Shown here piece by piece: positions 1 through 64,000 of a DNA stretch of 64,000 bases. The translations under genes were made by a program, and so were the position numbers. The notes beneath the pieces were generated by a model. The model was not told where the DNA came from. It saw nothing but the letters and a program-made list of their open reading frames with translations, and did not search any database. The DNA comes from Lentisphaerota bacterium (GTDB taxonomy: Bacteria; Verrucomicrobiota; Lentisphaeria; Victivallales; Victivallaceae). The stretch spans positions 30,023-94,022 of the forward strand of contig SUWE01000002.1 of assembly GCA_015061615.1 (NCBI GenBank), read 5' to 3'. The first letter of the stretch is position 1, and each line of letters begins with the position of its first letter.

Positions 1-1
1 G

Positions 2-139
2 GCAGAGCAGATGCGGCGCATCAATGAGCGCAACGGGTCAAAAGCCGCGCAAATGTTCAAGAGCAAGTGGATACCGTTGGAAGAAAAATATATCGGCACC
101 TTTGGAGTCGACAAAAAAGCTGACCTGATTATACGCTGA
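2..139 (+). CDS. 3' end of a CDS truncated by the window edge; the tail resembles uridine-kinase-like P-loop nucleoside kinases
   Basis: Frame 2 is open from the window edge to TGA at 137-139. It reads AEQMRRINERNGSKAAQMFKSKWIPLEEKYIGTFGVDKKADLIIR. The W-I-P-x-E-x-x-Y ... ADLII tail is typical of that kinase family. Only 45 aa are visible. Confidence 0.35.
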   Translation, partial: AEQMRRINERNGSKAAQMFKSKWIPLEEKYIGTFGVDKKADLIIR

Positions 140-408
140 AGCCGTGCGCAGCACAGAAACGCGCGAAGCGCTCAGCCGTGCGCAGCACCAAACTGCGCGA
201 AGCGCCAAGAGCAGCTTGCGCAGCAAGCGTGAAAAGTTTTTGCGAGCTTTTTACAAAAAGCGCTTAAATAAGTGCGCAGCACTTACCTGCGCGAAGCGCA
301 TAAACAAGCGCGAAGCGCATAAAAAAACACCCCTTGCGGCTTGCGGGCTACACCGGTTTCAGATACCGTCTGCGGCTTGCGGGCTTTAGGGTGCGCCGCT
401 GTCGGACT

Positions 409-727
409 TGTCCGACTTGTCCGACTTGTCTGACCTGTCCGACAAAGTGCCTTGCCGCGGCGCAGCCCGCAGGGCGAAGACGGGCGCCCCATAACGACTG
501 CGCGCCGCAGCGGGTATCAAGAGCGTGTCAGCCCGCAAGCCGCAGGGGTTCTGATTGCAAACAACCCGCTTTCTGCAAGCCGTGGGGTGAACGCTGAATT
601 ACAGCGGCACACCAAATCTGTCCGACTTGTCCGACTTGTCTGACCTGTCCGACAAAGTGCCTTGCCGCGGCGCAGCCCGCAGGGCGAAGACGGGCGCCCC
701 ATAACGACTGCACGCCACAGCGGGTAT
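409..727. repeat. Direct repeat pair, 109 nt each (409-517 and 619-727)
   Basis: TGTCCGACTTGTCCGACTTGTCTGACCTGTCCGACAAAGTGCCTTGCCGCGGCGCAGCCCGCAGGGCGAAGACGGGCGCCCCATAACGACTG...CGGGTAT occurs twice with a 210-nt offset and two substitutions. Confidence 0.9.
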
Positions 728-1223
728 ACCGAACCCATGTCAGCCCGCAAGCCGCAAGGGGTCAGTTTGCAAACGACCCACTTTCTGCAAGCCGTGGGGT
801 GGAGCTGCCAACTATGAATACTGGGAATACTGGGAATACTGGGGTTGGGTCTTGTGAGTGTCTGCAAACAACCCGCGCAGACTGCAAATAGCGCCGCCCC
901 CTTAAAAACCAGTATTCATAGTATTCTTAGTATTCTTAGTAATCACAGTAGCGGCGCACCATAAAGCCCGCAAGCCGCAGACGGTATACCGAACCCATGC
1001 CTGCCCGCAAGCCGCAGGGGTTCAGTTTGCAAACGCGCCGCTTTCTGCAAGCCGCGCGGTGGAGCTTTGCCCGACTGGGAATACTGGGAATACTGGGAAT
1101 ACTGGGGGTGGGTCTTGTGAGTGTCTGCAAACAACCCGCGCAGACTGCAAACAGCGCCGCACCCTTAAAAACCAGTATTCTTAGTGTTCTTAGTATTCTC
1201 AGTAATCACAGTAGCGGCGCACC
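728..1223. repeat. Direct repeat pair, about 235 nt each (728-960 and 988-1223); each copy can fold into a long hairpin
   Basis: Both copies start ACCGAACCCATG.C.GCCCGCAAGCCGCA and end AGTAATCACAGTAGCGGCGCACC. Each has (GAATACTGG)x3 (816-842; 1079-1105) facing CCAGTATTC-type 9-mers (909-944; 1172-1205). Confidence 0.9.
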
Positions 1224-1529
1224 CTATAATCTGCAAGCCGCAGGTGGTATCTAAAACCGGTGTAGCCCGCAAGCCGCAAGGGGTGTTTTTTTATGCGCTT
1301 CGCGCTTGTTTATGCGCTTCGCGCTTTATTATGGGGGCGCTTTTTGTAAAAAGCTCCCCCATGCCCCCGGCAAAAACTTTTCACGCTTGCTTCGCAAGCT
1401 GCTCTTGGCGCTTCGCGCTTGTTTTGTGCTGCGCACGGCTTGAGCGCTTCGCGCTGTTAAGTGCTGCGCACGGCTTGGGCGCTTCGCGCTTGTTTTGTGC
1501 TGCGCACGGCTTTACGCTCCGCGCCCCCT

Positions 1530-2816
1530 TCAATCAGCGTAGAACGCCGACCGCATCGCCCAGAGTCCGAGCGCAGGATTGCTGATGTAGAAAATCTCCT
1601 CTCCATTGACGACATTCACTCCGTCTTTGAGATTGGCGACATCATATTTCTTCATCACTTCATCCAAATCTCCGTACTCAAAGCCTACTGAACGGATTTC
1701 TTCTTCAGTGACCTTTTTTCCGGGGCAGTAGGTAATGGTGAATCTGCCTTCGCTTGAACCGTGGATCAAGTGCGCCGCCGCGCCGAGATTGTTGCGCAAA
1801 TCCTCATTTTCCGCAACCATTTTCAACGTGTGCGGCGTTCCTTTGTAGCCGTATTTGCGGATGAGACGGTCGATTTCAGGATCCTCACCGAACTCCTGCA
1901 ATCCCGGAGCCAGCACGATCAAATCGCCGTCATCGGCAATCGCCATGCGGGTACGGTAGACGGATTTATTGCCCAGCCATGTGCTTTTGAACTCCTCCGG
2001 ATCAAGGTAGACTATGACCTTTTTCAGCGGAGTATCCAACAGCTGCAAGTTCGTATCCACGCTCAACTGCGCCGCCGCCATAAAAGCATCATCGCCGGTA
2101 CCTGAAAAGAATCCGCGCATCGCCATTTTACCGTCATCACCGCGCGCCATAACCGTCTGCATATAAACGATCGGCAAATCTGAAAGATAGGTGTCTACTC
2201 CATAGTTGAAAAGACGGCGCACCGGACTGTCGGCGTGTCCCATGATCTTTTCCATATTGGATACCGCTCCGAGGAAGTGGGATTTGTTTATCATATCCGA
2301 CCCGCCGATGCCGACCATGATATTTTTGGTGTAGTTCGCCATTCCGACAACTTCGTGCGGAACCACCTGTCCGGCGGAAATGATGATATCGTAGTTGTCA
2401 AAAACTATTTTGTTCACTTCCACATTCACTTCATAGTCGAGCTTGCCGCCGGAAAGTTCGCTGATAAATTCGCTTGAAGCCTTGCCCATCGTTTTGACTC
2501 CGTTGCGCCAGTCGTGGACAAGGAATTTATCTTTCGGAATCTTTTTGCCGAACATGAGTTCCAACTGGGCATCACCCATCGCGTAGTGCGTTCCCAATGC
2601 GGGCATAATGTCAATGTGGCACTTATCCGCATAGTTTTCATAGATGATTTCAGTGATTCTTCCCGCGCAGGAGTTGAGACGGGTGTGGTCGGGGGGCAGA
2701 ATCAGCATCCGCTTGATATCTTTACCGCTTTTGGCAATCGTTTCAAGCACCAGACTCTGAAGCTCGCTGTCGCTGATGGAGAGATCAACGCCGCCTTTTT
2801 GTACATACATAGCCAT
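1530..2816 (-). CDS. LarA-like (DUF2088, lactate-racemase superfamily) protein, possibly a sugar-acid epimerase
   Basis: The ORF runs 1530-2873. The likely start is ATG 2816 (MAMYVQKGG), with AAAGG about 10 nt upstream. The LarA-type segment GQVVPHEVVGMANYTKNIMVGIGG keeps His and Lys where LarA binds its nickel-pincer cofactor. The specific function is inferred from neighbours only. Confidence 0.7.
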   Translation of the reverse strand: MAMYVQKGGVDLSISDSELQSLVLETIAKSGKDIKRMLILPPDHTRLNSCAGRITEIIYENYADKCHIDIMPALGTHYAMGDAQLELMFGKKIPKDKFLVHDWRNGVKTMGKASSEFISELSGGKLDYEVNVEVNKIVFDNYDIIISAGQVVPHEVVGMANYTKNIMVGIGGSDMINKSHFLGAVSNMEKIMGHADSPVRRLFNYGVDTYLSDLPIVYMQTVMARGDDGKMAMRGFFSGTGDDAFMAAAQLSVDTNLQLLDTPLKKVIVYLDPEEFKSTWLGNKSVYRTRMAIADDGDLIVLAPGLQEFGEDPEIDRLIRKYGYKGTPHTLKMVAENEDLRNNLGAAAHLIHGSSEGRFTITYCPGKKVTEEEIRSVGFEYGDLDEVMKKYDVANLKDGVNVVNGEEIFYISNPALGLWAMRSAFYAD

Positions 2817-2879
2817 AATAATCAACCTTTGTAAAAACGGCGGGCAACAAAATGTCCCCGCCGTCTGAATCAATTCAAC

Positions 2880-4337
<1,458 letters not shown>

Positions 4338-4378
4338 GATATGTGTTCCTTATAAATAATTGGATTTTGAATTACAGA

Positions 4379-5229
4379 TCAAACTCCGCTGAATGCCGCG
4401 AAACCGCCGTCGATCGGCAGAACGACACCGTTGATGAAACCGGCGGCTTCATCATCGAGCAGGAAAAGCAGAGCGCCGACCAGATCTTCCGGCTGACCGA
4501 ACTTGCCCATCGGAGTGTGGGTCAGAATGGTGTTGCCGCGCGCGGTAAGAGTTCCGTCGGGATTGGTCAGAAGAGTGCGGTTCTGATTGGTGAGGAAGAA
4601 TCCCGGAGCAATGGCGTTGACGCGGATATTGACCTTGGAAAAGTGAACCGCAAGCCACTGAGTGAAGTTGCTGATAGCCGCTTTGGCACCGCTGTAAGCC
4701 GGAATCTTGGTCAGGGGGCAGAAGGCATTCATACTGGAAATATTGATGACATTACCGCCGTTGTTCGCCGCCATGTGTTTGCAGAAGACCTGAGTCGGCA
4801 GCAGAGTTCCGAGGAAGTTCAAGTTGAAAACGAAACCGACACCTGCGGGGTCAAGATCGAAGAAAGTGGTGATGCCTTCAGCTTTGGCAAGCAGATCTTC
4901 TTTGGTCAGATACTCCTTGCTGGTAGTACCTTTGGGATTGTTGCCGCCGGCACCGTTGACAAGAATGTCACAGGGACCGAAAACTTCGCGGATTTTGGCT
5001 TCGGCAGCTTCGAGACTGGCAAGTTCAGAACGTTGGCGCTCAGACCGATAGCTTCTCCGCCGTCGGCAACGATTTCAGCCGCAACACTTTCCGCCGCTTC
5101 GGCACGCAGGTCGAGAATGGCAACTTTAGCTCCGGCTTTGGCAAGCGCCTTCGCCATCACACTGCACAGGATTCCGCCGCCGCCGGTAATAACGGCAACC
5201 TTGTCTTTCAATTCAACTTTCATCTTCAT
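4379..5229 (-). pseudogene. Short-chain dehydrogenase/reductase (UxuB/gluconate-5-dehydrogenase-like), interrupted by a -1 frameshift
   Basis: The N-terminal ORF (4906-5229) reads KDKVAVITGGGGILCSVMAKALAKAGAKV...GLSANVLN, then goes out of frame. The frame ending at 4379 continues ASLEAAEAKIREVFGPCDILVNGAGGNNPKG...NISSMNAF...YSGAKAA...IRVNAIAPGFF...DGGFAAFSGV. The span is 851 nt (3n-1). The frame switch lies within about 5020-5030. Confidence 0.8.
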
Positions 5230-5371
5230 ACTCCTTTGTTAAGTTTACAGATGAATATAATGTGGTTACATATAGATAAAATACCATTGATTCAGCATTT
5301 TTTCAAGCTGAAAGTCAATCTTTTCCAAAAGTTTGTTCATAAACTTTACAAATATTGAAAAACTCCGCTTC

Positions 5372-6301
5372 TCAACGCTCCTGTTTTTTACGGTCAAGCG
5401 AGCGGAGCAGCGCCGCACAACAACGCGAATAAGGAACCGCAAGAGCAAAGCGGTCGGCAATTTTCAGCATATTGCCGAGAACAGCATCGACTTCAAGCGG
5501 CAATCCGGCGGAGTAATCCTGAAGCATACTCGTTTTGTACGGCGGAAAATCCCGCGTATAAGCGAACTGCTCATCCGCCATCGCCCGGGTCAGTTTCACT
5601 CCGGAAGCATTGGCGCACAGAATAACCTCATCCATCAGCTCCGAACAGAGCTTTTCGATATCTCTGCCGTCGCAAAGTTCACGGGTATCCAAGCCGCCTG
5701 CCAGAACAGAAACAGGATTAAAGGGCAGATTCCACAACAGTTTCCGCCACCTTTCCAAAGCGATATCCTCTGTCACGCGACAGGGGACACCACCGGAAAT
5801 AAAAACTCCGGCAAGTTGACGGGCAAAGGGAGAATCCCCTCCCCCGAATCTGCCGATTATCAGACGTCCGGAACCGGTGTGAAGGATTTCACGGAAACTC
5901 TTTCTGGATGCACCGATATAGGCGACACAGCTGATTATTTCATTGTCAGGAAACGCCGAAGCGATCTCATCTTCAATACCGATACCATTCTGAAGCAGAA
6001 CCACCGGCGGATGGTGCGGAAGCTCCGCCGCCTCTCTCACAAGCTCCACGCGGTTTACATCGGGCAGAACCTTCGTCGCCAGCACGACAGCATCAATATC
6101 CGGGGAAATATCTTCATGACGGTCGATGACCCGCGCCGGGTGAAAAACGAAGTTTCCGGCGATACTCGTTATATCGTAACCCTTTTCACGGATTTCCGGA
6201 GCATTGCGGCGCACAAGCACTTCAACTTCAGCGCCGCCCGAAGCGGCACGTCCGCAGAAATAGGCACCGATACTGCCGGCTCCGATCAAAAGGAGTTTCA
6301 T
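5372..6301 (-). CDS. panE: 2-dehydropantoate 2-reductase (ApbA/PanE family)
   Basis: 309 aa. MKLLLIGAGSIGAYF Rossmann N-terminus. C-terminal KTSMLQD...LEVDAVLG motif. Confidence 0.8.
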   Translation of the reverse strand: MKLLLIGAGSIGAYFCGRAASGGAEVEVLVRRNAPEIREKGYDITSIAGNFVFHPARVIDRHEDISPDIDAVVLATKVLPDVNRVELVREAAELPHHPPVVLLQNGIGIEDEIASAFPDNEIISCVAYIGASRKSFREILHTGSGRLIIGRFGGGDSPFARQLAGVFISGGVPCRVTEDIALERWRKLLWNLPFNPVSVLAGGLDTRELCDGRDIEKLCSELMDEVILCANASGVKLTRAMADEQFAYTRDFPPYKTSMLQDYSAGLPLEVDAVLGNMLKIADRFALAVPYSRCCAALLRSLDRKKQER

Positions 6302-6984
6302 TTCGGGACTCCTTCAAAAATCTTACTGCCGACCCGGACTACCGTGGAGCCGCAGGCGATCGCCTGAGGGAAGTCTCCGCTCATTCCCATGGATAAAAGC
6401 GGGAGTTTTCTGCCGATGGCATTTTCACAATCCTCTTTCAAAATGCGCAGAGTGCTGAAGATTTTTTCAAGCTCCGCATCATCAGCTTCAAAAGGCGCCA
6501 TAGTCATCAATCCGGCGAAGTCGAGATTGACACACTTCGATGCGGCAAGCGCGATTTCCGGCAACTTTGAAGGAGTCATACCGCCTTTGGATTTCTCACC
6601 GGAAACATTGACCTCAAGCAGCACCTTCAAGCGGCGCTTTTCCTCACCGGCGATGCGCTCAAAACGCTCCAGCTGGGCAAGAGATTCAATGGAGTGGATG
6701 ACGTCGGCAAGTTTTACGACCTTGCGTATCTTATTGGATTGCACGGGACCTATAAAGTGCCATACGATATCATCGGGCATTGCCGCTTTTTTCATCGCCA
6801 GTTCCGGTTCGCGGTTTTCGGCAAATTCACGGATGCCGTACTCATAAAGCTCCATCATCACCGGAACGGGGATCGTTTTACTGACCGTAAGCAGCTGAAC
6901 CTGATCCACATCCCGCGAAGCAGCGGCACATGCGGCGGAAACATCCGCCTTGACTGCGGTATAATTATCAATGACTTTACTCAT
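6298..6984 (-). CDS. yggS: YggS-family pyridoxal-phosphate homeostasis protein
   Basis: 228 aa. Contains LLTVSKT (PLP-lysine context), HFIGPVQSNK and MGMSGDF. Overlaps panE by 4 nt. Confidence 0.9.
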   Translation of the reverse strand: MSKVIDNYTAVKADVSAACAAASRDVDQVQLLTVSKTIPVPVMMELYEYGIREFAENREPELAMKKAAMPDDIVWHFIGPVQSNKIRKVVKLADVIHSIESLAQLERFERIAGEEKRRLKVLLEVNVSGEKSKGGMTPSKLPEIALAASKCVNLDFAGLMTMAPFEADDAELEKIFSTLRILKEDCENAIGRKLPLLSMGMSGDFPQAIACGSTVVRVGSKIFEGVPK

Positions 6985-7895
6985 TTTTCCGCCCCGTTGG
7001 AGTTGAGCATCTTTTTGCGGTGTTCCGGCGGAAGCGCAGTGATTTTAGTTCCGGCAGGCAGACTTTCAGTAAGCCAGACGTTACCGCCGATAACGGAGTT
7101 GTCACCGATAAAGATATCGCCGAGAACCGATGCTCCGGAATAGATGGTGACATTGTTTCCGACCGTCGGGTGACGTTTGGCGCCTTTGATAAGCATTCCG
7201 CAGGCGTTTTTCGGGAAGTTTGCCGCACCGAGGGTGACACCCTGATAAATACGGACATTCTTACCGACGACAGCGGTTTCACCGACGACGACTCCGGTTC
7301 CGTGGTCGATAAAAATCCCTTCGCCCAGAGAAGCACCGGGGTGGATATCTATTCCGGTTTCGCCGTGGGCATATTCAGTCATCATACGGGGAATAAGCGG
7401 AACCTGAAGCACATAAAGTTCATGTGCAAGACGCTGGATGGCGACCGCCCGCACACCGGGATAACTCAAAATGATCTCGTCGAAACTTTTAGCTGCCGGA
7501 TCACCGTTATACGCCGCTTCGACATCTTTTTTCATGACTTCGCGGATTTGAGGAAGGCGGGCAAGGAGTTTCATTGCCAGCTCATCGCTTTTCCCACTGC
7601 ATCCGGCTTCACACGCATCGCAATCACCGCCGGAAATACGGCAGATGGCACGGGCGATCTGGTCGGCAAGCTCCCGGTGGCAATCCGCAAGCAGAACAGC
7701 CGACGACGGATAAGTTCCGGCGCGTTCAAATCCGGGGAAGATCAGTTCCAGAAGTTTTTCAGTGACAGCGACAACTTCACTGCGGCGGGGCAAACTGTCG
7801 CCGCAGGCATCATTGACCCCGAAGGCATCCTCATAGCTGGCGAGCAGTTCTTTATTTATCGCTTCAAGAGCGCTTTTCTTTTCCTGACGGTTCAT
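6981..7895 (-). CDS. cysE: Serine O-acetyltransferase (long form)
   Basis: 304 aa. Hexapeptide-repeat region is GIDIHPGASLGEGIFIDHGTGVVVGETAVVGKNVRIYQGVTLG. Has a SATase N-terminal helical domain. Confidence 0.9.
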   Translation of the reverse strand: MNRQEKKSALEAINKELLASYEDAFGVNDACGDSLPRRSEVVAVTEKLLELIFPGFERAGTYPSSAVLLADCHRELADQIARAICRISGGDCDACEAGCSGKSDELAMKLLARLPQIREVMKKDVEAAYNGDPAAKSFDEIILSYPGVRAVAIQRLAHELYVLQVPLIPRMMTEYAHGETGIDIHPGASLGEGIFIDHGTGVVVGETAVVGKNVRIYQGVTLGAANFPKNACGMLIKGAKRHPTVGNNVTIYSGASVLGDIFIGDNSVIGGNVWLTESLPAGTKITALPPEHRKKMLNSNGAEK

Positions 7896-7919
7896 ACGAT
7901 CAAATTCCTGAAAGAAGGG

Positions 7920-8801
7920 TTATTCCACATTTTGTATCTGTTCACGGATCTTTTCCATTTCCGCCTTGAAAGCCACGACCGTCGGCGAAGCTCCGCCGAC
8001 AGCGGCTTTGTTGCCCAAAGTGGTGATTTCGCGGAAAATTTCCTGAGCAAGAAAATCCATATTTCTGCCGCAGGGGGTTTCCGAAGCGAGGAATGCCCGG
8101 AATTGCACAAAATGGCTTGCCAGCCGGGTCAGCTCCTCAGTGACATCGCCTTTATCCACATAAAAGAGGAGTTCCCGCAAAAGAGCGGGGTCATCAGCAG
8201 AAACCGGCAGATTGCTGTTTTCCAGACGGCTCATTATGCGTTCTTCAGCCATTTCCGGATAGGCAGCGGTAAGTTCGGCAAGCTCCCTGTGCCACGCTTC
8301 AAGTTTTTCAAGCCGCGAAAGCAAATCAGCGGCAAGCGCTTCACCTTCGATACGGCGCATATTGTTGAAATCTTCAAGAGCGGCAAGCAGAGCATTTTCA
8401 AACGCCTGCTGAAGTTCCGGAGAATCAGAATTCTCCTTCTGTCCGGACAACACCCCCGGCACAGTGACGAGGTTTTCCACTGCGACTTCCGGAGACATAT
8501 TCGCCCGCACCCGTGCGGCGCGGCACTCTCTGACAAGTTTATCCAGAAGCGCGGTGTTGACTTCAAAATTATCCGCTCTGGCAGCGGCATCACAGACGGT
8601 ACAGCGCACTTGCAGAGAACCGCGGGAGATAGCCTGAGAAACAAGTTTGCGTCCAGGAATTTCAAAAGCCGCCATATCCTGCGGCAGAGAAAAACGGATC
8701 TCAAGCTGTTTGCGGTTGACAGAAGCGACTGCGACAGTTATTTTAGCACCATTGGAGCAGGAGCTTTCCCCCCTGCCGAATCCGGTCATACTCAAAAGCA
8801 T
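7920..8801 (-). CDS. yicC: YicC/YloC-family stress-induced protein
   Basis: 293 aa. MLLSMTGFGRGE N-terminus and EKIREQIQNVE C-terminus are typical of YicC. Confidence 0.9.
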   Translation of the reverse strand: MLLSMTGFGRGESSCSNGAKITVAVASVNRKQLEIRFSLPQDMAAFEIPGRKLVSQAISRGSLQVRCTVCDAAARADNFEVNTALLDKLVRECRAARVRANMSPEVAVENLVTVPGVLSGQKENSDSPELQQAFENALLAALEDFNNMRRIEGEALAADLLSRLEKLEAWHRELAELTAAYPEMAEERIMSRLENSNLPVSADDPALLRELLFYVDKGDVTEELTRLASHFVQFRAFLASETPCGRNMDFLAQEIFREITTLGNKAAVGGASPTVVAFKAEMEKIREQIQNVE

Positions 8802-8802
8802 C

Positions 8803-9582
8803 TTATTTACCTCCGGTAAGTTTCAATTCTTCTTCCGGCAATTTCTTCAATCCGTCAGCGGGTATCATCACGACCTTAACGGTATTTTCACCAAGCTCTT
8901 TATCATCAATGATTTGAGCAAAGCTGAAATCCCAGTCGCCCAAACCGGGTTTTGAAAGACCGGCAAAGACGAGGTTGCGTCCGTCAAGTTTCCACACCAG
9001 AGAATACTGGATTTTGTCCTCAGCATCTTTGCGGATCTTTGCCAATTCCTCCGGACTCTTTTTGCCGTCAGGATTGAAATTGAGGTCAAACTTTGTCCTG
9101 ATGAGATACGGAAACGAGAAACGGACATGATTTGCCTCCGTCACACCGAGATCATCAAAGAAGTTATCCTGAGCAAATTTCCGGGTTTTGCTGACCGCCT
9201 GAGCAAGAACCGGCTGATAACGGGTGTAATCACGCAGAATGATGCGGTTCGGATACCAGCCGTCCATGCGCGCACCGGAAACACCGAAGACCATATAGAG
9301 ATCTTTTTTCCCGGGAATCATCCATGTGACACAAATCTGCTGAAGTTCACTGACAAGTTTTTCATACCGCGTTTCCTCATCATGCGAACCGATAACGGGT
9401 GAGTGAAGAAGCAAAGGAGCATTGAAACGGACAAAATTTATATCCGCCGAACTCAAATCACGGCAGTTTTCCAGAAGGTACTTCCGCGCCCGCTCAACAG
9501 CCCGGTGCTGATAGTACAATTCCGAACGGCAGCCGCCGGCGATCAACGCCAGCAGCAAAACAAAAAAAGCTCTTTTCACCAT
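8803..9582 (-). CDS. Hypothetical lipoprotein
   Basis: The likely start is ATG 9582 (MVKRAFFVLLLALIAGGC), with GGAG 7 nt upstream. It has a signal peptide with an L-I-A-G-G-C lipobox. I recognise no family. Confidence 0.6.
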   Translation of the reverse strand: MVKRAFFVLLLALIAGGCRSELYYQHRAVERARKYLLENCRDLSSADINFVRFNAPLLLHSPVIGSHDEETRYEKLVSELQQICVTWMIPGKKDLYMVFGVSGARMDGWYPNRIILRDYTRYQPVLAQAVSKTRKFAQDNFFDDLGVTEANHVRFSFPYLIRTKFDLNFNPDGKKSPEELAKIRKDAEDKIQYSLVWKLDGRNLVFAGLSKPGLGDWDFSFAQIIDDKELGENTVKVVMIPADGLKKLPEEELKLTGGK

Positions 9583-9706
9583 AAAAAACTCCATTATGGA
9601 TTTGTTCAATTATTTGTGTCACTCATTAAAGATAACATTTAGTTGACAAAAGTCAATCTCAACAGTTGATTTTTGAAAAAAAAACACTATTTTATATTAA
9701 AAAAAC

Positions 9707-10363
9707 ATGGAGAAAGGCAGTTCTGTGATAAAAAAAGCATTTTTCGGCGGCAGTTTCGACCCGCCGCACACCGGGCATCTGGGAGTTGCCCGCGCGGCAC
9801 TGGATTCAGGGAAATGTGACGCGGTGGAGTGGTTCCCCGCCGCCGATCCCCCGCATAAGCAGAATCGCAAAAGGGCATCCTTTGCCGACCGCATGAATAT
9901 GGTAAGGTTGATGATCGCTGATGAAGCGCAAATGAGTGTTTCCGGCTTTGAGGCGGAAGCGGAACTGCACCCATCCTACACCTTCAACATACTTGCCGAA
10001 CTTGAAAAGCGCACCGGGATACGCTATATCCTTCTCATCGGCGCCGACAGTCTGCTTTCTCTGCACACATGGTACAACGCCCGTGAACTGGCAGAAAAGA
10101 CCGATTTCATCACCTATCCGCGTCCTGACTCTGAAGTGACGATGGAAAAACTGCTTCAGCACTGGGATGAAAAAATTGCAGAAAAACTGATGCAAAGTCT
10201 GATTTGCGGAACTTTTTTTGAAATATCTTCAACAGAAGTGAAAAATTCAATGGAAAAAAGAGCGTTCCGGCATCATATTATAGAGGAGCAGGGTTTGCAC
10301 CCCGCTGTAAGTGAATATATCCGCAAACGCGGTCTTTATCTTATTGGAAAGGAAAGTTTATGA
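9707..10363 (+). CDS. nadD: Nicotinate-nucleotide adenylyltransferase
   Basis: 218 aa. FFGGSFDPPHTGHL motif and ISSTEVK motif. Confidence 0.9.
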   Translation: MEKGSSVIKKAFFGGSFDPPHTGHLGVARAALDSGKCDAVEWFPAADPPHKQNRKRASFADRMNMVRLMIADEAQMSVSGFEAEAELHPSYTFNILAELEKRTGIRYILLIGADSLLSLHTWYNARELAEKTDFITYPRPDSEVTMEKLLQHWDEKIAEKLMQSLICGTFFEISSTEVKNSMEKRAFRHHIIEEQGLHPAVSEYIRKRGLYLIGKESL

Positions 10364-10716
10364 CTTCAGCTCAGAAAAGAATCGAAAAAGCTAAAGAACT
10401 GGCAGAATTCTGCATCAAATGTGCCGATGATAAAAAAGCCGAAGATATGGCGTTGATCAAATTGCCGGAAACTTCCGGTGTGGCAGATTATTTTGTCGTG
10501 GCAACAGCCAATTCCGACCCCCATTTACAGGCACTTGCCAATCACATCGAACGTCAGGTGCGGGAAAACTTTCAGGTCAGAGTCCTTTCCGGCGAAAACG
10601 GCGATCACGGCGGCTGGGTGCTGCTTGACTTCAACGATGTGATCGTCCATATCATGCTTCCGGAAATCCGGGAAAAATATCAGCTTGAAACCCTTTGGGG
10701 CGGAGCAAAAGCCTGA
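10360..10716 (+). CDS. rsfS: Ribosome silencing factor
   Basis: 118 aa. ADYFVVATANSDPHLQALANHI and GWVLLDFNDVIVHIM motifs. 4-nt overlap with nadD. Confidence 0.9.
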   Translation: MTSAQKRIEKAKELAEFCIKCADDKKAEDMALIKLPETSGVADYFVVATANSDPHLQALANHIERQVRENFQVRVLSGENGDHGGWVLLDFNDVIVHIMLPEIREKYQLETLWGGAKA

Positions 10717-10732
10717 TTTTACGGAGTTGTTC

Positions 10733-11347
10733 ATGATCGAATTGCCGCACTGGAGCGAAAATCAATGGAAAAATGAGATCCGTCAGCACGAGGCGGAAGT
10801 TGCCCTGTTCTTTCAGGATCTTGTCTACTGCCTTGATCTGCCGATGGATGATATCCCCGCCGCATTTCCAAACACGGCGGATACTCCGTCGGATCCGGTA
10901 ACTGCGGTGAAAAACGATGCTTTGCGGCAATGGATGCTCGATCATGAGGAGGATGGTGAGGAAGAGACTGAAACAGATTACGAACCGCGCCATCCGCTGT
11001 ATTTTTCCTGTGTGGATTCCCTTGACCAGCTTGCCGCAGAATGGAATATCGTTTCTGCCGGATTCAGCCGGGGGGAACTCTCCGGCATGGCATTGGGGAT
11101 AAGCTGTGCGTTTGCCAAACTTCTGGCGCGCAGTGCCGACTTTACAGAACCGGCAAAATACTGCACTGCCCAACTGCTCAGCACTCTCGGCAAACTTGCC
11201 CTGAACGATCTCGATGACCTGCTCAGCCGGCTGGATGATTTCGGCATTGCCCGAAACGGACAAACAGAAATTCCCCTGACCTACTTCCGCCGCCGTCTGG
11301 CTGTGGTAAAAGAGCAGCTGACCGGAAAACTCGATGAACTGAAGTGA
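10733..11347 (+). CDS. Hypothetical acidic protein
   Basis: ORF 10685-11347. ATG 10733 (MIELPHW) avoids overlap with rsfS. I recognise no motif. Confidence 0.45.
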   Translation: MIELPHWSENQWKNEIRQHEAEVALFFQDLVYCLDLPMDDIPAAFPNTADTPSDPVTAVKNDALRQWMLDHEEDGEEETETDYEPRHPLYFSCVDSLDQLAAEWNIVSAGFSRGELSGMALGISCAFAKLLARSADFTEPAKYCTAQLLSTLGKLALNDLDDLLSRLDDFGIARNGQTEIPLTYFRRRLAVVKEQLTGKLDELK

Positions 11348-11374
11348 TTTCAGTAACTTTTGAAATCGCCTGCT

Positions 11375-12283
11375 TCACTTGAAACAGATCCCGACCGTCC
11401 CCGCCAGACAGCAGAGCAGTGCGGAAATCTGCCATATTGAACGCTTTTCCCGCAGAAATATGATCGAATAGAGTTCAAAAACGATCAAACAGGAGCAAAC
11501 CATCAGCGGATAAGCGATCGCTCCGGCATTGGCTTTGGCAAGTGCATTCATCCCCGGATAGAGAAAGAGGAAGGAAAAGAGCAGATTGCTTCCTCCGCCG
11601 ATCAAAGCCATAACTCTGGCATCACCGCGTTTCAGCAGCTCCCCGCTGTGACGGAAAAGCTCAGGAATGTTGCCAAAACGGATAAGCAGACAGCCGAGAA
11701 AAAGTCCGAGGGAAAAAGCGGCAGTCCGCCACATGGGAGTGATCGCTTCCGCCTGAGCGTAATAAGAGGGAAGATTACTCAGACACTGGCTGACGCCGGT
11801 AGCAAAAAATGCCGCCAGTGCCCAGCCTTTCCACTTGCCGGAAACCCGGTTATCCCCGGATACGCCGAAGATCACCAATCCGGCAAGAATCAGCACAAAT
11901 CCGGCACTGCGGCACCATGAGAGCGGCACACAGAAAAGAACCGTCCCCATGGCAAAGGGGAAAACAAATCCCGATTGAGCCACAGTCCAGATGATTCCGT
12001 TGGGTCCGTTCTGCATGGCACGCGACATAAAATCCAGCTGAAAATAGTTTACGATACCGCAGGCAACCAACGATCCGGCTGCGATCATCCAGCCCGCAGC
12101 CGTTGCAGCGGGGATTCCCTGCAGCAAGGCAATAAGCAAACTGGCAAAAAACTCTATCAGTGTGCAGATCATCAGAAATCCGGTGACATCAAACTTGCGT
12201 TTGGGAGCTTCGCCCATCAGATAGCCGAAGATGCACCACCCCGCCCCGACAACGAGCATTGCCAATATCCCGAACAAAAACAT
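11375..12283 (-). CDS. DMT-superfamily (EamA-like) 10-TM membrane transporter
   Basis: The ORF is uniformly hydrophobic with about 10 predicted helices. ATG 12283 has GGGGGAAGG 8 nt upstream; the ORF-track start is TTG. Substrate unknown. Confidence 0.5.
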   Translation of the reverse strand: MFLFGILAMLVVGAGWCIFGYLMGEAPKRKFDVTGFLMICTLIEFFASLLIALLQGIPAATAAGWMIAAGSLVACGIVNYFQLDFMSRAMQNGPNGIIWTVAQSGFVFPFAMGTVLFCVPLSWCRSAGFVLILAGLVIFGVSGDNRVSGKWKGWALAAFFATGVSQCLSNLPSYYAQAEAITPMWRTAAFSLGLFLGCLLIRFGNIPELFRHSGELLKRGDARVMALIGGGSNLLFSFLFLYPGMNALAKANAGAIAYPLMVCSCLIVFELYSIIFLREKRSIWQISALLCCLAGTVGICFK

Positions 12284-12307
12284 AGCAAACCTTCCCCCCT
12301 GCGGCAA

Positions 12308-13675
12308 TTACAACAGAGAATCCTCCTTGACCACACCCGGCACGCGGTAGTCGGTCTCTTCAAAACTCCGTTTGTTGCAGGCAAGCACAGCTCTGACCAG
12401 AGTCGGTATCGGCAAAGTGGTAACGATCGAAAGAATGATGATCGCGTTGAAGAAGTTTTCTCCGAGCAATCCCATATCCTTACCGATAGCCGCCGCCGCA
12501 AGGGTGGCAGAAAGCTGCGGAACAGTCATCAACCCTGCGGCAACCCCCTGCGGATTGTTGAATCCGCAAAGTCTCATTGCGGTAAATCCGGAAATCATCT
12601 TGCTGGCGACCAGACCGATGACCGTCAGAACAACGATCAGCCAGCTGCCGGAATCTTTGAATGCCGCGAAGTCGGTTTTCATACCGATGGAAACAAAGAG
12701 GAAGGGGATAAGAAATCCGTAACCGATACTTTCCACACGTTTGAACAGCAGCATATCCCGCTGTTTGACGACCTGAGAAAGCCCCAATCCGGCGATGAAC
12801 GCTCCGACAACGAGGTTGATACCGAGCAGTTCACCGACAATGACAGTGGTCAAAATAACCAGCAGAACAAAGGTTATAAGCACATCTTCGCCCGGATGGA
12901 AATATTTGAGAAGGAACTTTCCGGAAAAATAAACCGCCGCCATCGAAACAACCAGATAGAGCAGAACAACGAGCAAAAACACGGGAACAAAACTGTTTCC
13001 GAAAAAACTGCTGCTGACATGATCGAAAATCGAAAGCGTACTGTTGACGACCGAGTGGGATATATGAAGCGACTGACGGTGCAGCTGTACACTCACCGCC
13101 AGAAGCACGATACTGGCGATATCGGTAATGACCGTGGAAATCAGCACTGCCGCACCGAAACGGGTCTTGCTCAGCTTCAAATCGCGCATCACGGGGAAAA
13201 CGATACCGACGGAGTGAGACGCAAACAGCGAAGCGTAAAGCAGTTTTCCGGCAAGATCGGTCGGCTTGAAGTACCAGTAGACCCAATATCCGGCGATTGC
13301 CGGAATAAGGAAGGTGAAAATACTCAGAAGAATGACCGGCTTGCGGACAGATTTTATCAAATCGAAATCAGCTTCCATTCCGGCAAGCGCCATCAGAAGC
13401 ATCAAACCGAGGGAACCGAGAGAGTTGATTATAACATTGAAACTTTCTGTTGTCTGAACGGCGGTCTGCACCTCCTGCCCCGGAGGTCCGAGAAAACTCA
13501 GTGCCTTTGAAATGATACCGACAAGGTCGACACCGACCCCGGTGGGACCGATAAGCATTCCGACGATCAAAAGAGAAATCACAGTGGGAATTTGAAACTT
13601 GCGCAATACAAAAGGGATAAGACTCATCAATCCCGTAAATGCAAGAAATAATATCAGGAAGGCACCATCACTCAT
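12308..13675 (-). CDS. Cation:proton antiporter (Na+/H+ exchanger family, CPA-type)
   Basis: About 12 TM helices and a typical Na_H_exchanger layout. ATG 13675 (MSDGAF) has AAGGAG 8 nt upstream. Confidence 0.75.
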   Translation of the reverse strand: MSDGAFLILFLAFTGLMSLIPFVLRKFQIPTVISLLIVGMLIGPTGVGVDLVGIISKALSFLGPPGQEVQTAVQTTESFNVIINSLGSLGLMLLMALAGMEADFDLIKSVRKPVILLSIFTFLIPAIAGYWVYWYFKPTDLAGKLLYASLFASHSVGIVFPVMRDLKLSKTRFGAAVLISTVITDIASIVLLAVSVQLHRQSLHISHSVVNSTLSIFDHVSSSFFGNSFVPVFLLVVLLYLVVSMAAVYFSGKFLLKYFHPGEDVLITFVLLVILTTVIVGELLGINLVVGAFIAGLGLSQVVKQRDMLLFKRVESIGYGFLIPFLFVSIGMKTDFAAFKDSGSWLIVVLTVIGLVASKMISGFTAMRLCGFNNPQGVAAGLMTVPQLSATLAAAAIGKDMGLLGENFFNAIIILSIVTTLPIPTLVRAVLACNKRSFEETDYRVPGVVKEDSLL

Positions 13676-13903
13676 ACGCAAAACTCCTTTCATTTTTGCT
13701 GCCGCATACTGCGGTTTATTTGATAAAAAAATCTTAAATTACAATTAATATAGGACCTCCTTAATAAAAAGTCAACCCTGCAAGCTGAAAAAATCCGATA
13801 ATTCAGCGGCGGAATATCAATAATGATTGTTTTTCCTCATATTCCGGTGTATATTATAGGGATGTTATTTAATACCAAACTTCAGAAGAAAGTACCTTTG
13901 CCA

Positions 13904-15652
13904 ATGAACGAACTTCCGGAATTCCGCGCCCTCGGTGTAGCTGATGAGCTTATCCCTGCCCTGCTCGCCAAAAATTTTGTTTCCCCCAGTGCAATTCAGA
14001 CCCTCACCATTCCGGCACTGCTTTCCGGAGAAAAAGATCTTATCGGCCAGGCGTTGACCGGTACCGGAAAGACCGCCGCCTTCGGTCTGCCGGTGATCCA
14101 GACGATTTCACAGAGCAAGGTTCCGCAGGCATTGATTCTTGCTCCGACAAGAGAATTATCCATACAGATCGCCGATGAGCTGAACTCACTTGCAAAAGAT
14201 AAGCCGCTGCGCATCATCCCGTTTTTCGGCGGACAGCTCATAACAATACAGCTTGACGCGCTCAAAAACGGCGTTGATATCGCCGTCGGAACTCCGGGCA
14301 GGATCATGGATCTGCACAGACGCGGCAAACTTCAGCTGGATAAATTGCAGTTCGCCATCCTCGATGAAGCGGACGAAATGCTGGATATGGGATTTATCGA
14401 CGATATCCGTGAAATCCTTTCGCTCACCAATCCTGATAAACGCATGCTGATGTTCAGCGCCACCATGCCGCAGGAAATTCTTGATGTGGCGGCGGAGTTT
14501 ATGCGTCCGGGATATGAGATCGCCCGTGCCGGATGCGAAAATGCGACCAATACCGCATTGACCGAACAGTATTTCCACGAAGTGAAACGGGAACATAAAC
14601 TTGATGCGCTGATGAGATTGATCGATGCCAATCCCGAACTTTACGCAATGGTATTCTGCCGGACACGGGCGGATGTGGATGAAGTGACAGAAAAACTCCA
14701 CGCCAAAGGCTACCGCACTGAAGCGTTGCACGGAGAAATTTCCCAGGCACAGCGCCTGCGGGTGATAAACGGTTTCAAAAAACGCAAATTCCCGCTGCTC
14801 ATAGCTACTGACGTTGCCGCACGCGGAATAGATGTCAATGATCTTACCCATGTGATAAACTACTCCCTGCCGCAAAATTCAGAAATATATATCCACCGTA
14901 TCGGCAGAACCGGCAGAGCCGGACGTCACGGTGTGGCAATATCCTTTGTCACCCCCGGTGAAAGGCGGAAACTCAAATTTATCGAACAGGATATCGGCAA
15001 TACGATCCCGCAGAAAAAACTTCCGGAAATCGCTGATATAATCGAAGCCAAAAAACAGCTCTTTTCCGAAAATATCGCCCTTCTGCTTGAAACCGGCGAT
15101 GCCTCTGACTATCTCAACTTTGCTGAAGAACTCTGCACTCTCGGCGGACACCCGGCGGAAGCGATGGCGGCGGTGTTGAAAATGTACTTCAAAAATGAAC
15201 TTCTTCCGGAAAGTTACCACGAGTTCGGCGCCAAAGTCAAACGTGACGAGTCGCACATGAAAAAACTGCTCCTCTTTGCCGGACGCGGCGACGGAATCAC
15301 GGTACCGATGATCCTTCAGGAAATCTGCGAAAAAACCGGCATCCGCGGCAATCAGCTGGGCAAAATCATCTGCCGCGCAAACAAGACCTTTGTAAATGCC
15401 GAACCTGCCGATGCGGAAAAAATCATCAAAGCCTTTGCCGACAATGACCAATGGCGCTTCAAATATGATGAGCCGCGCGAAGAACGTTCCGGCAGACGCG
15501 GCAAAAAGGAGTTCAACACCAGAGATGAGCGCCCCGGCAGACGGGATAAAAACGACTCTGCTGTGCGCGAAGAAAAACCGAAACGTAAAAAGGTAAAAAC
15601 CCATAAACCTTTGAGAGAAGAATTTTTCAAGTGGATCGAAGAATCAGAATAA
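13904..15652 (+). CDS. DEAD-box ATP-dependent RNA helicase (DeaD/CsdA-like) with a basic C-terminal tail
   Basis: Contains the Q-motif context, ALTGTGKTAAF, DEAD (ILDEADEML), SAT and HRIGRTGRAG. ATG 13904 (MNELPEF) is chosen over the upstream in-frame starts. Confidence 0.9.
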   Translation: MNELPEFRALGVADELIPALLAKNFVSPSAIQTLTIPALLSGEKDLIGQALTGTGKTAAFGLPVIQTISQSKVPQALILAPTRELSIQIADELNSLAKDKPLRIIPFFGGQLITIQLDALKNGVDIAVGTPGRIMDLHRRGKLQLDKLQFAILDEADEMLDMGFIDDIREILSLTNPDKRMLMFSATMPQEILDVAAEFMRPGYEIARAGCENATNTALTEQYFHEVKREHKLDALMRLIDANPELYAMVFCRTRADVDEVTEKLHAKGYRTEALHGEISQAQRLRVINGFKKRKFPLLIATDVAARGIDVNDLTHVINYSLPQNSEIYIHRIGRTGRAGRHGVAISFVTPGERRKLKFIEQDIGNTIPQKKLPEIADIIEAKKQLFSENIALLLETGDASDYLNFAEELCTLGGHPAEAMAAVLKMYFKNELLPESYHEFGAKVKRDESHMKKLLLFAGRGDGITVPMILQEICEKTGIRGNQLGKIICRANKTFVNAEPADAEKIIKAFADNDQWRFKYDEPREERSGRRGKKEFNTRDERPGRRDKNDSAVREEKPKRKKVKTHKPLREEFFKWIEESE

Positions 15653-15740
15653 AAAATTCTGATAAAAATCAGCTTCAAGCATTGAAAAATCAAAAATCTT
15701 GCGTTATGTTAAGATTGTAAAACTGCTCAAGGAGGTTTTT

Positions 15741-17261
15741 ATGAAAAATCGTTTTTGTTTATCATTCGCGGCGGCACTGACACTCATCAGTACACTGTCT
15801 GCCGCACCTTCATCCGATGCTGTAAAGTTCCGGGAGACGGTCAGCAAGGTGGATATGGATGGAGAAATGCTCTGCTACCAGAATACAAAGGGCATTCAGA
15901 AACTTTTGACCGGATTCATTCCGCAACTGCTGAAGCATACGTTGAAAGATAATCCGATGGCGCCGACGCTGATACAGGGGTGGGATTCGTTCTGTCAGCT
16001 CATCAATCCCGGAGCATTTGAAGCATTTGCCGTCAGTTCCAGAGAGATCAGCAGCGATCTTTATATCGCCAAAGGTTTCATCCTTCTTGACCGGCAGAAA
16101 AAAAGTATTCTTTTTGAACAGAAGGTGGAAAATACCACGCTTGACTGGCAGAAATTTCCGGCGGATACCATCGCCGCAGTAAAAGGCAGAATAAATCTCA
16201 AACACACTTGGGATTCGATTCTGGAACAGTTGAAAAATTCCCCGGATAAAGGGGGACAATCTCTGCTTATGCAGATCGAAATGCTGAAACAGGCGGGAGT
16301 CGATATCGGCGGTACAATTTCCGGTATCGACGGCGAACTTGAATTGATCGTTGCCGGAACTTCTGCTGAAGATCTGGCGGTAAAATTCGTGATTCCGGAT
16401 AAGTCCGGGGTTCTTTCTGCGCTCCTCATTCCGCTGATTCAGGATTTGCCTCTTCCTTCGGAAGGTTTACAGCTGAAAAATGCGATCGTTCCCGGTAAAA
16501 TAGTTTTTTATACTGACAAGCGTCTTCTTGAACCTGCAAAAAACACTCTCGGCAGTTCCGCAACATTCAAAAAATTTGCCGCTCACCTGCCTGAAAAGGG
16601 AAATCTCACTGTTGCGCTCAACGTTTCCGGAAAGTTGCTGGAGCAGATCAAAAAAGCCAATGCCGCTGATAATCCGGAGCTTTCAGAGTTTTGCACTCTG
16701 CTCGAACCGTTTGCCCTGCTTGGCATACAATCCTCTGAAGCAAACGGGGAAAAAGCTGTTATTGCATCAAATTTCTCAATTTCCCAGGTTCAGCAGATTT
16801 CTTCACTGCTTATGCCTGCGGCAATGAAACTGATTCCGGCACTTGATTCTGCCAGAGAAAAATCCAAACTCAATCAGTGCATGAACGGGATGAAACAATT
16901 TGCTCTTGCCTGCCACTTATTTGCTGACGGAGCAAATGACACTCTGCCGGACTCCGTTGACAAATTTATCGAACAGCGGCTGCTGCGTACTGAAATTTCC
17001 GCAAACATAATCTATCTTGCTCCCGGTATAAAATTGTCGGAGATCACCATTCCGGCTCAATATCCGCTGGCGATCTGTGACCGATTCAATCACAAAAGCG
17101 GCAAAGTCTGCATCGCATTTGCCGACGGTCATGTAGAAACACTTGATGTTCCGGCAGATGCCGATGAAGAAGATATTGTGGAAATTCTCGGAAAAATGTA
17201 CAAATATCCGCAACCGGTGCTTGATGCACTGAAAAAAGCGGTTTCAGAGGAAGAGAAATGA
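15741..17261 (+). CDS. Secreted protein with a C-terminal DUF1559-like H-X9-DG domain
   Basis: ATG 15741 follows GGAGG. Signal peptide is MKNRFCLSFAAALTLISTLSAAPS. The C-terminus has AREKSKLNQCMNGMKQFALACHLFADG and NHKSGKVCIAFADGHVETL (H-X9-DG). Confidence 0.6.
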   Translation: MKNRFCLSFAAALTLISTLSAAPSSDAVKFRETVSKVDMDGEMLCYQNTKGIQKLLTGFIPQLLKHTLKDNPMAPTLIQGWDSFCQLINPGAFEAFAVSSREISSDLYIAKGFILLDRQKKSILFEQKVENTTLDWQKFPADTIAAVKGRINLKHTWDSILEQLKNSPDKGGQSLLMQIEMLKQAGVDIGGTISGIDGELELIVAGTSAEDLAVKFVIPDKSGVLSALLIPLIQDLPLPSEGLQLKNAIVPGKIVFYTDKRLLEPAKNTLGSSATFKKFAAHLPEKGNLTVALNVSGKLLEQIKKANAADNPELSEFCTLLEPFALLGIQSSEANGEKAVIASNFSISQVQQISSLLMPAAMKLIPALDSAREKSKLNQCMNGMKQFALACHLFADGANDTLPDSVDKFIEQRLLRTEISANIIYLAPGIKLSEITIPAQYPLAICDRFNHKSGKVCIAFADGHVETLDVPADADEEDIVEILGKMYKYPQPVLDALKKAVSEEEK

Positions 17262-17830
17262 AAAATTCAAAAACAATATGGCCCGGCGGAACTCAGCTGG
17301 CTCCGGTTCCCGCAGTTCTTGTCGGCTGCGGCGATGGTGAAAACTTCAAATACAACTGTCTGACGGTGGCGTGGGCGGGAACTCTTTCAAGCAATCCGCC
17401 GATGGTCGGTGTCGGTATCCGTCCGGAGCGCTACTCCCGCGGATTGATCGAAAGCAGCGGAGTATTCACCGTCAATATGCCGACTGCGGCAATGGCAGAA
17501 AAAGTGGACTACTGCGGAGTTGTTTCCGGCAGGGATGTGGATAAGTTTGAAAAATGCGGCTTTACCGCCATCGCCGGCAGTAAAGTTGCCGCTCCGGTGA
17601 TTGCCGAATGTCCGGTCTCACTGGAATGCCAAGTTAAACACACTCTGTCTCTGGGATCCCATATCCTTTATGTCGGTGAAGTTGTTGCGGTTCAGATATC
17701 ATCGGAGTTTATTGATGAGAAAAATCACTTCGATGTGGCAAAAGCCGATCTTCTGGCATACGCTCACGGGAATTACTTCTCACTTGGAGAATCTCTGGGA
17801 ACCTTCGGTTTCTCGGTGAAAAAGAAATAA
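17258..17830 (+). CDS. Flavin reductase-like (FMN-binding split-barrel) protein
   Basis: 190 aa. Flavin_Reduct-type sequence is APVPAVLVGCG...LTVAWAGTLSSNPPMVGVGIRPERYS. 4-nt overlap with the upstream gene. Confidence 0.8.
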   Translation: MKNSKTIWPGGTQLAPVPAVLVGCGDGENFKYNCLTVAWAGTLSSNPPMVGVGIRPERYSRGLIESSGVFTVNMPTAAMAEKVDYCGVVSGRDVDKFEKCGFTAIAGSKVAAPVIAECPVSLECQVKHTLSLGSHILYVGEVVAVQISSEFIDEKNHFDVAKADLLAYAHGNYFSLGESLGTFGFSVKKK

Positions 17831-17838
17831 CTGATTAT

Positions 17839-17874
17839 CGGAACGGGGCAGAAAACTCCGTTCCGTTTTTTTTT
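17839..17874 (+). terminator. Rho-independent terminator
   Basis: CGGAACGG (17839-17846) pairs with CCGTTCCG (17858-17865). A T9 run follows at 17866-17874. Confidence 0.75.
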
Positions 17875-17888
17875 ACGGGGGGGGAAGT

Positions 17889-19370
17889 ATGCTGATAACT
17901 GAAGTCCGGCTGTACGGCATCGGCAATTTTGCAGAAGAAACGGTCATTGAACTTGCCCCGGAAACATTTTTCTGCGGCAGTGCCGATGCAAGAAAAACTT
18001 TCCGCAGAGCAATGGAACTTCTTTTCGGCAACACCTCCCCTGCTCCGCAGGATTTTTCTGCAACAGAAATGCGAATATCTGCGAAACTGACTTTTCCGGA
18101 AACTGATTCAGCGGAGATCCCGGAGTTTTTCCATCACATGCGGGCAGAGGATGATGGAGAAATATGTGCCGTGCTGGAATTATCTGCGAAAGCTGCCGAT
18201 GGTGAAATTGAAACTCAGCACAGTTGGCTTCTGCCGCACGATATCAGACGTCAGGTAAAATCCGATGAAGCGCCCGCGGTAAAATTCATCCGCATTGCCC
18301 CGGACGGAATGACTTTGAAAGAGGCATTTTTGCGGATAATTCCGGATATACTGCTGATGGATGAAAAGATCGAACTTCCCGCGTTTCCTGAAATAGCATC
18401 TCTCATTGAAAGCGCCAAACACTTGCCGGCTGATTGTACAAAGTGGCTGCTGGACGGAATCGGAATGATTGCAGAACCGGAACAGATGCCGGCACTGTTG
18501 CGGGAACTGCTCACCATACGGCAGAATACCCCCAACGCCTCAAACCTTCTGCTTTATATCGAAGATATGCCGGATTTTACCATTGAGGCAAATAAGACAG
18601 AAATCATTTATTCCTCAGCACAACTTCCGGCAAAAGATTTTCAAACCGGCCAAATCCGCTGTTTCACCGGAAATTCTGTTCATTCAATAAAGCTCCCGGC
18701 AAATACGGTTGACAAAATTTGCGTTGCCGGAGGAATCAAAAACTTTCCGGAACTGTTGACTGCGGCAATGGTGATTTTTACGGTTTCTGCTGATGACAAA
18801 ATCATTCTGGAAAAATTTCTCAAACTCTCCGGCATTGATCTGTCAGACAGAAACATTGCCATTGTTCCACTGTCAGGCAGACAAGTACATCTGTACTGGC
18901 AAATCCTCGATCAACTCGATACGCCTTATTTTACACTTGCCGATTTGCAGCATGGGAAATCCGGCGGTGATTGGGCGGCGATCGCCGGATATCTGCACAG
19001 TTGTGCATATTGCAACAGAGAACTGCCGGTTATTGAAGGTCAAAATACAGCAGTTGATATTGAAGAAGTTGCAAAAGATATTCCCGATCTGAAAAATGAA
19101 AACGTCTGGATGCATTGGCTCAGGGAAAATCAGAATATCTTCTTTGCCGCTCCGTATGATTTGAATCATCTGATGTTCCACTCGTTCCGTCAGGAATACG
19201 GCGGGATGTTCCCGGAATATTCAGAAAATGATGAGGAGTTTTACCATCAGCTTTGTTCCCGGCGGGATTTCAGCAGAATATACTCTGAAATATTCAGCAT
19301 TTTAAGTGATGATGAATTGAAAAGAAGAATGCCGGATATGATCCGTTTGCTTATTTATCAGATAAAATGA
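17889..19370 (+). CDS. OLD-family-like protein: ABC/AAA-type ATPase N-terminus plus a Toprim-like region, with non-canonical motifs
   Basis: The N-terminus MLITEVRLYGIGNFAEETVIELAPETFFCGSADARKTFRRAMELLFG has the layout of OLD/ABC ATPase N-termini, with GSADARKT in the Walker A position. LLLYIEDMPDF sits in the Walker B position. Residues 293-352 (MVIFTVSADDKIILEKF...IAIVPLSG...TPYFTLADLQ) follow a Toprim strand pattern. Confidence 0.5.
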   Translation: MLITEVRLYGIGNFAEETVIELAPETFFCGSADARKTFRRAMELLFGNTSPAPQDFSATEMRISAKLTFPETDSAEIPEFFHHMRAEDDGEICAVLELSAKAADGEIETQHSWLLPHDIRRQVKSDEAPAVKFIRIAPDGMTLKEAFLRIIPDILLMDEKIELPAFPEIASLIESAKHLPADCTKWLLDGIGMIAEPEQMPALLRELLTIRQNTPNASNLLLYIEDMPDFTIEANKTEIIYSSAQLPAKDFQTGQIRCFTGNSVHSIKLPANTVDKICVAGGIKNFPELLTAAMVIFTVSADDKIILEKFLKLSGIDLSDRNIAIVPLSGRQVHLYWQILDQLDTPYFTLADLQHGKSGGDWAAIAGYLHSCAYCNRELPVIEGQNTAVDIEEVAKDIPDLKNENVWMHWLRENQNIFFAAPYDLNHLMFHSFRQEYGGMFPEYSENDEEFYHQLCSRRDFSRIYSEIFSILSDDELKRRMPDMIRLLIYQIK

Positions 19371-21196
19371 ACCGTTCCATCAGCAACCGCTCACTGCGCG
19401 GCATTGATGAGTTTGAAAAAGCCGCCGTCACGGCGATAAAAACAAGTGACCGCAATTTACTTATCCACTCCGGGCCGGGGAGCGGAAAAACGGAACTTCT
19501 CGCCCGGAAAGCGGCTTATCTGCTTGAAAACGATGCGCTGCCCGCCAATAAGAAAATTCTTGCTCTGAGTTTCAAACGCAACAGTGTCCGCAATTTGCGC
19601 GACAGGGTAAACAGCTGTATTCCTCCTGAAACCAGTCACCGTTTTGAAGCGTATACCTTTGATGCCTTTGCCAAAATCCTGCTTGACCGTTTCGGAAATC
19701 TGCTCTCTGAACCGTGGCAGCTTGCCAACGGTTACACCATTGATGAAGAGTTGCTCTCCATGCCGAAACTGCGGGATGAACTTTATGCCGCCGCATCTGA
19801 TACCGCTTATTCAACTGCGGAAATCGAAAGCCTTGAATTGTATGGATTCTGCCGCAATCATCTGGTGCCAAAGCCGTTGCCGGCAGAAATAAATTTTTCC
19901 GGCGACTTGTCTCTTGATGCCGGAATGCTTATGTGGCAATACTGGCTGAACCGGAAACCGGCGACACTTATATTCCCGATGCTCAATGCGCTTGCAGAAC
20001 TTCTGCTCCGGACAAACAGGAACTTGAAGAAAATTTTACAGACCACTTACGGTTATATCTTTCTGGATGAGTTTCAGGATACGACCTTTGATCAATACCG
20101 GCTGTTGAAAAGCGCCTTTGACAACAGCGGCATCCCCGTTATTGCCGCCGGAGACGAAAAACAAAGCATCATGCTGTGGGCTGATGCAATGCCGGACGCA
20201 ATGGAACTTTTTATCAATGACTTCGATGCAAAAGAGATAAATCTGCAATGGAATTTCCGTTCCGCGCCGCCTCTGGTCGAACTTCAGAATGTTGTGGCAC
20301 GCAAACTTCTGCTGGATACTCTGCCGGAAGCAATTCCGGTAAAAAGTGATCTTGACGGCAAATGCCGCGCTCTTTACTTTTCTTCAGAAATTGAAGAAAA
20401 CCGTTTTATTATCAATGAGATATCGACCTTGCTTTCAAACGGATATTCGCCGCGTGATATCTGCATTTGTGTGCGGCACGACTCCGCCGCCTGCGCTCAG
20501 GTATTGAATCACTCTGCGGCAAACGGCTCATTGTATTTCCGCGATGAAGTTCCGGTACAGAATCTGCTGGATGAAAACGTTGTAAAACTGCTCTTTGCTT
20601 TATGGGAGGTGATTTTTACCGGCCGCGCCCCGGACTCGTGGGATAAAATCACCGGATTTACCGATGTTGACAGGCTGATAAATTTCAAAAGCGAAATAAA
20701 ATCGCTTTTTGCCAAAACGGAGTTCAGCAAAGAGAGATTTGAAGATTTGATAAACCGGAGCATCGCTTTTCTCGGAGAAAATAAAATCCGCGCCGCATTT
20801 GAAGAATACCTGCATGGTCAATGGCTCAGCAGTTGTCTTGAAGAGCTGGCGGCGGCGGCGGACAGGCAGAGTTTTTCAAATCCGGATTTTTATGATGCCC
20901 TGTTATCCATCAAAGGCGACACCGCCATTCCCGTATTGAGTGTGCAGCGGTGCAAAGTAAAAGAGTTCAGAACGGTATTTTTTGTTGGTCTGGAAGATAA
21001 CAGTTTCCGGGAGTTTCAACTTGATCTGCTTGAAGAAGGGTGTGCATTTTTCATTGCCCTGTCACGCGCTCAGGAGCAACTGTATTTTACCGCCTGCCGT
21101 TCCCGTAACGGTAATCCGCAGAAATTTGATGAGATCAGACCGCTTTACCGTCTGCTTTCAGGGTGCGGCGTGGAATTGGAAGAAATCAGGGAATAG
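19367..21196 (+). CDS. UvrD/PcrA/Rep-like SF1 helicase
   Basis: HSGPGSGKT (motif I), IFLDEFQDTT (motif II), AAGDEKQSIMLWADA (motif III), NFRSAPP (motif IV), and a diverged motif VI region FRTVFFVGLED...ALSRAQEQLYFT. ATGA overlap with the upstream gene. Confidence 0.8.
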   Translation: MNRSISNRSLRGIDEFEKAAVTAIKTSDRNLLIHSGPGSGKTELLARKAAYLLENDALPANKKILALSFKRNSVRNLRDRVNSCIPPETSHRFEAYTFDAFAKILLDRFGNLLSEPWQLANGYTIDEELLSMPKLRDELYAAASDTAYSTAEIESLELYGFCRNHLVPKPLPAEINFSGDLSLDAGMLMWQYWLNRKPATLIFPMLNALAELLLRTNRNLKKILQTTYGYIFLDEFQDTTFDQYRLLKSAFDNSGIPVIAAGDEKQSIMLWADAMPDAMELFINDFDAKEINLQWNFRSAPPLVELQNVVARKLLLDTLPEAIPVKSDLDGKCRALYFSSEIEENRFIINEISTLLSNGYSPRDICICVRHDSAACAQVLNHSAANGSLYFRDEVPVQNLLDENVVKLLFALWEVIFTGRAPDSWDKITGFTDVDRLINFKSEIKSLFAKTEFSKERFEDLINRSIAFLGENKIRAAFEEYLHGQWLSSCLEELAAAADRQSFSNPDFYDALLSIKGDTAIPVLSVQRCKVKEFRTVFFVGLEDNSFREFQLDLLEEGCAFFIALSRAQEQLYFTACRSRNGNPQKFDEIRPLYRLLSGCGVELEEIRE

Positions 21197-21222
21197 TGAT
21201 TGAAAAAAATCTGTTACGGTGT

Positions 21223-21266
21223 GAAGTGCACCCCAAAAGTTGGACACAACTTTTGAGGTGTACTTC
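21223..21266. terminator. Bidirectional hairpin terminator between convergent genes
   Basis: GAAGTGCACCCCAAAAGTTG (21223-21242) pairs with CAACTTTTGAGGTGTACTTC (21247-21266). This is a 20-bp stem with 2 mismatches and a 4-nt loop, followed by ATTTTG. Confidence 0.7.
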
Positions 21267-21295
21267 ATTTTGCAACAGCCCCCTCTTTTTTGCAC

Positions 21296-22825
21296 TCAAA
21301 ATCCAGGATACCGGTTCCACCACCGTTCTGTAACATGCCCGTCTTCGCCGGTTTCGATTTTCTGATGCAGATCATCTGCGACTTGACTGACGATTTCGTA
21401 TTCACGCAGATTTCGGCACCACTTTTCAGGGATACCGTTTTCGCCGTTAAGCACTCCGAGGATATTTCCGGCTATGGAGCCGGTAGAATCACTGTCACCG
21501 GAGATATTCACCGCTTCCAGAACCCCTGCCCTGAAATCCCATGTATGGTGCAAAGCACAATATATTCCAATGGCAAGAGCTTCTTCGGCCACCCAGCCTT
21601 CACCAAGTTCAGAAACTGAAGTTGCCATACGGCTGTGACGGATAGCGGCAAGCGTTTCTGCTGACTCAGGGAATTTTTCAAGATAAGCTTCAACCAAATC
21701 CAATGCCGTATTCAGACTTTTCCCCAGATACAGATAGGAAATAAGCATGGCAAAGGCTCCGCCGGAAGTGATTCCGGTGGGATGTCCGTGGGTGATCGCC
21801 GAAAATTCACACCCATATTCATAAGCCGTTTCCGGTGAAAAATACAACCCCGCAGGAGCCATGCGCATAACCGTTCCGCAGCCTTTGCTGTTATTTTTTG
21901 CCGTTTCACCGACCGGAGTTTCCTGCAATGCTGAAATACAGGTCATACCGGGGGCGCGGCGGGAGAAAAGCTGTTTTTCTTTTATCAGCCAGCCGCTGTT
22001 CAAAGCCTCATCCCACGCCTTGACACATGTCGCTTGAGTTTTCAGCCAGCGCAAATAAGCATAATGAAGGACGCCGCGCGCTCCGCAAATTCCCTTTTCG
22101 CGGGAGCGGACCGCTCCGCGCAAAATTCCTTCTGCGGTAAACAGTGCCATCTGGGTATCATCAGTTATCGAACCGGTACCGTCACCAAACTCGACATAGT
22201 CATCCACCGCATCGCCGAAAATTGATTCTATATCTCTGACACGGAGAAATTCCACCGGAGCCCCCAGAGCGTCACCAACGGCGCCGCCAAGCATACACCC
22301 CCGGATCATCCGGCGCGAAGCAACCGGCTTCAACTGCTCATCAATAGCTTCCCACGCTTCAAGAGCGTTTTGAGCAGCAGCGTCACCGGATAATTTTTTC
22401 AGCGCGTCAACAAGAGTGTCTGACTGATGCAGATAACGGAATGCGTACAACGCTCCATTCAACTGCACAAAATCCTTTGTATTGCAGATGCGGTCGGCGG
22501 TTTTGACCAGAATCACGTCGCGCACACCGCTGCCGGCGATGTGATTCAAATAAGATTCTTTGTCACACCCGCCATCGTGAGTAAGCTGTTTTATACAGGA
22601 AAGGACTCTTTCATTTGATGCCGCGATGATTTCATTTTCCGTCACAGCAGTATCTTCAAGCAGGTCATGTCCCCATGCCGCCATAACAGCAGTTGAACTT
22701 TCATCTTCACCCCATTGTTGAAGTGTTTCAGCCACCATCTGCGGGTGAACTATATAAGGGATTTTACTCTCATCATTGCTTTTGCGGAACTGTCCGGCAT
22801 GATATTTTTCGGCAAGGTGTTTCAC
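21296..22825 (-). CDS. Fusion protein: SpoT/Mesh1-like HD (p)ppGpp-hydrolase-type domain plus ADP-ribosylglycohydrolase (DraG/ARH) domain
   Basis: The N-terminus is AEKYHAGQFRKSNDESKIPYIVHPQMVAETL...AAWGHDLLEDTAVTENEI (HD_4-type). From about residue 170 it reads RGCMLGGAVGDALGAPVEF ... TDDTQMALFT ... ISGDSDSTGSIAGNILG (ARH family). Confidence 0.75.
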   Translation of the reverse strand: MKHLAEKYHAGQFRKSNDESKIPYIVHPQMVAETLQQWGEDESSTAVMAAWGHDLLEDTAVTENEIIAASNERVLSCIKQLTHDGGCDKESYLNHIAGSGVRDVILVKTADRICNTKDFVQLNGALYAFRYLHQSDTLVDALKKLSGDAAAQNALEAWEAIDEQLKPVASRRMIRGCMLGGAVGDALGAPVEFLRVRDIESIFGDAVDDYVEFGDGTGSITDDTQMALFTAEGILRGAVRSREKGICGARGVLHYAYLRWLKTQATCVKAWDEALNSGWLIKEKQLFSRRAPGMTCISALQETPVGETAKNNSKGCGTVMRMAPAGLYFSPETAYEYGCEFSAITHGHPTGITSGGAFAMLISYLYLGKSLNTALDLVEAYLEKFPESAETLAAIRHSRMATSVSELGEGWVAEEALAIGIYCALHHTWDFRAGVLEAVNISGDSDSTGSIAGNILGVLNGENGIPEKWCRNLREYEIVSQVADDLHQKIETGEDGHVTERWWNRYPGF

Positions 22826-22874
22826 AGGGATGCTCCTTTCGGGTTATTACACTGCATAATATACCGTTGTAAGA

Positions 22875-22895
22875 TGGACATCTAATGTCCGACAT
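22875..22895. promoter_or_regulatory. Operator-like motif TGGACA-N4-ATGTCCGACAT, copy 1
   Basis: TGGACATCTAATGTCCGACAT. It lies 4 nt past the WYL-gene stop and 50 nt upstream of the HD-ARH start. It contains inverted GGACA/TGTCC arms with a 5-nt spacer. Confidence 0.45.
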
Positions 22896-22898
22896 TGT

Positions 22899-23906
22899 TT
22901 ATCTGCCGGAATTTTCCAGAATTTTATTGGCAATCCGCACCATATAAAGCTGAAGTTCAGCCGGAGCATGCACCGCAGCATTTCCGCATGCAGACAATGC
23001 GATTTGTGCCGCTTCATATTCGGTAATATTCTGCAAGCGGATAATGACAGAATTTTCCCTGCGTTCTTTAATAACTTCCGGAGCGGAAGCGTAACGTTCA
23101 CAAATTCCTTTATCAAACGGGGCAAAAAATTCTATTACGGCCTCCGGCAGTTTCTCAAAATCAAACAAACCGTTCTCTTTCACTTGTTTGAGGATTTCCG
23201 GATCCGGGTCAAAGGTGGTTCCGGTCATCTCCGCACTCTCAATACGGTGGATGGCAAGAGTCAATTTTTTTGGCGGATCGCAAAGTTCCCCGTCAACCCG
23301 GTTTTGTTTACCGCGCAGATACCAGCTGCCGCCTTTGTGGATAAAAAGGTGAGGTTCAAAATATTTAACAGATACACGCTTGCTTGAAGCATAGGTCAGC
23401 TTCAAATCCCGGTGCTGTTCCCAGGCGTTGTAGCAGGTAAGAAAAATTTCCGGATCAGAGTGCGGAAGATATTCAGAGTTGATGACCTGAAAATTTTCCA
23501 GTTCAACTCCCTGAGCCATTCCGTTTTCATTTTTCATTATCAATGCTGCCACCGCACGGTTCATTTCTCCGCGCAAGGGGTCGGGCAGAAAACCACTGGC
23601 GATGCGTTCGCCGAGCAAAGCGGCTTTCATTTCAAACGGTTCCACCATAAGATCTTCGTTGTACCAGTCGGTGTTGGAAAGGTAATACCCCTTACGGGAT
23701 TCATCGTAATGGACGGGCGCCCCGTATTCATCACGGAGATCGGCGATATCCCGCTGAAATGTTTTACCGGAAGTTTTCTTGTATGCTCCGGCAATATCAA
23801 GTTTTTCCATCTCTTTCAAAAAACGCGGATAATTCGGATAGCGGTTCTGGCGCATCATCTTGACGATAGTTTGTATTCTGCGGATCTGATTTTTATTTGC
23901 CGGCAT
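22899..23906 (-). CDS. WYL-domain transcriptional regulator (HTH + WYL + C-terminal domain; BrxR/CapW/PafBC-like architecture)
   Basis: 335 aa. The N-terminal wHTH is RIQTIVKMMRQNRYPNYPRFLKEMEKL...TFQRDIADLRDEYGAPVHYDESRKGYYL. It has a literal GGSWYLRG motif. Confidence 0.8.
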   Translation of the reverse strand: MPANKNQIRRIQTIVKMMRQNRYPNYPRFLKEMEKLDIAGAYKKTSGKTFQRDIADLRDEYGAPVHYDESRKGYYLSNTDWYNEDLMVEPFEMKAALLGERIASGFLPDPLRGEMNRAVAALIMKNENGMAQGVELENFQVINSEYLPHSDPEIFLTCYNAWEQHRDLKLTYASSKRVSVKYFEPHLFIHKGGSWYLRGKQNRVDGELCDPPKKLTLAIHRIESAEMTGTTFDPDPEILKQVKENGLFDFEKLPEAVIEFFAPFDKGICERYASAPEVIKERRENSVIIRLQNITEYEAAQIALSACGNAAVHAPAELQLYMVRIANKILENSGR

Positions 23907-23981
23907 AAATATATCCCCATATATATAAAAAGTATCACCTCTCTATAAAATATCATGATTTTTTTGAAAATCAAGAGAAGG

Positions 23982-24002
23982 TGGACAAAAGATGTCCGAC
24001 AT
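23982..24002. promoter_or_regulatory. Operator-like motif TGGACA-N4-ATGTCCGACAT, copy 2
   Basis: TGGACAAAAGATGTCCGACAT. It sits in the divergent promoter region, 76 nt upstream of the WYL start and 121 nt upstream of the ankyrin-operon ATG. 17 of 21 positions match copy 1. Confidence 0.45.
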
Positions 24003-24122
24003 GTACCACTATATTAAACGCTGTAACAACAACACGGCAGTTTTGATGCAATGGAGATAAAAACCGGGTGGTCCAATCATAAATTCCATCGGAAATGCCA
24101 CCAAGCCAAAGGAGAAAAAATC

Positions 24123-24743
24123 ATGAACGAAAAAGATGCTTTGAAAAAATTCCATGAATGCAGTGCGAACAATGACTTAGACGGAGCATGCGAAGCACTG
24201 AAACACATTTCCGCCGAAACAATAAATTTTCAGAATGATGACGACTATGATATGCTGATACAGGCAACTGTTGACGGCAATACCTGCGCCGTGGAGGCAT
24301 TGCTGAATGACGGCAGATGCGACCTGACACATGAGGAAAATCTCTGCGGCATGACCGCTTATGAGTTTTCAAAAGATTACGCACCGGACAGCCGTATCCG
24401 CCAATTATTTCAGCTGAAAAAATACCGGAAAATCTCTCTTTTCAATTTCTTTATTGCGATTCAGAAAAATGATACAGAAGCAGTAACCGCTCATCTTGCG
24501 ACAGGCAAACACCCTGCCCTGAATAAAAATGTATTTTACAGCATGCCTCCGGGCTTCCTGATTGAACTGCCGCTGGCAACAGCAGTAAAGAAAGATTGCG
24601 CGGAAATGGTAAAAATCCTGCTTGAACATGGTGCTTTGCCTGATGCACACTGCCGCAAAAATGAAAAAACTCCGCAACAGCTCGCGGAAACACACCCTGA
24701 AATATTGAAGTTATTCCTTGAAACAAAGGCGGATATGCAATGA
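24123..24743 (+). CDS. Ankyrin-repeat protein
   Basis: ATG 24123 follows AAAGGAG. ANK-type repeats include DMLIQATVDGNTCAVEALLNDGRCDL and LPLATAVKKDCAEMVKILLEHGALPD. Confidence 0.7.
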   Translation: MNEKDALKKFHECSANNDLDGACEALKHISAETINFQNDDDYDMLIQATVDGNTCAVEALLNDGRCDLTHEENLCGMTAYEFSKDYAPDSRIRQLFQLKKYRKISLFNFFIAIQKNDTEAVTAHLATGKHPALNKNVFYSMPPGFLIELPLATAVKKDCAEMVKILLEHGALPDAHCRKNEKTPQQLAETHPEILKLFLETKADMQ

Positions 24744-25342
24744 ATATACGCCCCGAAAATAATCTGGAATCGGCGATCTGCGAAAAAGATACTGAAAAAC
24801 TTCTCATCGCAGTTGCTGAAGAAGAAGCTATGTTCCGCCTTGCTTACGCAGGCGGACTTGATGAAAATTTTTCCGAAGAAGTTATTTTTGCCGTGCTGCT
24901 GGTTGCAACACCCAAAAAACTGCTTGAATCAATGAATACTGCTCAATTCAGACATTATCACAATCCCGGTGAGAGATTGCAGAAATTGACAGCCCATGCG
25001 CTTGCTCCTTTGCCGGAAAATCCCACCACCGGAGAAAGCGCCCTGATAAAGGCGATCGTCAACAGCGATGACACTGAGATATCAAGACTTATTCTTGAAG
25101 AAGGGGTCAAATTCAACGGCTTTGCCCCGGAACTTCTGCTGTGGCTGCCGACCTTTTCCGCTGATACCCTTATCACATTTTTGAAAGATGGTCTTTCTGC
25201 GAAACTCAAGGCAATCGTACTGGGAATTTTACTCAAAGAGGTGGAAAACCCAAATCTTTTTCAAAAATTCTCTTATCAGGAAAGAGTCCGTTTTGCCAAC
25301 ATCATGCTGCAAATAATGATGAAACACGATATGGAGGGATGA
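24740..25342 (+). CDS. Hypothetical alpha-helical protein with a weak ankyrin-like repeat
   Basis: 200 aa. 4-nt overlap with the upstream gene. ESALIKAIVNSDDTEISRLILEEGVKFN resembles an ANK repeat. Confidence 0.5.
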   Translation: MNIRPENNLESAICEKDTEKLLIAVAEEEAMFRLAYAGGLDENFSEEVIFAVLLVATPKKLLESMNTAQFRHYHNPGERLQKLTAHALAPLPENPTTGESALIKAIVNSDDTEISRLILEEGVKFNGFAPELLLWLPTFSADTLITFLKDGLSAKLKAIVLGILLKEVENPNLFQKFSYQERVRFANIMLQIMMKHDMEG

Positions 25343-25345
25343 TTT

Positions 25346-26155
25346 ATGAACGACAATGCACAACAGCTTGTAAAAGAATTTATTGCCGAAAAGCTCAACG
25401 GCGATCTGTATGCGCTTGAAAGTTTTGATTTCAAGACCTTGCGTGACTCGGCAAAATACGGTACTCCCGACCGCAGCTTTGATTGCGATGACACGAATAT
25501 CATGCGGGCAGTCTATGTGGTATTATGGGGGGATTCACTGCCTTACCTGAGCTTGCACGATATCGGCAGCGGAAAAAATTACCGTGGTGATACGATGAAT
25601 ACATTTCATACCATGTTCGGCAGAGAGATTCCGGAAAAACCGGGATTTTTTGCCGGTTTGGAAAAATACTCACCATCTGATGAAATGCGGGAAAAAGTCC
25701 GTAACTTCGGCAGACTCTGCTCAAATATCGGCAACTTTTGCATTCTGCCCAACCGGAACTGCCGCCGGACAACGTTGAATTGTTACCGCGGAACAAATCA
25801 ATGGCGGGATTTTTTCGACCGCTTTCTGATTGAACTCCACCGGGTTCTTGACAATGCAGACGCTCAGGATGATACCCTGAAAGAACTGGTGGCAAAAAAC
25901 GATTTCTGTTTCAGCAAATTCAAAGGTACTGCCGGTTTTGCCGGATTGAGAAAAATCCTGCTGTTCGACGATTATCTTGATCCGGAATCAGAACTGCCGC
26001 AGGAAATATTCCCGTTGAATTATCACTGGAAAAATATTGAAAAGCGTGAACAATATCTGCTTGATGCTGAAAAATATCTTGCAGAAAGTGAAAGAATCAT
26101 CCTTCACCGCGCTGATATGATGATACGGATATTGGCAGAAAAACTCGCCGTCTGA
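25346..26155 (+). CDS. Hypothetical protein, family not recognised
   Basis: 269 aa. It starts 4 nt after the previous stop. Conserved-looking blocks are GDTMNTFHTMFG, NIGNFCILPN and WRDFFDRFL. I cannot assign any known domain. Confidence 0.5.
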   Translation: MNDNAQQLVKEFIAEKLNGDLYALESFDFKTLRDSAKYGTPDRSFDCDDTNIMRAVYVVLWGDSLPYLSLHDIGSGKNYRGDTMNTFHTMFGREIPEKPGFFAGLEKYSPSDEMREKVRNFGRLCSNIGNFCILPNRNCRRTTLNCYRGTNQWRDFFDRFLIELHRVLDNADAQDDTLKELVAKNDFCFSKFKGTAGFAGLRKILLFDDYLDPESELPQEIFPLNYHWKNIEKREQYLLDAEKYLAESERIILHRADMMIRILAEKLAV

Positions 26156-26171
26156 GTTCCAAATAACAAGA

Positions 26172-26211
26172 GCTGCTGCAATCACATATCTTGCAGCAGC
26201 CCGTTGTTTTT
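26172..26211 (+). terminator. Rho-independent terminator of the ankyrin operon
   Basis: GCTGCTGCAA (26172-26181) pairs with TTGCAGCAGC (26191-26200). CCGTTGTTTTT follows. Confidence 0.7.
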
Positions 26212-26233
26212 GTAATTGAAATTGCCTCAGTAA

Positions 26234-27559
26234 TTATTTCTTACGGTGAGTCAAAGCAATGTTGCCGGTGGAGTCTTCGATCTGCTCTTTGAGCAGTTCC
26301 TTGTGATTTTCCACAACTTTGTAGACCGCATCGACATAAAGGTCGATAAGTTCCTTGTTGAACTTCTTGAACGGCGGCTCACCGATCATACGCTGATTGA
26401 TGGTGGAAGCAACCGGAAGCTCTCCGGTCAGCGCGCGCGGATCGACGCCCGCCGGCAGGAAGCAGGAGGCTGTCGGTTTGCCGTGACCGTAAATGTCGGT
26501 GGTATAGAAAAGTTCAGATTTGTGCAGCGGGAAGTTTCCGTTCGGGAAGAACACATTGCCGACTTCCGCATTGAGCGCTTTGGCAAAAATATGAACATCC
26601 AGACCGTTGAACGCTTCAGGATCGTAACCGGCACGGCTGGCGTACCATCCGGCTTTGTCACTGCCCTTGTCTTCAGGATAGACCAGACGCAGACCTTTGA
26701 TATCTTTGATGCCTTCCCAGAAGTATTTCATTGCCTTGTCGACCTCTTCACACTCAGCTTCATATTTCTTCAGCTGTTCAAGACCGATCGCCGCAGAAAC
26801 CTGGTGCATACGGTATTTCTGACCGCCGAAAGGAACGTTGCGGGTACCGGCAAGTTCTTCCGGAGAATAGACGTCCGGCATACGGTCGTAGTGACCGAAG
26901 CTGATAGCGCGGCGGTAGATTTCAAAATCATTGGTCAGCATCATACCGCCTTCACCGATGGCGAAGGATTTACCGCTCATCAATGACATACCGGCAACAT
27001 CGCCGATGGTTCCGAGCATTCTGCCTTTGTAGTGACCGCCCTGCGCGTGGGAAACGTCTTCGATAACTTTGATGCCGTGTTTGCGGGCGATCGCCATAAT
27101 GGGATCCATATCCGCCGGGTGAGAAAGGTAATGCACCACGATGACCGCTTTGGTACGCGGAGTAATGTGGGCTTCAAAACTGGCAGGATCGATCTGGAAA
27201 TCTTTTTCACAGATATCACAGAAAACAACCGTTGCACCGAGACTCAAGGCAGCCGTACAGCTTGCCCAGTAAGTAACTGACGGACAGATGACTTCATCGC
27301 CGGGTCCGAGACCGATACCGTACATGGCTCCGATCAGGGCGCTGGTTCCGGTGTTATGGGTAAGGGCATATTTCATGCCGTGCCATTCGGCAAATTTTTC
27401 TTCAAATCGTTTGGAAATATCGGTTCCGGACATATTTCCTGAATTAAGCACATCAAGCTGTGCCTGCCGCATCGCATCGTTGACGATCGGCCAGTGAAAA
27501 AGTTCCTTCGGCCAGTAATCAAGAATCGGTTTACCGCCATAAAGCGCCAGTTTACTCAT
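26234..27559 (-). CDS. DegT/DnrJ/EryC1/StrS-family PLP-dependent aminotransferase
   Basis: LALYGGKP...HWPIV N-terminus, THNTGTSALIGAMYG, and the SLMSGKSFAIGEGGMM lysine region. ATG 27559 follows GAGGTGGAG; the ORF-track start at 27568 is GTG. Confidence 0.8.
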   Translation of the reverse strand: MSKLALYGGKPILDYWPKELFHWPIVNDAMRQAQLDVLNSGNMSGTDISKRFEEKFAEWHGMKYALTHNTGTSALIGAMYGIGLGPGDEVICPSVTYWASCTAALSLGATVVFCDICEKDFQIDPASFEAHITPRTKAVIVVHYLSHPADMDPIMAIARKHGIKVIEDVSHAQGGHYKGRMLGTIGDVAGMSLMSGKSFAIGEGGMMLTNDFEIYRRAISFGHYDRMPDVYSPEELAGTRNVPFGGQKYRMHQVSAAIGLEQLKKYEAECEEVDKAMKYFWEGIKDIKGLRLVYPEDKGSDKAGWYASRAGYDPEAFNGLDVHIFAKALNAEVGNVFFPNGNFPLHKSELFYTTDIYGHGKPTASCFLPAGVDPRALTGELPVASTINQRMIGEPPFKKFNKELIDLYVDAVYKVVENHKELLKEQIEDSTGNIALTHRKK

Positions 27560-27785
27560 TTGCTCCACCTCTTTTTTTTATTTGTTTACCACAAAGTTCA
27601 TTTAACCCAGTGGTATACTTAAAATAGCACTTCAATATCCTTAAATCAAGTTTCAAGAGCGAAATTTTTGCAAAAAAAACGCTTTTATCGCAATTAATGA
27701 TTTGCAAAAAGACGAAACATGAGATAGATTAGGTCAAGGTATCACTTTTTTCACCTGACAGTTTTTAATATAAGGAAGATAAAAT

Positions 27786-28664
27786 ATGTTCGTTGATGTC
27801 CATGCTCATGCTTACCGTATCCGTCCGGTCCGCATTGATAACGGGAATTGGGTCACCCCCGAAGATCTGCTGGCATTTTATGATAAACATAACATTGAAA
27901 AGGGCGTTTTGATGCCGATCGTCAGTCCGGAATGCAACAGCGTTCAAGCCAACGAAGATATTCTGGAAATGGCAGAAAAATATCCCGGCAGATTTATTCC
28001 GTCATGTAATATAGACCCCCGTGCCATATCCAACGATCCGCACTCACCTCTGGATAAACTCCTTTTGCGTTACAAGGAACTCGGCTGCCGCGGTCTCGGT
28101 GAAATAACCGCGAACCTCTCCTTTTTTGATCCCAAAATGAGAAATCTTCTGCGGGCGGCGGAAATTGCCGGATTGCCGTTGACATTCCACATAGCCCACC
28201 GTACCAGCGGATGTTACGGTATTTTCGATGAACCGGGTTTGCCCGGTCTTACCGAATCACTGGTCAAATATCCAAAACTGACTTTCCTCGGTCACAGTGT
28301 CGCATTCTGGTCAGAAATCAGCGAAATGCAGACTCCGATGGAGCGTTTTCTCTATCCGGCGGGAAAAGTCAAAGAGGGGGTCGTTCCCAAACTTATGCGC
28401 CTTTTCCCGAATCTGATGGGTGACCTTTCCGCCGGATCCGGAGCAAATGCTCTTATGCGTGACCCGGAATACGCGGTCCGGTTCCTCAATGAATTTCAGG
28501 ATCGTCTCTGCTTCGGTATGGATATCTGTCTTGATCCGACAGACAATAATGCAAGACTGGCTTATTTCCTCATCAAGTTGAGAGATGAAGGAAAAATCTC
28601 CGACACCGTTTTCCGTAAAGTCGCCAGAGAAAATGCGTTGCGTATCTTCGGAGTACAGGGATAA
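27786..28664 (+). CDS. Amidohydrolase-family (TIM-barrel metal-dependent hydrolase) protein
   Basis: 292 aa. MFVDVHAHAY metal-binding start. The layout is Amidohydro_2-like. Confidence 0.7.
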   Translation: MFVDVHAHAYRIRPVRIDNGNWVTPEDLLAFYDKHNIEKGVLMPIVSPECNSVQANEDILEMAEKYPGRFIPSCNIDPRAISNDPHSPLDKLLLRYKELGCRGLGEITANLSFFDPKMRNLLRAAEIAGLPLTFHIAHRTSGCYGIFDEPGLPGLTESLVKYPKLTFLGHSVAFWSEISEMQTPMERFLYPAGKVKEGVVPKLMRLFPNLMGDLSAGSGANALMRDPEYAVRFLNEFQDRLCFGMDICLDPTDNNARLAYFLIKLRDEGKISDTVFRKVARENALRIFGVQG

Positions 28665-28667
28665 AAA

Positions 28668-29750
28668 ATGTCAAGAACAGTCAATTCCGGAATTATCAAT
28701 CTGCTGAAAAAGAAAATCCTTTCCGGCGGTTTTGACAATGTGACATTCCTGCCTTCGGAACGGAAACTTGCCGAAGAGTATCAGGTCGGCAGGGGTATTA
28801 TCCGCGGTGCATTGCGCACTTTGAAGGATGAGGGGATAATTTACAATGTTCCCCAGCGCGGATTCCGGATACAGAAACGCATTGAGCGCCGCAGGATAAA
28901 AAGAGTTATTCTCCGTATGGAACAGGTTTCCGCCAAAGCATATGAAGCGATCGGACTGGTCGCCGGTATCTGTGCCGGGGCAAATGAGATTTTTGCGGAA
29001 GTCATCCTTTCCACGCCGCCGGCATTGCTCAACCTCAAGGAGCTGCAGGAACGCTTCAACGCCGGGGATATACAGGGAATAATCTTTCTGGAAACGTCCT
29101 TCAACCTTTCCATTCAGGATGTGATAAACGCCGGCATTCCCTGTGTGGTTGCCAACATGGAGTCCGACGAGGCTTTGCCGAGTGTGCGTATGGATTACCG
29201 CGGTATCGGCAGAATGGCAGGCGAAAGAGTACTGCAAGCAGGTTATACCCGTCCTGCGGTCTACTCAGGTACACAGTCGCGTTTCATATACCGGGAAATG
29301 CTTGCCGGATTCCGCGGTGCCGCCGCAGAAGAAGGAGTTTCGCTGGATGATTCCGCCGTTGTCTGCGGCGGTGTCGGCGAAACACCGGAAGAACTTGAAA
29401 AACTCTTTACCCTGCCCCCGGATAAGCGTCCGGACGCATTCTTTACCGCACGGGACTACCGGGCAAAGGATATTTACAAACTTTGTGCCAAATATTCCCT
29501 GCTCATTCCGGAAGATGTCGGTATCATCAGTTATGATAATATTTCATGGCCGGATGCGGAAAGCAGCGGTTTGACCTCGGTCACGGAGGAGGTCAATGAA
29601 ATAGGCCGTCAGGCAATATTCCTTTTGCAGCAGCAGTTTGAATCCGGCTTTGCTCCGGTGACCTGTGTTATTCCGGGAAATATCGTGGAACGGAAAAGTT
29701 TGAAACCTTCTTCAAAAAAGCAGAAGTTAATTTATCATCATAAGGGATAA
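28668..29750 (+). CDS. GntR-type HTH regulator fused to a LacI/periplasmic-binding-protein-like sugar-binding domain
   Basis: LPSERKLAEEYQVGRGIIRGALRTLKDEGIIYNVPQRGFRI, followed by a PBP-type domain (IISYDNI...). Confidence 0.8.
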   Translation: MSRTVNSGIINLLKKKILSGGFDNVTFLPSERKLAEEYQVGRGIIRGALRTLKDEGIIYNVPQRGFRIQKRIERRRIKRVILRMEQVSAKAYEAIGLVAGICAGANEIFAEVILSTPPALLNLKELQERFNAGDIQGIIFLETSFNLSIQDVINAGIPCVVANMESDEALPSVRMDYRGIGRMAGERVLQAGYTRPAVYSGTQSRFIYREMLAGFRGAAAEEGVSLDDSAVVCGGVGETPEELEKLFTLPPDKRPDAFFTARDYRAKDIYKLCAKYSLLIPEDVGIISYDNISWPDAESSGLTSVTEEVNEIGRQAIFLLQQQFESGFAPVTCVIPGNIVERKSLKPSSKKQKLIYHHKG

Positions 29751-29755
29751 ATACC

Positions 29756-30964
29756 ATGAATAAAAAAATAAGACTTGCTATCATCGGAACCGGCATGCGC
29801 GGAACATTCTGTTTCGGTGATATCCTCAAAAAACGTGACGATGTTGAAATCGCAGCTTTGTGTGACACCAATCATGTCCGTCTGAAAGCTGCCGCAGAAT
29901 TTCTCGGCAATCCGCCGCTTTACACCTCAATAGATGAAATGGCGGCAAAGGAAACTTTTGACGGCGTGATCATCACCACCCCCGACTGCACCCATTATGA
30001 AATATCCATGAAAGCGTTGGATTACAACTGGAATGTTCTTGTGGACAAACCCCTTGCCACCAATGTAAAAGACTGCAAAACACTGATCGCCAAAGCCGAA
30101 GAAAAGAGTCTCACTCTGATGATCGGTTTCAATCTCCGTCACCACGCTGTGCTGAAAAAACTCAAAGAGATCATCGACAACGGCACTCTCGGCAAAGTTT
30201 TTCTTGCGGAAAACCGTGAATTTTACGACGGCGGTAAAACTTACATGTCCCGTTGGAACCGTCTTTTTGCCAACACCGGCGGTTTGTGGATACACAAAGG
30301 CAGTCACGACTTCGATGTGTTCAACTGGCTTCTGGATTTCCCGAAAATCAAAAGAGTCTGTTCCTTTGCGTCGGTGAATGTGCTGAAAAAAGAGGAGTTG
30401 CCCTTTGAGCAGGAAAATGATATCCAGCCGGGGCCGGACTGCAACAAGTGTCACTATCAGTCGAAATGTGCCGACCGCTTTGTGTTCAATGAAAATGAAC
30501 TCAAGTTCTGGGGAGACGAAGCAACTGCCGTTGACGGATACCGCCGCAATCAGTGCATGTACCTTTCCGACAAAGATGTACATGATAACGGTATTGCGAT
30601 GGTCGAATATGAAAATGATATAAAAGTCAGCCACATGGAGTGTTTCATCGGCAGCAAGACCGACAGAGTATACACCATCGCCGGAGACAAAGCCACTGCG
30701 GAAGTGAGTTTGGAAGAACGCACGATCAAAATCACTTCACGCTGGACCCACGAGGCAGTGACCTATTATATCCCGGAGGTTGCCGGCGGTCACGGCGGAG
30801 CCGACCCCTCTCTGGTGGAAAAATTCTGCAAAGTCATCAAAGGTGAAGAAAAGGCAAACTCAACAGCAATCCACGGATTACTGGCAAGCGCCATCGGTCA
30901 GGCAGCGGAAATTTCCCGCCGGGAACACCGTATGGTGGAAATGAGCGAACTCCTCGGCGAGTGA
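29756..30964 (+). CDS. Gfo/Idh/MocA-family oxidoreductase
   Basis: IRLAIIGTGMRG Rossmann N-terminus and the EKPLA-like VDKPLATN motif. Confidence 0.85.
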   Translation: MNKKIRLAIIGTGMRGTFCFGDILKKRDDVEIAALCDTNHVRLKAAAEFLGNPPLYTSIDEMAAKETFDGVIITTPDCTHYEISMKALDYNWNVLVDKPLATNVKDCKTLIAKAEEKSLTLMIGFNLRHHAVLKKLKEIIDNGTLGKVFLAENREFYDGGKTYMSRWNRLFANTGGLWIHKGSHDFDVFNWLLDFPKIKRVCSFASVNVLKKEELPFEQENDIQPGPDCNKCHYQSKCADRFVFNENELKFWGDEATAVDGYRRNQCMYLSDKDVHDNGIAMVEYENDIKVSHMECFIGSKTDRVYTIAGDKATAEVSLEERTIKITSRWTHEAVTYYIPEVAGGHGGADPSLVEKFCKVIKGEEKANSTAIHGLLASAIGQAAEISRREHRMVEMSELLGE

Positions 30965-30974
30965 ACTTTTCTTT

Positions 30975-31586
30975 ATGATGTTCAAAAAAACACTCCTGAC
31001 CGCGCTATTGTTCTGCGGATTTGCGCTTATGGCGCACTTCCCGATATCGGTTGCAACGGAAAAACAAAAAGGCGTCTTTGATGTCACCTTTGCACCATTG
31101 CAGTTGGGGGTGTTTCCCGATATTCAGCTTTTTTACGGAAAAACGCACACCTTTGCCGCATTGGCTCTGTGCGGAGTGATGCAGGAGTCTTCCCTGCTTT
31201 CCTTTGCTCCGGTCAATGGACTGAAACACAACTGTTTTCTGCAAACGGGGGTGCTGGCGACTGTTGCCGGAAATAATTACGGTCTATCCGCCGCATTGGT
31301 GAATTTTGCTGAAAACAACTGCGGAATAGAGTTAGGTTTTTTAGGGAATATCAATGTGGAACAATCCGGTATCCAGATCGGCGCGGGGAACTTTCAGGGA
31401 AAGCTCCAGATCGGTTTGTACAACATTGAAGGTGCGTTTCAGATCGGTGTACTGAATAACGGCGACGGTATTCAAATCGGATTGTTGAATTACAATCCGG
31501 ATGCATGGATAAAGTGGATGCCGTTCATTAATTTTCCCTCCCCTGAGTCTTCACAGAAAACAAAAACCGGAACCGTTGAAAAATGA
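30975..31586 (+). CDS. Small secreted repeat protein (G-x-Q-I-G-L-x-N repeats), paralog 1
   Basis: 203 aa with a hydrophobic N-terminus. It repeats GIQIGAGN, LQIGLYN, FQIGVLN and GIQIGLLNYNP, then WMPFINF. It resembles LA_2272-type surface repeat proteins. Confidence 0.6.
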   Translation: MMFKKTLLTALLFCGFALMAHFPISVATEKQKGVFDVTFAPLQLGVFPDIQLFYGKTHTFAALALCGVMQESSLLSFAPVNGLKHNCFLQTGVLATVAGNNYGLSAALVNFAENNCGIELGFLGNINVEQSGIQIGAGNFQGKLQIGLYNIEGAFQIGVLNNGDGIQIGLLNYNPDAWIKWMPFINFPSPESSQKTKTGTVEK

Positions 31587-32185
31587 AAAAAGTTTTTCTG
31601 ATATTTATCCTGATGTTCACCGTTCTTGCGCTGTCAGGCGGAGATTTTGAAAATAAAGGAGTTATTTCAAACTGGAAATTTGCTCCTCTGCAAGTCGATG
31701 TCGGTCTGGTGAATGAAAAAAAACTGGTCGATGAAAGTTCTGATACATTTATTTCGTTGGGACTTTTCATACTCAGACAGAAATCAGCCGTTATTTCTTT
31801 TGCTTTTCTTGCCAATACCTTGCAAAACAATTACGGTATCCAGATACCGCTCTTCCCCGGTTCGGCAACGGATAACAATTACGGGATTTCCCTTGGTTGG
31901 GATAATTACAGCAAAAATTGTTACGGAATCCAGTTGGGTATGATCAATCACAGTTTCGCAGGTGACAGTGTTGAAAAGAATAATGAACGTGTCCAATTCT
32001 GCGGAATAAATATCGCGGACACGCTCTATTGCGGATTGGTGAATTTTTCCGACAAATTTCAAATCGGTTTGTTCAATGCAGGCAAAGGGGCGATTTTTCA
32101 AATCGGATTATTGAATTACAATCCCCGATCTTATATCCCGTGGATGCCGCTGATAAATTGCGATATGGGAAAAAAGACAAAATGA
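31583..32185 (+). CDS. Small secreted repeat protein, paralog 2
   Basis: 200 aa. 4-nt overlap with paralog 1. Contains NNYGIQI, NNYGISLG, YGIQLGMIN, FQIGLFN and FQIGLLNYNP, then WMPLINC. Confidence 0.6.
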   Translation: MKKVFLIFILMFTVLALSGGDFENKGVISNWKFAPLQVDVGLVNEKKLVDESSDTFISLGLFILRQKSAVISFAFLANTLQNNYGIQIPLFPGSATDNNYGISLGWDNYSKNCYGIQLGMINHSFAGDSVEKNNERVQFCGINIADTLYCGLVNFSDKFQIGLFNAGKGAIFQIGLLNYNPRSYIPWMPLINCDMGKKTK

Positions 32186-32554
32186 AAGCTCCCGCCGGTT
32201 TCCGGCTTGTCTCCGGGACATTACCCAAAAATAAGTATTGCCGCGTTCTGTTACAACTCTCCGCTGAAAAGTTGTTTCAATCCCAGGATAGCAACGAACA
32301 TAACAGCAAAAATCCCATAAGACACTCCTTGATTTCTTGAAATTGCCTCTAAAGATACCACAAAAACATATCTTTGTCAACATTGCTTTTTTTTGAAAAT
32401 ATTGTTGTCGCTCCGAACTTTGCCGCACCTATCCGTACAAACTCAAAAAAAACTGAAACAATCTCTTTGCAACTGCTTGAAAAAAAAAAACTTATGATAA
32501 ATTATATTAAAAAGCACCATTTTTTACAACATTTTTAAGAGAAAGGGCAGTTTT

Positions 32555-34843
32555 ATGGCAGAGTATCACATTTATTCAGGCATGGTCAGCAGCGGACTGA
32601 CACTATCAGATTATGATTATATGTTCATCTCCTCCGGCGGGATGGCAGAGAATACAACCGTAAATGAAATGGGAGGAGTTATAATCTTCGACAGTGGTAC
32701 AGCCAACAGCACCACAGTTAATTCCTACGGAGGCATTGGGATATACCAAGGAGGAACAGCCAATAACACAACTGTTAATATGCTGGGGACGATAGTCATA
32801 GATTCCGAAGGTACAGCAAACAATACCTTGATCAACTCCTATGGAATGATGGGCATCTACGCTGGCGGAACAGCTAACAATACGACATGCCATAGAAATG
32901 GAATTATTGATGCCTTCGGCACAGTAAATAACACAACATTAGAAGGAGGCAGCATGCGCATCTCCTCTGGTGGTAAGGCTGACAATACAATAAACAAAGG
33001 TTTCATGTACATTTACTCCGGCGGCACGGCTGACAATACAACTATCAATTACTATGGCAGCATGAACATCTACGGAGGAACAGCAAACAACACTGATATT
33101 AGCAATGCCGGTGAAATGTGCATATTCTCTGGCGGAACAGCGAACAGCACTACCGTTAATCAAGGAGGATGGATGTACCTCTATGACGGAACGGCAAATA
33201 GCACGACTGTCAATTCTGAAGGCGCCATGGAAATCTACAGTGGTACGGCAACAAACATCGTTGTTAAAGCTGGAGCCAGACTTGGAATCACAGTTGCACC
33301 TGACACCTATATACAAGGAACATATAATGGTTCTGCATTTGAAATGAAAAATGCAACTATTAATGGATATACCATTAATTCATGGTGTGGCATGGGCATC
33401 GCGTCCGGGGGGACTGCTAACAGTACAACGGTGGATTCAGAGGGCGAAATGTACGTTTACTTTGGCGGAGCAGCAAATAACACAACCGTAAATTCCGGTG
33501 GTTACATTTATGTTGGTGATGATTATTATCACAATAAAGGCGGAGTGATGACCTGCACCACTGTAAATACAAATGGCAATATGTACATCTACTCCGGCGG
33601 GATTCATCGCGGTTCTTTGCAGATTACCAGCGGGGCAGTTGTTTCAGCGTATGCTGGCGCTAAAATTGATTTTACCGTGGCTGACCGGAACACAGAAGAT
33701 GACTACTTGATCAACGATCTGTCGTTGATTCAGGGTACGCCAACCTATACTATCCCCGTATCCACAGATCAAGCAGACGGCACTTACAAACTTGCTCAGG
33801 GCGCAAACAATTTCACCGGAACGCTCACTATCGGTGACGGTACGGTCGATTACGGAACAATTACTGTCAACGGTGCAGACTTTGTTCATAATGGAGTAAC
33901 ATACTCGCTTGATCAAGTCAGCGGTAACCTGACTCTGACTGTCTCCGGAGGAAAAACCGCCGCAGTTGACGGTGACCTTGACGGCAACGGTCTTGCCGAC
34001 GTTATCCTTGTTCACACGAAGCAGGGATACTCCGGAGCGTGGCTCACTACCGGAACTTCTTCTGTTATCAAGTGGGGCAACCTCGGCAATGTCAACAGCA
34101 AAGTCGAACTTGTCGGAATGGGTAATGTCAAAGGAACTTCTACCAATGGTTCCGATATCATCATGAAAATCGGCACCACTGTTGCAGCTTGGACGACCGA
34201 TGGCGGAAAGGTGACAGGTTACAAAGAACTTTACACCCTGAAATCCAACATGAATATGCTCGGCATCGGTGATTTTGACGGAGACGGTGTGACCGATTAT
34301 CTCCTGCGTTCCACCGCCGGAGACCTCGGCTATGTCACCGGAGATGACAACAAGTGGCACTATATCAAAGGTCTTGGCAAAGAGTGGAAAATCTCCGCTG
34401 TCGGCGACCTTGACGGCAACGGATGCGACGATGTGATCGTCCGTCATGATGCCGGATTCACCGGCGCTTACATGATTGATGAAAACGGTAAAATCACCTG
34501 GTCAAGTCTCGATACCCTCAAGAGTGATATGTCCATTGTCGGGACGGGAGACTTCAACGGCGACGGCGTGGATGACGTCCTTTTGCAGAACAAATCCAAC
34601 GGCTGGGTCGGAGCTTGGCTCGTTGAAGATGGTCGTGTTGACTCCTTTATCGGTCTATGCAACAACAAAAACACGATCGAACAGATCGCAGATTTCAACG
34701 GTGACGGAATCGACGATCTCCGTATCCGCACCGAAAAAGGCGATATCGGCGTCCTTTATGTCAACGGCGCCGACGATACCACATGGAAATATTTCCAGAG
34801 TGTCGGCAAAGAGTGGGATACCTCTTTCGCCCTGATTTCGTAA
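32555..34843 (+). CDS. Large AIDA-type repeat protein with a C-terminal FG-GAP/VCBS-like propeller (762 aa)
   Basis: It has about 19-aa repeats of form YSGGTANNTTVNS.G.M.I from residue 1 and no signal peptide. The C-terminus has repeated loops DLDGNGLADVILV, GDFDGDGVTDYLL, GDLDGNGCDDVIV, GDFNGDGVDDVLL and ADFNGDGIDDLRI. Confidence 0.8.
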   Translation: MAEYHIYSGMVSSGLTLSDYDYMFISSGGMAENTTVNEMGGVIIFDSGTANSTTVNSYGGIGIYQGGTANNTTVNMLGTIVIDSEGTANNTLINSYGMMGIYAGGTANNTTCHRNGIIDAFGTVNNTTLEGGSMRISSGGKADNTINKGFMYIYSGGTADNTTINYYGSMNIYGGTANNTDISNAGEMCIFSGGTANSTTVNQGGWMYLYDGTANSTTVNSEGAMEIYSGTATNIVVKAGARLGITVAPDTYIQGTYNGSAFEMKNATINGYTINSWCGMGIASGGTANSTTVDSEGEMYVYFGGAANNTTVNSGGYIYVGDDYYHNKGGVMTCTTVNTNGNMYIYSGGIHRGSLQITSGAVVSAYAGAKIDFTVADRNTEDDYLINDLSLIQGTPTYTIPVSTDQADGTYKLAQGANNFTGTLTIGDGTVDYGTITVNGADFVHNGVTYSLDQVSGNLTLTVSGGKTAAVDGDLDGNGLADVILVHTKQGYSGAWLTTGTSSVIKWGNLGNVNSKVELVGMGNVKGTSTNGSDIIMKIGTTVAAWTTDGGKVTGYKELYTLKSNMNMLGIGDFDGDGVTDYLLRSTAGDLGYVTGDDNKWHYIKGLGKEWKISAVGDLDGNGCDDVIVRHDAGFTGAYMIDENGKITWSSLDTLKSDMSIVGTGDFNGDGVDDVLLQNKSNGWVGAWLVEDGRVDSFIGLCNNKNTIEQIADFNGDGIDDLRIRTEKGDIGVLYVNGADDTTWKYFQSVGKEWDTSFALIS

Positions 34844-34903
34844 ACACGGAATTATTCTACAATAAAGTTGTTCATTGCAAAATCTTTTGAGAAGGCAAGT
34901 TTT

Positions 34904-37900
34904 ATGGCAAGATACGACATTTATTCAGGCATGGTCAGCAGCGGCTTGACACTGCGATACGACTCCATGTACATCTCCTCTGCCGGGACAGCAAACAACA
35001 CAACCGTTAATTCATACTGCTACATGCACATCTCCTCCGGAGGGACGGCGAACAGCACCACCGTTAATTCCGATGGCTACATATACATCTACTCCGGCGG
35101 TACAGCGAACAGTACCACTGTTAATTCAAGTGGCTGGATGGGAATCTACTCCGGCGGAACGGCAAACAGTACCACCGTTAATTCAAGTGGCTGGATGGGA
35201 ATCTACTCCGGCGGAACGGCAAACAGTACCACCGTTAATGACGGGGGCTCCATGTACATCTCCTCCGGCGGAACGGCGAACAGCACCACGGTTAATTCCA
35301 ATGGTCACATGTACATCTACTCCGGCGGCACGGCAACAGACATTGTTGCTCAATCAGGAGCATGGCTTGGCATAACCGTTGCCCCTAATACCTATATTCA
35401 GGGAACTTATAACGGTTCTGCATTTGAAATGAAAAATGCCTATATTTCGGGGTATACCATTTACGAAGGCTGCTATATGTACATCTCCTCCGGCGGTACA
35501 GCCAATAATACCACCGTTAATTCAGGGGGAACTATAACAATTAGTTCTGGGGGTGTTGCAAATTCATTAACATTGTCTGCCGGTGCGTTTTTGGGAGGTT
35601 TTGCTTTTGCTGAGGATAAGTATTGGGAAATCATCAATGGAACTGTAAAAATTGCTGACAAAGTTTATATTAGTGGAAGTAAAATGTGGATCTACTCCGG
35701 CGGAACGGCTAACAGAACCACTGTTAATGGCGGGGGCTCCATGTACATCTCCTCCGGAGGAACGGCGAACAGCACCACTGTTGATGGTGCCGTCATGTAC
35801 ATCTCCTCCGGCGGAACGGCAAACAGTACCACCGTTAATGACGGGGGCTCCATGTACATCTCCTCCGGCGGAACGGCGAACAGCACTACCGTTAATTACT
35901 GGGGCTTCATGGACATCTACTCTGGCGGGGAGGCTAACAGCACCACAGTTAATGACTGGGGCTTCATGTACATCTCCTCTGGCGGGGAGGCTAACAGTAC
36001 CACCGTTAATTACGGGGGCAACATGAGCATCGACTACGGCGGTACAGCGAACAGTACCACGGTTAATTACGGGGGCAACATGAGCATCGACTACGGCGGT
36101 ACAGCATACAATATCACCGTTAATTCCGGGGGCACTATAAGAATTAGCTCTGGGGGTGTTGCAAATTCATTAACATTGTCTGCCGGTGCGTTTTTGGGAG
36201 GTTTTGCTTTTACAGAGGATAAGTATTGGGAAATCATCAATGGAACTGTAAAAATTGCTGACAAAGTTTATATTCGTGGAAGTCAAATGTGGATCAACTC
36301 CGGAGGAACGGCTAACGACACAACCGTTAATTCCGATGCCGTCATGGACATCTACTCCGGCGGAACAGCCAATAATACAACCGTTAATTCCGGGGGCCAT
36401 ATATACATTAGTTATGGAGGTGTTGCAAATTCATTAACATTGTCTGCCGGTGCATGTTTGGGAGGTTTTGCTTTTGCAGAGGACAAGTATTTTGCAAAGA
36501 TCAATAACGGCTCTGCAATTATTGCTGATAATGTTTATATTCTGGGAATGAATATGCATATCTCCTCCGGCGGGACGGTGAACGGCACTATCATTAGTAG
36601 CGGCGCCATGTACATCTCCTCCGGCGGAACGGCGAACAATACAACTGTTGATTTCGCAGGCTCAATGTACATCTACTCCGGCGGAACGGCGAACAGTACC
36701 ACCGTTAATTGGAATGGCCACATGTACATCAACACCGGAGGAACGGCGAATAACACCTCTGTTGATGGTGGCCACATGTACATCAACGGCGGGACGGCAA
36801 ACTACACTACCGTTAATTCACGTGGAAACATGCACGTTTGGGCTGGCACGGCGAATAATGTCGCCGTTAATTCCGGATGCAGCGTATACATTTATGGGGG
36901 TGTTGTAAATTCATTAACATTGTCTGCCGGTGCATGTTTGGGAGGTTTTGCCTTTACAGAGGATAAGTATTGGGAAATCATCAATGGAACTGTAAAAATT
37001 GCTGACAATGTTTATATTAGTGGAAGTCAAATGTGGATCAACTCCGGAGGAACGGCGAACAGCACCACTGTTAATTCCAGTGGCGGCATGTTCATCAACT
37101 CCGGAGGAACGGCGAACAGCTCTACCGTTAATCGAGGAGGCGGCATGTACATCAACTCCGGAGGAACGGCGAACAATACAACTGTTGATTTCGCAGGCGC
37201 CATGTACATCTCCTCCGGCGGTACAGCGAATAACACCACTGTTGATGGTGGCGTCATGTACATCAACTCCGGAGGAACGGCGAACAGCACCACGGTTGTT
37301 GATAGTGGCCACATGTACATCAGTTCTAACGGGGCAGCGTACAGCACCATTGTTAATGGCGGCTACATAGACATCTCCACCTGGGGGACGGCAAACAACA
37401 CCACTGTTGATGGCGGCAGTATATATATAAAATCCGGTGGGATGGCGAACAGCACCACTGTTGATAGGGGTTGCATGTACATCAGATCTAACGGGGCAGC
37501 GTACAGCACCACTGTTAATTCCGGAGGTACAATACGCCTCTCCTCCGGCGGCAAAGCAAACAGCACCACCGTTAATGACGGGGGCGCCATGGACATCTAC
37601 TCCGGCGGTACAGCTGCCGCAATCAAAGAAAATGGCGGATTTGTTTATGTTGCCGATGGGGCAAACGTTACTTTCGCATCAAATACAATTACCGGTATTA
37701 CGTTGTCTAATACCAGTATGAGTGTTCATTCAAACACTGTGGCTAACAGCACTACCGTCAATTCAAACAGCGATATGTACATCTACTCTGGTGGAACGGC
37801 GAACGCGATTAAAGAAAATGGCGGTTACGTTCATATTGACGATAGCGCAAACGTTACTTTTGCATCAAATACAATTACCGGTATTACGTTGTCTAATACC

Positions 37901-39487
37901 AGTATGAGTGTTCATTCAAACACTGTGGCAAACAGCACCACCGTTTATGATGGCTACATGTGCATCTGCTCCGGCGGAACGGCGAACAGCACCTACGTTA
38001 ATGGCGGCATGGACATCTGCTCCGGCGGAACGGCGAACAGCACCACCGTTTATGATGGCTACATGTACATCTACTCCGGCGGAATTGCTAACAACACAAT
38101 ACTTAAATATGGCGGCCATATAAGCATCGACGGAACGGCAAACAGTACCACCGTTAATTCAAGTGGCTGGATGAACATCTACTCCGGCGGAACAGCAAGC
38201 AACACAGCAGTTAACTCCGGCGGCAAAATAGACCTCTCCTCCGGTAGTGTTCATCATGGTTCATTGCAGATTGCCAGCGGAGCGGTTGTTTCAGCATACA
38301 GCGGTTCAGTAATTGATTTCACTGTTGCTGACCGAAAAACCTCCGATGGTTATCTGATCAATCATTTGTCTCTTATTAAAGGCGCTCCGACTTACACTAT
38401 CACCGTTTCGGCAGATCAGGAGTTCGGAACTTACAAACTTGCTCAGGGAGCGGGCAGTTTCAATAAAACTATTACTATTGGCGATGGTTCGGTCAATTAC
38501 GGTTCACTTACCGTCAATGGAGAAGCCATTGAATACGACGGTTCAACCTATAAGTTGGTAAAAAACGACGGTAACTTGAAACTTTGTGTAACTGTTGCTG
38601 ATGAGTCTGTATCAGATGACCTTGACGGTAACGGTCTTGCCGATGTTATTCTCGTCCACACGAAGCAGGGATATTCCGGAGCTTGGCTTACAACAGGAGA
38701 TGCTTCGGTTATCAAGTGGGGCAACCTCGGCAATGTCAATGACAAAGTTGAACTTGTCGGAATGGGTAATGTCAAAGGAACTTCTACCAATGGTTCCGAT
38801 ATCATCATGAAAATCGGTACCACCGTTGCCGCATGGGTCACTGATGGCGGCAAAGTCAAGAGCTATAAGGAACTTTACACCCTGAAATCCAACATGAATA
38901 TGCTTGGAATCGGTGACTTTGACGGTGACGGCGTGACCGATTACCTGCTGCGTTCCACCGCCGGAGACCTCGGCTATGTCACCGGAGATGACAACAAGTG
39001 GCACTATATCAAAGGTCTTGGCAAAGAGTGGAAAATCTCCGCTGTCGGCGACCTTAACGGCGATGGATGTGACGATGTGATCGTCCGTCATGATGCCGGA
39101 TTCACCGGCGCTTACATGATTGATGAAAACGGAAAAGTCACCTGGGCAAGTCTCGACACCCTGAAAAGTGATATGACTATTGTCGGAACGGGAGACTTCA
39201 ACGGTGACGGTGTGGATGACGTTCTCCTTCAGAACAAATCCAACGGCTGGGTCGGAGCATGGCTCGTTGAAAACGGTCGTGTTGACTCCTTCATCGGTCT
39301 TTGCAACAACAAAAACACCATTGAGCAGATTGCCGACTTCAACGGTGACGGGATCGACGACCTCCGCATCCGTGCCGAAAAAGGCGATATCGGCGTTCTC
39401 TACGTCAACGGCGCCGACGATACCACATGGAAATATTTCCAAAGTGTCGGTAAAGAGTGGGATACCTCCTTTTCCGCCCTTGCATAG
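34904..39487 (+). CDS. Giant AIDA-type repeat protein with a C-terminal FG-GAP/VCBS-like propeller (1528 aa)
   Basis: ATG 34904 (MARYDIYSGMVSSGLTL) is homologous to the start of the upstream paralog, including the leader GGCA(A)GTTTTATGGCA. The body is dozens of SGGTANSTTVN-type repeats. The C-terminal ~330 aa are near-identical to the upstream gene. Confidence 0.85.
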   Translation: MARYDIYSGMVSSGLTLRYDSMYISSAGTANNTTVNSYCYMHISSGGTANSTTVNSDGYIYIYSGGTANSTTVNSSGWMGIYSGGTANSTTVNSSGWMGIYSGGTANSTTVNDGGSMYISSGGTANSTTVNSNGHMYIYSGGTATDIVAQSGAWLGITVAPNTYIQGTYNGSAFEMKNAYISGYTIYEGCYMYISSGGTANNTTVNSGGTITISSGGVANSLTLSAGAFLGGFAFAEDKYWEIINGTVKIADKVYISGSKMWIYSGGTANRTTVNGGGSMYISSGGTANSTTVDGAVMYISSGGTANSTTVNDGGSMYISSGGTANSTTVNYWGFMDIYSGGEANSTTVNDWGFMYISSGGEANSTTVNYGGNMSIDYGGTANSTTVNYGGNMSIDYGGTAYNITVNSGGTIRISSGGVANSLTLSAGAFLGGFAFTEDKYWEIINGTVKIADKVYIRGSQMWINSGGTANDTTVNSDAVMDIYSGGTANNTTVNSGGHIYISYGGVANSLTLSAGACLGGFAFAEDKYFAKINNGSAIIADNVYILGMNMHISSGGTVNGTIISSGAMYISSGGTANNTTVDFAGSMYIYSGGTANSTTVNWNGHMYINTGGTANNTSVDGGHMYINGGTANYTTVNSRGNMHVWAGTANNVAVNSGCSVYIYGGVVNSLTLSAGACLGGFAFTEDKYWEIINGTVKIADNVYISGSQMWINSGGTANSTTVNSSGGMFINSGGTANSSTVNRGGGMYINSGGTANNTTVDFAGAMYISSGGTANNTTVDGGVMYINSGGTANSTTVVDSGHMYISSNGAAYSTIVNGGYIDISTWGTANNTTVDGGSIYIKSGGMANSTTVDRGCMYIRSNGAAYSTTVNSGGTIRLSSGGKANSTTVNDGGAMDIYSGGTAAAIKENGGFVYVADGANVTFASNTITGITLSNTSMSVHSNTVANSTTVNSNSDMYIYSGGTANAIKENGGYVHIDDSANVTFASNTITGITLSNTSMSVHSNTVANSTTVYDGYMCICSGGTANSTYVNGGMDICSGGTANSTTVYDGYMYIYSGGIANNTILKYGGHISIDGTANSTTVNSSGWMNIYSGGTASNTAVNSGGKIDLSSGSVHHGSLQIASGAVVSAYSGSVIDFTVADRKTSDGYLINHLSLIKGAPTYTITVSADQEFGTYKLAQGAGSFNKTITIGDGSVNYGSLTVNGEAIEYDGSTYKLVKNDGNLKLCVTVADESVSDDLDGNGLADVILVHTKQGYSGAWLTTGDASVIKWGNLGNVNDKVELVGMGNVKGTSTNGSDIIMKIGTTVAAWVTDGGKVKSYKELYTLKSNMNMLGIGDFDGDGVTDYLLRSTAGDLGYVTGDDNKWHYIKGLGKEWKISAVGDLNGDGCDDVIVRHDAGFTGAYMIDENGKVTWASLDTLKSDMTIVGTGDFNGDGVDDVLLQNKSNGWVGAWLVENGRVDSFIGLCNNKNTIEQIADFNGDGIDDLRIRAEKGDIGVLYVNGADDTTWKYFQSVGKEWDTSFSALA

Positions 39488-39499
39488 TCTGTTAAAAAT

Positions 39500-39537
39500 A
39501 AACGTGCCGCACTCTATAAAAAGAATGCGGCACGTTT
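39500..39537. terminator. Bidirectional hairpin terminator
   Basis: AAACGTGCCGCA (39500-39511) pairs with TGCGGCACGTTT (39526-39537). It is flanked by an A-run upstream and TTTTGTTT downstream, between convergent genes. Confidence 0.75.
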
Positions 39538-39548
39538 TGTTTATCTCA

Positions 39549-40013
39549 TTAAAATTGCTCTGACATCTCATCAGCCAATTTGAATACCAGAGAGGGGGAA
39601 AATCCTCTTGATATCATAAAGCGAAAAAGTTTTTCCCGTTTTTTGCGGGGATCGTTTTCTCTTGACAGCAAACGCAATTTGCCTTCCATTGCCCGCCGGG
39701 CGGCTTCTTCTTCCTCTTCCGGCTTACTTTCCAGCAATCCGGAAATTTCTTCTCCGTCAAGCCCCCGTCTCAGCAATTTCTGTCTGATTTGCCTTGCTCC
39801 CAGATTCCGCTGATGAAGGATATCCACACAATCAGCGGTAAGCTGTTCATCGTTAAGGTAATGAAGTTTCACACACTCCGCGATCGCCGAATCGCACTCC
39901 GCATCTGAATAGCCTGCCTTACGCAGTTTCAAAAGCAGTTCTTTTTCACTCAAACTGCGTGCCGCCAAAAAATTCATCGCTTTGGCAAGTGCCGAAGGAC
40001 GCTCCCGGGGCAT
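39549..40013 (-). CDS. recX: Regulatory protein RecX
   Basis: ALAKAMNFLAARSLSEKELLLKLRKAGYSDAECDSAIAECVKLHYLNDEQL and repeated three-helix modules. ATG 40013 avoids overlap with apgM. Confidence 0.8.
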   Translation of the reverse strand: MPRERPSALAKAMNFLAARSLSEKELLLKLRKAGYSDAECDSAIAECVKLHYLNDEQLTADCVDILHQRNLGARQIRQKLLRRGLDGEEISGLLESKPEEEEEAARRAMEGKLRLLSRENDPRKKREKLFRFMISRGFSPSLVFKLADEMSEQF

Positions 40014-40017
40014 CAGC

Positions 40018-41235
40018 TCAAATCTCCAGCACTTTACGGACAAGTTCTTCTTTTTGCAGCAATCCGAGCGTTCCGGACGGCGCAAGCGTTTCGCTGAAAA
40101 CTGTTATATTGTCCGGAGTTACTGCCGGTCCGCAAATTGCAAGGGGGACTGGAGTCGTAGTATGTTTGCGCAATTTTATCGGGACCGGGTGGTCGGGAAG
40201 AACCGCAAAGTTGCACTCCGTTCCTTCCATTGCTTTCAGAACCGGAGCAACTACATTTGCATCAAATTCTTCGATCGCCCGGAGCTTCAGCTGCAGATCG
40301 CCGAGATGCGAACACTCATCTATTGCTTCGAGGTGAAGATAAACAAGATCGTTTTCTTTGATCGCTTCAAGCGCGGCGGCAACTTTTCCGGCATAGTTGG
40401 TATCCAGAAATCCGGTGGCTCCCGGAACTTCGATAACACTCATTCCAGTACATTTGCCCAAACCTTTTATCACATCCACGGCACTGATGACCGCTCCTTT
40501 GCGTCCTGCATAGCGTTCACTGAAAAGCTGCATTGCGGGACGGTAGCCCGGACTCCACGGCCAAATCCAGTTCGCCGGACTTTTCCGGTTCGCGTTGAGC
40601 GGATGAGCCGCCAGAAACTTCGCCGCTTTCGCAGAAAGTTCTTCAAGAAATTTCACCGTATACGCCGCTTCTTTTGAATCATCAAGCGGTTTGAGCCGCA
40701 GTTCCGCAACCGGAATATCCTGTGATGAATCAGGTTTCTGATAATCGATTTTGTCTGAAAACTGTTTGCCGTGAAGCACCAGAAGATTCCGGTAGCTCAC
40801 TCCGTGATGGAAGGTGACTTCCTCTGAGTCAAACTCTTCTTTCAGTGCCGCCATCAGTATTGCCGAATCCTCGTCGCTCAAATGACCGGCAGAGTAATCA
40901 CGCAGAACATCATCATCAGAAACGTAGACAAGGTTGCATCTCCAGGCAACGTCATCTTCGGCAAGTTCGATTCCCTGACTTGCCGCCTCTATCGGTCCTC
41001 TGCCGGGATAATTCAACTCCGGCTGAAAACCGAGAACGGACATGTTGGCAACATCAGAACTTGTCGGTAATCCGGGGGGCAAAGTGCGGAATGTTCCACT
41101 TGCACCGCGTGCCGCAATGGAATCCATCGCAGGAGTGTTTGCATATTCAAGCGGAGTTTTGCCGTTTAATTCCGGCAACGGGTCGTCTGCCATGCCATCA
41201 GGCAGAAAAATTATGGCTTTGCGAAAGTTTTTCAT
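40018..41235 (-). CDS. apgM: Cofactor-independent phosphoglycerate mutase, archaeal-type (ApgM family)
   Basis: 405 aa. IIFLPDGMADDPLPELNGKTPLEYANTPAMDSIA and LHLEAIDECSHLGD motifs. Confidence 0.85.
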   Translation of the reverse strand: MKNFRKAIIFLPDGMADDPLPELNGKTPLEYANTPAMDSIAARGASGTFRTLPPGLPTSSDVANMSVLGFQPELNYPGRGPIEAASQGIELAEDDVAWRCNLVYVSDDDVLRDYSAGHLSDEDSAILMAALKEEFDSEEVTFHHGVSYRNLLVLHGKQFSDKIDYQKPDSSQDIPVAELRLKPLDDSKEAAYTVKFLEELSAKAAKFLAAHPLNANRKSPANWIWPWSPGYRPAMQLFSERYAGRKGAVISAVDVIKGLGKCTGMSVIEVPGATGFLDTNYAGKVAAALEAIKENDLVYLHLEAIDECSHLGDLQLKLRAIEEFDANVVAPVLKAMEGTECNFAVLPDHPVPIKLRKHTTTPVPLAICGPAVTPDNITVFSETLAPSGTLGLLQKEELVRKVLEI

Positions 41236-41238
41236 GGT

Positions 41239-41523
41239 TCAAATATTCAGTAATGCAATTATTTCATCAGGAGTTTTACCTGAAATCCTTACAACTTTAT
41301 CTCTGCTGCATTCGCCGCTTTTCAATTCAACTGCGTTTTTGGATATACCTAATATGCCAGCGAGAAACTTTATCAGTGCGGCATTTGCCTTGCCGTCAAC
41401 CGGAGGGGATTGCAAATCTATTTTGACCGCATCTCCGAAGGTCCCGTTGACGGCACTGCGTTTGGCTCCCGGGTGGATTTTCAGTTTGAGCAGAACTGCA
41501 CCTGAGCTTTCCACCCGTACCAT
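41239..41523 (-). CDS. DUF167 (YggU) family protein
   Basis: LKIHPGAKRSAVNG...PPVDGKANAALIKFLAGILGISKNAVELKSGECSRDKVVRI. The start is uncertain: ATG 41523, or ATG 41538 which overlaps the ftsH stop. Confidence 0.8.
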   Translation of the reverse strand: MVRVESSGAVLLKLKIHPGAKRSAVNGTFGDAVKIDLQSPPVDGKANAALIKFLAGILGISKNAVELKSGECSRDKVVRISGKTPDEIIALLNI

Positions 41524-41530
41524 TCCAGCT

Positions 41531-43480
41531 TCAGGCATCAGCTTGCTCTCCGGTTTCAACTGCCGGTTCCGCCGCAACTGATTCGCTGCTGTTTTCACTT
41601 GCCGGAGTCAACCCCAGAAGCTCATTGATCTGGGCAATAGAAATTGTTTCTTTTACCAGAAGTTCCTCTGCGATCTTATCCAGCTGGTCACGGTGTTCCG
41701 TAAGACAGTTGAGCGCATTTTTGTATGCTTCGTCGATAAGTGCGCGGACTTCCATATCAATCTCACGCTCGGTTTCGTTGGAAATACCATCCGGCGGCAA
41801 TCCGTCGATGCGCATGTGGGGATGATTGGTGAAATCTCCCATTTTTATCGGACCGAGCTTGCTCATTCCGAACTGACAGACCATCTTACGGGCAATACCG
41901 GTAAGGTGTTCAATATCCGCAGATGCTCCGGTGGTGACATCGCCGAATACGATTTCTTCCGCGGCCCTTCCGCCAAGTGACATCGCCATCATCGCCTTGA
42001 GTTCAAGTTTACTCTTGGTGTAGGTATCCTCTTTGGGCATCATGAAAGTTGCTCCGAGAGCTGATTGCCCACGGGGGATGATCGTCACCTTGTGGACCGG
42101 AACACAATATTCATTGTGCAGAGCAACGAGAGTATGTCCGGCTTCATGGTAAGCAGTAAGTTTTCTTTCACGGTCATTGATACGGCGGCTGCGCCGTTCT
42201 GTTCCGTAACTCACCTTGTCGCGTGCTTCTTCAAGCTCATCCTGAGTTATCTCATCCTTGTTTCTGCGGGCGGCAAGAAGCGCCGCTTCATTGCAGAGAT
42301 TTGCAAGATCAGCACCGCTGAATCCGGGGGTTGTACGGGCTATGACATCAAGATCAATGGAATCCGCAACTTTTATCTTTTTCACATGAACATCAAGTAT
42401 CTGTCTTCTGCCGGTGATATCCGGCAGATCCATCACCACCTGACGGTCGAAACGTCCGGGGCGGAGCAGTGCCGGATCAAGCACATCCGGGCGGTTTGTT
42501 GCCGCCAGAACGATAACTCCGTTACGGCTTTCCAGACCATCCATTTCAACGAGCATGGCGTTGAGAGTCTGTTCCCTTTCATCATGTCCGCCGCCCCAGC
42601 CGGAAAAGCGGGAACGACCGACCGCGTCGATTTCGTCGATAAAGATAAGACACGGAGTGTTTTTGCGCGCCTGATCAAACATGTCGCGGACACGGCTTGC
42701 ACCGACACCGACGAACATTTCAACAAAGTCAGAACCGCTGATCGAGAAAAACGGCACCCCTGCTTCACAGGCAACAGCTTTTGCCATAAGAGTTTTTCCG
42801 GTACCGGGATTGCCGACCAGCAGGCAGCCTTTGGGGATGCGTCCGCCGACCAGTTGAAAACGCAAAGGATCGCGGAGATATTCGACGATTTCCCCGATCT
42901 CCTCTTTCGCCTCATCGGCTCCGGCAATGTCACTGAAATGGATATTCAGCTCATCCGGCGGGATCATGCGCGCCTTACTCTTACCGAAATCCATTGCTCC
43001 GTGACCATTCATCCGCATCTGACGGACAGATATCAGGTAGATGACTCCGATGATCAGCAGTACCGGCAGCACACTGGCAAGAATGAAGTTCCAGAAACCG
43101 GAATTGTCATTTTCGACAGTGATTTTAGCCCCGGACTCCCGCATGCTTTTTTCCAGATCAGCAGACAGGATCACGCGGGAAATGTACTGATTGCCTCTTT
43201 CGTCGGAGGTTTTTTCTTTCAGTTTACCTTCAACATTGTAAACATTTTCACCATCCGGAATAAGCACGATACTTTCGATCGCCTTATCTTTCAACCGCTG
43301 CTCAAAGATGCTCTGATTCAGGTCATGTTTCTGCTCCGGACTGCATGATTTGAAAAGGATCATGCTGCCGAGAATCAGCATGATAAGCAGCCAGACAAAC
43401 CCCGCTTTTGAACGCTGGGGAGCTGAACCGCCGGGGTATTTGTTTTTTTCCGGTGCCCCGGAATTGTTATTATAGCTCAT
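41531..43480 (-). CDS. ftsH: ATP-dependent zinc metalloprotease FtsH
   Basis: 649 aa. [15 protein letters not shown] (Walker A), IIFIDEIDA (Walker B), the SRH region, the HEAGH zinc motif, and two N-terminal TM helices. Confidence 0.97.
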
Positions 43481-43505
43481 TGAATCCTCAAAATGGTAAA
43501 AAATG

Positions 43506-44033
43506 TCACTTGAACATTTTTATGATTGTCATGAAAACAAACGCGAGCACCATAATACCGCAGGCGGCGATGATGATTTTCATCAGCATATTGGTCTGCT
43601 CATTCTTTTTCTTTTCCTGCATCATACGGGCGCTGAAGTTGGAAAGGGTCTGTGTCGTGGCGGTGTTGGTAACGGTATTGCCCAAGTCGATAGTATGGGT
43701 GATATGCTGATCTTCGGCATCACCGGAAACGCCGTCAAAAAGCACTTCCACATGACCGAAGGTAATGAGGTCGGAGTTTTTCAGAACTCTTTCCGTGATC
43801 GGTTCGTTATTCACCTTTGTTCCGTTGGTGGAATCATTGTCGCGGAGGATAAAACAAACCTTTCCATCCTGCACAGAACGGATGATATCTGCATGATGAC
43901 TGCTGACACTGCCGTCAGGAATGGTTATATCCGCAGAGTCTTTTCTGCCGATGCTCATAACCTCCTGATCGATTTCAAAACTTTTGCCGCGCAGCTTTTC
44001 GTAAAGAACTGTAAATTTAGGATTTTTTTCCAT
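43506..44033 (-). CDS. FHA-domain protein with a C-terminal membrane anchor
   Basis: ATG 44033 (MEKNPKF). The FHA core is MSIGRKDSADITIPDGSVSSHHADI...LRDNDSTNGTKVNNEPI...DLITFGHV. The C-terminal TM is IIIAACGIMVLAFVFMTII. Confidence 0.75.
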   Translation of the reverse strand: MEKNPKFTVLYEKLRGKSFEIDQEVMSIGRKDSADITIPDGSVSSHHADIIRSVQDGKVCFILRDNDSTNGTKVNNEPITERVLKNSDLITFGHVEVLFDGVSGDAEDQHITHTIDLGNTVTNTATTQTLSNFSARMMQEKKKNEQTNMLMKIIIAACGIMVLAFVFMTIIKMFK

Positions 44034-44309
44034 GATTTTGACCACACTTTTTTTACTCCTTACGGAGTGTTTAACATAAACAATTATTTTAATATGGCAA
44101 TATAACACCGGAACGCTCTCTTTGCAATAGAAAAAACTCCTGAAAAAGCAGTTTTTTTGAAAAATTTTCACTTTTAATGCAAATATCCTGAAATTATTGC
44201 ACTCCTGGAGTTGAAAAATCACTTCTGCGGGGTTACAGTAAAATAAGAAATTTTTGAACTTTCAATGGGGAATTTTTTTAATTGCCTCCGCAAACATGAG
44301 GATTTTTTA

Positions 44310-45731
44310 ATGCCGAAGGATGATATTCTGCCTTTTCTGCCGGAAACGGGACTTGACCGCCCGAAACGGGTCATTGTCTGTATGAGCGGAACCGGCAGCA
44401 ATGCAGATAATCTGCTTGAAAAAGCGGCAAACGGTCCCCTTGCCTGCCGGATAGAGTGTCTTTTTACCGATGCGCCGGAAACAAGCCGCGCCTGCGAACT
44501 TGGAAAAAAATACAATGTTCCGGTTGAAGCTCTTGATATCCGGAAATTTTATCTCGAACGCGGAGAAAATGATATAAAACTCAATACTCCGGAGCGGCGG
44601 CGTATACGGGACGAGTGGACAGAGGCAGTATGGAAGATCCTTGAACCTTACAAATGTGATTTCGCCGTTTTTGCCGGATTCATACCTTTGACCAATCTTC
44701 CGGAAAAAATTCCGTGTCTGAATGTTCATCCCGGTGATTTGACGGTCGAAAAAGATGGTGTCCGTATTTACGCCGGATTGCATTGTGTTCCGGTTGAGCG
44801 CGCCATTCTTGACGGTAAAAACTTGCGCAGCAGTGTGATTCTGGTGCAGGGATATTCCGGCAGCGGCAAGAAAGATCTCGACGGCGGTCCGGTACTGGGA
44901 ATCTCTCCGTCGGTACCTGTTGAATTCGGCGGATATTCTCTTGAAACGCTTGCGCAAATAAAAGAACAACGGAAGGAGCCGCCTTACAGAGATGCTTTAA
45001 GAGAAACTGCTCTGAGAAATATCGAGTCATTGAAAAAATCCGGAGATCATGTTGTTCTGCCTCAGGCAGTTGAGTTCTTCGCCGCCGGAAGGTATGGGAA
45101 AAATGCCGCCGGAGATTGTTTCTTCAAAGATGACAGCGGAAGTTGGTTACCCATTGAAACGGTAGAGTTTTTTCCGGATAAAGCCCCTGCCCCGCGTATC
45201 AAAAAGAAAAACGCCAAGCGGTCGGCAAATAAACTCATCCGTTTTTTCAAGTACATGTACTCCAAAATGGTGCGTGACAAGGGAACCCCGGATTACATTG
45301 CCCGGGGATGGTCACTCGGAATGTTTGTCGGTTGCGTTGTTCCGGTTTTTTGCCAGCTGATAGTAGCAATACCGTTATCCTTCCTGTTCCGCGGTTCAAA
45401 AATCGGAGCTGCGCTCGGCACTTTCATCACCACCCCTCCGACGGCAGTTTTTATCTATCCGGTACAGATCTGGGTCGGCAATAAAATCATAAACGGAGAT
45501 TTAACTTCTGATTCTGCGGAGAAACTGCTGAAAGTATTCAACGATTCAAATCTGACCTTTGTGCAGAAGTGGAGTGCTTTCGGAGATATGGGGACAGCCC
45601 TGATCGCCGCCTTTTTCGCCGGAGGATTGCTTTGGGCTTTTATAATGACTCCGCTCACCTATTTCGGTGTGCGTTTTCTTGTTGTCCGTTACCGCAGTAT
45701 GCGGAGCAAATTATTCAAAAACAAACAGTGA
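44310..45731 (+). CDS. Fusion of a PurN-like formyltransferase N-domain with a DUF2062 membrane domain
   Basis: ATG 44310 follows GAGGA. N-terminal VIVCMSGTGSNADNLL...FAGFIPL...LNVHPGDL matches Formyl_trans_N. The C-terminal GTPDYIARGWSLGMFVGCVVP...GTFITTPPT is DUF2062-like with TM helices. Confidence 0.6.
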   Translation: MPKDDILPFLPETGLDRPKRVIVCMSGTGSNADNLLEKAANGPLACRIECLFTDAPETSRACELGKKYNVPVEALDIRKFYLERGENDIKLNTPERRRIRDEWTEAVWKILEPYKCDFAVFAGFIPLTNLPEKIPCLNVHPGDLTVEKDGVRIYAGLHCVPVERAILDGKNLRSSVILVQGYSGSGKKDLDGGPVLGISPSVPVEFGGYSLETLAQIKEQRKEPPYRDALRETALRNIESLKKSGDHVVLPQAVEFFAAGRYGKNAAGDCFFKDDSGSWLPIETVEFFPDKAPAPRIKKKNAKRSANKLIRFFKYMYSKMVRDKGTPDYIARGWSLGMFVGCVVPVFCQLIVAIPLSFLFRGSKIGAALGTFITTPPTAVFIYPVQIWVGNKIINGDLTSDSAEKLLKVFNDSNLTFVQKWSAFGDMGTALIAAFFAGGLLWAFIMTPLTYFGVRFLVVRYRSMRSKLFKNKQ

Positions 45732-45746
45732 TTTTATGGTAATCCT

Positions 45747-46868
45747 ATGACCGAAAGAGAATTGTGCATCGGCTTGAACATGGTTTCCGGCTTGGGATTT
45801 TCCCGTTATCAGGCGTTGATTGAAACCTTCGGGACTCCGGATGCAGTACGTCTGGCAAAGCGCGGTGAACTGGCACGGATCCCCGGTGTCGGCGGCATGC
45901 TTGCTGAACGCATCGTCTGTTTCGACTGGGATTCTGAGTTGTCCCGTGAACTGGCGGTTGCCGATCGCGGAAATGTGAAAATAATCACCTACGCCGACAG
46001 CGATTATCCGGATGAGCTGCTTAATCTTGCCGATCCTCCGCTGTGTTTGTATATCCGTGGAAAGCTCCCGGAAAACTTTGACCGGAGCATCGCCATCGTC
46101 GGCAGCCGCAGAGTTTCACGTTATGGTCGTGATATGGCGGAACTGCTTGCAAAACAGGCGTCTGATGCCGGATTTCACGTATTTTCCGGACTTGCCGCCG
46201 GAACCGATACGATAGTTCACAAAAGTGTTACAGCCAACAAGGGAAAAACTGTCGGCGTGCTTGGTGCCGGCTTGATGCACATGTACCCGAAGGAAAATAT
46301 TGCCCTTGCCAGAGAAATAATTGCCAATGGCGGAGCTGTAATAAGTGAATTTCCATTGAATTTCCCGATCAGCCGTCATAATTTTCCGCGGCGGAACCGT
46401 ATCGTTGCCGCAATGAGCCGCGCGACCGTAGTCGTTGAAGCCGGAGTTGACAGCGGCGCATTGATAACAGCACACCTTGCAGCAGAGATCGGCAGGGATG
46501 TCTTTGCTGTTCCCGGCAGGGTCGACAATGCACAGGCAAAAGGCTGCAATCAACTGATAAAAGCAGGCGCGGCACTGGTGGAAGATTTTGACGATATCCT
46601 GTTTGAACTTGATTCCTGCGGCAGGGTGCGTACTCTCGGCTGTAATGTTCTCTGTAATGAAAACGAACCGGATCTGCCGCCGGAGTGCATGGAAATTTAT
46701 CTTGAGCTGCAAAACGGCGAAGCTGATTTGGAAACTTTGCAGGAGCGTACCGGCAAAGCTCCCGGAGAGCTGCTGGCAACTTTGATGAAACTTGAAATGC
46801 AGATGCTCATCGAACGTGATTTGGATTGCTATTACCGTCTTTGCAAAATTCCGCGCAAAAAACGGTAA
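45747..46868 (+). CDS. dprA: DNA-processing protein DprA (Smf)
   Basis: IAIVGSRRVSRYGRDMA...SGLAAGTDTIVHKS...VVVEAGVDSGALITA...GRDVFAVPG. Confidence 0.9.
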   Translation: MTERELCIGLNMVSGLGFSRYQALIETFGTPDAVRLAKRGELARIPGVGGMLAERIVCFDWDSELSRELAVADRGNVKIITYADSDYPDELLNLADPPLCLYIRGKLPENFDRSIAIVGSRRVSRYGRDMAELLAKQASDAGFHVFSGLAAGTDTIVHKSVTANKGKTVGVLGAGLMHMYPKENIALAREIIANGGAVISEFPLNFPISRHNFPRRNRIVAAMSRATVVVEAGVDSGALITAHLAAEIGRDVFAVPGRVDNAQAKGCNQLIKAGAALVEDFDDILFELDSCGRVRTLGCNVLCNENEPDLPPECMEIYLELQNGEADLETLQERTGKAPGELLATLMKLEMQMLIERDLDCYYRLCKIPRKKR

Positions 46869-46871
46869 AAA

Positions 46872-48530
46872 TCACTTTTTGTGCTGACGGCACAACTCTT
46901 TTGCATGTTTGAGCGCAGACTCCCCGCCGCCAAGCATACGCGCCAGTTCCGGCGCAGGATCATCCAGCTCACAGACAGTTGATATTGTTCTGCCGTCTCT
47001 TTCCTTCTTGTACACAAGAAAATGGTGATCTCCGCGCGCCGCAACCTGAGCAAGGTGGGAAATGCAGAATATCTGCCGTTTTTTACCGAGTTCATGGAGT
47101 TCTTCAGCTACTTTATTGGCAGTTTCTCCGCCGATATTCATGTCGATCTCGTCAAATATCACCGTCGGAACATCATCAGCATCCGCAAGCACAGTTTTCA
47201 ATGCGAGCATCACCCGTGATAATTCCCCGCTGCTGGCGACTTTGCGAAGCGGACGGAGTTCTCCTCCGGCATTGGCATTGAAAAGCAATTCGATGCGGTC
47301 TGAGCCATTTGCTCCGGGAGGAACAGTTGAAAACTCAACATCAAACGAGGCATGTTCAAAGCCGATCGCAACAAGTTTTTTGCGTGCAAGTTCAATAAAA
47401 GTCACGGCTGCGGCTTTCCGTGCGGCGGAGAGTTTTGCGGCTGCGGAATCAAGTTTTTCGGCAAGAGCTTTTTCTTCTTCGGCAAATTCACTGCGCCTTT
47501 TTTGAGCATCTTTGTATTTCTGCAATTTTTCCGTCGCGGCATCGCGCGCGGCAAAGACCTGTTCCAAGGTCGGACCGTAACGCCGTTTCAGGGTATGCAG
47601 TTCGCTGAGTCTTGCTTCGGTTGCGGCAAGAGATTCCGGATCAAGGTCGATTTTTTCCGTCAGTGCCGCAAGCGAAGATGACAACTCAGAAACAGAATTT
47701 TGCAGTTCCGCGCAGACAGAAACCGCATCAGTGACTAACGAGGCATCGATTTTTTCCAATCCGGAAAGATGATGATAGACTGTTCCAAGCTGATCGGCTA
47801 TTCCGTCTTCATTTTCGGTAAGCATTCCGGTCAGCATGGAAATCGTTTCAAGCACCAGCCGTGCATTGGAACCGATGCGCTGTTTGGCTGAAAGTTCTTC
47901 GTCTTCATCCGGAGCTGGATTGACGGCAGATATTTCCTCCACAATCAGAGCGCAGCGGTCAGCTTCACCGGCATCGGGCAGATTACTTTCAAAAGCAGAT
48001 TTTTCAGCGTTCAAAGCCCGTATTTCAGCAACAGTGTCGGCACACATTTTCCGCAATTCGGCAAGATCGGCAAAATTGTCCAGCAATTCAAGCTGCCGCG
48101 CCGGAACAGTCAGGGATATTTGTTCGTTTGCACCGTGAAGATCAATAAGACGGCAGCCGATATCGCTGAGCAGACGTGATGAAACCTGAATATCGTTGAT
48201 GAAGTTTCTTGTTGCACTGGCAGATACCACGCGCCGCAGAGTAAGTTGCGGTTCTTCGGCAGAAAAATTTATTCCGGCTTCTTCAAGCTGCGAAGATATT
48301 CCGGCAAGCAAAGCCGGAGGAACTGTAAACTCACCGCTGACGGTATAACTTTTGCATCCGGAACGGATACCTCCGCGTTCAACTCTTTCTCCGGTAAGCA
48401 AAGCTATTGAATTCATCAAAATAGATTTTCCTGCTCCGGATTCTCCGGTGATGACCGTAAATCCGGAAGAAAATTCTGCCTCAGCACGCTCAATCAGTGC
48501 GAAGTCATTGATTTTCAAATAATTCAGCAT
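46872..48530 (-). CDS. recN: DNA repair protein RecN
   Basis: 552 aa. MLNYLKINDFALIE...VITGESGAGKSILMNSI, a coiled-coil middle, and C-terminal ASSGELSRVMLALK...IFDEIDMNIGG. Confidence 0.95.
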   Translation of the reverse strand: MLNYLKINDFALIERAEAEFSSGFTVITGESGAGKSILMNSIALLTGERVERGGIRSGCKSYTVSGEFTVPPALLAGISSQLEEAGINFSAEEPQLTLRRVVSASATRNFINDIQVSSRLLSDIGCRLIDLHGANEQISLTVPARQLELLDNFADLAELRKMCADTVAEIRALNAEKSAFESNLPDAGEADRCALIVEEISAVNPAPDEDEELSAKQRIGSNARLVLETISMLTGMLTENEDGIADQLGTVYHHLSGLEKIDASLVTDAVSVCAELQNSVSELSSSLAALTEKIDLDPESLAATEARLSELHTLKRRYGPTLEQVFAARDAATEKLQKYKDAQKRRSEFAEEEKALAEKLDSAAAKLSAARKAAAVTFIELARKKLVAIGFEHASFDVEFSTVPPGANGSDRIELLFNANAGGELRPLRKVASSGELSRVMLALKTVLADADDVPTVIFDEIDMNIGGETANKVAEELHELGKKRQIFCISHLAQVAARGDHHFLVYKKERDGRTISTVCELDDPAPELARMLGGGESALKHAKELCRQHKK

Positions 48531-49768
48531 TGAGCATTCTCCGGAGCATCAAGCAATTCATAAAGCAGGTAAAATGCGTTGGCGGCGGCGCGTTCCCGAA
48601 TCATTTTACGGCTGCCGTGCAAACGCAGTTCCTTTACAGCGGTAAGCCCGTTGACACAAGCGGCGATATAGACCAGACCGACAGGTTTTTCCGGAGTTCC
48701 GCCGCCGGGACCGGCGATCCCGGTAGTGCTTATGGAACAGTTGCATTTGAGAGCTTTGCATGCTCCCTGTGCCATTGCTTCGGCGCATTGAGAACTTACT
48801 GCCCCGTAATTTTTGAGGAGATCTTCATTTACACCGAGAATATCCTCTTTGGCACTGTTTGCATAAGAAACGATACCTCCCTTAAATATATCAGAAGCAC
48901 CGGGAATGGAGACAACTGTATCCGCACAAATCCCGCCGGTGCAGGATTCCGCACAGCCGAAGGTGAAATTTTTTGCCCGAAGTTTTTCCAGAAGGATAGC
49001 CGGCAGATCAAAGCAACCGGGGCCAAGTGCTGTTTTGCCGAAAAACTCCTGTGCTTTTTTTGCAGTACCATTGACAAGATCGGGATTTTTACCGCTGAAA
49101 AATATTTTTGTTCCACCGGGAACCGCGGTATAGGCAAGTTCGATATCAAGTTCACCAAAAAGATTTTTTGCGTGTTTTTCGACGAAGGCTTCTCCGGCGC
49201 CGCAGATGAGAAATCCGGTGGTGTAAAGTTTTTCACCGGCTGTTTTTTCAAGTTCACAGAGAATCCCGCTGTTCAAAACGGTCTCAAACTCCGCCGGAGG
49301 TCCCGGCAGGATATAGATACGGCGCATTTTTCCGGCATATACCGTTTCAAAACCGATCCCGGATGCAGTTCCGGCGGGATTGTCAAAATATCTGCCGTCA
49401 GCGGGGACCATTGCCTGTTTATATTGAAATTTCGGACAGTGTCCGCTATGACGCATTGCCCAGCGTTTTTCGACTTTTTCCTTCAGCTCCGGAACAATGA
49501 CAAGTTCCAGACCGAAAAATGCTGCAACAGTTTCCAGTGTGATATCGTCGGCAGTCGGTCCCAAACCGCCGGAAATGACGAGCGTATCAGCTGTTTTCAA
49601 GGCGCACCCCAAGGCAAAACAGAGTTCATCAGGGTGATCGCCTATGGAAAGTTCCATTACAGGCGGCAGAGCAAGTTCAGTAAGTTTTGCACCGAGAAAC
49701 TGCATATTGGTATTGCAGCATCCGCCCTTGAGCAGCTCAGTTCCGGTACATATAACGGCAATAGACAT
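48524..49768 (-). CDS. cinA: CinA-family competence/damage-inducible protein (MoCF-binding domain plus PncC-type nicotinamide-nucleotide amidase domain)
   Basis: IAVICTGTELLKG N-terminus, ISGGLGPTADDIT, and the C-terminal ESCTGG motif. Confidence 0.9.
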   Translation of the reverse strand: MSIAVICTGTELLKGGCCNTNMQFLGAKLTELALPPVMELSIGDHPDELCFALGCALKTADTLVISGGLGPTADDITLETVAAFFGLELVIVPELKEKVEKRWAMRHSGHCPKFQYKQAMVPADGRYFDNPAGTASGIGFETVYAGKMRRIYILPGPPAEFETVLNSGILCELEKTAGEKLYTTGFLICGAGEAFVEKHAKNLFGELDIELAYTAVPGGTKIFFSGKNPDLVNGTAKKAQEFFGKTALGPGCFDLPAILLEKLRAKNFTFGCAESCTGGICADTVVSIPGASDIFKGGIVSYANSAKEDILGVNEDLLKNYGAVSSQCAEAMAQGACKALKCNCSISTTGIAGPGGGTPEKPVGLVYIAACVNGLTAVKELRLHGSRKMIRERAAANAFYLLYELLDAPENAQC

Positions 49769-49874
49769 AAAAAAACTCCATCGGTTCAGTTATTTTACAT
49801 AATATAGTATGGGAAACTGTCTCTTGCAACTGCCGGACAGAAAATTTTCCCAAAGTTAAAGTGTATGGCATACA

Positions 49875-49903
49875 TTGAAAGTTTAACAGACAAATGCTAT
49901 ATT
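49875..49903 (+). promoter_or_regulatory. Candidate sigma70-type promoter of pdxK
   Basis: TTGAAA (49875-49880), a 17-nt spacer, then TATATT (49898-49903). It lies 37 nt upstream of the ATG. Sequence pattern only. Confidence 0.35.
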
Positions 49904-49939
49904 ATTCTGTCAATCAGTAAAAAACAGGAGAATATTGAT

Positions 49940-50776
49940 ATGAAAAGAGTCCTTTCCATTCAGGATATTTCGTGTGTCGGCAAGTGTTCACTGACCGTTG
50001 CCCTGCCGATCATCTCAGCAGCAGGAATCGAAACAGCAATTCTGCCGACAACAGTGCTTTCAACCCATACCGCATTCAAAGGTTTCACATTCCGCGACCT
50101 TACAGATGATATTGATCCGATCATCGCACACTGGCAGCAGGAAAAAATCGTTTTCGACGGTATCGGAACCGGATATCTCGGTACTTTCCGTCAAATCGAA
50201 CTGGTGGAAACGATTTTTGAAAAATTCAGCCACGAAGGGATGCTCCGTTTTGTTGACCCTGCGATGGGAGATAACGGCAAACTTTACGTCGGTTTTGATG
50301 AAGCATTTGCCAAACGCATGGGGAAATTGTGCGGCAAAGCTGACATCATCGTTCCGAACTTGACGGAAGCGGCATTTATGCTTGGGGAAAAATATATGGA
50401 AAGCGGTTACACCCGCGAAGATATACAAGCCCTGCTAAAACGTCTGTGCGCACTTGGCTGCCCGGTGGCGGCGCTTACCGGAGTATCGCTTGAAGAAGGT
50501 AAATGCGGAGTTATGGCATACGACAGCCGCACCGGTGATTTCTGTGAATATTACAGCGAAAAACTGCCTTATTCATTTCACGGAACCGGAGACGTCTTTT
50601 CCAGTGCGTGTTTTGCCGCCCTTATTCATGGTCAGAGTTTGGAAAAAGCACTTGCCACTGCGGTCGAATATACCGTTGAATCCATCCGTCAAACCGTTTC
50701 TTATGAAGGTCACAACTGGTACGGTGTCGATTTTGAAAGTGCCATTCCGCGACTGCTTGAACTTCTTGCAAGATAA
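49940..50776 (+). CDS. pdxK: Pyridoxal/pyridoxamine kinase (PdxK/PdxY family)
   Basis: ATG 49940 follows AGGAG. SIQDISCVGKCSLTVALPIISAAGIE and the ribokinase-fold C-terminus GTGDVFSS. Confidence 0.8.
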   Translation: MKRVLSIQDISCVGKCSLTVALPIISAAGIETAILPTTVLSTHTAFKGFTFRDLTDDIDPIIAHWQQEKIVFDGIGTGYLGTFRQIELVETIFEKFSHEGMLRFVDPAMGDNGKLYVGFDEAFAKRMGKLCGKADIIVPNLTEAAFMLGEKYMESGYTREDIQALLKRLCALGCPVAALTGVSLEEGKCGVMAYDSRTGDFCEYYSEKLPYSFHGTGDVFSSACFAALIHGQSLEKALATAVEYTVESIRQTVSYEGHNWYGVDFESAIPRLLELLAR

Positions 50777-50812
50777 AATCTCTTTTCAAAAGCTCTGCAA
50801 GAAATAAAATAC

Positions 50813-50847
50813 CCCGGAAACCATATTTGGCTTCCGGGATATTTTTT
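50813..50847. terminator. Hairpin terminator between convergent genes
   Basis: CCCGGAAACC (50813-50822) pairs with GGCTTCCGGG (50829-50838) with 1 mismatch. A T6 run follows at 50842-50847. Confidence 0.65.
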
Positions 50848-50863
50848 GATTTATGGCGTTCTA

Positions 50864-52180
50864 TCAGCCTTTGATACGCTGGTCAAGCACGCGTTTTGCC
50901 TTGCCTTCACTGCGGGCGATAGTCTGCGGAGCAACAAGTTTCACCCGGATGCGCAGACCGATAACAGACTCAACTGCTTTAGTGATATTGCGCTGAAGAG
51001 ATTCAAGGACTTTGACCTGATCGGAAAATGCTTCAGGACTCATTTCAACATTCACTTCGATATTATCCATACCTTTTTCAGTTGTCAGGATAATGAGGTA
51101 ATTAGCCGTAACCCCCGGAACAGTCAGCAATGCGGACTCGATCTGAGAGGGGAACACATTCACTCCGCGGATAATAAACATATCATCACTGCGGGCGGAA
51201 ATACGGTCGATCCGGCGGATCGTTCTGCCGCATTTACAAGGTTCGGCAATGATCCGGGTCAAATCGCGGGTACGGTAACGGATCATCGGCATGGCATATT
51301 TGCTCAGAGTTGTCAGCACCAGTTCGCCCTGTTCACCGTCAGGCAGAACTTCACCGGTATCCGGGTCGATGATCTCAGGGTAGAAATGATCTTCAAAAAC
51401 GTGCATTCCCTGATGTTCAGTACATTCGATCGCCACACCGGGACCGATTATTTCAGAAAGCCCGTAAATGTCGAATGCTTCAATCCCGGAACCGGACTCA
51501 AGCTGTTCACGCATTCCCTGCGACCACGGCTCCGCGCCGAAGATACCGACTCTGACCGGAAGATCACGCATATCGATACCGGCAAGTTTTGCCTGCTCGA
51601 TAAGGTGCATAAAATAACTTGGGGTACAGCATACTCCGGTAACTCCGAAGTCGCGCATCAGCATGACCTGACGCTGAGTGTTGCCGACAGATGCGGGAAC
51701 GACCGTGGCACCGAGCGCTTCACTGCCGTAATGCGCGCCGAGTCCGCCGGTGAACAAACCATAACCGTAAGCGATCTGGATGATATCCTTTTCACTCAGT
51801 CCGGCGCCGGCAAGTCCGCGTTTCATGACCTCCGCCCAAACATCCAAATCCTCTTTGGTGTAAGCAACGACAATGGGTTTTCCGGTAGTTCCGCTGGAAG
51901 CGTGCAGACGCACCACCTCGCTCATCGGAACGGCGCATAAACCAAACGGATAAGTGTCACGCAAATCTATTTTTTTGGAAAACGGAAGTTTCTGAATATC
52001 CTCAAGAGCTTTGATATCGGAAGGTTTGACACCGTTTTCATTCATCCGGTTACGGAAAAATTCAACGTTGTTGTAAGCATGTTCCACAATTTTTTGCAAA
52101 CGTGACAACTGAACCGCACGCAACTCTCCTACAGGCATGAAGTCTGCCGCACAACAATCGTTTTTTACCTTCAAATCCAT
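50864..52180 (-). CDS. Phenylacetate-CoA ligase family (PaaK / coenzyme F390 synthetase-like adenylate-forming enzyme)
   Basis: ATG 52180 follows GGGGAAAG. LHASSGTTGKP AMP-binding motif, and YGLSEIIGPGV. Confidence 0.85.
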   Translation of the reverse strand: MDLKVKNDCCAADFMPVGELRAVQLSRLQKIVEHAYNNVEFFRNRMNENGVKPSDIKALEDIQKLPFSKKIDLRDTYPFGLCAVPMSEVVRLHASSGTTGKPIVVAYTKEDLDVWAEVMKRGLAGAGLSEKDIIQIAYGYGLFTGGLGAHYGSEALGATVVPASVGNTQRQVMLMRDFGVTGVCCTPSYFMHLIEQAKLAGIDMRDLPVRVGIFGAEPWSQGMREQLESGSGIEAFDIYGLSEIIGPGVAIECTEHQGMHVFEDHFYPEIIDPDTGEVLPDGEQGELVLTTLSKYAMPMIRYRTRDLTRIIAEPCKCGRTIRRIDRISARSDDMFIIRGVNVFPSQIESALLTVPGVTANYLIILTTEKGMDNIEVNVEMSPEAFSDQVKVLESLQRNITKAVESVIGLRIRVKLVAPQTIARSEGKAKRVLDQRIKG

Positions 52181-52259
52181 TTTTTCTTTCCCCGTTTTCG
52201 GTATTGGAATCAATTAATGTTCTTTTAATATAGCACAAATAATCTTTTTTCGCAAGCAT

Positions 52260-52865
52260 TCAGCGGCTTAAACTCTTTGATTCGGCGCAGTATTTGCGAT
52301 AATTTTTCATAATTACCTGTACATAATTGCGCGTTCCCGGAAAATCAATGCGCTTGACAACTTCTCCATCGGGAGTATCCGGTTTCCAGCGATTGCTGTT
52401 TTTAGCACCCGCATTATATTCCGCAAGCGCAAGTTCGATACCGTGGCGATACTTTTTCCATTTTTTGAATGCCCGCCCGAGATACCAGCAGCCGATTTCC
52501 AGATTCAATTCCGGATTAAACAGTTCCAATCCGGCAGGCCGGCGTTTGTTATTCACTCTTGCCCAATCTGCGACAGCCCCAGCCGGCAGGATCTGCATCA
52601 AGCCGATCTCTCCGGCTTTACCTTCTGCCTCATGGTCAAAACCGCTTTCTTTGCGCACAACGGCGCGAACCAGCTCCGGCGGCAAATCATGCTTTCTGGC
52701 AGCAGCGGAAATTTCGGCGGCATATTTTGTATCATCAATAAACCAATCGTTCAATTTACTGCGGGAAGTCCGGTTTACAGCCAGATATACCAACAATACA
52801 AAAAGCGATGCAAACCAGAGCAGATACCAGCGGTATTTTTGACATTTTTTCAAAAAATTTTTCAT
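52260..52865 (-). CDS. Lytic transglycosylase (SLT domain) with an N-terminal membrane anchor
   Basis: VVRKESGFDHEAEGKAGEIGLMQI catalytic-Glu motif, and AEYNAG. ATG 52865 (MKNFLKK). Confidence 0.85.
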   Translation of the reverse strand: MKNFLKKCQKYRWYLLWFASLFVLLVYLAVNRTSRSKLNDWFIDDTKYAAEISAAARKHDLPPELVRAVVRKESGFDHEAEGKAGEIGLMQILPAGAVADWARVNNKRRPAGLELFNPELNLEIGCWYLGRAFKKWKKYRHGIELALAEYNAGAKNSNRWKPDTPDGEVVKRIDFPGTRNYVQVIMKNYRKYCAESKSLSR

Positions 52866-52953
52866 CAGCAGTATTCCGGATAAGAAATCACCCCGGCTGC
52901 ACAAAACAGGCAGCAGGGGCAATGTTCAATTCCGGATCCGAAGGAAAATGCCA

Positions 52954-54744
52954 TCAGGCATTTTCCTGAGCTTTTTCCGGTTTCTTGGGAAGTTTGACTT
53001 CGATATGCAGTTCACGAAGCTGCTTGAGAGTAACTTCGCTGGGAGCATTCATCATCAGGTCTTCCGCCTGCTGATTGAACGGGAAGGCGATGACTTCACG
53101 GATGTTCGGCTCGTCAGCCAGCAGCATCACCAGGCGGTCAACTCCCGGAGCAATACCGCCGTGCGGGGGCGCACCGAGTTTGAAGGCGTTGATCATGCCG
53201 CCGAATTTCTGATCGACAGTTTCCGGACCGTAACCGGCGATTTCAAAAGCACGGTACATGATTTCCGGACGGTGATTACGAATCGCACCGCTGGAAAGTT
53301 CAACGCCGTTGCAGACAATATCATACTGCCACGCAAGGATATCCAGCGGAGCTTTGGTATTGAGAGCTTCCATTCCGCCCTGCGGCATGGAGAACGGGTT
53401 GTGACTGAAAATGATTTCTCCGGTCTCCTCGTCTTCTTCAAACATCGGGAAGTCGACGATCCAGCAGAACTTGAATTCATTCTGATCAATAAGATCCAAA
53501 CGGCGGCCGAGTTCAGGGATGACCGCTCCGCCGATCTTGCAGGCAACCTTCTCTTTGTCAGCGAGGAAGAAGAGCGCATCGCCGTCTTCGACTTTTCCGG
53601 CGGCTTTCAAACCGTCAATAACTTCGCGGGAAAGGAACTTGACGATCGGGCTTTTTTCAGTGCCTTCACTCCAGATGATATATGCCATACCTTTGGCGCC
53701 GTTTTCCTGCGCAAAAGCGATCATATCGTCGAAGAATTTACGGGGCTTGCCGGCAACATTCGGAGCTTTGATGGCACGGACAACACCGCCGTTGGCAACA
53801 GTGGAAGCAAACGCCTTAAATTCGCTGTCACGGAAATATTCTGAAACATCGATCATTTCCAGCGGGTTGCGCAGGTCGGGTTTGTCGGAACCGAAACGGC
53901 TGATCGCTTCTCTGTAAGGAATGCGGACGAAGGGATCGGTGGAAAATTTCTTGGTGGAAAATTTCTTGAGGATATCCTGAAGCAAACCTTCAACAACAGC
54001 AAAGATCTGATCCTGCTCGACAAAGCTCATTTCGATATCAAGCTGATAAAATTCACCGGGACTGCGGTCAGCGCGGGCATCTTCATCACGGAAACAGGGA
54101 GCTATCTGGAAATAACGATCAAAACCGGAAACCATCAGCAGCTGTTTGAACTGCTGGGGAGCCTGAGGCAACGCGTAGAATTTACCCGGATGCAGACGGG
54201 AGGGAACGAGATAGTCGCGGGCGCCTTCCGGACTGCTGGCGGTCAGAATCGGAGTCTGGAACTCAGTGAATCCCGCACCGGTCATGTAAGCACGGATGGC
54301 GGCAATAACTTTACTGCGCAACAGAATGTTGTTGTGAAGTTTTTCTTTGCGCAAGTCAAGGAAACGGTACTTGAGACGCATCGCTTCAGGAGCATTGTCA
54401 TCTTTTGCCACCTGGAAAGGAATAACATCGGCTTCACCGAGCATTTCCATTCCGGTTGCGGAAACTTCGATTTCTCCGGTGGCAAGTTTGGGGTTGACAG
54501 TACCTTCGGCGCGCTCGACAACGACACCGTCAAACTGAACAACACTTTCCACGCGCCACTTATCAAGAGCCTGATAGAAATCGCGTTCAGGGTCGATGAC
54601 GATCTGAGTCAGACCGTAGTTGTCGCGCAGGTCAATAAAGATGACACCGCCATGGTCGCGCACGCTGTGGATCCAACCGGAAACACGCACTTCTTTACCG
54701 GCATCGCTTTTACGCAATTCGCCGCAAGTATGGGTACGATACAT
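52954..54744 (-). CDS. aspS: Aspartate--tRNA ligase
   Basis: [11 protein letters not shown] start, with ATG 54744 (the ORF-track start 54753 is TTG). [10 protein letters not shown] (motif 2 region) and [12 protein letters not shown] (motif 3). Confidence 0.95.
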
Positions 54745-55080
54745 AATTTTCAATCCTTATATTTTTGTCCGTACAGAAAAAATCGCTTATAATATAACAC
54801 CGGAATACAAATTTTTCACCCCCATTTTATAAAAAAAGAGAGAAAAAAAACGGCGCAATGCAGCAAAATAACACAGATATCCCATAATTTTTCAAAAAAA
54901 ACAGGTATTCCCCCATGTTTGAGCGGGAGAAAATTGCACTCTTCCCGGTAATGCGGACAGGGGGGAAATCAACAGTGCAAAAGGAGTATTTTCATATAGT
55001 TTACACCATATGAGGTAATTTCAAAACTAATTCAAAAAGAGATTGAAAAATCAGTGTTGAAATTGCCTCTGAATATGGAA

Positions 55081-55123
55081 CAAAAAGCAACGGGCTGTTG
55101 CAAAATTTCTTGCAGCAGCCCGT
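55081..55123 (-). terminator. Rho-independent terminator downstream of the isomerase/oxidoreductase operon
   Basis: ACGGGCTGTTGCAA (55090-55103) pairs with TTGCAGCAGCCCGT (55110-55123), with one G-U pair. On the minus strand TTGCTTTTTG follows. Confidence 0.65.
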
Positions 55124-55142
55124 ATTTTTTACTCAAACAGCA

Positions 55143-55904
55143 TCAATCGAAGAAGTTTTCCGCGATATAGTTGTAGCTGTTACGCAGTTCATCGAACGGA
55201 TCAGCTTCGTAGCTTTCATCCTGTTCAACGATGAAATATTCAACTCCGCACTTCTCACCGGCGGCAATGATTGATTTCCAATCCAGATTGCCGGCACCGA
55301 TGGAGAACATACGGCGCTCATTTTTGACGATTCCGTACTCTTTCAGGTGCAAAAGCGGCTGTCTTCCGGGGAAACGGTTGATCCAGTCAACGGGGTTATG
55401 TCCGCCGGCCTGGATCCAGAAGGTATCGATTTCCGCCTGCAATGCCGGGGCATTGTTATAAATGGTATCAAGGATCAATTCCCCGTCAAAACGTTCAAAC
55501 TCAAGCGCATGGTTGTGATAGCAAAGCGTGATCCCCTCTTTTGCCATCATTTCCGCCGCCGCATTGATTTTTGCGGCAACATCCAGAACTATTTCCTTTG
55601 ATTCAAAAGGTGTGTGCGGATAAGGATATGCAGTATAACGGCAGTTGAGATTTTTCAACTTTTCAATGACCTTTTCAGTTTCATTGCAAATCTTTGAACC
55701 CGCTTCATGGGTGGCACAGATCACCAGACCGTTATCGGCGGCGATTTTTGCCAGTTCCGCATCGTCGATCGGTCCCATTCCTGAAACCTGAATGGCATCG
55801 TAACCGATGGCTTTGACTTTCGGCAACGTTTTTGCAACATCTGCGGGAGTCTTGATATATTCACGCAAAGTATAAAGCTGTGCAGCCAACTGTGATTTTT
55901 TCAT
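55143..55904 (-). CDS. Sugar phosphate isomerase/epimerase (xylose-isomerase-like TIM barrel)
   Basis: 253 aa. AP_endonuc_2-type pattern: YDAIQVSG...ICATHE...LCYHNHALEF...LHLKE. Confidence 0.8.
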   Translation of the reverse strand: MKKSQLAAQLYTLREYIKTPADVAKTLPKVKAIGYDAIQVSGMGPIDDAELAKIAADNGLVICATHEAGSKICNETEKVIEKLKNLNCRYTAYPYPHTPFESKEIVLDVAAKINAAAEMMAKEGITLCYHNHALEFERFDGELILDTIYNNAPALQAEIDTFWIQAGGHNPVDWINRFPGRQPLLHLKEYGIVKNERRMFSIGAGNLDWKSIIAAGEKCGVEYFIVEQDESYEADPFDELRNSYNYIAENFFD

Positions 55905-55926
55905 TTTTCCATACCTCTGTTAAAAA

Positions 55927-57009
55927 TTATTTACCAAATTCATCAAACTTCTGGGCAAATGCCGGATTCTGGAGTTTGATTTTTTCTGTTGCACGCACCA
56001 CCGCAAAGGCTTCTTCAGCAGTGATCGGGAATTTGACTCCTTCACGGATCGCCAGATAGACATGGTGATAAATGCACTCGGTGTTCCACTGATTGGCAGG
56101 CTCGACCATAATGGTCTTGCGGATCCACTTCCAGTTCGGACGCCAGCCGAAGGAACCGGTCAACGGCGGAGTATCAGCAGAAGCGACAGCATCAGTTCTG
56201 GCAAATTCCGGCGCCAGATAGCGCAGACGGATATCCTGTTCATCTTCGCAGATAAGTGAGCCGCGATCGCCGTAAACGGCATAAACCGGAGCGCTCAGCG
56301 CAACTGCACCGGAGATTTCGACATCAACGATCCTGCCGTTTTCTCCGCGGAAAATCATCTTGACCGTATCTTCGGCATCACCGAGACCGTTGATATTTTT
56401 CAAATCACTCCAGATATCCGCGACAGGAGACTCCAAAAGCTGAAGCGCATGATCGACCAGATGCGGTCCCCAGTTGTTCAGCTGACCGCCGCCGCACTCC
56501 ACGATAGCCTGCCAGTCGGCACGGTACTGGAAGTTGTGACGGCAGAGCTTGATTTCATAAACATTGCCCAGAATACCGCTGGCAATGATTTCACGGACAT
56601 GATTGAATGCCGGTTCAAAACGGCGGTTGTGACGGAAAAAGAGTTTTCCCGGATGCTCCTTCATCGCAACTTCAAGTTTATCAAGAGCTGCACTGGAAAG
56701 CGCAACAGGTTTTTCCAGAAAAACATATTTTCCCGCGTTGAGTGCGCGGATGGCATAGTCAATGTGCTGAGCAGAACGGACGGCAACGGAAACAAGTTCG
56801 ATTTCAGGATCACTCAAAAATGCCTCACCATCGCTGTAAGCCTTGGCTCCGGGAAAACGCTCTGCAAGTTTTTCCGCTCTGCTGAGGTCGATATCGCATC
56901 CGGCAACGATCTCAAATTCATCTTTGAACTGCTGAATTTCTTCAGTGTGCATTCCCCAACCGGCACGGCCGATTCCCCAAAGACCGACTTTAATTTTTTT
57001 GTCAGACAT
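55927..57009 (-). CDS. Gfo/Idh/MocA-family oxidoreductase
   Basis: IKVGLWGIGRAG Rossmann N-terminus and FLEKPVA motif. ATG 57009 has GGAG 7 nt upstream. Confidence 0.85.
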   Translation of the reverse strand: MSDKKIKVGLWGIGRAGWGMHTEEIQQFKDEFEIVAGCDIDLSRAEKLAERFPGAKAYSDGEAFLSDPEIELVSVAVRSAQHIDYAIRALNAGKYVFLEKPVALSSAALDKLEVAMKEHPGKLFFRHNRRFEPAFNHVREIIASGILGNVYEIKLCRHNFQYRADWQAIVECGGGQLNNWGPHLVDHALQLLESPVADIWSDLKNINGLGDAEDTVKMIFRGENGRIVDVEISGAVALSAPVYAVYGDRGSLICEDEQDIRLRYLAPEFARTDAVASADTPPLTGSFGWRPNWKWIRKTIMVEPANQWNTECIYHHVYLAIREGVKFPITAEEAFAVVRATEKIKLQNPAFAQKFDEFGK

Positions 57010-57102
57010 TTTTTTCTCCATTTTTATACGGTTTCAAATTTGAAATCACACAATGTTGATGCTATAATATAACCCGTAAGTGCGAGTTCGCAAATACAAA
57101 AA

Positions 57103-58983
57103 ATGAATTTTTTTACAAATCTTCACAAATTTACAGAGAAAAATATGCTGAAACTTATCCCCTGCCCCCAAAAAATGATAACCGGCAAACAAAATTTTCC
57201 TTTTTGCCGTCTGGAAAATATCATTCTGCCTGAAAAAACACCGCAGTCACTGCTCACCGCTGTAATCACTCTTGCCGATGATTTTGAAACTGCCGCAGGA
57301 AAACGTCTGCGTTTTGCAAAATCGGATATCGGAGGCAGAGGATTCCGTTTTCAATTTGTTTCCGGAAACAGTGAAAGCGAAGATTACTTGATTTCTGCTG
57401 ATGAGAATGGATTCACTGTAACATCATCAGGAGAAAAAGGGTTGTTTTATGCGGTTCAAACCATCCGCCAGATAATAAAAAGCGGAGAAGGAGTTTATCC
57501 TGAATTGACCATCGAAGATACTCCCGACTTCCCAGCCCGCGGCCTTTACCACGATATCACCCGCGGAGCAGTTCCGACTTTTGATTTTCTTTGCGCCCTG
57601 GCGGAAAAAATGGCATATTACAAGCTGAATCAGCTTCAACTTTATATCGAACATACCTTTGCCTTCGCCCGCCATTGTGAAATCTGGGCAGGCAGTGATC
57701 CGATAACTGCGGAAGAGATCATCAGACTTGACAACTTCTGTAAAGAAAGACATATTGAACTGGTTCCCTCGTTGTCAACATTCGGACACTGTTATATGCT
57801 GCTTAGAAGCAAACGCCTCCGTGATTTGAATGAGCTTGACGAAGATGCGTCACTCCTGCCGTTTTCATTCTATGAAAGAATGCGGCATTATACTTTGAAT
57901 TGTACCGATGAACGCTCGATTCTGCTGCTTGAGGAAATGCTCGGTGAATTTATTCCCCTGTTTTCCAGCAAATATTTCAACATCTGCTGCGATGAGACTT
58001 TCGACCTGGGAAAAGGGAAAAATGCGGAACTTGCAAAGAAAATCGGAACAACTGCTCTCTACACTGATTTTCTGCAAAAAATCATCGCGATCGTCCGCAA
58101 ACATGAGCGTCACGCAATGTTTTGGGGAGATATTATTGCCCAGCAGCCGGAGTTGATATCCACCCTGCCCGAAGGAACAGTTGCTTTGGAATGGGATTAC
58201 AGCAAAGACTCCCATATTTGGGACACTGCAAAATTGTCTCAACTCACCGAAAATTTCTATATCTGTCCGGGAACTTCTGTCTGGTTCGGCTGGGGCGCGA
58301 AAATCGACACTGCCCGGAGCAACATACTTTCCTACGCCCGCAAAGGAAAGAAATTCGGTGCAAAAGGATTGCTCAACACCAACTGGGGCGATTTCGGTAA
58401 TGTGAATTTGTTCACCCAGTCCATTTACGGAATGCTTTGCGGCGCCGCTGCCGCCTGGAATATTGATGGTGCAGAAGATTTTGAATACTTCAATTCAGCT
58501 TTGGACAAACTTGAGTTTGATGCCTGCGGCGTTTCGGAATTGTGGTACAAGTTCGCTGAAACAATGACTCTCCACTGGCTGGGTATCGAATTGCTCACAG
58601 ATACAGGGGAGAACGTAAAAAATGATATGTTTTTACAGAAATTGTATAATACGGATCCGGAAAAACTCCAAGCTGATATTACTGCACTCGAAGAGCTTTT
58701 TGAACAAATATCTATCAAACTTGCCTCCGCTCACCCTGCCGATAAACAAACAGTCCCGGAACTGCTTGCAGGTTTGAAAATGAGTATTCTCATGCACAAA
58801 ACAGCCTTGGCAATTTTGACCGGAGATAAAATTTATGCCCGTTGTGTTGCAGATGAGCTGCGCTCAATGGAACCGCGCATTTCAGCACTCTGGCATAAAC
58901 GCAACAAGCCGTCAGAATATTACCGTATCAAAGATGCGGTATTGAAACTTGCAGATAAACTTGATTCGCCGGATGAGTTATAA
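57103..58983 (+). CDS. Glycoside hydrolase family 20-like (beta-N-acetylhexosaminidase-like)
   Basis: DTPDFPARGLYHDITRG, YKLNQLQLYIEHTF, and the NICCDETFDLG (D-E catalytic pair context). The start could instead be ATG 57145. Confidence 0.7.
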   Translation: MNFFTNLHKFTEKNMLKLIPCPQKMITGKQNFPFCRLENIILPEKTPQSLLTAVITLADDFETAAGKRLRFAKSDIGGRGFRFQFVSGNSESEDYLISADENGFTVTSSGEKGLFYAVQTIRQIIKSGEGVYPELTIEDTPDFPARGLYHDITRGAVPTFDFLCALAEKMAYYKLNQLQLYIEHTFAFARHCEIWAGSDPITAEEIIRLDNFCKERHIELVPSLSTFGHCYMLLRSKRLRDLNELDEDASLLPFSFYERMRHYTLNCTDERSILLLEEMLGEFIPLFSSKYFNICCDETFDLGKGKNAELAKKIGTTALYTDFLQKIIAIVRKHERHAMFWGDIIAQQPELISTLPEGTVALEWDYSKDSHIWDTAKLSQLTENFYICPGTSVWFGWGAKIDTARSNILSYARKGKKFGAKGLLNTNWGDFGNVNLFTQSIYGMLCGAAAAWNIDGAEDFEYFNSALDKLEFDACGVSELWYKFAETMTLHWLGIELLTDTGENVKNDMFLQKLYNTDPEKLQADITALEELFEQISIKLASAHPADKQTVPELLAGLKMSILMHKTALAILTGDKIYARCVADELRSMEPRISALWHKRNKPSEYYRIKDAVLKLADKLDSPDEL

Positions 58984-59477
58984 TGGAATTTGAAGAATTG
59001 ACAACTCCGGAAAGTTTACAGGTGATCCGGAACATTGCCGCTGATGTATGGCCGAGGACTTTTGCAGAGATTCTTTCGCCGGAACAGATTTCTTATATGA
59101 TGAATATGATGTATGCGCCGGAAGTAATGGAAAGGGAATTGAAAGACGGCTGTCATTTTGAAACCGTCAAAATCAACAATGTTCCATCCGGATATTTTTC
59201 CTGGTCAAAATATGATCAATCCGGTACAGCCAAACTGCACAAAGTATATCTGAAACATGAATTTCATGGACAAGGCATCGGTTCAGCGATGCTCAAACAG
59301 GCGGAGCAGAAAATAAAAGCAGCCGGCTTCCGGAAAGTACGCCTCAATGTCAATAAAAATAACAGCAAAGCGATCCGGGCATACGAAAGAAATAATTTTG
59401 TCAATATTGAATCGGTAAAAATAGATATCGGCAACGGTTTCTTCATGGACGATTTCGTAATGGAAAAAACTCTATGA
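58983..59477 (+). CDS. GNAT-family N-acetyltransferase
   Basis: 164 aa. [24 protein letters not shown] (acetyl-CoA-binding Q/R-x-x-G-x-G/A motif). Confidence 0.85.
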
Positions 59478-59752
59478 ACAAGCTCCATTGCCGGAAAAAA
59501 TGCGGTGCGTGCTGTATTGCGCCATCCATATCATCACCGATCCCGGGAATGCCCGAAGGCAAACCGGCAGGAGTCCCATGTATAAATCTTGATGAGGATT
59601 TCCGCTGCAAAATTTTTAATTCCCCTGCCCGTCCGGCTGTTTGTGCGTCACTCCAGCCATCTTCAGAAATGTGCGGTTCCTGCCAAAAAGATGCAATGGA
59701 TTATCTGACAGAACTTGAAAAAGCAACTCAGCCGCAACCGCAAAAAAACTGA
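59474..59752 (+). CDS. YkgJ-family cysteine-cluster protein
   Basis: 92 aa. [13 protein letters not shown]-terminal C-x-x-x-C-x-x-C-C cluster plus later Cys residues. Confidence 0.7.
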
Positions 59753-59850
59753 ACAAATTTGCAAGATGCTCCTGTATACATACCGGTATTTTCAGGCGGG
59801 AAATTATCAAAAAGAGAAAAAATTTGCAAAAAAACATAAAAAAATCACTT

Positions 59851-59879
59851 TTGACACTTGCATTTTCAGCATATATATG
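59851..59879 (+). promoter_or_regulatory. Candidate sigma70-type promoter upstream of the GcvH-like gene
   Basis: TTGACA (59851-59856), a 17-nt spacer, then TATATG (59874-59879). Sequence pattern only. Confidence 0.3.
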
Positions 59880-59947
59880 TTCCATTATGCAACAGAGTGA
59901 TTGCAAGCCGGATTTTTTACCGGAAAATTAAATTCAGGAGCGTTTGA

Positions 59948-60319
59948 ATGAAGTACTATACAGAGGATCACGAGTGGGTGGAAATTATCGGAGAAACCGC
60001 TTTGGTCGGAATTTCCCAGTTTGCCAGCGATTTGTATGGTGAAGTAAGCTTTGTTGATCTGCCGGACGAAGGGGATGATTTAATTATCGGTGATAAACTT
60101 TGCAGTTTGGAAACTGACCGTTATTCAGTTGAACTTTGTGCCCCCATCAGCGGCTCAATATCCATCGTCAATGAATCCCTCGCCGATGAACCGGAATTAT
60201 TGAATGATTCCCCGGAGGATAAGGGGTGGATCTGTAAAATGACCGATTTTGATGCTTCCGAACTTGATGATATGATGAATGAAGATGATTATTTCAAATA
60301 TCTTGACACATTGGAATAA
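59948..60319 (+). CDS. Glycine-cleavage H-protein-like protein lacking the lipoyl-lysine
   Basis: 123 aa. YTEDHEWVEI...VGISQFA...VDLP is the GcvH fold. The segment SLETDRYSVELCAPISG aligns to the canonical AESVKAASDIYAPVSG, so the lipoylated Lys is Arg here. Confidence 0.75.
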   Translation: MKYYTEDHEWVEIIGETALVGISQFASDLYGEVSFVDLPDEGDDLIIGDKLCSLETDRYSVELCAPISGSISIVNESLADEPELLNDSPEDKGWICKMTDFDASELDDMMNEDDYFKYLDTLE

Positions 60320-60358
60320 AGATATTTGTTGCATTTTCAGAGAAAGGTGCAGCTCTAT

Positions 60359-60643
60359 ATGCAGGAACGCGTGATCACAGTTCGTAATAATGCGGGGATC
60401 CACTGCCGCCCGTCGGGGGTGATCCTGTCGGCAATAAAAAAGGAATTTCCTGACCACAGCTTTCAGTTGCAGACCGCAGACGGGAGCGTTACCGAACTCG
60501 ACAGTATCCTTGATCTGATTTCACTGGCGTTGTCCAAAGGAACTTCTGCAACGTTGCAAGTAGAGGGCATAGATGAAGATCGTGCCATAAAACGTATCGG
60601 AGATCTTTTTGAATTTGAGTTTGACTTTCCGCCTAAAAAATGA
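60359..60643 (+). CDS. ptsH: HPr-family phosphocarrier protein
   Basis: ATG 60359 (MQERVITVRNNAGIHCRPSG). The active-site His context G-I-H-x-R-P is present. Length is about 94 aa. Confidence 0.8.
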   Translation: MQERVITVRNNAGIHCRPSGVILSAIKKEFPDHSFQLQTADGSVTELDSILDLISLALSKGTSATLQVEGIDEDRAIKRIGDLFEFEFDFPPKK

Positions 60644-62436
60644 TCAAACAGTTTATTGCCGCCATAAAATCTTCACCCGGCAAGTGGATATTCATTCTTA
60701 CAGCCGCAACAGGACTACTGTTGCGGTTTGAGTATTTGCGGGAGTATTCAAATCTGGTGCATTTTCCATTTGCACTGGGACCGGATGTTATGGAGTATGA
60801 TGAACGTGCAAAGGAGTTGCTCAATGGAATAATATTCCCCGATACTCCTGAAATACATGCACCCCTTTACAGCTTGTTTCTCGCATTCTGGTACAAACTT
60901 TTCAGCTATTCAATCGCAGCTGTCAGAGGGATCCAGCTTTTTTTGAATTGGGGAGCTTTCGTTGCAACAGCGCTTTTGGTACGCAAACTTTCCTCATCAT
61001 GGAAATTGGCAACAATATTTCTTGCACTGGCGTTGTTTACACCGGTTCTTTTTTTTCATCAGGCAGAATTGATTTCAGAGTCATTGCTTGCCCCGCTTTC
61101 AGCAGCTTTACTCTGGCTGCTTTATCGTGCAGATAAAAGACAACGCAATTATTTCGGAGCCGGGATCATTATCGGTTTAATGGTGCTTACCCATGGCTTG
61201 ATGAACTTCATATTGCTTGCAGAAGCCGGATACTTTATAATAAAAAAACAATGGAAAAATGCCATTCTTATTTTTTCCGGAGCAATAATCGTTACCGGCG
61301 GTGTGATTGCCGTCAAATCGCTCCATTACCGTAAATTCACCCCGATACAATCCAACAGCATGTTCAATTTGTGGATAGGTCACAATCCTGATGCGACAGG
61401 GGGTTGTTATCTGCCGCCGGGCAAATGGGCAAAAGAACGGGAAAAACTGATTACCGCAGGTGCAGAACATAATACTTCATTTGATAAAATTATTCTCGAA
61501 GATATTCTGCATTTTTACAAACATTCCCCTCAACAGTTTGCGCTCCTGCCGCTGAAAAAACTTGCCCTGCTTCTTTCGCCTGAAGAAGCAATTTCAGGAG
61601 CGGATTCAATGTATCTGATATTATTGACCAAAGTCCAGAGAGCAGGAACCGGAATGATGGCGGCAGTTATTCTGCTTGCGTTGTGCGGAACATACTTTCT
61701 CTGCAAAAGAAAAAAATCGGAATACATACACTTTTATATTACCGGCGGAGCATTGTGTGCAGGATTGCTTTTGACGGTAGTCTCCGGAAGATACCGGCAG
61801 GGATTGATGCCGGCATTACTGCTGCTTGCTGCTGCCGGAGCATTCCATCTGGGCAAAAAAGCATGGTTCGTGATCATTCCGTGCGTTATCGGCGGAGCAT
61901 TGCTGATTCCGCCGTTGTCAGGAGGGATTCAGCGCAACGGGCGGGCAGCATCGATTCTCGGCGAAGCGCATTTCCGGTTAAAAGAGTTCAGACAGGCGCA
62001 GGAACTGCTGCAAATCGCAGAACGCCACGACGATCATCCGGAGCGTTTTGACAACATGCTCGGCGCAATAGCTGAAGAACAGGGGAACATACTCATTGCA
62101 TCTGTCCGCTATACTCAGGCAATCGAAAAAGCCCCCGGACACCCGGATGGCTACCTCAACAAAGGGCATCTTTACTTTTACAACTTTCCCGAAGACAGGG
62201 AAATCGCACTGCAACTGATAAAAGCAGCCCTTGCACGAAAATCCGATCTGCCATCGGCATACGATATGCTCGGTCAGGATATGGCACAGAAAAAGGATTA
62301 CTCCGGAGCATTAAAGATGTTTGAACAGGCATCATTCTATGATCCGGACAATGAGTTATACAAGAAAAAAATTGAACTTTGCCGCACTTTGGCAAAAGAA
62401 AGAGGTAAAAATGCACCTGAATCCGGTAATCGTTAA
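60640..62436 (+). CDS. Polytopic membrane glycosyltransferase (GT-C fold, PMT_2/ArnT-like) with C-terminal TPR repeats
   Basis: 598 aa. About 10 TM helices, with a first-loop acidic motif GPDVMEYDERA. The C-terminal ~170 aa are TPR-like (AHFRLKEFRQAQELLQIA..., YDMLGQDMAQKKDYSGALKMFEQA). ATGA overlap with the HPr gene. Confidence 0.55.
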   Translation: MIKQFIAAIKSSPGKWIFILTAATGLLLRFEYLREYSNLVHFPFALGPDVMEYDERAKELLNGIIFPDTPEIHAPLYSLFLAFWYKLFSYSIAAVRGIQLFLNWGAFVATALLVRKLSSSWKLATIFLALALFTPVLFFHQAELISESLLAPLSAALLWLLYRADKRQRNYFGAGIIIGLMVLTHGLMNFILLAEAGYFIIKKQWKNAILIFSGAIIVTGGVIAVKSLHYRKFTPIQSNSMFNLWIGHNPDATGGCYLPPGKWAKEREKLITAGAEHNTSFDKIILEDILHFYKHSPQQFALLPLKKLALLLSPEEAISGADSMYLILLTKVQRAGTGMMAAVILLALCGTYFLCKRKKSEYIHFYITGGALCAGLLLTVVSGRYRQGLMPALLLLAAAGAFHLGKKAWFVIIPCVIGGALLIPPLSGGIQRNGRAASILGEAHFRLKEFRQAQELLQIAERHDDHPERFDNMLGAIAEEQGNILIASVRYTQAIEKAPGHPDGYLNKGHLYFYNFPEDREIALQLIKAALARKSDLPSAYDMLGQDMAQKKDYSGALKMFEQASFYDPDNELYKKKIELCRTLAKERGKNAPESGNR

Positions 62437-62764
62437 AACTGTGGTACTCCTGCTGCTGTCAAACTGTTTTATGACTTATGCGTGGTACGGACACCTGAAA
62501 AAGCTCAATTCCAAACCGCTCATTATCGCGGTTCTGATAAGCTGGGGAATAGCATTTTTTGAATATCTGATACAGGTTCCTGCCAATCGCATCGGACATG
62601 ACGGACACCTTACACTGGCACAGTTGAAGATTTTGCAGGAAATCATCTCGCTGAGTGTTTTTGTACCGTTCAGCATTCTTTTCATGGGAGAACCGCTGCG
62701 CTGGAACTTTCTCTATGCTGCGATCTGCATGGTGGGTGCAGTTTACTTTATATTCAAATCCTGA
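62411..62764 (+). CDS. DUF486 (DMT-superfamily) small membrane protein
   Basis: ATG 62411 follows AGAGG. 117 aa with 4 TM helices. CFMTYAWYGHLK and IQVPANRIG motifs. Confidence 0.7.
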   Translation: MHLNPVIVKTVVLLLLSNCFMTYAWYGHLKKLNSKPLIIAVLISWGIAFFEYLIQVPANRIGHDGHLTLAQLKILQEIISLSVFVPFSILFMGEPLRWNFLYAAICMVGAVYFIFKS

Positions 62765-64000
62765 TCAAAAAGAATCTGCTTCTCTGACCAGACCGCGGTA
62801 AAGTTTGAATATATCAGCGGCAGAAACAAATCCCATAAATTTTCCATTGCGCTTTTTTACCGGCAGATTATCCTGGGAAGTTTTTTCAAGCAGGGAAACT
62901 GCTCTTGAAAGATCGTCATCTTCATCAAGAACAATACGGGGTGTTTCCATAAGATCAAACACCAGCATCGTTTCAGCAAATTGCGGATCAAAAAGAACCG
63001 GTGTTATCTGCTCAAGCCGCACAACCCCGAGAAGTTCACCGGTTGAACCCAGAACCGGGAAAAACTCTGTTTTAGGAGAGTTTTCAATTATTTTACGCAG
63101 TTGTTTCATGGATAATTCAGGTGCAAGCGGAGTAAATTCAGGCGTGATACAAACGCGGACAGAAAGAGTCCGGAGCATCGCCTGATCCCGGTCATCAGAA
63201 AGAAGATCCGCTTCTGCAAGCGCCTTGCGATAAATAGAATGCTGCTCAAAAAGTCTGGCAACAGCATAAGCAACACCGGAAACGATCATCAGCGGCACAA
63301 GAAGAATATAACTGAAAGTAACTTCAGCGATCAAAAACACTCCGGTCAACGGAGCGCGCAGCACGGCTGAAAAAACTCCGCACATTCCGATAACGACAAA
63401 GTTTTCTTCCTGCAAAACGACGATACCGGTCAAATTTATCAATCTGGCAAACGCGAATCCGGCAAAAGCTCCGACAAACATTGCCGGAGCAAAAATACCG
63501 CCGTCTCCACCGGATTCAACGGTAAGAGCCGAAACTGCCGCTTTGATAAGAACAGCCGCTGCAATTATCAATGTCAGAGCAACCGGAAACGGCAGCTTGG
63601 CAATAAGCGGACAGTTGTTCAACAACGCTTCCATATCTCCTTTGAAAAGGCGGGTGATAAAAAAGTACCCCTGCCCCCGAAGCACAGGAAAAACAGCCAG
63701 CACTGCACAAAGGATCAAACCGCCGGCAAAAACACGGCGCCAGGGAGATGCAAGTTTCTTTTTCAGAACAGCTGTCAGAAAATATACACTGCGGATGACA
63801 ATCACACCGATAACAGCGCAGAATATACCGCAGAGGAAATAGAACGGAATGGCATCAAGCCGCCACTGGGGATTTATCACAAACAAAACCTGTTCATGGT
63901 GAAAAAACGCTCTGGAAACAACCATTGCCACAGCACTGGAAATAAGCATCGGCACCAGAGCCGCCACACTGAACTCCGGCAGAAGAACTTCAATAGCAAA
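62765..64000 (-). CDS. ClC-family chloride channel / H+-Cl- antiporter with C-terminal CBS pair (5' end outside the window)
   Basis: GGDGGIFAPAMFVGA, GVFSAVLRAPLTG, and C-terminal CBS-like domains. The frame stays open from 63967 to the window edge at 64000. Confidence 0.85.
   Translation of the reverse strand, partial: FAIEVLLPEFSVAALVPMLISSAVAMVVSRAFFHHEQVLFVINPQWRLDAIPFYFLCGIFCAVIGVIVIRSVYFLTAVLKKKLASPWRRVFAGGLILCAVLAVFPVLRGQGYFFITRLFKGDMEALLNNCPLIAKLPFPVALTLIIAAAVLIKAAVSALTVESGGDGGIFAPAMFVGAFAGFAFARLINLTGIVVLQEENFVVIGMCGVFSAVLRAPLTGVFLIAEVTFSYILLVPLMIVSGVAYAVARLFEQHSIYRKALAEADLLSDDRDQAMLRTLSVRVCITPEFTPLAPELSMKQLRKIIENSPKTEFFPVLGSTGELLGVVRLEQITPVLFDPQFAETMLVFDLMETPRIVLDEDDDLSRAVSLLEKTSQDNLPVKKRNGKFMGFVSAADIFKLYRGLVREADSF

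Follow-up and report, generated by a model that had tools for sequence, protein, structure and literature searches.

The division of labour in the Gabija anti-phage pair (GajA/GajB) is debated. Either nicking by GajA is the effector activity, or GajB depletes (d)ATP/(d)GTP and GajA acts as the sensor that supplies DNA ends. In Gabija from B. cereus VD045 (8SM3, 8X5I, 8JQB), cleavage by GajA is abolished by E379A and by K541A, each singly (PMC8136825), and defence is abolished by K35A, E379A and K541A (preprint 10.1101/2023.05.02.539174). GajA-E379A still binds DNA, non-specifically and in an ATP-insensitive manner (same preprint). The alpha4-beta5 loop of GajA (K94-R97) docks GajB, and K94E/R97A break the complex (PMC10781630, which also locates the dimerisation insert of GajA). 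Gabija belongs to the class 2 OLD arrangement, in which an OLD-family gene is paired with a UvrD-like gene (PMC10568477). The absolutely conserved Toprim set of class 2 comprises E400, E404, D455, D457, T506/E508 and K562 in BpOLD (PMC6755086), and E379, D511 and K541 in B. cereus GajA. For the role of the catalytic Lys, see PMC8136825 and PMC6755086. BpOLD tolerates single ligand substitutions, and nicking persists with one metal site (PMC6755086). A literature search found no inactive or pseudoenzyme GajA. A purely structural Toprim fold does have a precedent, in an unrelated context, in the CWB2 modules of C. difficile Cwp6/Cwp8 (cited in PMC6755086).

Here, we describe a Gabija-derived two-gene module from a Lentisphaerota bacterium. 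We consider it somewhat better than an even bet that its GajA subunit is a non-catalytic adaptor and its GajB subunit the only enzyme.

A gene pair related to GajA/GajB

The window is a stretch of 64,000 nucleotides from contig SUWE01000002.1. The open reading frame listing contains exactly two frames at the locus, both starting with ATG (Table 1). The OLD-family gene (gene 1) is directly 5' of the UvrD-like gene (gene 2) on the same strand, as in class 2 OLD systems and in the B. cereus pair. The junction reads ...AAAATGAAC, where ATGA contains both the stop codon of gene 1 and the start codon of gene 2. This overlap had been reported in an earlier note made from the sequence, and the motif strings listed there were all recovered, both in gene 1 (MLITEVRLYGIGNF, FFCGSADARKTF, AMELLFG) and in gene 2 (GPGSGKT, DEFQDTT, GDEKQSI, NFRS). 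The pair with its ATGA overlap was found again in relatives (42-98% identity).

Table 1. Features of the gene pair and its 5' region, numbered by window position
Feature	Position	Strand	Remarks
Terminator-like hairpin	17839..17875	+	10-bp stem with 7 G-C pairs, then T9 run; ends upstream flavin-reductase gene
G8 tract / GGAAG ribosome-binding region of gene 1	17878..17888	+	length differs among near-identical relatives
Gene 1	17889..19370	+	493 aa; GajA/class-2 OLD-derived; degenerate ATPase and Toprim sites; predicted pseudoenzyme
N-terminal lobe of ABC-ATPase fold	17889..18296	+	residues 1-136; retained
Degenerate Walker A, G30-SADAR-K36-T37	17976..17999	+	canonical form GxNGxGK[ST]
Loop I77-E87 (IPEFFHHMRAE)	18117..18149	+	kept in all reduced and canonical relatives; aligns with B. 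cereus GajA K94-R97
Four predicted helices at GajA/TsOLD dimerisation insert position	18306..18524	+	residues 140-212; AF2 secondary structure
LLLYIED, remnant of Walker B strand	18546..18566	+	residues 220-226; canonical hhhhEEPEN
Toprim-like domain with helical insert	18675..19238	+	residues 263-450; PF20469, PADLOC GajA, motif table
SRRDF	19257..19271	+	residues 457-461; aligns with invariant [SG]KP motif
ATGA overlap	19367..19370	+	translational coupling; kept in this locus, L061, L010, L001, L003
Gene 2	19367..21196	+	609 aa; GajB-type SF1A UvrD-like helicase/NTPase

The pair is a genuine relative of Gabija. Gene 2 matches the PADLOC GajB profile PDLC00103 at 1e-150 (residues 11-603 versus profile positions 12-607 of 612), and gene 1 matches the GajA profile PDLC00090 at 2e-41, mainly over residues 263-450. 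The earlier suggestion of homology to GajA/GajB is thus confirmed. Its expectation that the pair may escape standard models is wrong, at least as far as HMM matches go. For gene 1, profiles were required: the single sequence has no match among PDB sequences, and NCBIfam has no model for it. Its only Pfam match above gathering score is PF20469 (OLD-like_TOPRIM, residues 302-353, E 8.7e-8), in agreement with a Toprim-patterned region previously proposed at residues 293-352. When the AF2 model of gene 1 (pLDDT 88.7, pTM 0.82) was searched with Foldseek, the best matches (6e-17 to 3e-16) were TsOLD (6e-17) and GajA (8x5i/8sm3, ~2e-16), which supports a relationship to ABC-ATPase/Toprim proteins, the lack of which the earlier note had named as a refutation; SMC/RecF/Rad50 heads are also among the fold matches. 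B. cereus GajA shares this overall fold and aligns with gene 1 from end to end at the profile level, but is only ~13% identical and 85 aa longer.

The nearest relatives belong to an uncharacterised canonical Gabija subfamily (L006/P0133; 652-aa GajA and 621-aa GajB; PDLC00090/PDLC00103). Its GajB is 46% identical to gene 2. The 652-aa GajA of L006 can be aligned with gene 1 only in two regions, residues 1-136 (37% identity to its residues 1-163; blastp E 5.6e-20) and 263-444 (35%). Between these, 126 unrelated residues replace ~214 residues of L006 GajA that carry SISDGMKS, IEEPEN and TSHSP. Clade-specific motifs (IPELF, GGDW) are shared with this subfamily, which, unlike gene 1, has all ATPase and Toprim motifs.

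The GajB-type helicase

Gene 2 codes for an SF1 UvrD-type helicase, as had been recognized from its motifs. It has the UvrD N- and C-terminal domains (PF00580, 6e-30; PF13361, 5.6e-13), and its top PDB sequence matches are PcrA, UvrD and Rep. Like the PF20469 match of gene 1, the Pfam matches are much stronger than chance would give. Motifs I (GPGSGKT, 36-42), II (DEFQDT, 234-239, of DExQD type), III (GDEKQS, 262-267), IV (NFRS, 296-299) and VI (LSRAQ, 565-569) are intact, as in 7/7 helicases compared, so that the assignment is to the SF1A UvrD/PcrA/Rep-like group. These NTPase motifs are shared with GajB from B. cereus. Only motif V is divergent (QRCKVKEF, versus HKSKGLEF), which counts against an adaptor with an active helicase. 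Gene 2 scores far below every NCBIfam equivalog cut-off, which excludes PcrA, UvrD, Rep, HelD and RecB.

The sizes of the two proteins had been described as inverted relative to a typical pair. This holds for GajA, which is abnormally short. The 609-aa GajB is longer than that of B. cereus (494 aa) but is normal for its subfamily, because the 612-position PADLOC model fits it end to end.

Loss of the ATPase site in gene 1

Motifs were tabulated for 10 reduced and 40 canonical proteins. GK[ST], PARRDP and LSDGQ are lost in all 10 reduced proteins. At the Walker A position, gene 1 reads GSADARKT, with Arg in place of the Gly before Lys, and even this Lys and Thr are unconserved in its orthologs (RNT, RKS, RKN, RRS, VNA). 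The ~30 aa that follow Walker B in canonical proteins are missing, and the H-loop His is replaced by Y241. A first MAFFT alignment indicated that Walker B and the H-loop had been deleted altogether; this was revised when a deeper alignment revealed short remnants (LLLYIED, IIYSS). Pfam detects no AAA domain in gene 1, whereas the nearest canonical partner has AAA_15/AAA_21/AAA_23. Gene 1 thus has no ABC ATPase domain in which the ATP-binding site is conserved, only a Walker-B-like IED being left. The earlier note had read it as an OLD-like ATPase; that it is ATPase-competent is contradicted by the unconserved Walker A GK[ST], the deleted ABC signature and PARRDP, and the missing AAA domain.

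Loss of Toprim nuclease residues in gene 1

The AF2 model has helices (361-415) inserted between strands 347-352 and 417-420 of the Toprim domain. This insert distinguishes class 2 from class 1 OLD proteins (P2 Old/TsOLD), which are encoded by stand-alone genes and lack it. The Toprim domain with this insert matches class-2 CTR structures, those of BpOLD and XccOLD (6NK8, 6NJV; TM 0.60-0.66, normalised to target). Given the insert and the overlapping helicase gene, gene 1 does not belong to class 1. The catalytic set is incomplete. D303, D352 and D424 are kept and correspond to E404, D455 and the metal-B acid of BpOLD, but the Toprim Glu (E400) is replaced by V299, the second Asp of DxD (D457) by Q354, and the Lys of [SG]KP (K562) by D460. 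All three key residues are replaced in 10/10 reduced homologs, the Lys position being occupied by D, N or E in all reduced relatives. We identify this Lys as the putative class-2 catalytic Lys (B. cereus K541, BpOLD K562) by its invariance and position rather than by direct alignment.

The reading of the earlier note, a canonical, fully active Gabija whose gene 1 protein senses nucleotides and works as a Toprim nuclease despite its divergence, appears very improbable. This reading draws on the GajA/GajB homology, the gene order and the OLD-like fold, and the acids conserved in the clade (D302/D303, D352, D361, D424) might in principle provide another metal site. However, none of the 10 reduced proteins has the Toprim Glu, Walker A GK[ST] or the Lys of [SG]KP, the corresponding single mutations in B. 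cereus GajA abolish cleavage and/or defence, and deletion has removed both the ABC signature and the stretch that follows Walker B. With E379 changed to Val, K541 to Asp, and neither Walker A GK[ST], signature nor H-loop His present, the nucleotide-sensing nickase mechanism of B. cereus Gabija cannot apply here. Because D303, D352 and D424 survive and BpOLD tolerates single ligand substitutions, the protein may have residual nicking activity. A tblastn search within the window found no second intact GajA or OLD gene able to act in trans. The gene 1 protein is probably a non-enzymatic adaptor, not a classical Gabija nuclease.

Candidate docking loop and dimerisation insert

The best-conserved N-terminal element among the relatives is the loop containing FFHHMR. 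In the alignment with the ~13% identical B. cereus GajA, H82 corresponds to K94 and R85 to R97, which makes it a candidate GajB docking loop. It is present even in a 159-aa stub, the counterpart of gene 1 in relative L008, and this stub matches the N-terminus of L006 GajA at 3e-21. The helices at the position of the dimerisation insert, also found in the B. cereus protein, are the least constrained part of gene 1 (omega 0.18-0.41).

Evolution and distribution of the pair

The catalytically degenerate state is common to a tiny clade (~7 clusters out of 1.84 billion representatives). In a neighbor-joining tree (computed without support values), the helicases that have reduced partners group in one clade, with the canonical L006 pair as nearest outgroup, which suggests a single origin. 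Divergence among this locus, L010, L001 and L003 (dS ~1-2) is entirely later than the shared catalytic loss.

A slowly decaying relic would be one explanation for such a clade: Gabija would have been inactivated (e.g., to escape self-toxicity) and would be drifting towards loss, the intact frames reflecting weak or residual constraint. ATP-binding and nuclease residues, each of which is needed for defence in B. cereus, were lost together. There is a graded series from the reduced partner via the stub of L008 to a still more degenerate partner beside a helicase split into two frames in a related lineage (L065/L066). Gene 1 is only 44-65% identical where its neighbours are 90-99% identical, and its omega in the closest pair (0.56, CI 0.18-1.96) is indistinguishable from neutrality. 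Most sister species lack the pair, and the start codon of gene 1 is only ~13 nt from the end of a terminator-like hairpin, leaving no room for a promoter. The position of this hairpin is kept in L061 and L010, with changes in both stem arms. The ribosome-binding tract that follows it is G8 here, G6 in L061-L063 (98% identical protein) and AGGAGG in L010/L002.

Against decay, omega of gene 1 after the shared catalytic loss is 0.17-0.26 (CI 0.11-0.36), neutrality being rejected at P<1e-13; a recent pair gave 0.34 (P=0.009). Six or more orthologs are free of frameshifts and stops, with the ATGA coupling kept. Constraint on gene 1 is strongest in the Toprim-like region (omega 0.11-0.26), though this is catalytically degenerate. 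Gene 2 has omega 0.11-0.15 with intact NTPase motifs, and the reduced clade has diversified down to 28% identity (L011 type) with length and architecture kept. Gene 1 has thus been under purifying selection since the catalytic loss while evolving far faster than its neighbours (dN 7-50 times theirs), and we regard decay as unlikely.

The pair belongs to the accessory genome, being inherited vertically in one sub-lineage at a fixed chromosomal slot and missing from at least 8 sister species with the same backbone and 6 kb or more of downstream flank. It is therefore neither a core pair of the family nor a housekeeping pair conserved across the phylum, an outcome that the earlier note had named as one that would speak against a defence role.

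Another possibility is that the helicase and its adaptor were recruited as a host module for DNA repair, replication restart or end processing, defence having been abandoned. Vertical inheritance at a fixed slot is in line with this, as is the setting: no integrase, transposase, tRNA or other defence gene adjoins the pair, its GC content equals that of the surroundings, and L011- and L008-type relatives lie among pta/ackA, mraZ or glycogen genes. Archaeal Cran1 is a precedent for an OLD-family protein outside defence (PMC12796447). However, Cran1 has kept its complete active site and both activities, so that it is no true parallel. For a housekeeping function, one would expect wider retention than the sister species show, and the high dN relative to neighbouring housekeeping genes also argues against it. 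We consider such a domestication improbable.

A proposed mode of action

For a non-catalytic adaptor coupled to an active GajB, we envisage the following. The two proteins would be made together via the ATGA coupling. The gene 1 protein would self-associate by its helical insert and hold GajB by the FFHHMR loop, while its Toprim-like scaffold would bind DNA. Because the P-loop, ABC signature, Toprim Glu, second DxD Asp and catalytic Lys are gone, it would neither cut DNA nor respond to nucleotide levels. GajB could act on DNA 3' ends from other sources (phage replication, damage), either as a translocase or as an effector that burns (d)ATP/(d)GTP. We infer complex formation and DNA binding from the alignment to the ~13% identical B. 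cereus GajA; that DNA is bound but not cut, what triggers the system and what role it serves are likewise our inference. Given the fast evolution and patchy presence, our guess is a residual or altered role in defence or conflict, not in housekeeping.

It is tempting to speculate, with less than even confidence, that this is the first natural separation-of-function Gabija, its OLD subunit a selected pseudoenzyme that has lost nucleotide sensing and DNA cleavage and serves only as an oligomeric DNA-binding adaptor and GajB alone the effector. If true, the sequence from a canonical pair via a dead GajA to a 159-aa docking stub in Lentisphaerota would represent the stepwise capture of a defence helicase by a host lineage. 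The clade is a ready-made natural mutant in which both GajA activities have apparently been removed while the protein, its candidate docking loop and an intact GajB are kept under purifying selection. If the pair still protects, GajB and a scaffold are sufficient; if it no longer does, the clade shows a widespread defence system being disarmed yet kept in part. HMM-based annotation labels the pair 'Gabija' although the canonical mechanism cannot operate, so that Gabija counts may include non-canonical or inactive members.

Genomic neighbourhood

The pair had been placed in an accessory block next to a WYL-regulated module. A link between the two is not borne out: the ADP-ribosylglycohydrolase/WYL genes form a variable block of their own, which is missing from L001/L003 although these have the pair, and inserted AIDA/FG-GAP genes part it from the pair in L010/L061. 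A defence hotspot 3' of the flavin reductase gene was considered but is not supported, sister species having a mix of metabolic genes at that place and one weak PADLOC match. In L006, the canonical pair has NurA, an integrase and an N6/N4 methyltransferase as neighbours, a setting of mobile or defence-like character.

Assignment of the gene pair

The two coupled ORFs reported in an earlier note were found exactly as described, with the tetranucleotide ATGA common to both, and all peptide strings quoted there occur in the translations of gene 1 and gene 2. The Toprim-patterned region claimed for gene 1 is recognized by Pfam as an OLD-like Toprim domain (residues 302-353, E 8.7e-8). The designation of gene 2 as a UvrD-type helicase agrees with its Pfam UvrD N-terminal (6e-30) and C-terminal (5.6e-13) domains. 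The GC content of the pair is unremarkable relative to its surroundings. The PADLOC GajB model PDLC00103 fits gene 2 end to end (residues 11-603 versus profile positions 12-607 of 612, E 1e-150). The length of gene 2 is normal for a large GajB subfamily, because over 1000 relatives from many phyla are 605-640 aa long. PADLOC GajA models match gene 1 (best PDLC00090 at 2e-41), essentially via residues 263-450. The prediction that standard models may miss the pair did not hold, as PADLOC models match both genes strongly.

A search of PDB sequences with gene 1 alone gave no match. Combined into a profile, gene 1 and its relatives align end to end with Bacillus cereus GajA and also with class-2 OLD C-terminal regions. 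The best fold matches of the AlphaFold2 model of gene 1 (mean pLDDT 88.7, pTM 0.82) are TsOLD (6e-17) and GajA (about 2e-16), followed by retron-Eco8 OLD, SMC/RecF/Rad50 heads and class-2 OLD Toprim regions. Based on these alignments and the predicted fold, gene 1 is considered a true OLD/GajA homolog across its whole length. By gene order, profiles and fold, the pair belongs to the Gabija/class-2 OLD lineage.

Features of the window and of compared loci (L numbers)
Sequence	Feature	Position	Strand	Size
Window	Gene 1, GajA/class-2 OLD-derived	17889-19370	+	493 aa
Window	Gene 2, GajB-type helicase	19367-21196	+	609 aa
Window	Terminator hairpin, 3' of flavin-reductase gene	17839-17875		
Window	Homopolymers before gene 1 ATG	17866-17888		
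Window	DUF1559/prepilin-type gene	15699-17261		
Window	High AT skew	10001-16000		
Window	Variable block downstream of pair	21296-26155		
Window	HD_4-like N-terminus/ADP-ribosylglycohydrolase fusion	within 21296-26155	-	509 aa
Window	WYL/WCX regulator	within 21296-26155	-	
Window	Ankyrin-repeat protein	within 21296-26155		
Window	ORF without matches	within 21296-26155		200 aa
Window	DUF6994 protein	within 21296-26155		
L006	Canonical pair and flanks	1619-10552		
L008 (also L009)	Stub ORF and helicase	7529-9851		
L065 (also L066)	P0134 and split UvrD-like gene	4207-8193		
L010	AIDA/FG-GAP-like insertion	11912-15084		
L061	AIDA/FG-GAP-like insertion	9510-12635		

Loss of catalytic residues in gene 1

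Of 1.84 billion representatives, only about seven clusters have the short architecture of gene 1. Roughly 300 other matches are canonical 640-700-aa proteins, matched over the Toprim half only. Among canonical proteins, the 652-aa GajA encoded at locus L006 (of the P0133 type) is the closest to gene 1. Its alignment falls into two parts, with 37% identity over gene 1 residues 1-136 (E 6e-20) and 35% over residues 263-444 (E 7e-33). Between these, the L006 protein has about 214 residues bearing SISDGMKS, IEEPEN and TSHSP, and gene 1 has 126 unrelated residues. Motif states were read from an alignment of 50 sequences that includes ten reduced proteins (short relatives with degenerate ATPase and Toprim sites). 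None of the ten retains the Toprim Glu, the [SG]KP Lys or GK[ST].

Motif states (Bc, B. cereus GajA; Bp, BpOLD)
Motif or residue	State in gene 1
Walker A (canonical GxNGxGK[ST])	GSADARKT; orthologs RNT, RKS, RKN, RRS, VNA
PARRDP	absent, also in reduced clade
ABC signature LSDGQ	absent, also in reduced clade
Walker B	remnant LLLYIED
H-loop His	Y241
Toprim Glu (Bc E379/Bp E400)	V299
Bp E404	D303
Bp D455	D352
Bp D457	Q354
Bc D511	D424
[SG]KP Lys (Bc K541/Bp K562, equated by invariance and position)	D460

Cleavage by B. cereus GajA is abolished by each of E379A, D511A and K541A (PMC8136825), and Gabija defence by each of K35A, H320A, E379A, D511A, K541A and deletion of the ATPase domain (preprint 10.1101/2023.05.02.539174). 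Because residues required in B. cereus GajA are lost, the canonical mechanism, that of a nucleotide-gated Toprim nickase, cannot operate at this locus as judged from its sequence. It is very improbable that the pair, although a member of the lineage, is a canonical active Gabija system. Residual one-metal nicking by the gene 1 protein is, strictly speaking, conceivable, given that the protein still has three acidic ligands and that BpOLD withstands the substitution of single metal ligands (PMC6755086).

Gene 1 has neither the conserved ATP-binding site that defines Gabija/class-2 OLD proteins nor the Toprim catalytic set that defines class-2 OLD, so that "Gabija-derived" is an apt term and "working Gabija" is not. 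A literature search for an inactivated GajA found no description. Conceptually, the closest precedents are CWB2, with a structural Toprim fold (cited in PMC6755086), and the non-defence OLD protein Cran1 (PMC12796447), which, unlike gene 1, has kept its active sites. The pair calls for caution in HMM-based defence counts.

Retained features and proposed function

The most conserved N-terminal element of gene 1 is IPEFFHHMRAE (residues 77-87), which does not vary within the close clade and can be made out in every canonical relative. Profile alignments place it on L89-A100 of B. cereus GajA, with H82 opposite K94 and R85 opposite R97. On its side of the interface with GajB, GajA contributes these two residues; substituting either one (K94E or R97A) disrupts the complex and leads to loss of defence (PMC10781630). 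Four helices (residues 140-212) are predicted at the position of the GajA/TsOLD dimerisation insert. The fold of the Toprim-like region, class-2 helical insert included, is intact, and this region is under the strongest constraint within gene 1 (omega 0.11-0.26). Gene 2 has kept helicase motifs I, II, III, IV and VI, and its motif V is divergent, with QRCKVKEF in place of HKSKGLEF.

From sequence, models and analogy, we lean towards a Gabija-derived module in which GajA would be a non-catalytic adaptor and active GajB the only enzyme, this being the best-supported reading. The gene 1 protein would oligomerise, dock GajB and probably bind DNA, leaving gene 2 as the sole enzyme of the module. 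BcGajA-E379A still binds DNA, non-specifically and without inhibition by ATP; DNA 3' ends activate BcGajB, a (d)A/(d)GTPase, and ends that GajA did not make could in principle serve as the trigger (preprint 10.1101/2023.05.02.539174). Both findings lend plausibility to the adaptor reading. The pair provides a natural separation-of-function test for the question of whether GajA or GajB is the effector.

A graded series of relatives

Related loci carry partners in various states of reduction.

Helicase loci related to the pair
Locus	Helicase	Partner	Surroundings
L006	46% identical to gene 2	canonical 652-aa GajA	NurA, methyltransferase, integrase
L011	55% identical to gene 2	493-aa reduced protein, 28% identical to gene 1	pta/ackA, mraZ
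L008/L009	37% identical to gene 2	159-aa stub	glycogen genes; 18 contigs
L065/L066	UvrD-like, split (404 + 197 aa)	P0134, 469 aa, more degenerate	

In a neighbour-joining tree (computed without support values), helicases whose partners are reduced group in a single clade, to which the L008 helicase is sister, and the L006 helicase is the outgroup. The L008 stub matches the N-terminus of the L006 GajA (3e-21) and has kept the docking loop. The stub and split forms, together with the absence of mobile or defence neighbours, point to domestication or decay.

In L008 and L009, which belong to a Lentisphaerae lineage, the stub ORF and the beginning of an intact GajB-type helicase gene overlap. P0134, the most degenerate GajA-like protein, is encoded upstream of the split gene. 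This locus adjoins genes for an Imm-NTF2-2 immunity-type protein and a 2363-aa Peptidase_C10/HemolysinCabind protein, a neighbourhood reminiscent of polymorphic toxins. To one side of the canonical L006 pair are NurA and an N6/N4 DNA methyltransferase, to the other RuvB and a phage-type integrase; these surroundings look like a mobile or defence island, unlike the context in the window.

Selection and distribution

Orthologs of gene 1 (42-98% identity) occur in Victivallaceae/Lentisphaeria MAGs, several from ruminant gut or faeces as judged by isolate names. The pair is always in one chromosomal slot (Na/H exchanger, DEAD/DbpA helicase, DUF1559-like gene, flavin reductase, then the pair), and the ATGA overlap is conserved. 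The hosts are closely related (DEAD helicase 90-96%, flavin reductase 93-99% identical), whereas gene 1 is 44-65% and gene 2 67-73% identical in the same comparison. This divergence post-dates the catalytic loss, because all these orthologs share the losses. After the loss, omega of gene 1 is 0.17-0.26 (bootstrap CI 0.11-0.36) and neutrality is rejected (P<1e-13); a recent ortholog pair gives 0.34 (P=0.009), and the closest, with 15 substitutions, is uninformative for selection. Omega of gene 2 is 0.11-0.15. Set beside these values, a functionless relic, as the stub and split forms might suggest, is unlikely.

The same backbone was recovered at 14 species-representative loci, of which only L013 has the pair; it is from the same genome as L001 and was already a known carrier. 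The pair is absent from at least eight other backbone loci with at least 6 kb of downstream sequence. Pair-less loci have assorted metabolic genes at the slot and no recognisable defence genes. The pair is accessory. Its recruitment to housekeeping, a form that domestication might take, is distinctly unlikely; fast evolution and patchy presence point to a role in conflict or defence.

Upstream region and neighbouring genes

Directly before the ATG of gene 1, the window has T9 and G8, L061-L063 (98% identical protein) have T8 and G6, and L010/L002 have a plain AGGAGG. The variation in tract length could reflect slippage-based tuning of expression, which is conceivable because the G tract is the ribosome-binding region, or an assembly error. 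The terminator hairpin occupies a conserved position in the window, L061 and L010, and both arms of its stem carry changes. A promoter would not fit between the hairpin and gene 1, so transcription of the pair may rely on read-through of the terminator. L001/L003 have a longer upstream spacer (138-147 nt).

The variable block downstream of the pair is present in the window and L010 and absent in L001/L003; in L061, at least its ADP-ribosylglycohydrolase gene is present, at the end of the available flank. A PADLOC scan of the ADP-ribosylglycohydrolase and WYL genes gave matches for the WYL protein only. In the closest relatives (L010, L061), one or two large AIDA/FG-GAP-like genes lie between the helicase and ADP-ribosylglycohydrolase genes; these insertions are absent from the window. 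The DUF1559/prepilin-type gene, located between the DEAD helicase and flavin reductase genes, matches gene 1 in evolutionary rate (52-63% identity versus 90-99% for its neighbours; omega 0.15-0.25). AT skew is unusually high (0.14-0.21 in 2-kb windows) in a region covering the Na/H exchanger and DEAD-box helicase genes.

Follow-up and report, generated by a model that had tools for sequence, protein, structure and literature searches.

Leaderless AIDA-repeat proteins with a C-terminal FG-GAP propeller: a 26-member family for which type I secretion is the most likely export route

How giant proteins built from adhesin-type repeats could leave a cell when they carry neither a signal peptide nor a translocator barrel is the question raised by two adjacent genes on the forward strand of the window, i.e., the 64,000-nucleotide stretch of DNA that was analysed. 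ORF1 (32555..34843; 762 aa) is a signal-less protein in which a beta-helix of AIDA repeats is followed by a beta-sandwich and a C-terminal FG-GAP propeller, and ORF2 (34904..39487; 1527 aa) repeats this architecture with ~40 AIDA units ahead of its beta-sandwich linker and propeller. Judged from their sequences, both probably belong to a set of 26 paralogues that are displayed on, or secreted by, what is probably a Victivallales bacterium of the gut. The first-pass annotation had left a choice between an unrecognised export route and an intracellular location; it was right that no secretion signal is recognisable, as the profiles confirm, but the route now points to a type I secretion system (T1SS). 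At a rough probability of two in three, the family joins an autotransporter-style passenger to the export logic of T1SS, with a C-terminal module replacing the RTX repeats and signal.

The absence of a Sec leader, claimed at first reading, holds for both proteins. No hydrophobic N-terminal segment was found in a Kyte-Doolittle scan of the first 70 aa (11-aa window), in which the maxima were 1.24 for ORF1 and 0.84 for ORF2, against a reference of 2,079 genome ORFs, 25% of which reach at least 2.5. Nor does an upstream start supply a signal peptide. ORF1 is bounded on its 5′ side by an in-frame stop at 32498-32500, with no alternative start between it and the ATG at 32555. The longest frame of ORF2 opens at a TTG at 34868, and the ATG at 34904 (MARYDIYSG...) is its likely start because it lies in the same AGAAGG-N-TTTT-ATG context as the start of ORF1. 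Searches of both proteins with Pfam and NCBIfam profiles returned no autotransporter barrel and no T9SS, T1SS-target or other sorting domain, so that the reported lack of a barrel and, at profile level, of any recognisable secretion signal was borne out, including at the C-terminus, where no known secretion domain was matched.

The AIDA-type repeats themselves were recovered by profiles in both ORFs: Pfam AIDA (PF16168) matched 6 stretches of ORF1 (83.5 bits) and 18 of ORF2 (295.2 bits), and NCBIfam TIGR04415 (O_hepto_targRPT) matched 6 and 32 stretches, respectively. A loose motif count gave 9 and 40 units, most commonly spaced by 19 aa, and the DNA has tandem periods of 57 and 114 nt; the earlier description of "tens of units" fits ORF2 (~40) but not ORF1, which has about a dozen. 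From Pfam, model and motif spacing, the beta-solenoid of ORF1 comprises residues 1-372 (32555..33670, + strand), made of ~19-aa strand-loop-strand repeats of the AIDA/TibA type. In an AF2 model of full-length ORF1 (pLDDT 89.5) it appears as short periodic strands with pLDDT 93-98, and Foldseek matched the modelled beta-helix to Ag43 (7ko9/7koh, E ~1e-18) and TibA (4q1q, 1e-14). ORF1 and ORF2 share the repeat with the type Va autotransporters AIDA-I, TibA and Ag43, and the predicted beta-helix can be overlaid on the structures of Ag43 and glycosylated TibA. In aah-aidA and tibC-tibA, a heptosyltransferase gene lies directly upstream of its adhesin gene. The same order is seen here at C16:6013-7221, where a gene matching TIGR04414 (hepto_Aah_TibC; 491 bits, cut-off 200) ends 13 bp before a family gene (C16:7234-14256) that has no Pfam AIDA match. 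Unlike these autotransporters, the family has no Sec leader, beta-barrel translocator or autochaperone-barrel unit, and ends in a beta-sandwich and an FG-GAP propeller.

It could be argued from the repeats, their fold, the Aah/TibC enzyme and the presence of BamA in the genome that the proteins derive from type Va or two-partner passengers and have degenerated into non-functional remnants whose translocator lies elsewhere or has been lost. Such decay is very improbable. None of the 24 N-terminally complete members in the genome has a hydrophobic N-terminal segment, and this lack of a Sec leader rules out periplasmic transit to a barrel; the barrel itself (PF03797) was not found in the genome; and 26 intact frames, with a mean column identity of 69% in the C-terminal module, speak for selection.

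Behind the passenger of ORF1 lies a conserved beta-sandwich "linker" (residues ~380-465; 33692..33949, + strand; strands at 392-465 in the model) with the motif IDFTVADR...YTI.VS.DQ..GTYKLAQGA..F and no Pfam match. The propeller follows at residues ~470-755 of ORF1 (33962..34819, + strand) and ~1235-1520 of ORF2 (38606..39463, + strand), the two being 90% identical. Here the first-pass annotation, which saw an FG-GAP end with at least five calcium loops, proved accurate: FG-GAP (PF01839) scored 32.8 and 35.9 bits (cut-off 22.1 bits), and the D-x-[DN]-G-[DN]-G-x-x-D loop occurs exactly five times in either protein, at residues 474, 573, 618, 666 and 713 of ORF1 and 1239, 1338, 1383, 1431 and 1478 of ORF2. 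The AlphaFold propeller model has 24 strands over about 270 aa and, by strand count, is read as six four-stranded blades, whereas integrin and PVL propellers have seven. Foldseek matched it to UmbA4 (9oee_A, E 2e-12, TMq 0.72), to PVL lectins (~1e-7) and to TcB propellers, the sequence identity to the UmbA4 and PVL matches being 12-20%. UmbA4 of Streptomyces (bound to teichuronic acid in 9oee) and the fungal PVL of Psathyrella velutina (2bwr) share the FG-GAP fold and the calcium-loop motifs, but in the family the propeller is the terminal module of giant leaderless proteins. The last 7 residues of ORF1, TSFALIS (34820..34840, + strand), form a flexible tail (pLDDT <50 at residues 759-762 in the AF2 model) that is a candidate core of a secretion signal, and the pattern SVGxEW(D/S)T(S)(F/L)A(L/A)(I/L) is kept across the family.

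The 26 genes occupy 3.4% of the 2.71-Mb genome, with intact frames adding up to 30,486 aa. Their passengers are varied, while the C-terminal module of ~320 aa is 49-100% identical among the copies and ends at most 3 residues from the stop in all 26. In a wider survey, limited to the best 150 cluster representatives drawn from 1.84 billion proteins, the full C-terminal domain was present in 81 and ended at most 8 residues from the C-terminus in 79 of these; the remaining two have a second domain copy behind the first. No hydrophobic N-terminal segment was seen in 76 of the 78 M-started representatives, and the signal-peptide-like N-termini of the other two (P0063 and P0094) mean that the domain is not strictly bound to leaderless export. 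Tandem propellers also occur (in a protein of genome G031, in P0025 and in P0067), so the propeller fold must be more than just a signal. The family is very acidic, with a median pI of 4.33 (range 4.08-4.88) versus a genome median of 6.86, and only 0.6% of the 1,629 other proteins of the genome have a pI below 4.5; Cys makes up 0.64% versus 1.68%, and K+R 5.3% versus 11.5%.

These data bear on the intracellular option of the first-pass annotation, i.e., that the proteins are cytoplasmic beta-helices, for which the absence of a recognised signal is the sole point. This is hardly credible for proteins of extremely acidic, Cys-poor composition that combine extracellular-type domains: an adhesin beta-helix, FG-GAP calcium loops, an N-terminal Peptidase_C10 in two members and Ig-like domains in others. 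The homologues with RTX ends and the family genes that adjoin T1SS genes in relatives (see below) likewise speak against it.

A check of the genome for secretion components, proposed at first reading, yielded a T1SS set and no PF03797 barrel. The 876-aa product of C23:27947-30577 has Peptidase_C39-like, ABC_membrane and ABC_tran domains, and its best NCBIfam match is TIGR01846 (type_I_sec_HlyB) at 661 bits, below the curated cut-off of 725.55. It is the only HlyB-type ABC exporter in the genome, the other ABC_membrane proteins looking MsbA-like. The adjacent, overlapping gene matches TIGR01843 (type_I_hlyD; 276.8 bits, cut-off 208.65), and a TolC-family protein is encoded at C7:10743-12395 (148 bits, below the NCBIfam curated cut-off of 225.15). 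A regex scan found no genome ORF with three or more consecutive RTX nonapeptides, so this T1SS has no evident substrate unless it is the present family. Like the RTX substrates of T1SS (HlyA, LapA-like adhesins), the family proteins are large, repetitive and very acidic, contain little Cys, lack a leader and carry a calcium-binding module at the C-terminus; the two systems further share a HlyB-type ABC protein, C39-like domain included, and a HlyD adaptor, as well as, in relatives, a substrate gene directly upstream of the ABC gene. Unlike RTX proteins, they have no GGxGxDxUx nonapeptides (by regex and the absence of a HemolysinCabind match), and their calcium loops are FG-GAP loops of DxDGDG form that sit on a propeller rather than a beta-roll. 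In contrast to LapA, ORF1 and ORF2 have no N-terminal retention module, the repeats starting at residue 1.

The ABC gene was found in 11 other genomes that carry the family, and in three of these, from three genera, family genes lie near ABC-HlyD. In G031, 214 bp separate a family gene from the orthologous ABC gene downstream of it, the two being co-directional and followed by the HlyD gene; in G127 the gap to the ABC-HlyD genes downstream is 104 bp; and in G058 a single co-directional cluster has two family genes 9.8 kb ahead of ABC-HlyD, the T1SS genes sitting among Wzm/Wzt and glycosyltransferase genes. All three genomes belong to one taxonomic family (f5), so the synteny may reflect one ancestral arrangement. 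A genus-mate, G096, encodes two RTX-ended homologues (L252 3007-7923 and L250 3072-9173). One is a signal-less protein of 1,638 aa whose residues 6-1125 are 35% identical to the family member C86, the ~1,120 aa in common comprising the linker as well as a C10 peptidase and AIDA repeats (the beta-sandwich segment aligns in the RTX-ended homologues); where ORF1 and ORF2 have a propeller, it has a classical RTX block (Pfam HemolysinCabind, 46 bits) and a ~90-aa tail. The second scored 57.6 bits with HemolysinCabind. Taken together, the terminal domain, the T1SS-like composition, the HlyB/HlyD/TolC set, the absence of an RTX substrate, the synteny and the RTX swap indicate type I secretion as the most likely route.

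The weightiest objection is that the propeller may be only a surface-anchoring or host-binding lectin, export being by an undescribed, PVC-specific, vesicle- or lysis-based route other than HlyB/HlyD/TolC. The model does resemble lectin propellers, and the tandem propellers imply a role beyond targeting. The T1SS genes of the genome adjoin none of the 26 family genes, and the assembly is 84.65% complete, so another export system may lie unseen. Across the order, family and exporter do not co-vary: the ABC exporter was found in 75 of 121 sampled genomes, including all 17 genus-mates, and the family in 10 of these 121 (15 of 251 in a larger sample). An ABC match is absent in 3 of 14 other family-bearing genomes, which are 72-87% complete. 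We nevertheless consider a lectin-only role rather unlikely, since the domain sits at the extreme C-terminus in 79 of 81 representatives, the exchange of RTX for propeller on a homologous passenger and the adjacency to ABC-HlyD in three genomes are both hard to explain without an export role, and no alternative system was found when the genome was searched for PF03797 and for the T6SS sheath (PF05943, likewise absent).

For type I secretion, we infer a sequence of events that would run from glycosylation and export to calcium-driven folding and glycan binding. The proteins would be made without a Sec leader, their 19-aa AIDA/TibA/Ag43-type passenger probably being O-heptosylated in the cytoplasm by the Aah/TibC-family enzyme. 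They would then exit unfolded, C-terminus first, via HlyD, TolC and the genome's single HlyB-type ABC protein with its C39-like domain, the ~320-aa module (a six-bladed propeller with five DxDGDG loops and a flexible tail) standing in for RTX repeats and signal. Outside, calcium would fold the propeller first, and the beta-sandwich and then the beta-helix would stack onto it, from the C- to the N-terminus. Once folded, the propeller would probably bind a glycan as well: a surface polymer of the cell itself, which would retain the protein, or one from host or mucus.

A further parallel is offered by Caulobacter RsaA and Campylobacter fetus SapA, S-layer proteins that are secreted by T1SS and subject to multigene variation. 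The many paralogues, with one conserved module on variable remainders, are reminiscent of these systems, and the T1SS of G058 among Wzm/Wzt and glycosyltransferase genes recalls S-layer/O-antigen loci. A lattice-forming protein, single-promoter switching and glycan anchoring are not evidenced for the family, and the conserved anchoring module of SapA is N-terminal whereas that of the family is C-terminal.

Upstream of ORF1, a promoter-like site, TTGAAA-17-AATTAT, lies at 32477..32505 (+ strand), although such sites are not above chance in the region (14 found versus 12.4 expected). Its spacer holds an A11 tract (32480-32490) that is shorter by 1 or 2 A in contigs from other samples. Just 3′ of the ORF2 stop, a terminator-like, GC-rich hairpin of 16 bp (39500..39537) is possibly bidirectional, serving also a convergent phosphoglycerate mutase gene.

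ORF1 and ORF2, the two AIDA-repeat proteins with an FG-GAP propeller end, together with the family to which they belong, are probably substrates of a type I secretion system (T1SS; HlyB-type ABC exporter, HlyD adaptor and TolC) that carry a propeller-type C-terminal module, a reading to which we give a probability of roughly 65%. The two genes are co-directional, with ORF1 at 32555-34843 (762 aa) and the longest frame of ORF2 opening at a TTG at 34868; because the ATG at 34904 (MARYDIYSG...) follows a purine-rich box and a TTTT spacer as does the ATG of ORF1, 34904-39487 (1527 aa) was taken as the ORF2 gene. Inspection of the frame upstream of ORF1 revealed no alternative start between the in-frame stop at 32498 and the ATG, hence no upstream start that could provide a signal peptide, and a Kyte-Doolittle scan found no hydrophobic N-terminal segment in either protein. 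The first-pass annotation was thus borne out in its claim that signal peptides are absent. Its assignment of the repeats to the AIDA type was likewise corroborated, by Pfam AIDA (PF16168; 83.5 bits in 6 stretches of ORF1, 295.2 bits in 18 stretches of ORF2), by NCBIfam TIGR04415 (O_hepto_targRPT; 6 and 32 stretches) and by the predicted solenoid and its structural matches (see below), the profiles of full-length AIDA-I and Ag43 scoring far under their cut-offs. The repeat spacing is mostly 19 aa, with tandem periods of 57 and 114 nt in the DNA; the tens of units expected in each protein were found in ORF2 (40 by motif count), but ORF1 has roughly one dozen (9 by the same count).

At the C-terminus, FG-GAP (PF01839) scored 32.8 bits in ORF1 and 35.9 bits in ORF2 (cut-off 22.1), and the motif D-x-[DN]-G-[DN]-G-x-x-D was counted exactly five times in each protein. 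FG-GAP repeats with DxDxDG loops are the features of FG-GAP/integrin-alpha propellers; the five DxDGDG loops are putative calcium loops, and calcium binding is predicted. The domain had been put at ~330 aa with at least five loops; the loops and the FG-GAP assignment held, but the propeller itself spans about 270-290 aa. Pfam found no autotransporter barrel (PF03797) in ORF1 or ORF2, and the Pfam and NCBIfam matches of both proteins at E up to 0.1 included no T9SS, PEP-CTERM, LPXTG or other sorting or secretion domain, so that no recognised secretion domain emerged at the C-terminus by profile search. There is also no C-terminal transmembrane helix (the ORF1 tail, ...EWDTSFALIS, has no hydrophobic helix), and no match to HemolysinCabind (PF00353), the profile of RTX nonapeptides, in either protein.

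An AlphaFold model of the last 320 aa of ORF1, made with an alignment of 20 paralogues (pLDDT 86.6, pTM 0.83), is all-beta and has 24 strands after an N-terminal hairpin, which on our own reading of the strands would form six four-stranded blades. In the full-length ORF1 model, built on a 24-sequence alignment (pLDDT 89.5), four parts were distinguished: a beta-solenoid of short periodic strands (residues 1-372, pLDDT 93-98), a beta-sandwich (residues ~380-465, window 33692-33949), the propeller (residues ~483-750) and a disordered end (residues 759-762). When compared with the PDB using Foldseek, the solenoid matched Ag43 (7ko9 and 7koh, E about 1e-18) and TibC-glycosylated TibA (4q1q, E 1e-14), and the propeller matched best the Streptomyces protein UmbA4 with teichuronic acid (9oee_A, E 2e-12, TMq 0.72), followed by Psathyrella GlcNAc lectins and the TcB propeller of Tc toxins. 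The beta-sandwich (~100 aa; IDFTVADR...YTITVS.DQ..GTYKLAQGA..F...), which recurs at ORF2 residues ~1120-1235, had no Pfam match in either place; it precedes the propeller, is repeated within larger paralogues and is shared by the RTX-ended homologues that a genus-mate encodes.

With the C-terminal 317 aa of ORF1 as query, 26 matches at 49-100% identity were obtained in its own genome (2,706,922 bp in 109 contigs, 84.65% complete). In the ORF set all 26 copies end no more than 3 residues from the stop, with the common tail ...SVG(K/T)EWDTSF(A/S)(L/A)(I/L)(S/A), and the genes are spread over 19 contigs with four tandem pairs, ORF1-ORF2 among them. The family totals 30,486 aa, i.e., 3.4% of the genome, two copies being truncated by contig ends. 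One 336-aa ORF (C46:36430-37440) is almost wholly propeller, 94% identical to that of ORF1 and without a convincing start, and could represent either a truncation or a silent cassette. A Pfam scan covered 20 paralogues plus ORF1 and ORF2, leaving out this 336-aa ORF, the two contig-edge fragments and C104:3353-6574; AIDA was matched at E up to 0.001 in 20 of these 22 members and over the cut-off in 19, and several contain Ig-like domains (Big_13, BiPBP_C). Two members, C86:179-5563 and C12:39122-44131, begin with a streptopain-like Peptidase_C10 domain (38.4 and 43.7 bits), and therefore the propeller module also carries putative secreted proteases.

The absence of a leader extends to the whole family: a hydrophobic N-terminus is missing from all 24 members whose N-terminus is complete (Kyte-Doolittle, 11-aa window, first 70 aa), the maximum being at most 1.85 with one exception of 2.13, which comes from a stretch of upstream extension that overlaps with the gene before it, whereas 25% of 2,079 ORFs of the genome reach at least 2.5. 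The family is also set apart by its median pI of 4.33 (range 4.08-4.88) versus 6.86 for the rest of the genome, where 0.6% of 1,629 non-family proteins fall below 4.5, by its cysteine content (0.64% versus 1.68%) and by its lysine plus arginine content (5.3% versus 11.5%). An acidic pI and few cysteines are typical of RTX proteins, and by this analogy the composition of the family is that of T1SS substrates. The tandem GGxGxDxUx repeats (PF00353) that characterise RTX substrates were matched in neither ORF1 nor ORF2.

Glycosylated beta-helix adhesins of the AIDA/TibA/Ag43 type count as textbook examples of type V autotransporters, and the ~19-aa-repeat beta-helix passenger and the Aah/TibC enzyme of type Va AIDA-I, TibA and Ag43 are also encountered here; the Sec signal peptide and the 12-stranded PF03797 barrel of that type are, in contrast, both absent from the window proteins. 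BamA is present in the genome, but PF03797 had no match in the whole of it (84.65% complete), which upholds, beyond the two proteins, the earlier statement that a barrel is missing. The search for T1SS, T5SS and T9SS components that had been proposed at first reading was productive for one system: ABC, HlyD and TolC genes were found, but no PF03797 barrel in the genome and no T9SS match in the proteins. Delivery as T6SS cargo was rejected, as the sheath protein VipB (PF05943) was not found in the genome.

The genome has one T1SS-type ABC exporter (C23:27947-30577, 876 aa), composed of a ~160-aa N-terminal extension, a Peptidase_C39-like domain, ABC_membrane and ABC_tran, whose best NCBIfam match is TIGR01846 (type_I_sec_HlyB; 661 bits, under the cut-off of 725.55). 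The overlapping gene that follows encodes a HlyD-family type I adaptor (TIGR01843, 276.8 bits, cut-off 208.65), and a TolC-family protein (C7:10743-12395) has the right best match at 148 bits, under the cut-off of 225.15; the remaining ABC_membrane exporters are MsbA-like. The extension (residues 1-160, C23:27947-28426) is without a Pfam match; it is conserved across the order, with alignments that mostly begin at residues 17-31. Its interpretation as a second C39-like domain arising by internal duplication was discarded, BLASTP finding no similarity (E 27); the C39-like domain itself gave, against PDB sequences, only a weak HlyB match (E 0.23) that begins past the position of the catalytic Cys. 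A regex scan found no ORF in the genome with at least three consecutive RTX nonapeptides, and most other large proteins start with visible Sec-type leaders; there is thus a T1SS without another evident substrate, and 26 leaderless proteins without another evident exporter. In their own genome the family genes and the T1SS genes are unlinked. T1SS signals are not known to share a consensus, and T1SS recognition acts on the unfolded substrate. The first-pass view that no secretion signal is recognisable stands as regards profile matches, but the route is not blank, since the evidence points to a T1SS.

Genus-mates without the strict family still encode leaderless AIDA-repeat proteins. One of them, G035 (loci L241-L248), has at least seven with a divergent FG-GAP propeller end, six of which score 57-79 bits against our own profile, and the aromatic-glycine tail of this end, ...GWGG(L/I/M)GYWG.GYAGNWVD..AR(I/V)E.....F.(I/V)I(A/S), marks what is, judged by sequence, a second propeller-type terminal module. 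In another genus-mate, G096, two leaderless AIDA-repeat proteins end in classical RTX nonapeptides (HemolysinCabind, 57.6 and 46 bits) and a ~90-aa tail. One of the two, a 1,638-aa protein, aligns with the propeller-ended C86 member at 35% identity over residues 6-1125, i.e., through the C10, AIDA and beta-sandwich parts, after which the two diverge; homologous passengers therefore bear either an RTX-plus-signal end or a propeller end. Of all the single arguments that the propeller may serve as a T1SS C-terminal domain, this alternation carries the most weight.

Gene order was compared as well. In G031, a genome of the same order, the orthologous ABC gene and the HlyD gene after it are preceded, on the same strand and at a distance of 214 bp, by the gene of a 1,117-aa member that has Chlamydia-PMP-type repeats and a tandem pair of propellers; in G127 a gap of 104 bp separates the end of a family gene from the ABC start; and in G058 two family genes (2,947 and 1,137 aa) lead a co-directional cluster of Wzm/Wzt and glycosyltransferase genes, with ABC-HlyD 9.8 kb downstream. 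Linkage was seen in these 3 of the 11 other family-bearing genomes with the ABC, the two being on different contigs in the remaining 8, and three further family-bearing genomes (72-87% complete) gave no ABC match with the N-terminal query. As G031, G058 and G127 represent three genera of one family, one ancestral arrangement may account for all three. Of 121 sampled genomes of the order, 75 have the distinctive N-terminal 320 aa of the ABC, including all 17 sampled genus-mates, and the family is found in 10 of these 121 (E up to 1e-20), with no signal of co-variation; the exporter is therefore a conserved feature that does not co-vary, which counts against a simple one-to-one link. Gene position is nevertheless informative despite the lacking co-variation. 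In G058 (C57, L139/L140) and G031 (C14, L138), ABC-HlyD sits amid Wzm/Wzt-type glycan ABC-transporter and glycosyltransferase genes; with glycan-export genes around them, these loci recall T1SS loci for S-layers and O-antigen.

The enzyme that may modify the repeats was encountered in a search for GT9 genes. The 402-aa product of C16:6013-7221 matches Pfam TibC_1st (53 bits) and TIGR04414 Aah/TibC (491 bits, cut-off 200) and is, on these profile scores, a bona fide autotransporter strand-loop-strand O-heptosyltransferase of the Aah/TibC family. Its gene ends 13 bp ahead of a family gene (C16:7234-14256, 2,340 aa), in which Pfam found no AIDA match, and a second copy with 59% identity lies on contig C102. 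Because 129 of the 251 genomes of the order carry TibC-like homologues, the enzyme is a lineage feature and not tied to the propeller family (15 of 251), with which it shows no signal of co-variation. Members of the Aah/TibC family have O-heptosyltransferase activity on autotransporter strand-loop-strand repeats (cf. PMC4358343); by analogy with this activity we infer that the AIDA-type repeats of the family are heptosylated.

A phylogenetic survey, as had been recommended, found the domain beyond the window. The domain profile found 1,381 proteins at E up to 1e-30 among 1.84 billion cluster representatives, many of them generic multi-repeat FG-GAP proteins; among the best 150 of these 1,381, 81 have the whole domain in one piece, which ends at most 8 residues from the C-terminus in 79, the other two having a second copy behind it. 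Within the same best 150, 78 of the 81 are M-started and 76 of these 78 have no hydrophobic N-terminus, and the N-termini of P0063 and P0094 resemble Sec leaders. Close relatives in the reference genome collection were limited to 2 loci at 45% identity in one Victivallales MAG (all else 21-35%), and metagenome contigs yielded 2 true members among 74 loci (45-52% identity, on short contigs), the rest being generic FG-GAP proteins at 24-35%. In the ESM Atlas an AIDA plus FG-GAP cluster of 105 members has Lentisphaerota as its commonest phylum. At E up to 1e-40 the family is present in 15 of 251 genomes of the order, including 6 of 52 of its own genus, and its distribution is patchy within the order. 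Portions of the locus were found at 99% identity or more in contigs from animal gut and faeces metagenomes, these contigs being short and interrupted within the repeats.

With the lack of a leader and the presence of ABC, HlyD and TolC genes as the observations, we infer a seven-step route for type I export of the family. The proteins would be made in the cytoplasm without a leader and their repeats probably heptosylated; the HlyB-type ABC would then recognise the unfolded C-terminal region, and the chain would pass the ABC-HlyD-TolC channel with the C-terminus leading. Outside the cell, calcium on the five DxDGDG loops would fold the propeller, after which the beta-sandwich and then the beta-helix would fold from the C- to the N-terminus, a direction also taken by autotransporter passengers. 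Finally, the folded propeller may bind glycan, as suggested by its likeness to lectin propellers. A role of the fold beyond targeting is suggested by the tandem propellers (in the G031 protein and in the cluster representatives P0025 and P0067) and by the glycan-export genes beside the T1SS in G058 and G031. It is an unlikely but conceivable extension that the six-bladed FG-GAP propeller constitutes a previously unrecognised T1SS C-terminal class replacing RTX, acting as signal carrier, as extracellular calcium-dependent folding nucleus for an autotransporter-type beta-helix that folds C-to-N, and as a lectin retaining the protein on surface glycan of the cell itself, and that the 26 interchangeable paralogues form a variable heptosylated surface coat of this gut Lentisphaerota bacterium.

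The system as such is not new; new would be that a passenger of type V, with its glycosyltransferase, is combined with a type I route and with a calcium module other than RTX. The family suggests that an autotransporter passenger and its dedicated heptosyltransferase have been coupled to a type I system via a calcium-binding propeller. Full-text searches of the openly accessible literature gave no description of a C-terminal FG-GAP propeller on AIDA-type or TibC-associated proteins, nor of an FG-GAP propeller as a T1SS module; a Zymomonas MIP preprint and a P. tunicata BapP paper concern other architectures, with no C-terminal FG-GAP propeller. Genome annotation finds T1SS substrates by their RTX motifs. 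If type I export of the family is correct, the set of recognisable T1SS substrates would widen, the ~320-aa module would become a candidate secretion tag for testing, and there would be an explanation for the use to which a little-studied gut lineage, as yet uncultured, puts as much as 3.4% of its genome, likely a large and variable repertoire of surface adhesins and proteases.

Several other features of the window were recorded. Upstream of ORF1, a promoter-like site has in its 17-nt spacer an A11 tract (32480-32490), which in single contigs of other metagenome samples is shorter by 1 A (X1, X3) or 2 A (X2); these differences could reflect slipped-strand phase variation or an assembly artefact. 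Of 24 family genes, 9 have a homopolymer of at least 8 nt within 140 nt upstream. That ORF1-ORF2 belong to a phage or mobile element was considered and dismissed, the neighbours being housekeeping genes. Further upstream, 17889-21196 is occupied by two adjacent genes, one for an OLD-like TOPRIM protein of 493 aa and one for a UvrD-type helicase of 609 aa, a pair that we take to resemble a Gabija-type defence system. The cluster at 21296-26155, with genes for an ADP-ribosylglycohydrolase of 509 aa, a WYL-domain protein and a protein with ankyrin repeats, together with an unassigned 200-aa ORF and a weak DUF6994 match, may be another defence or regulatory island.
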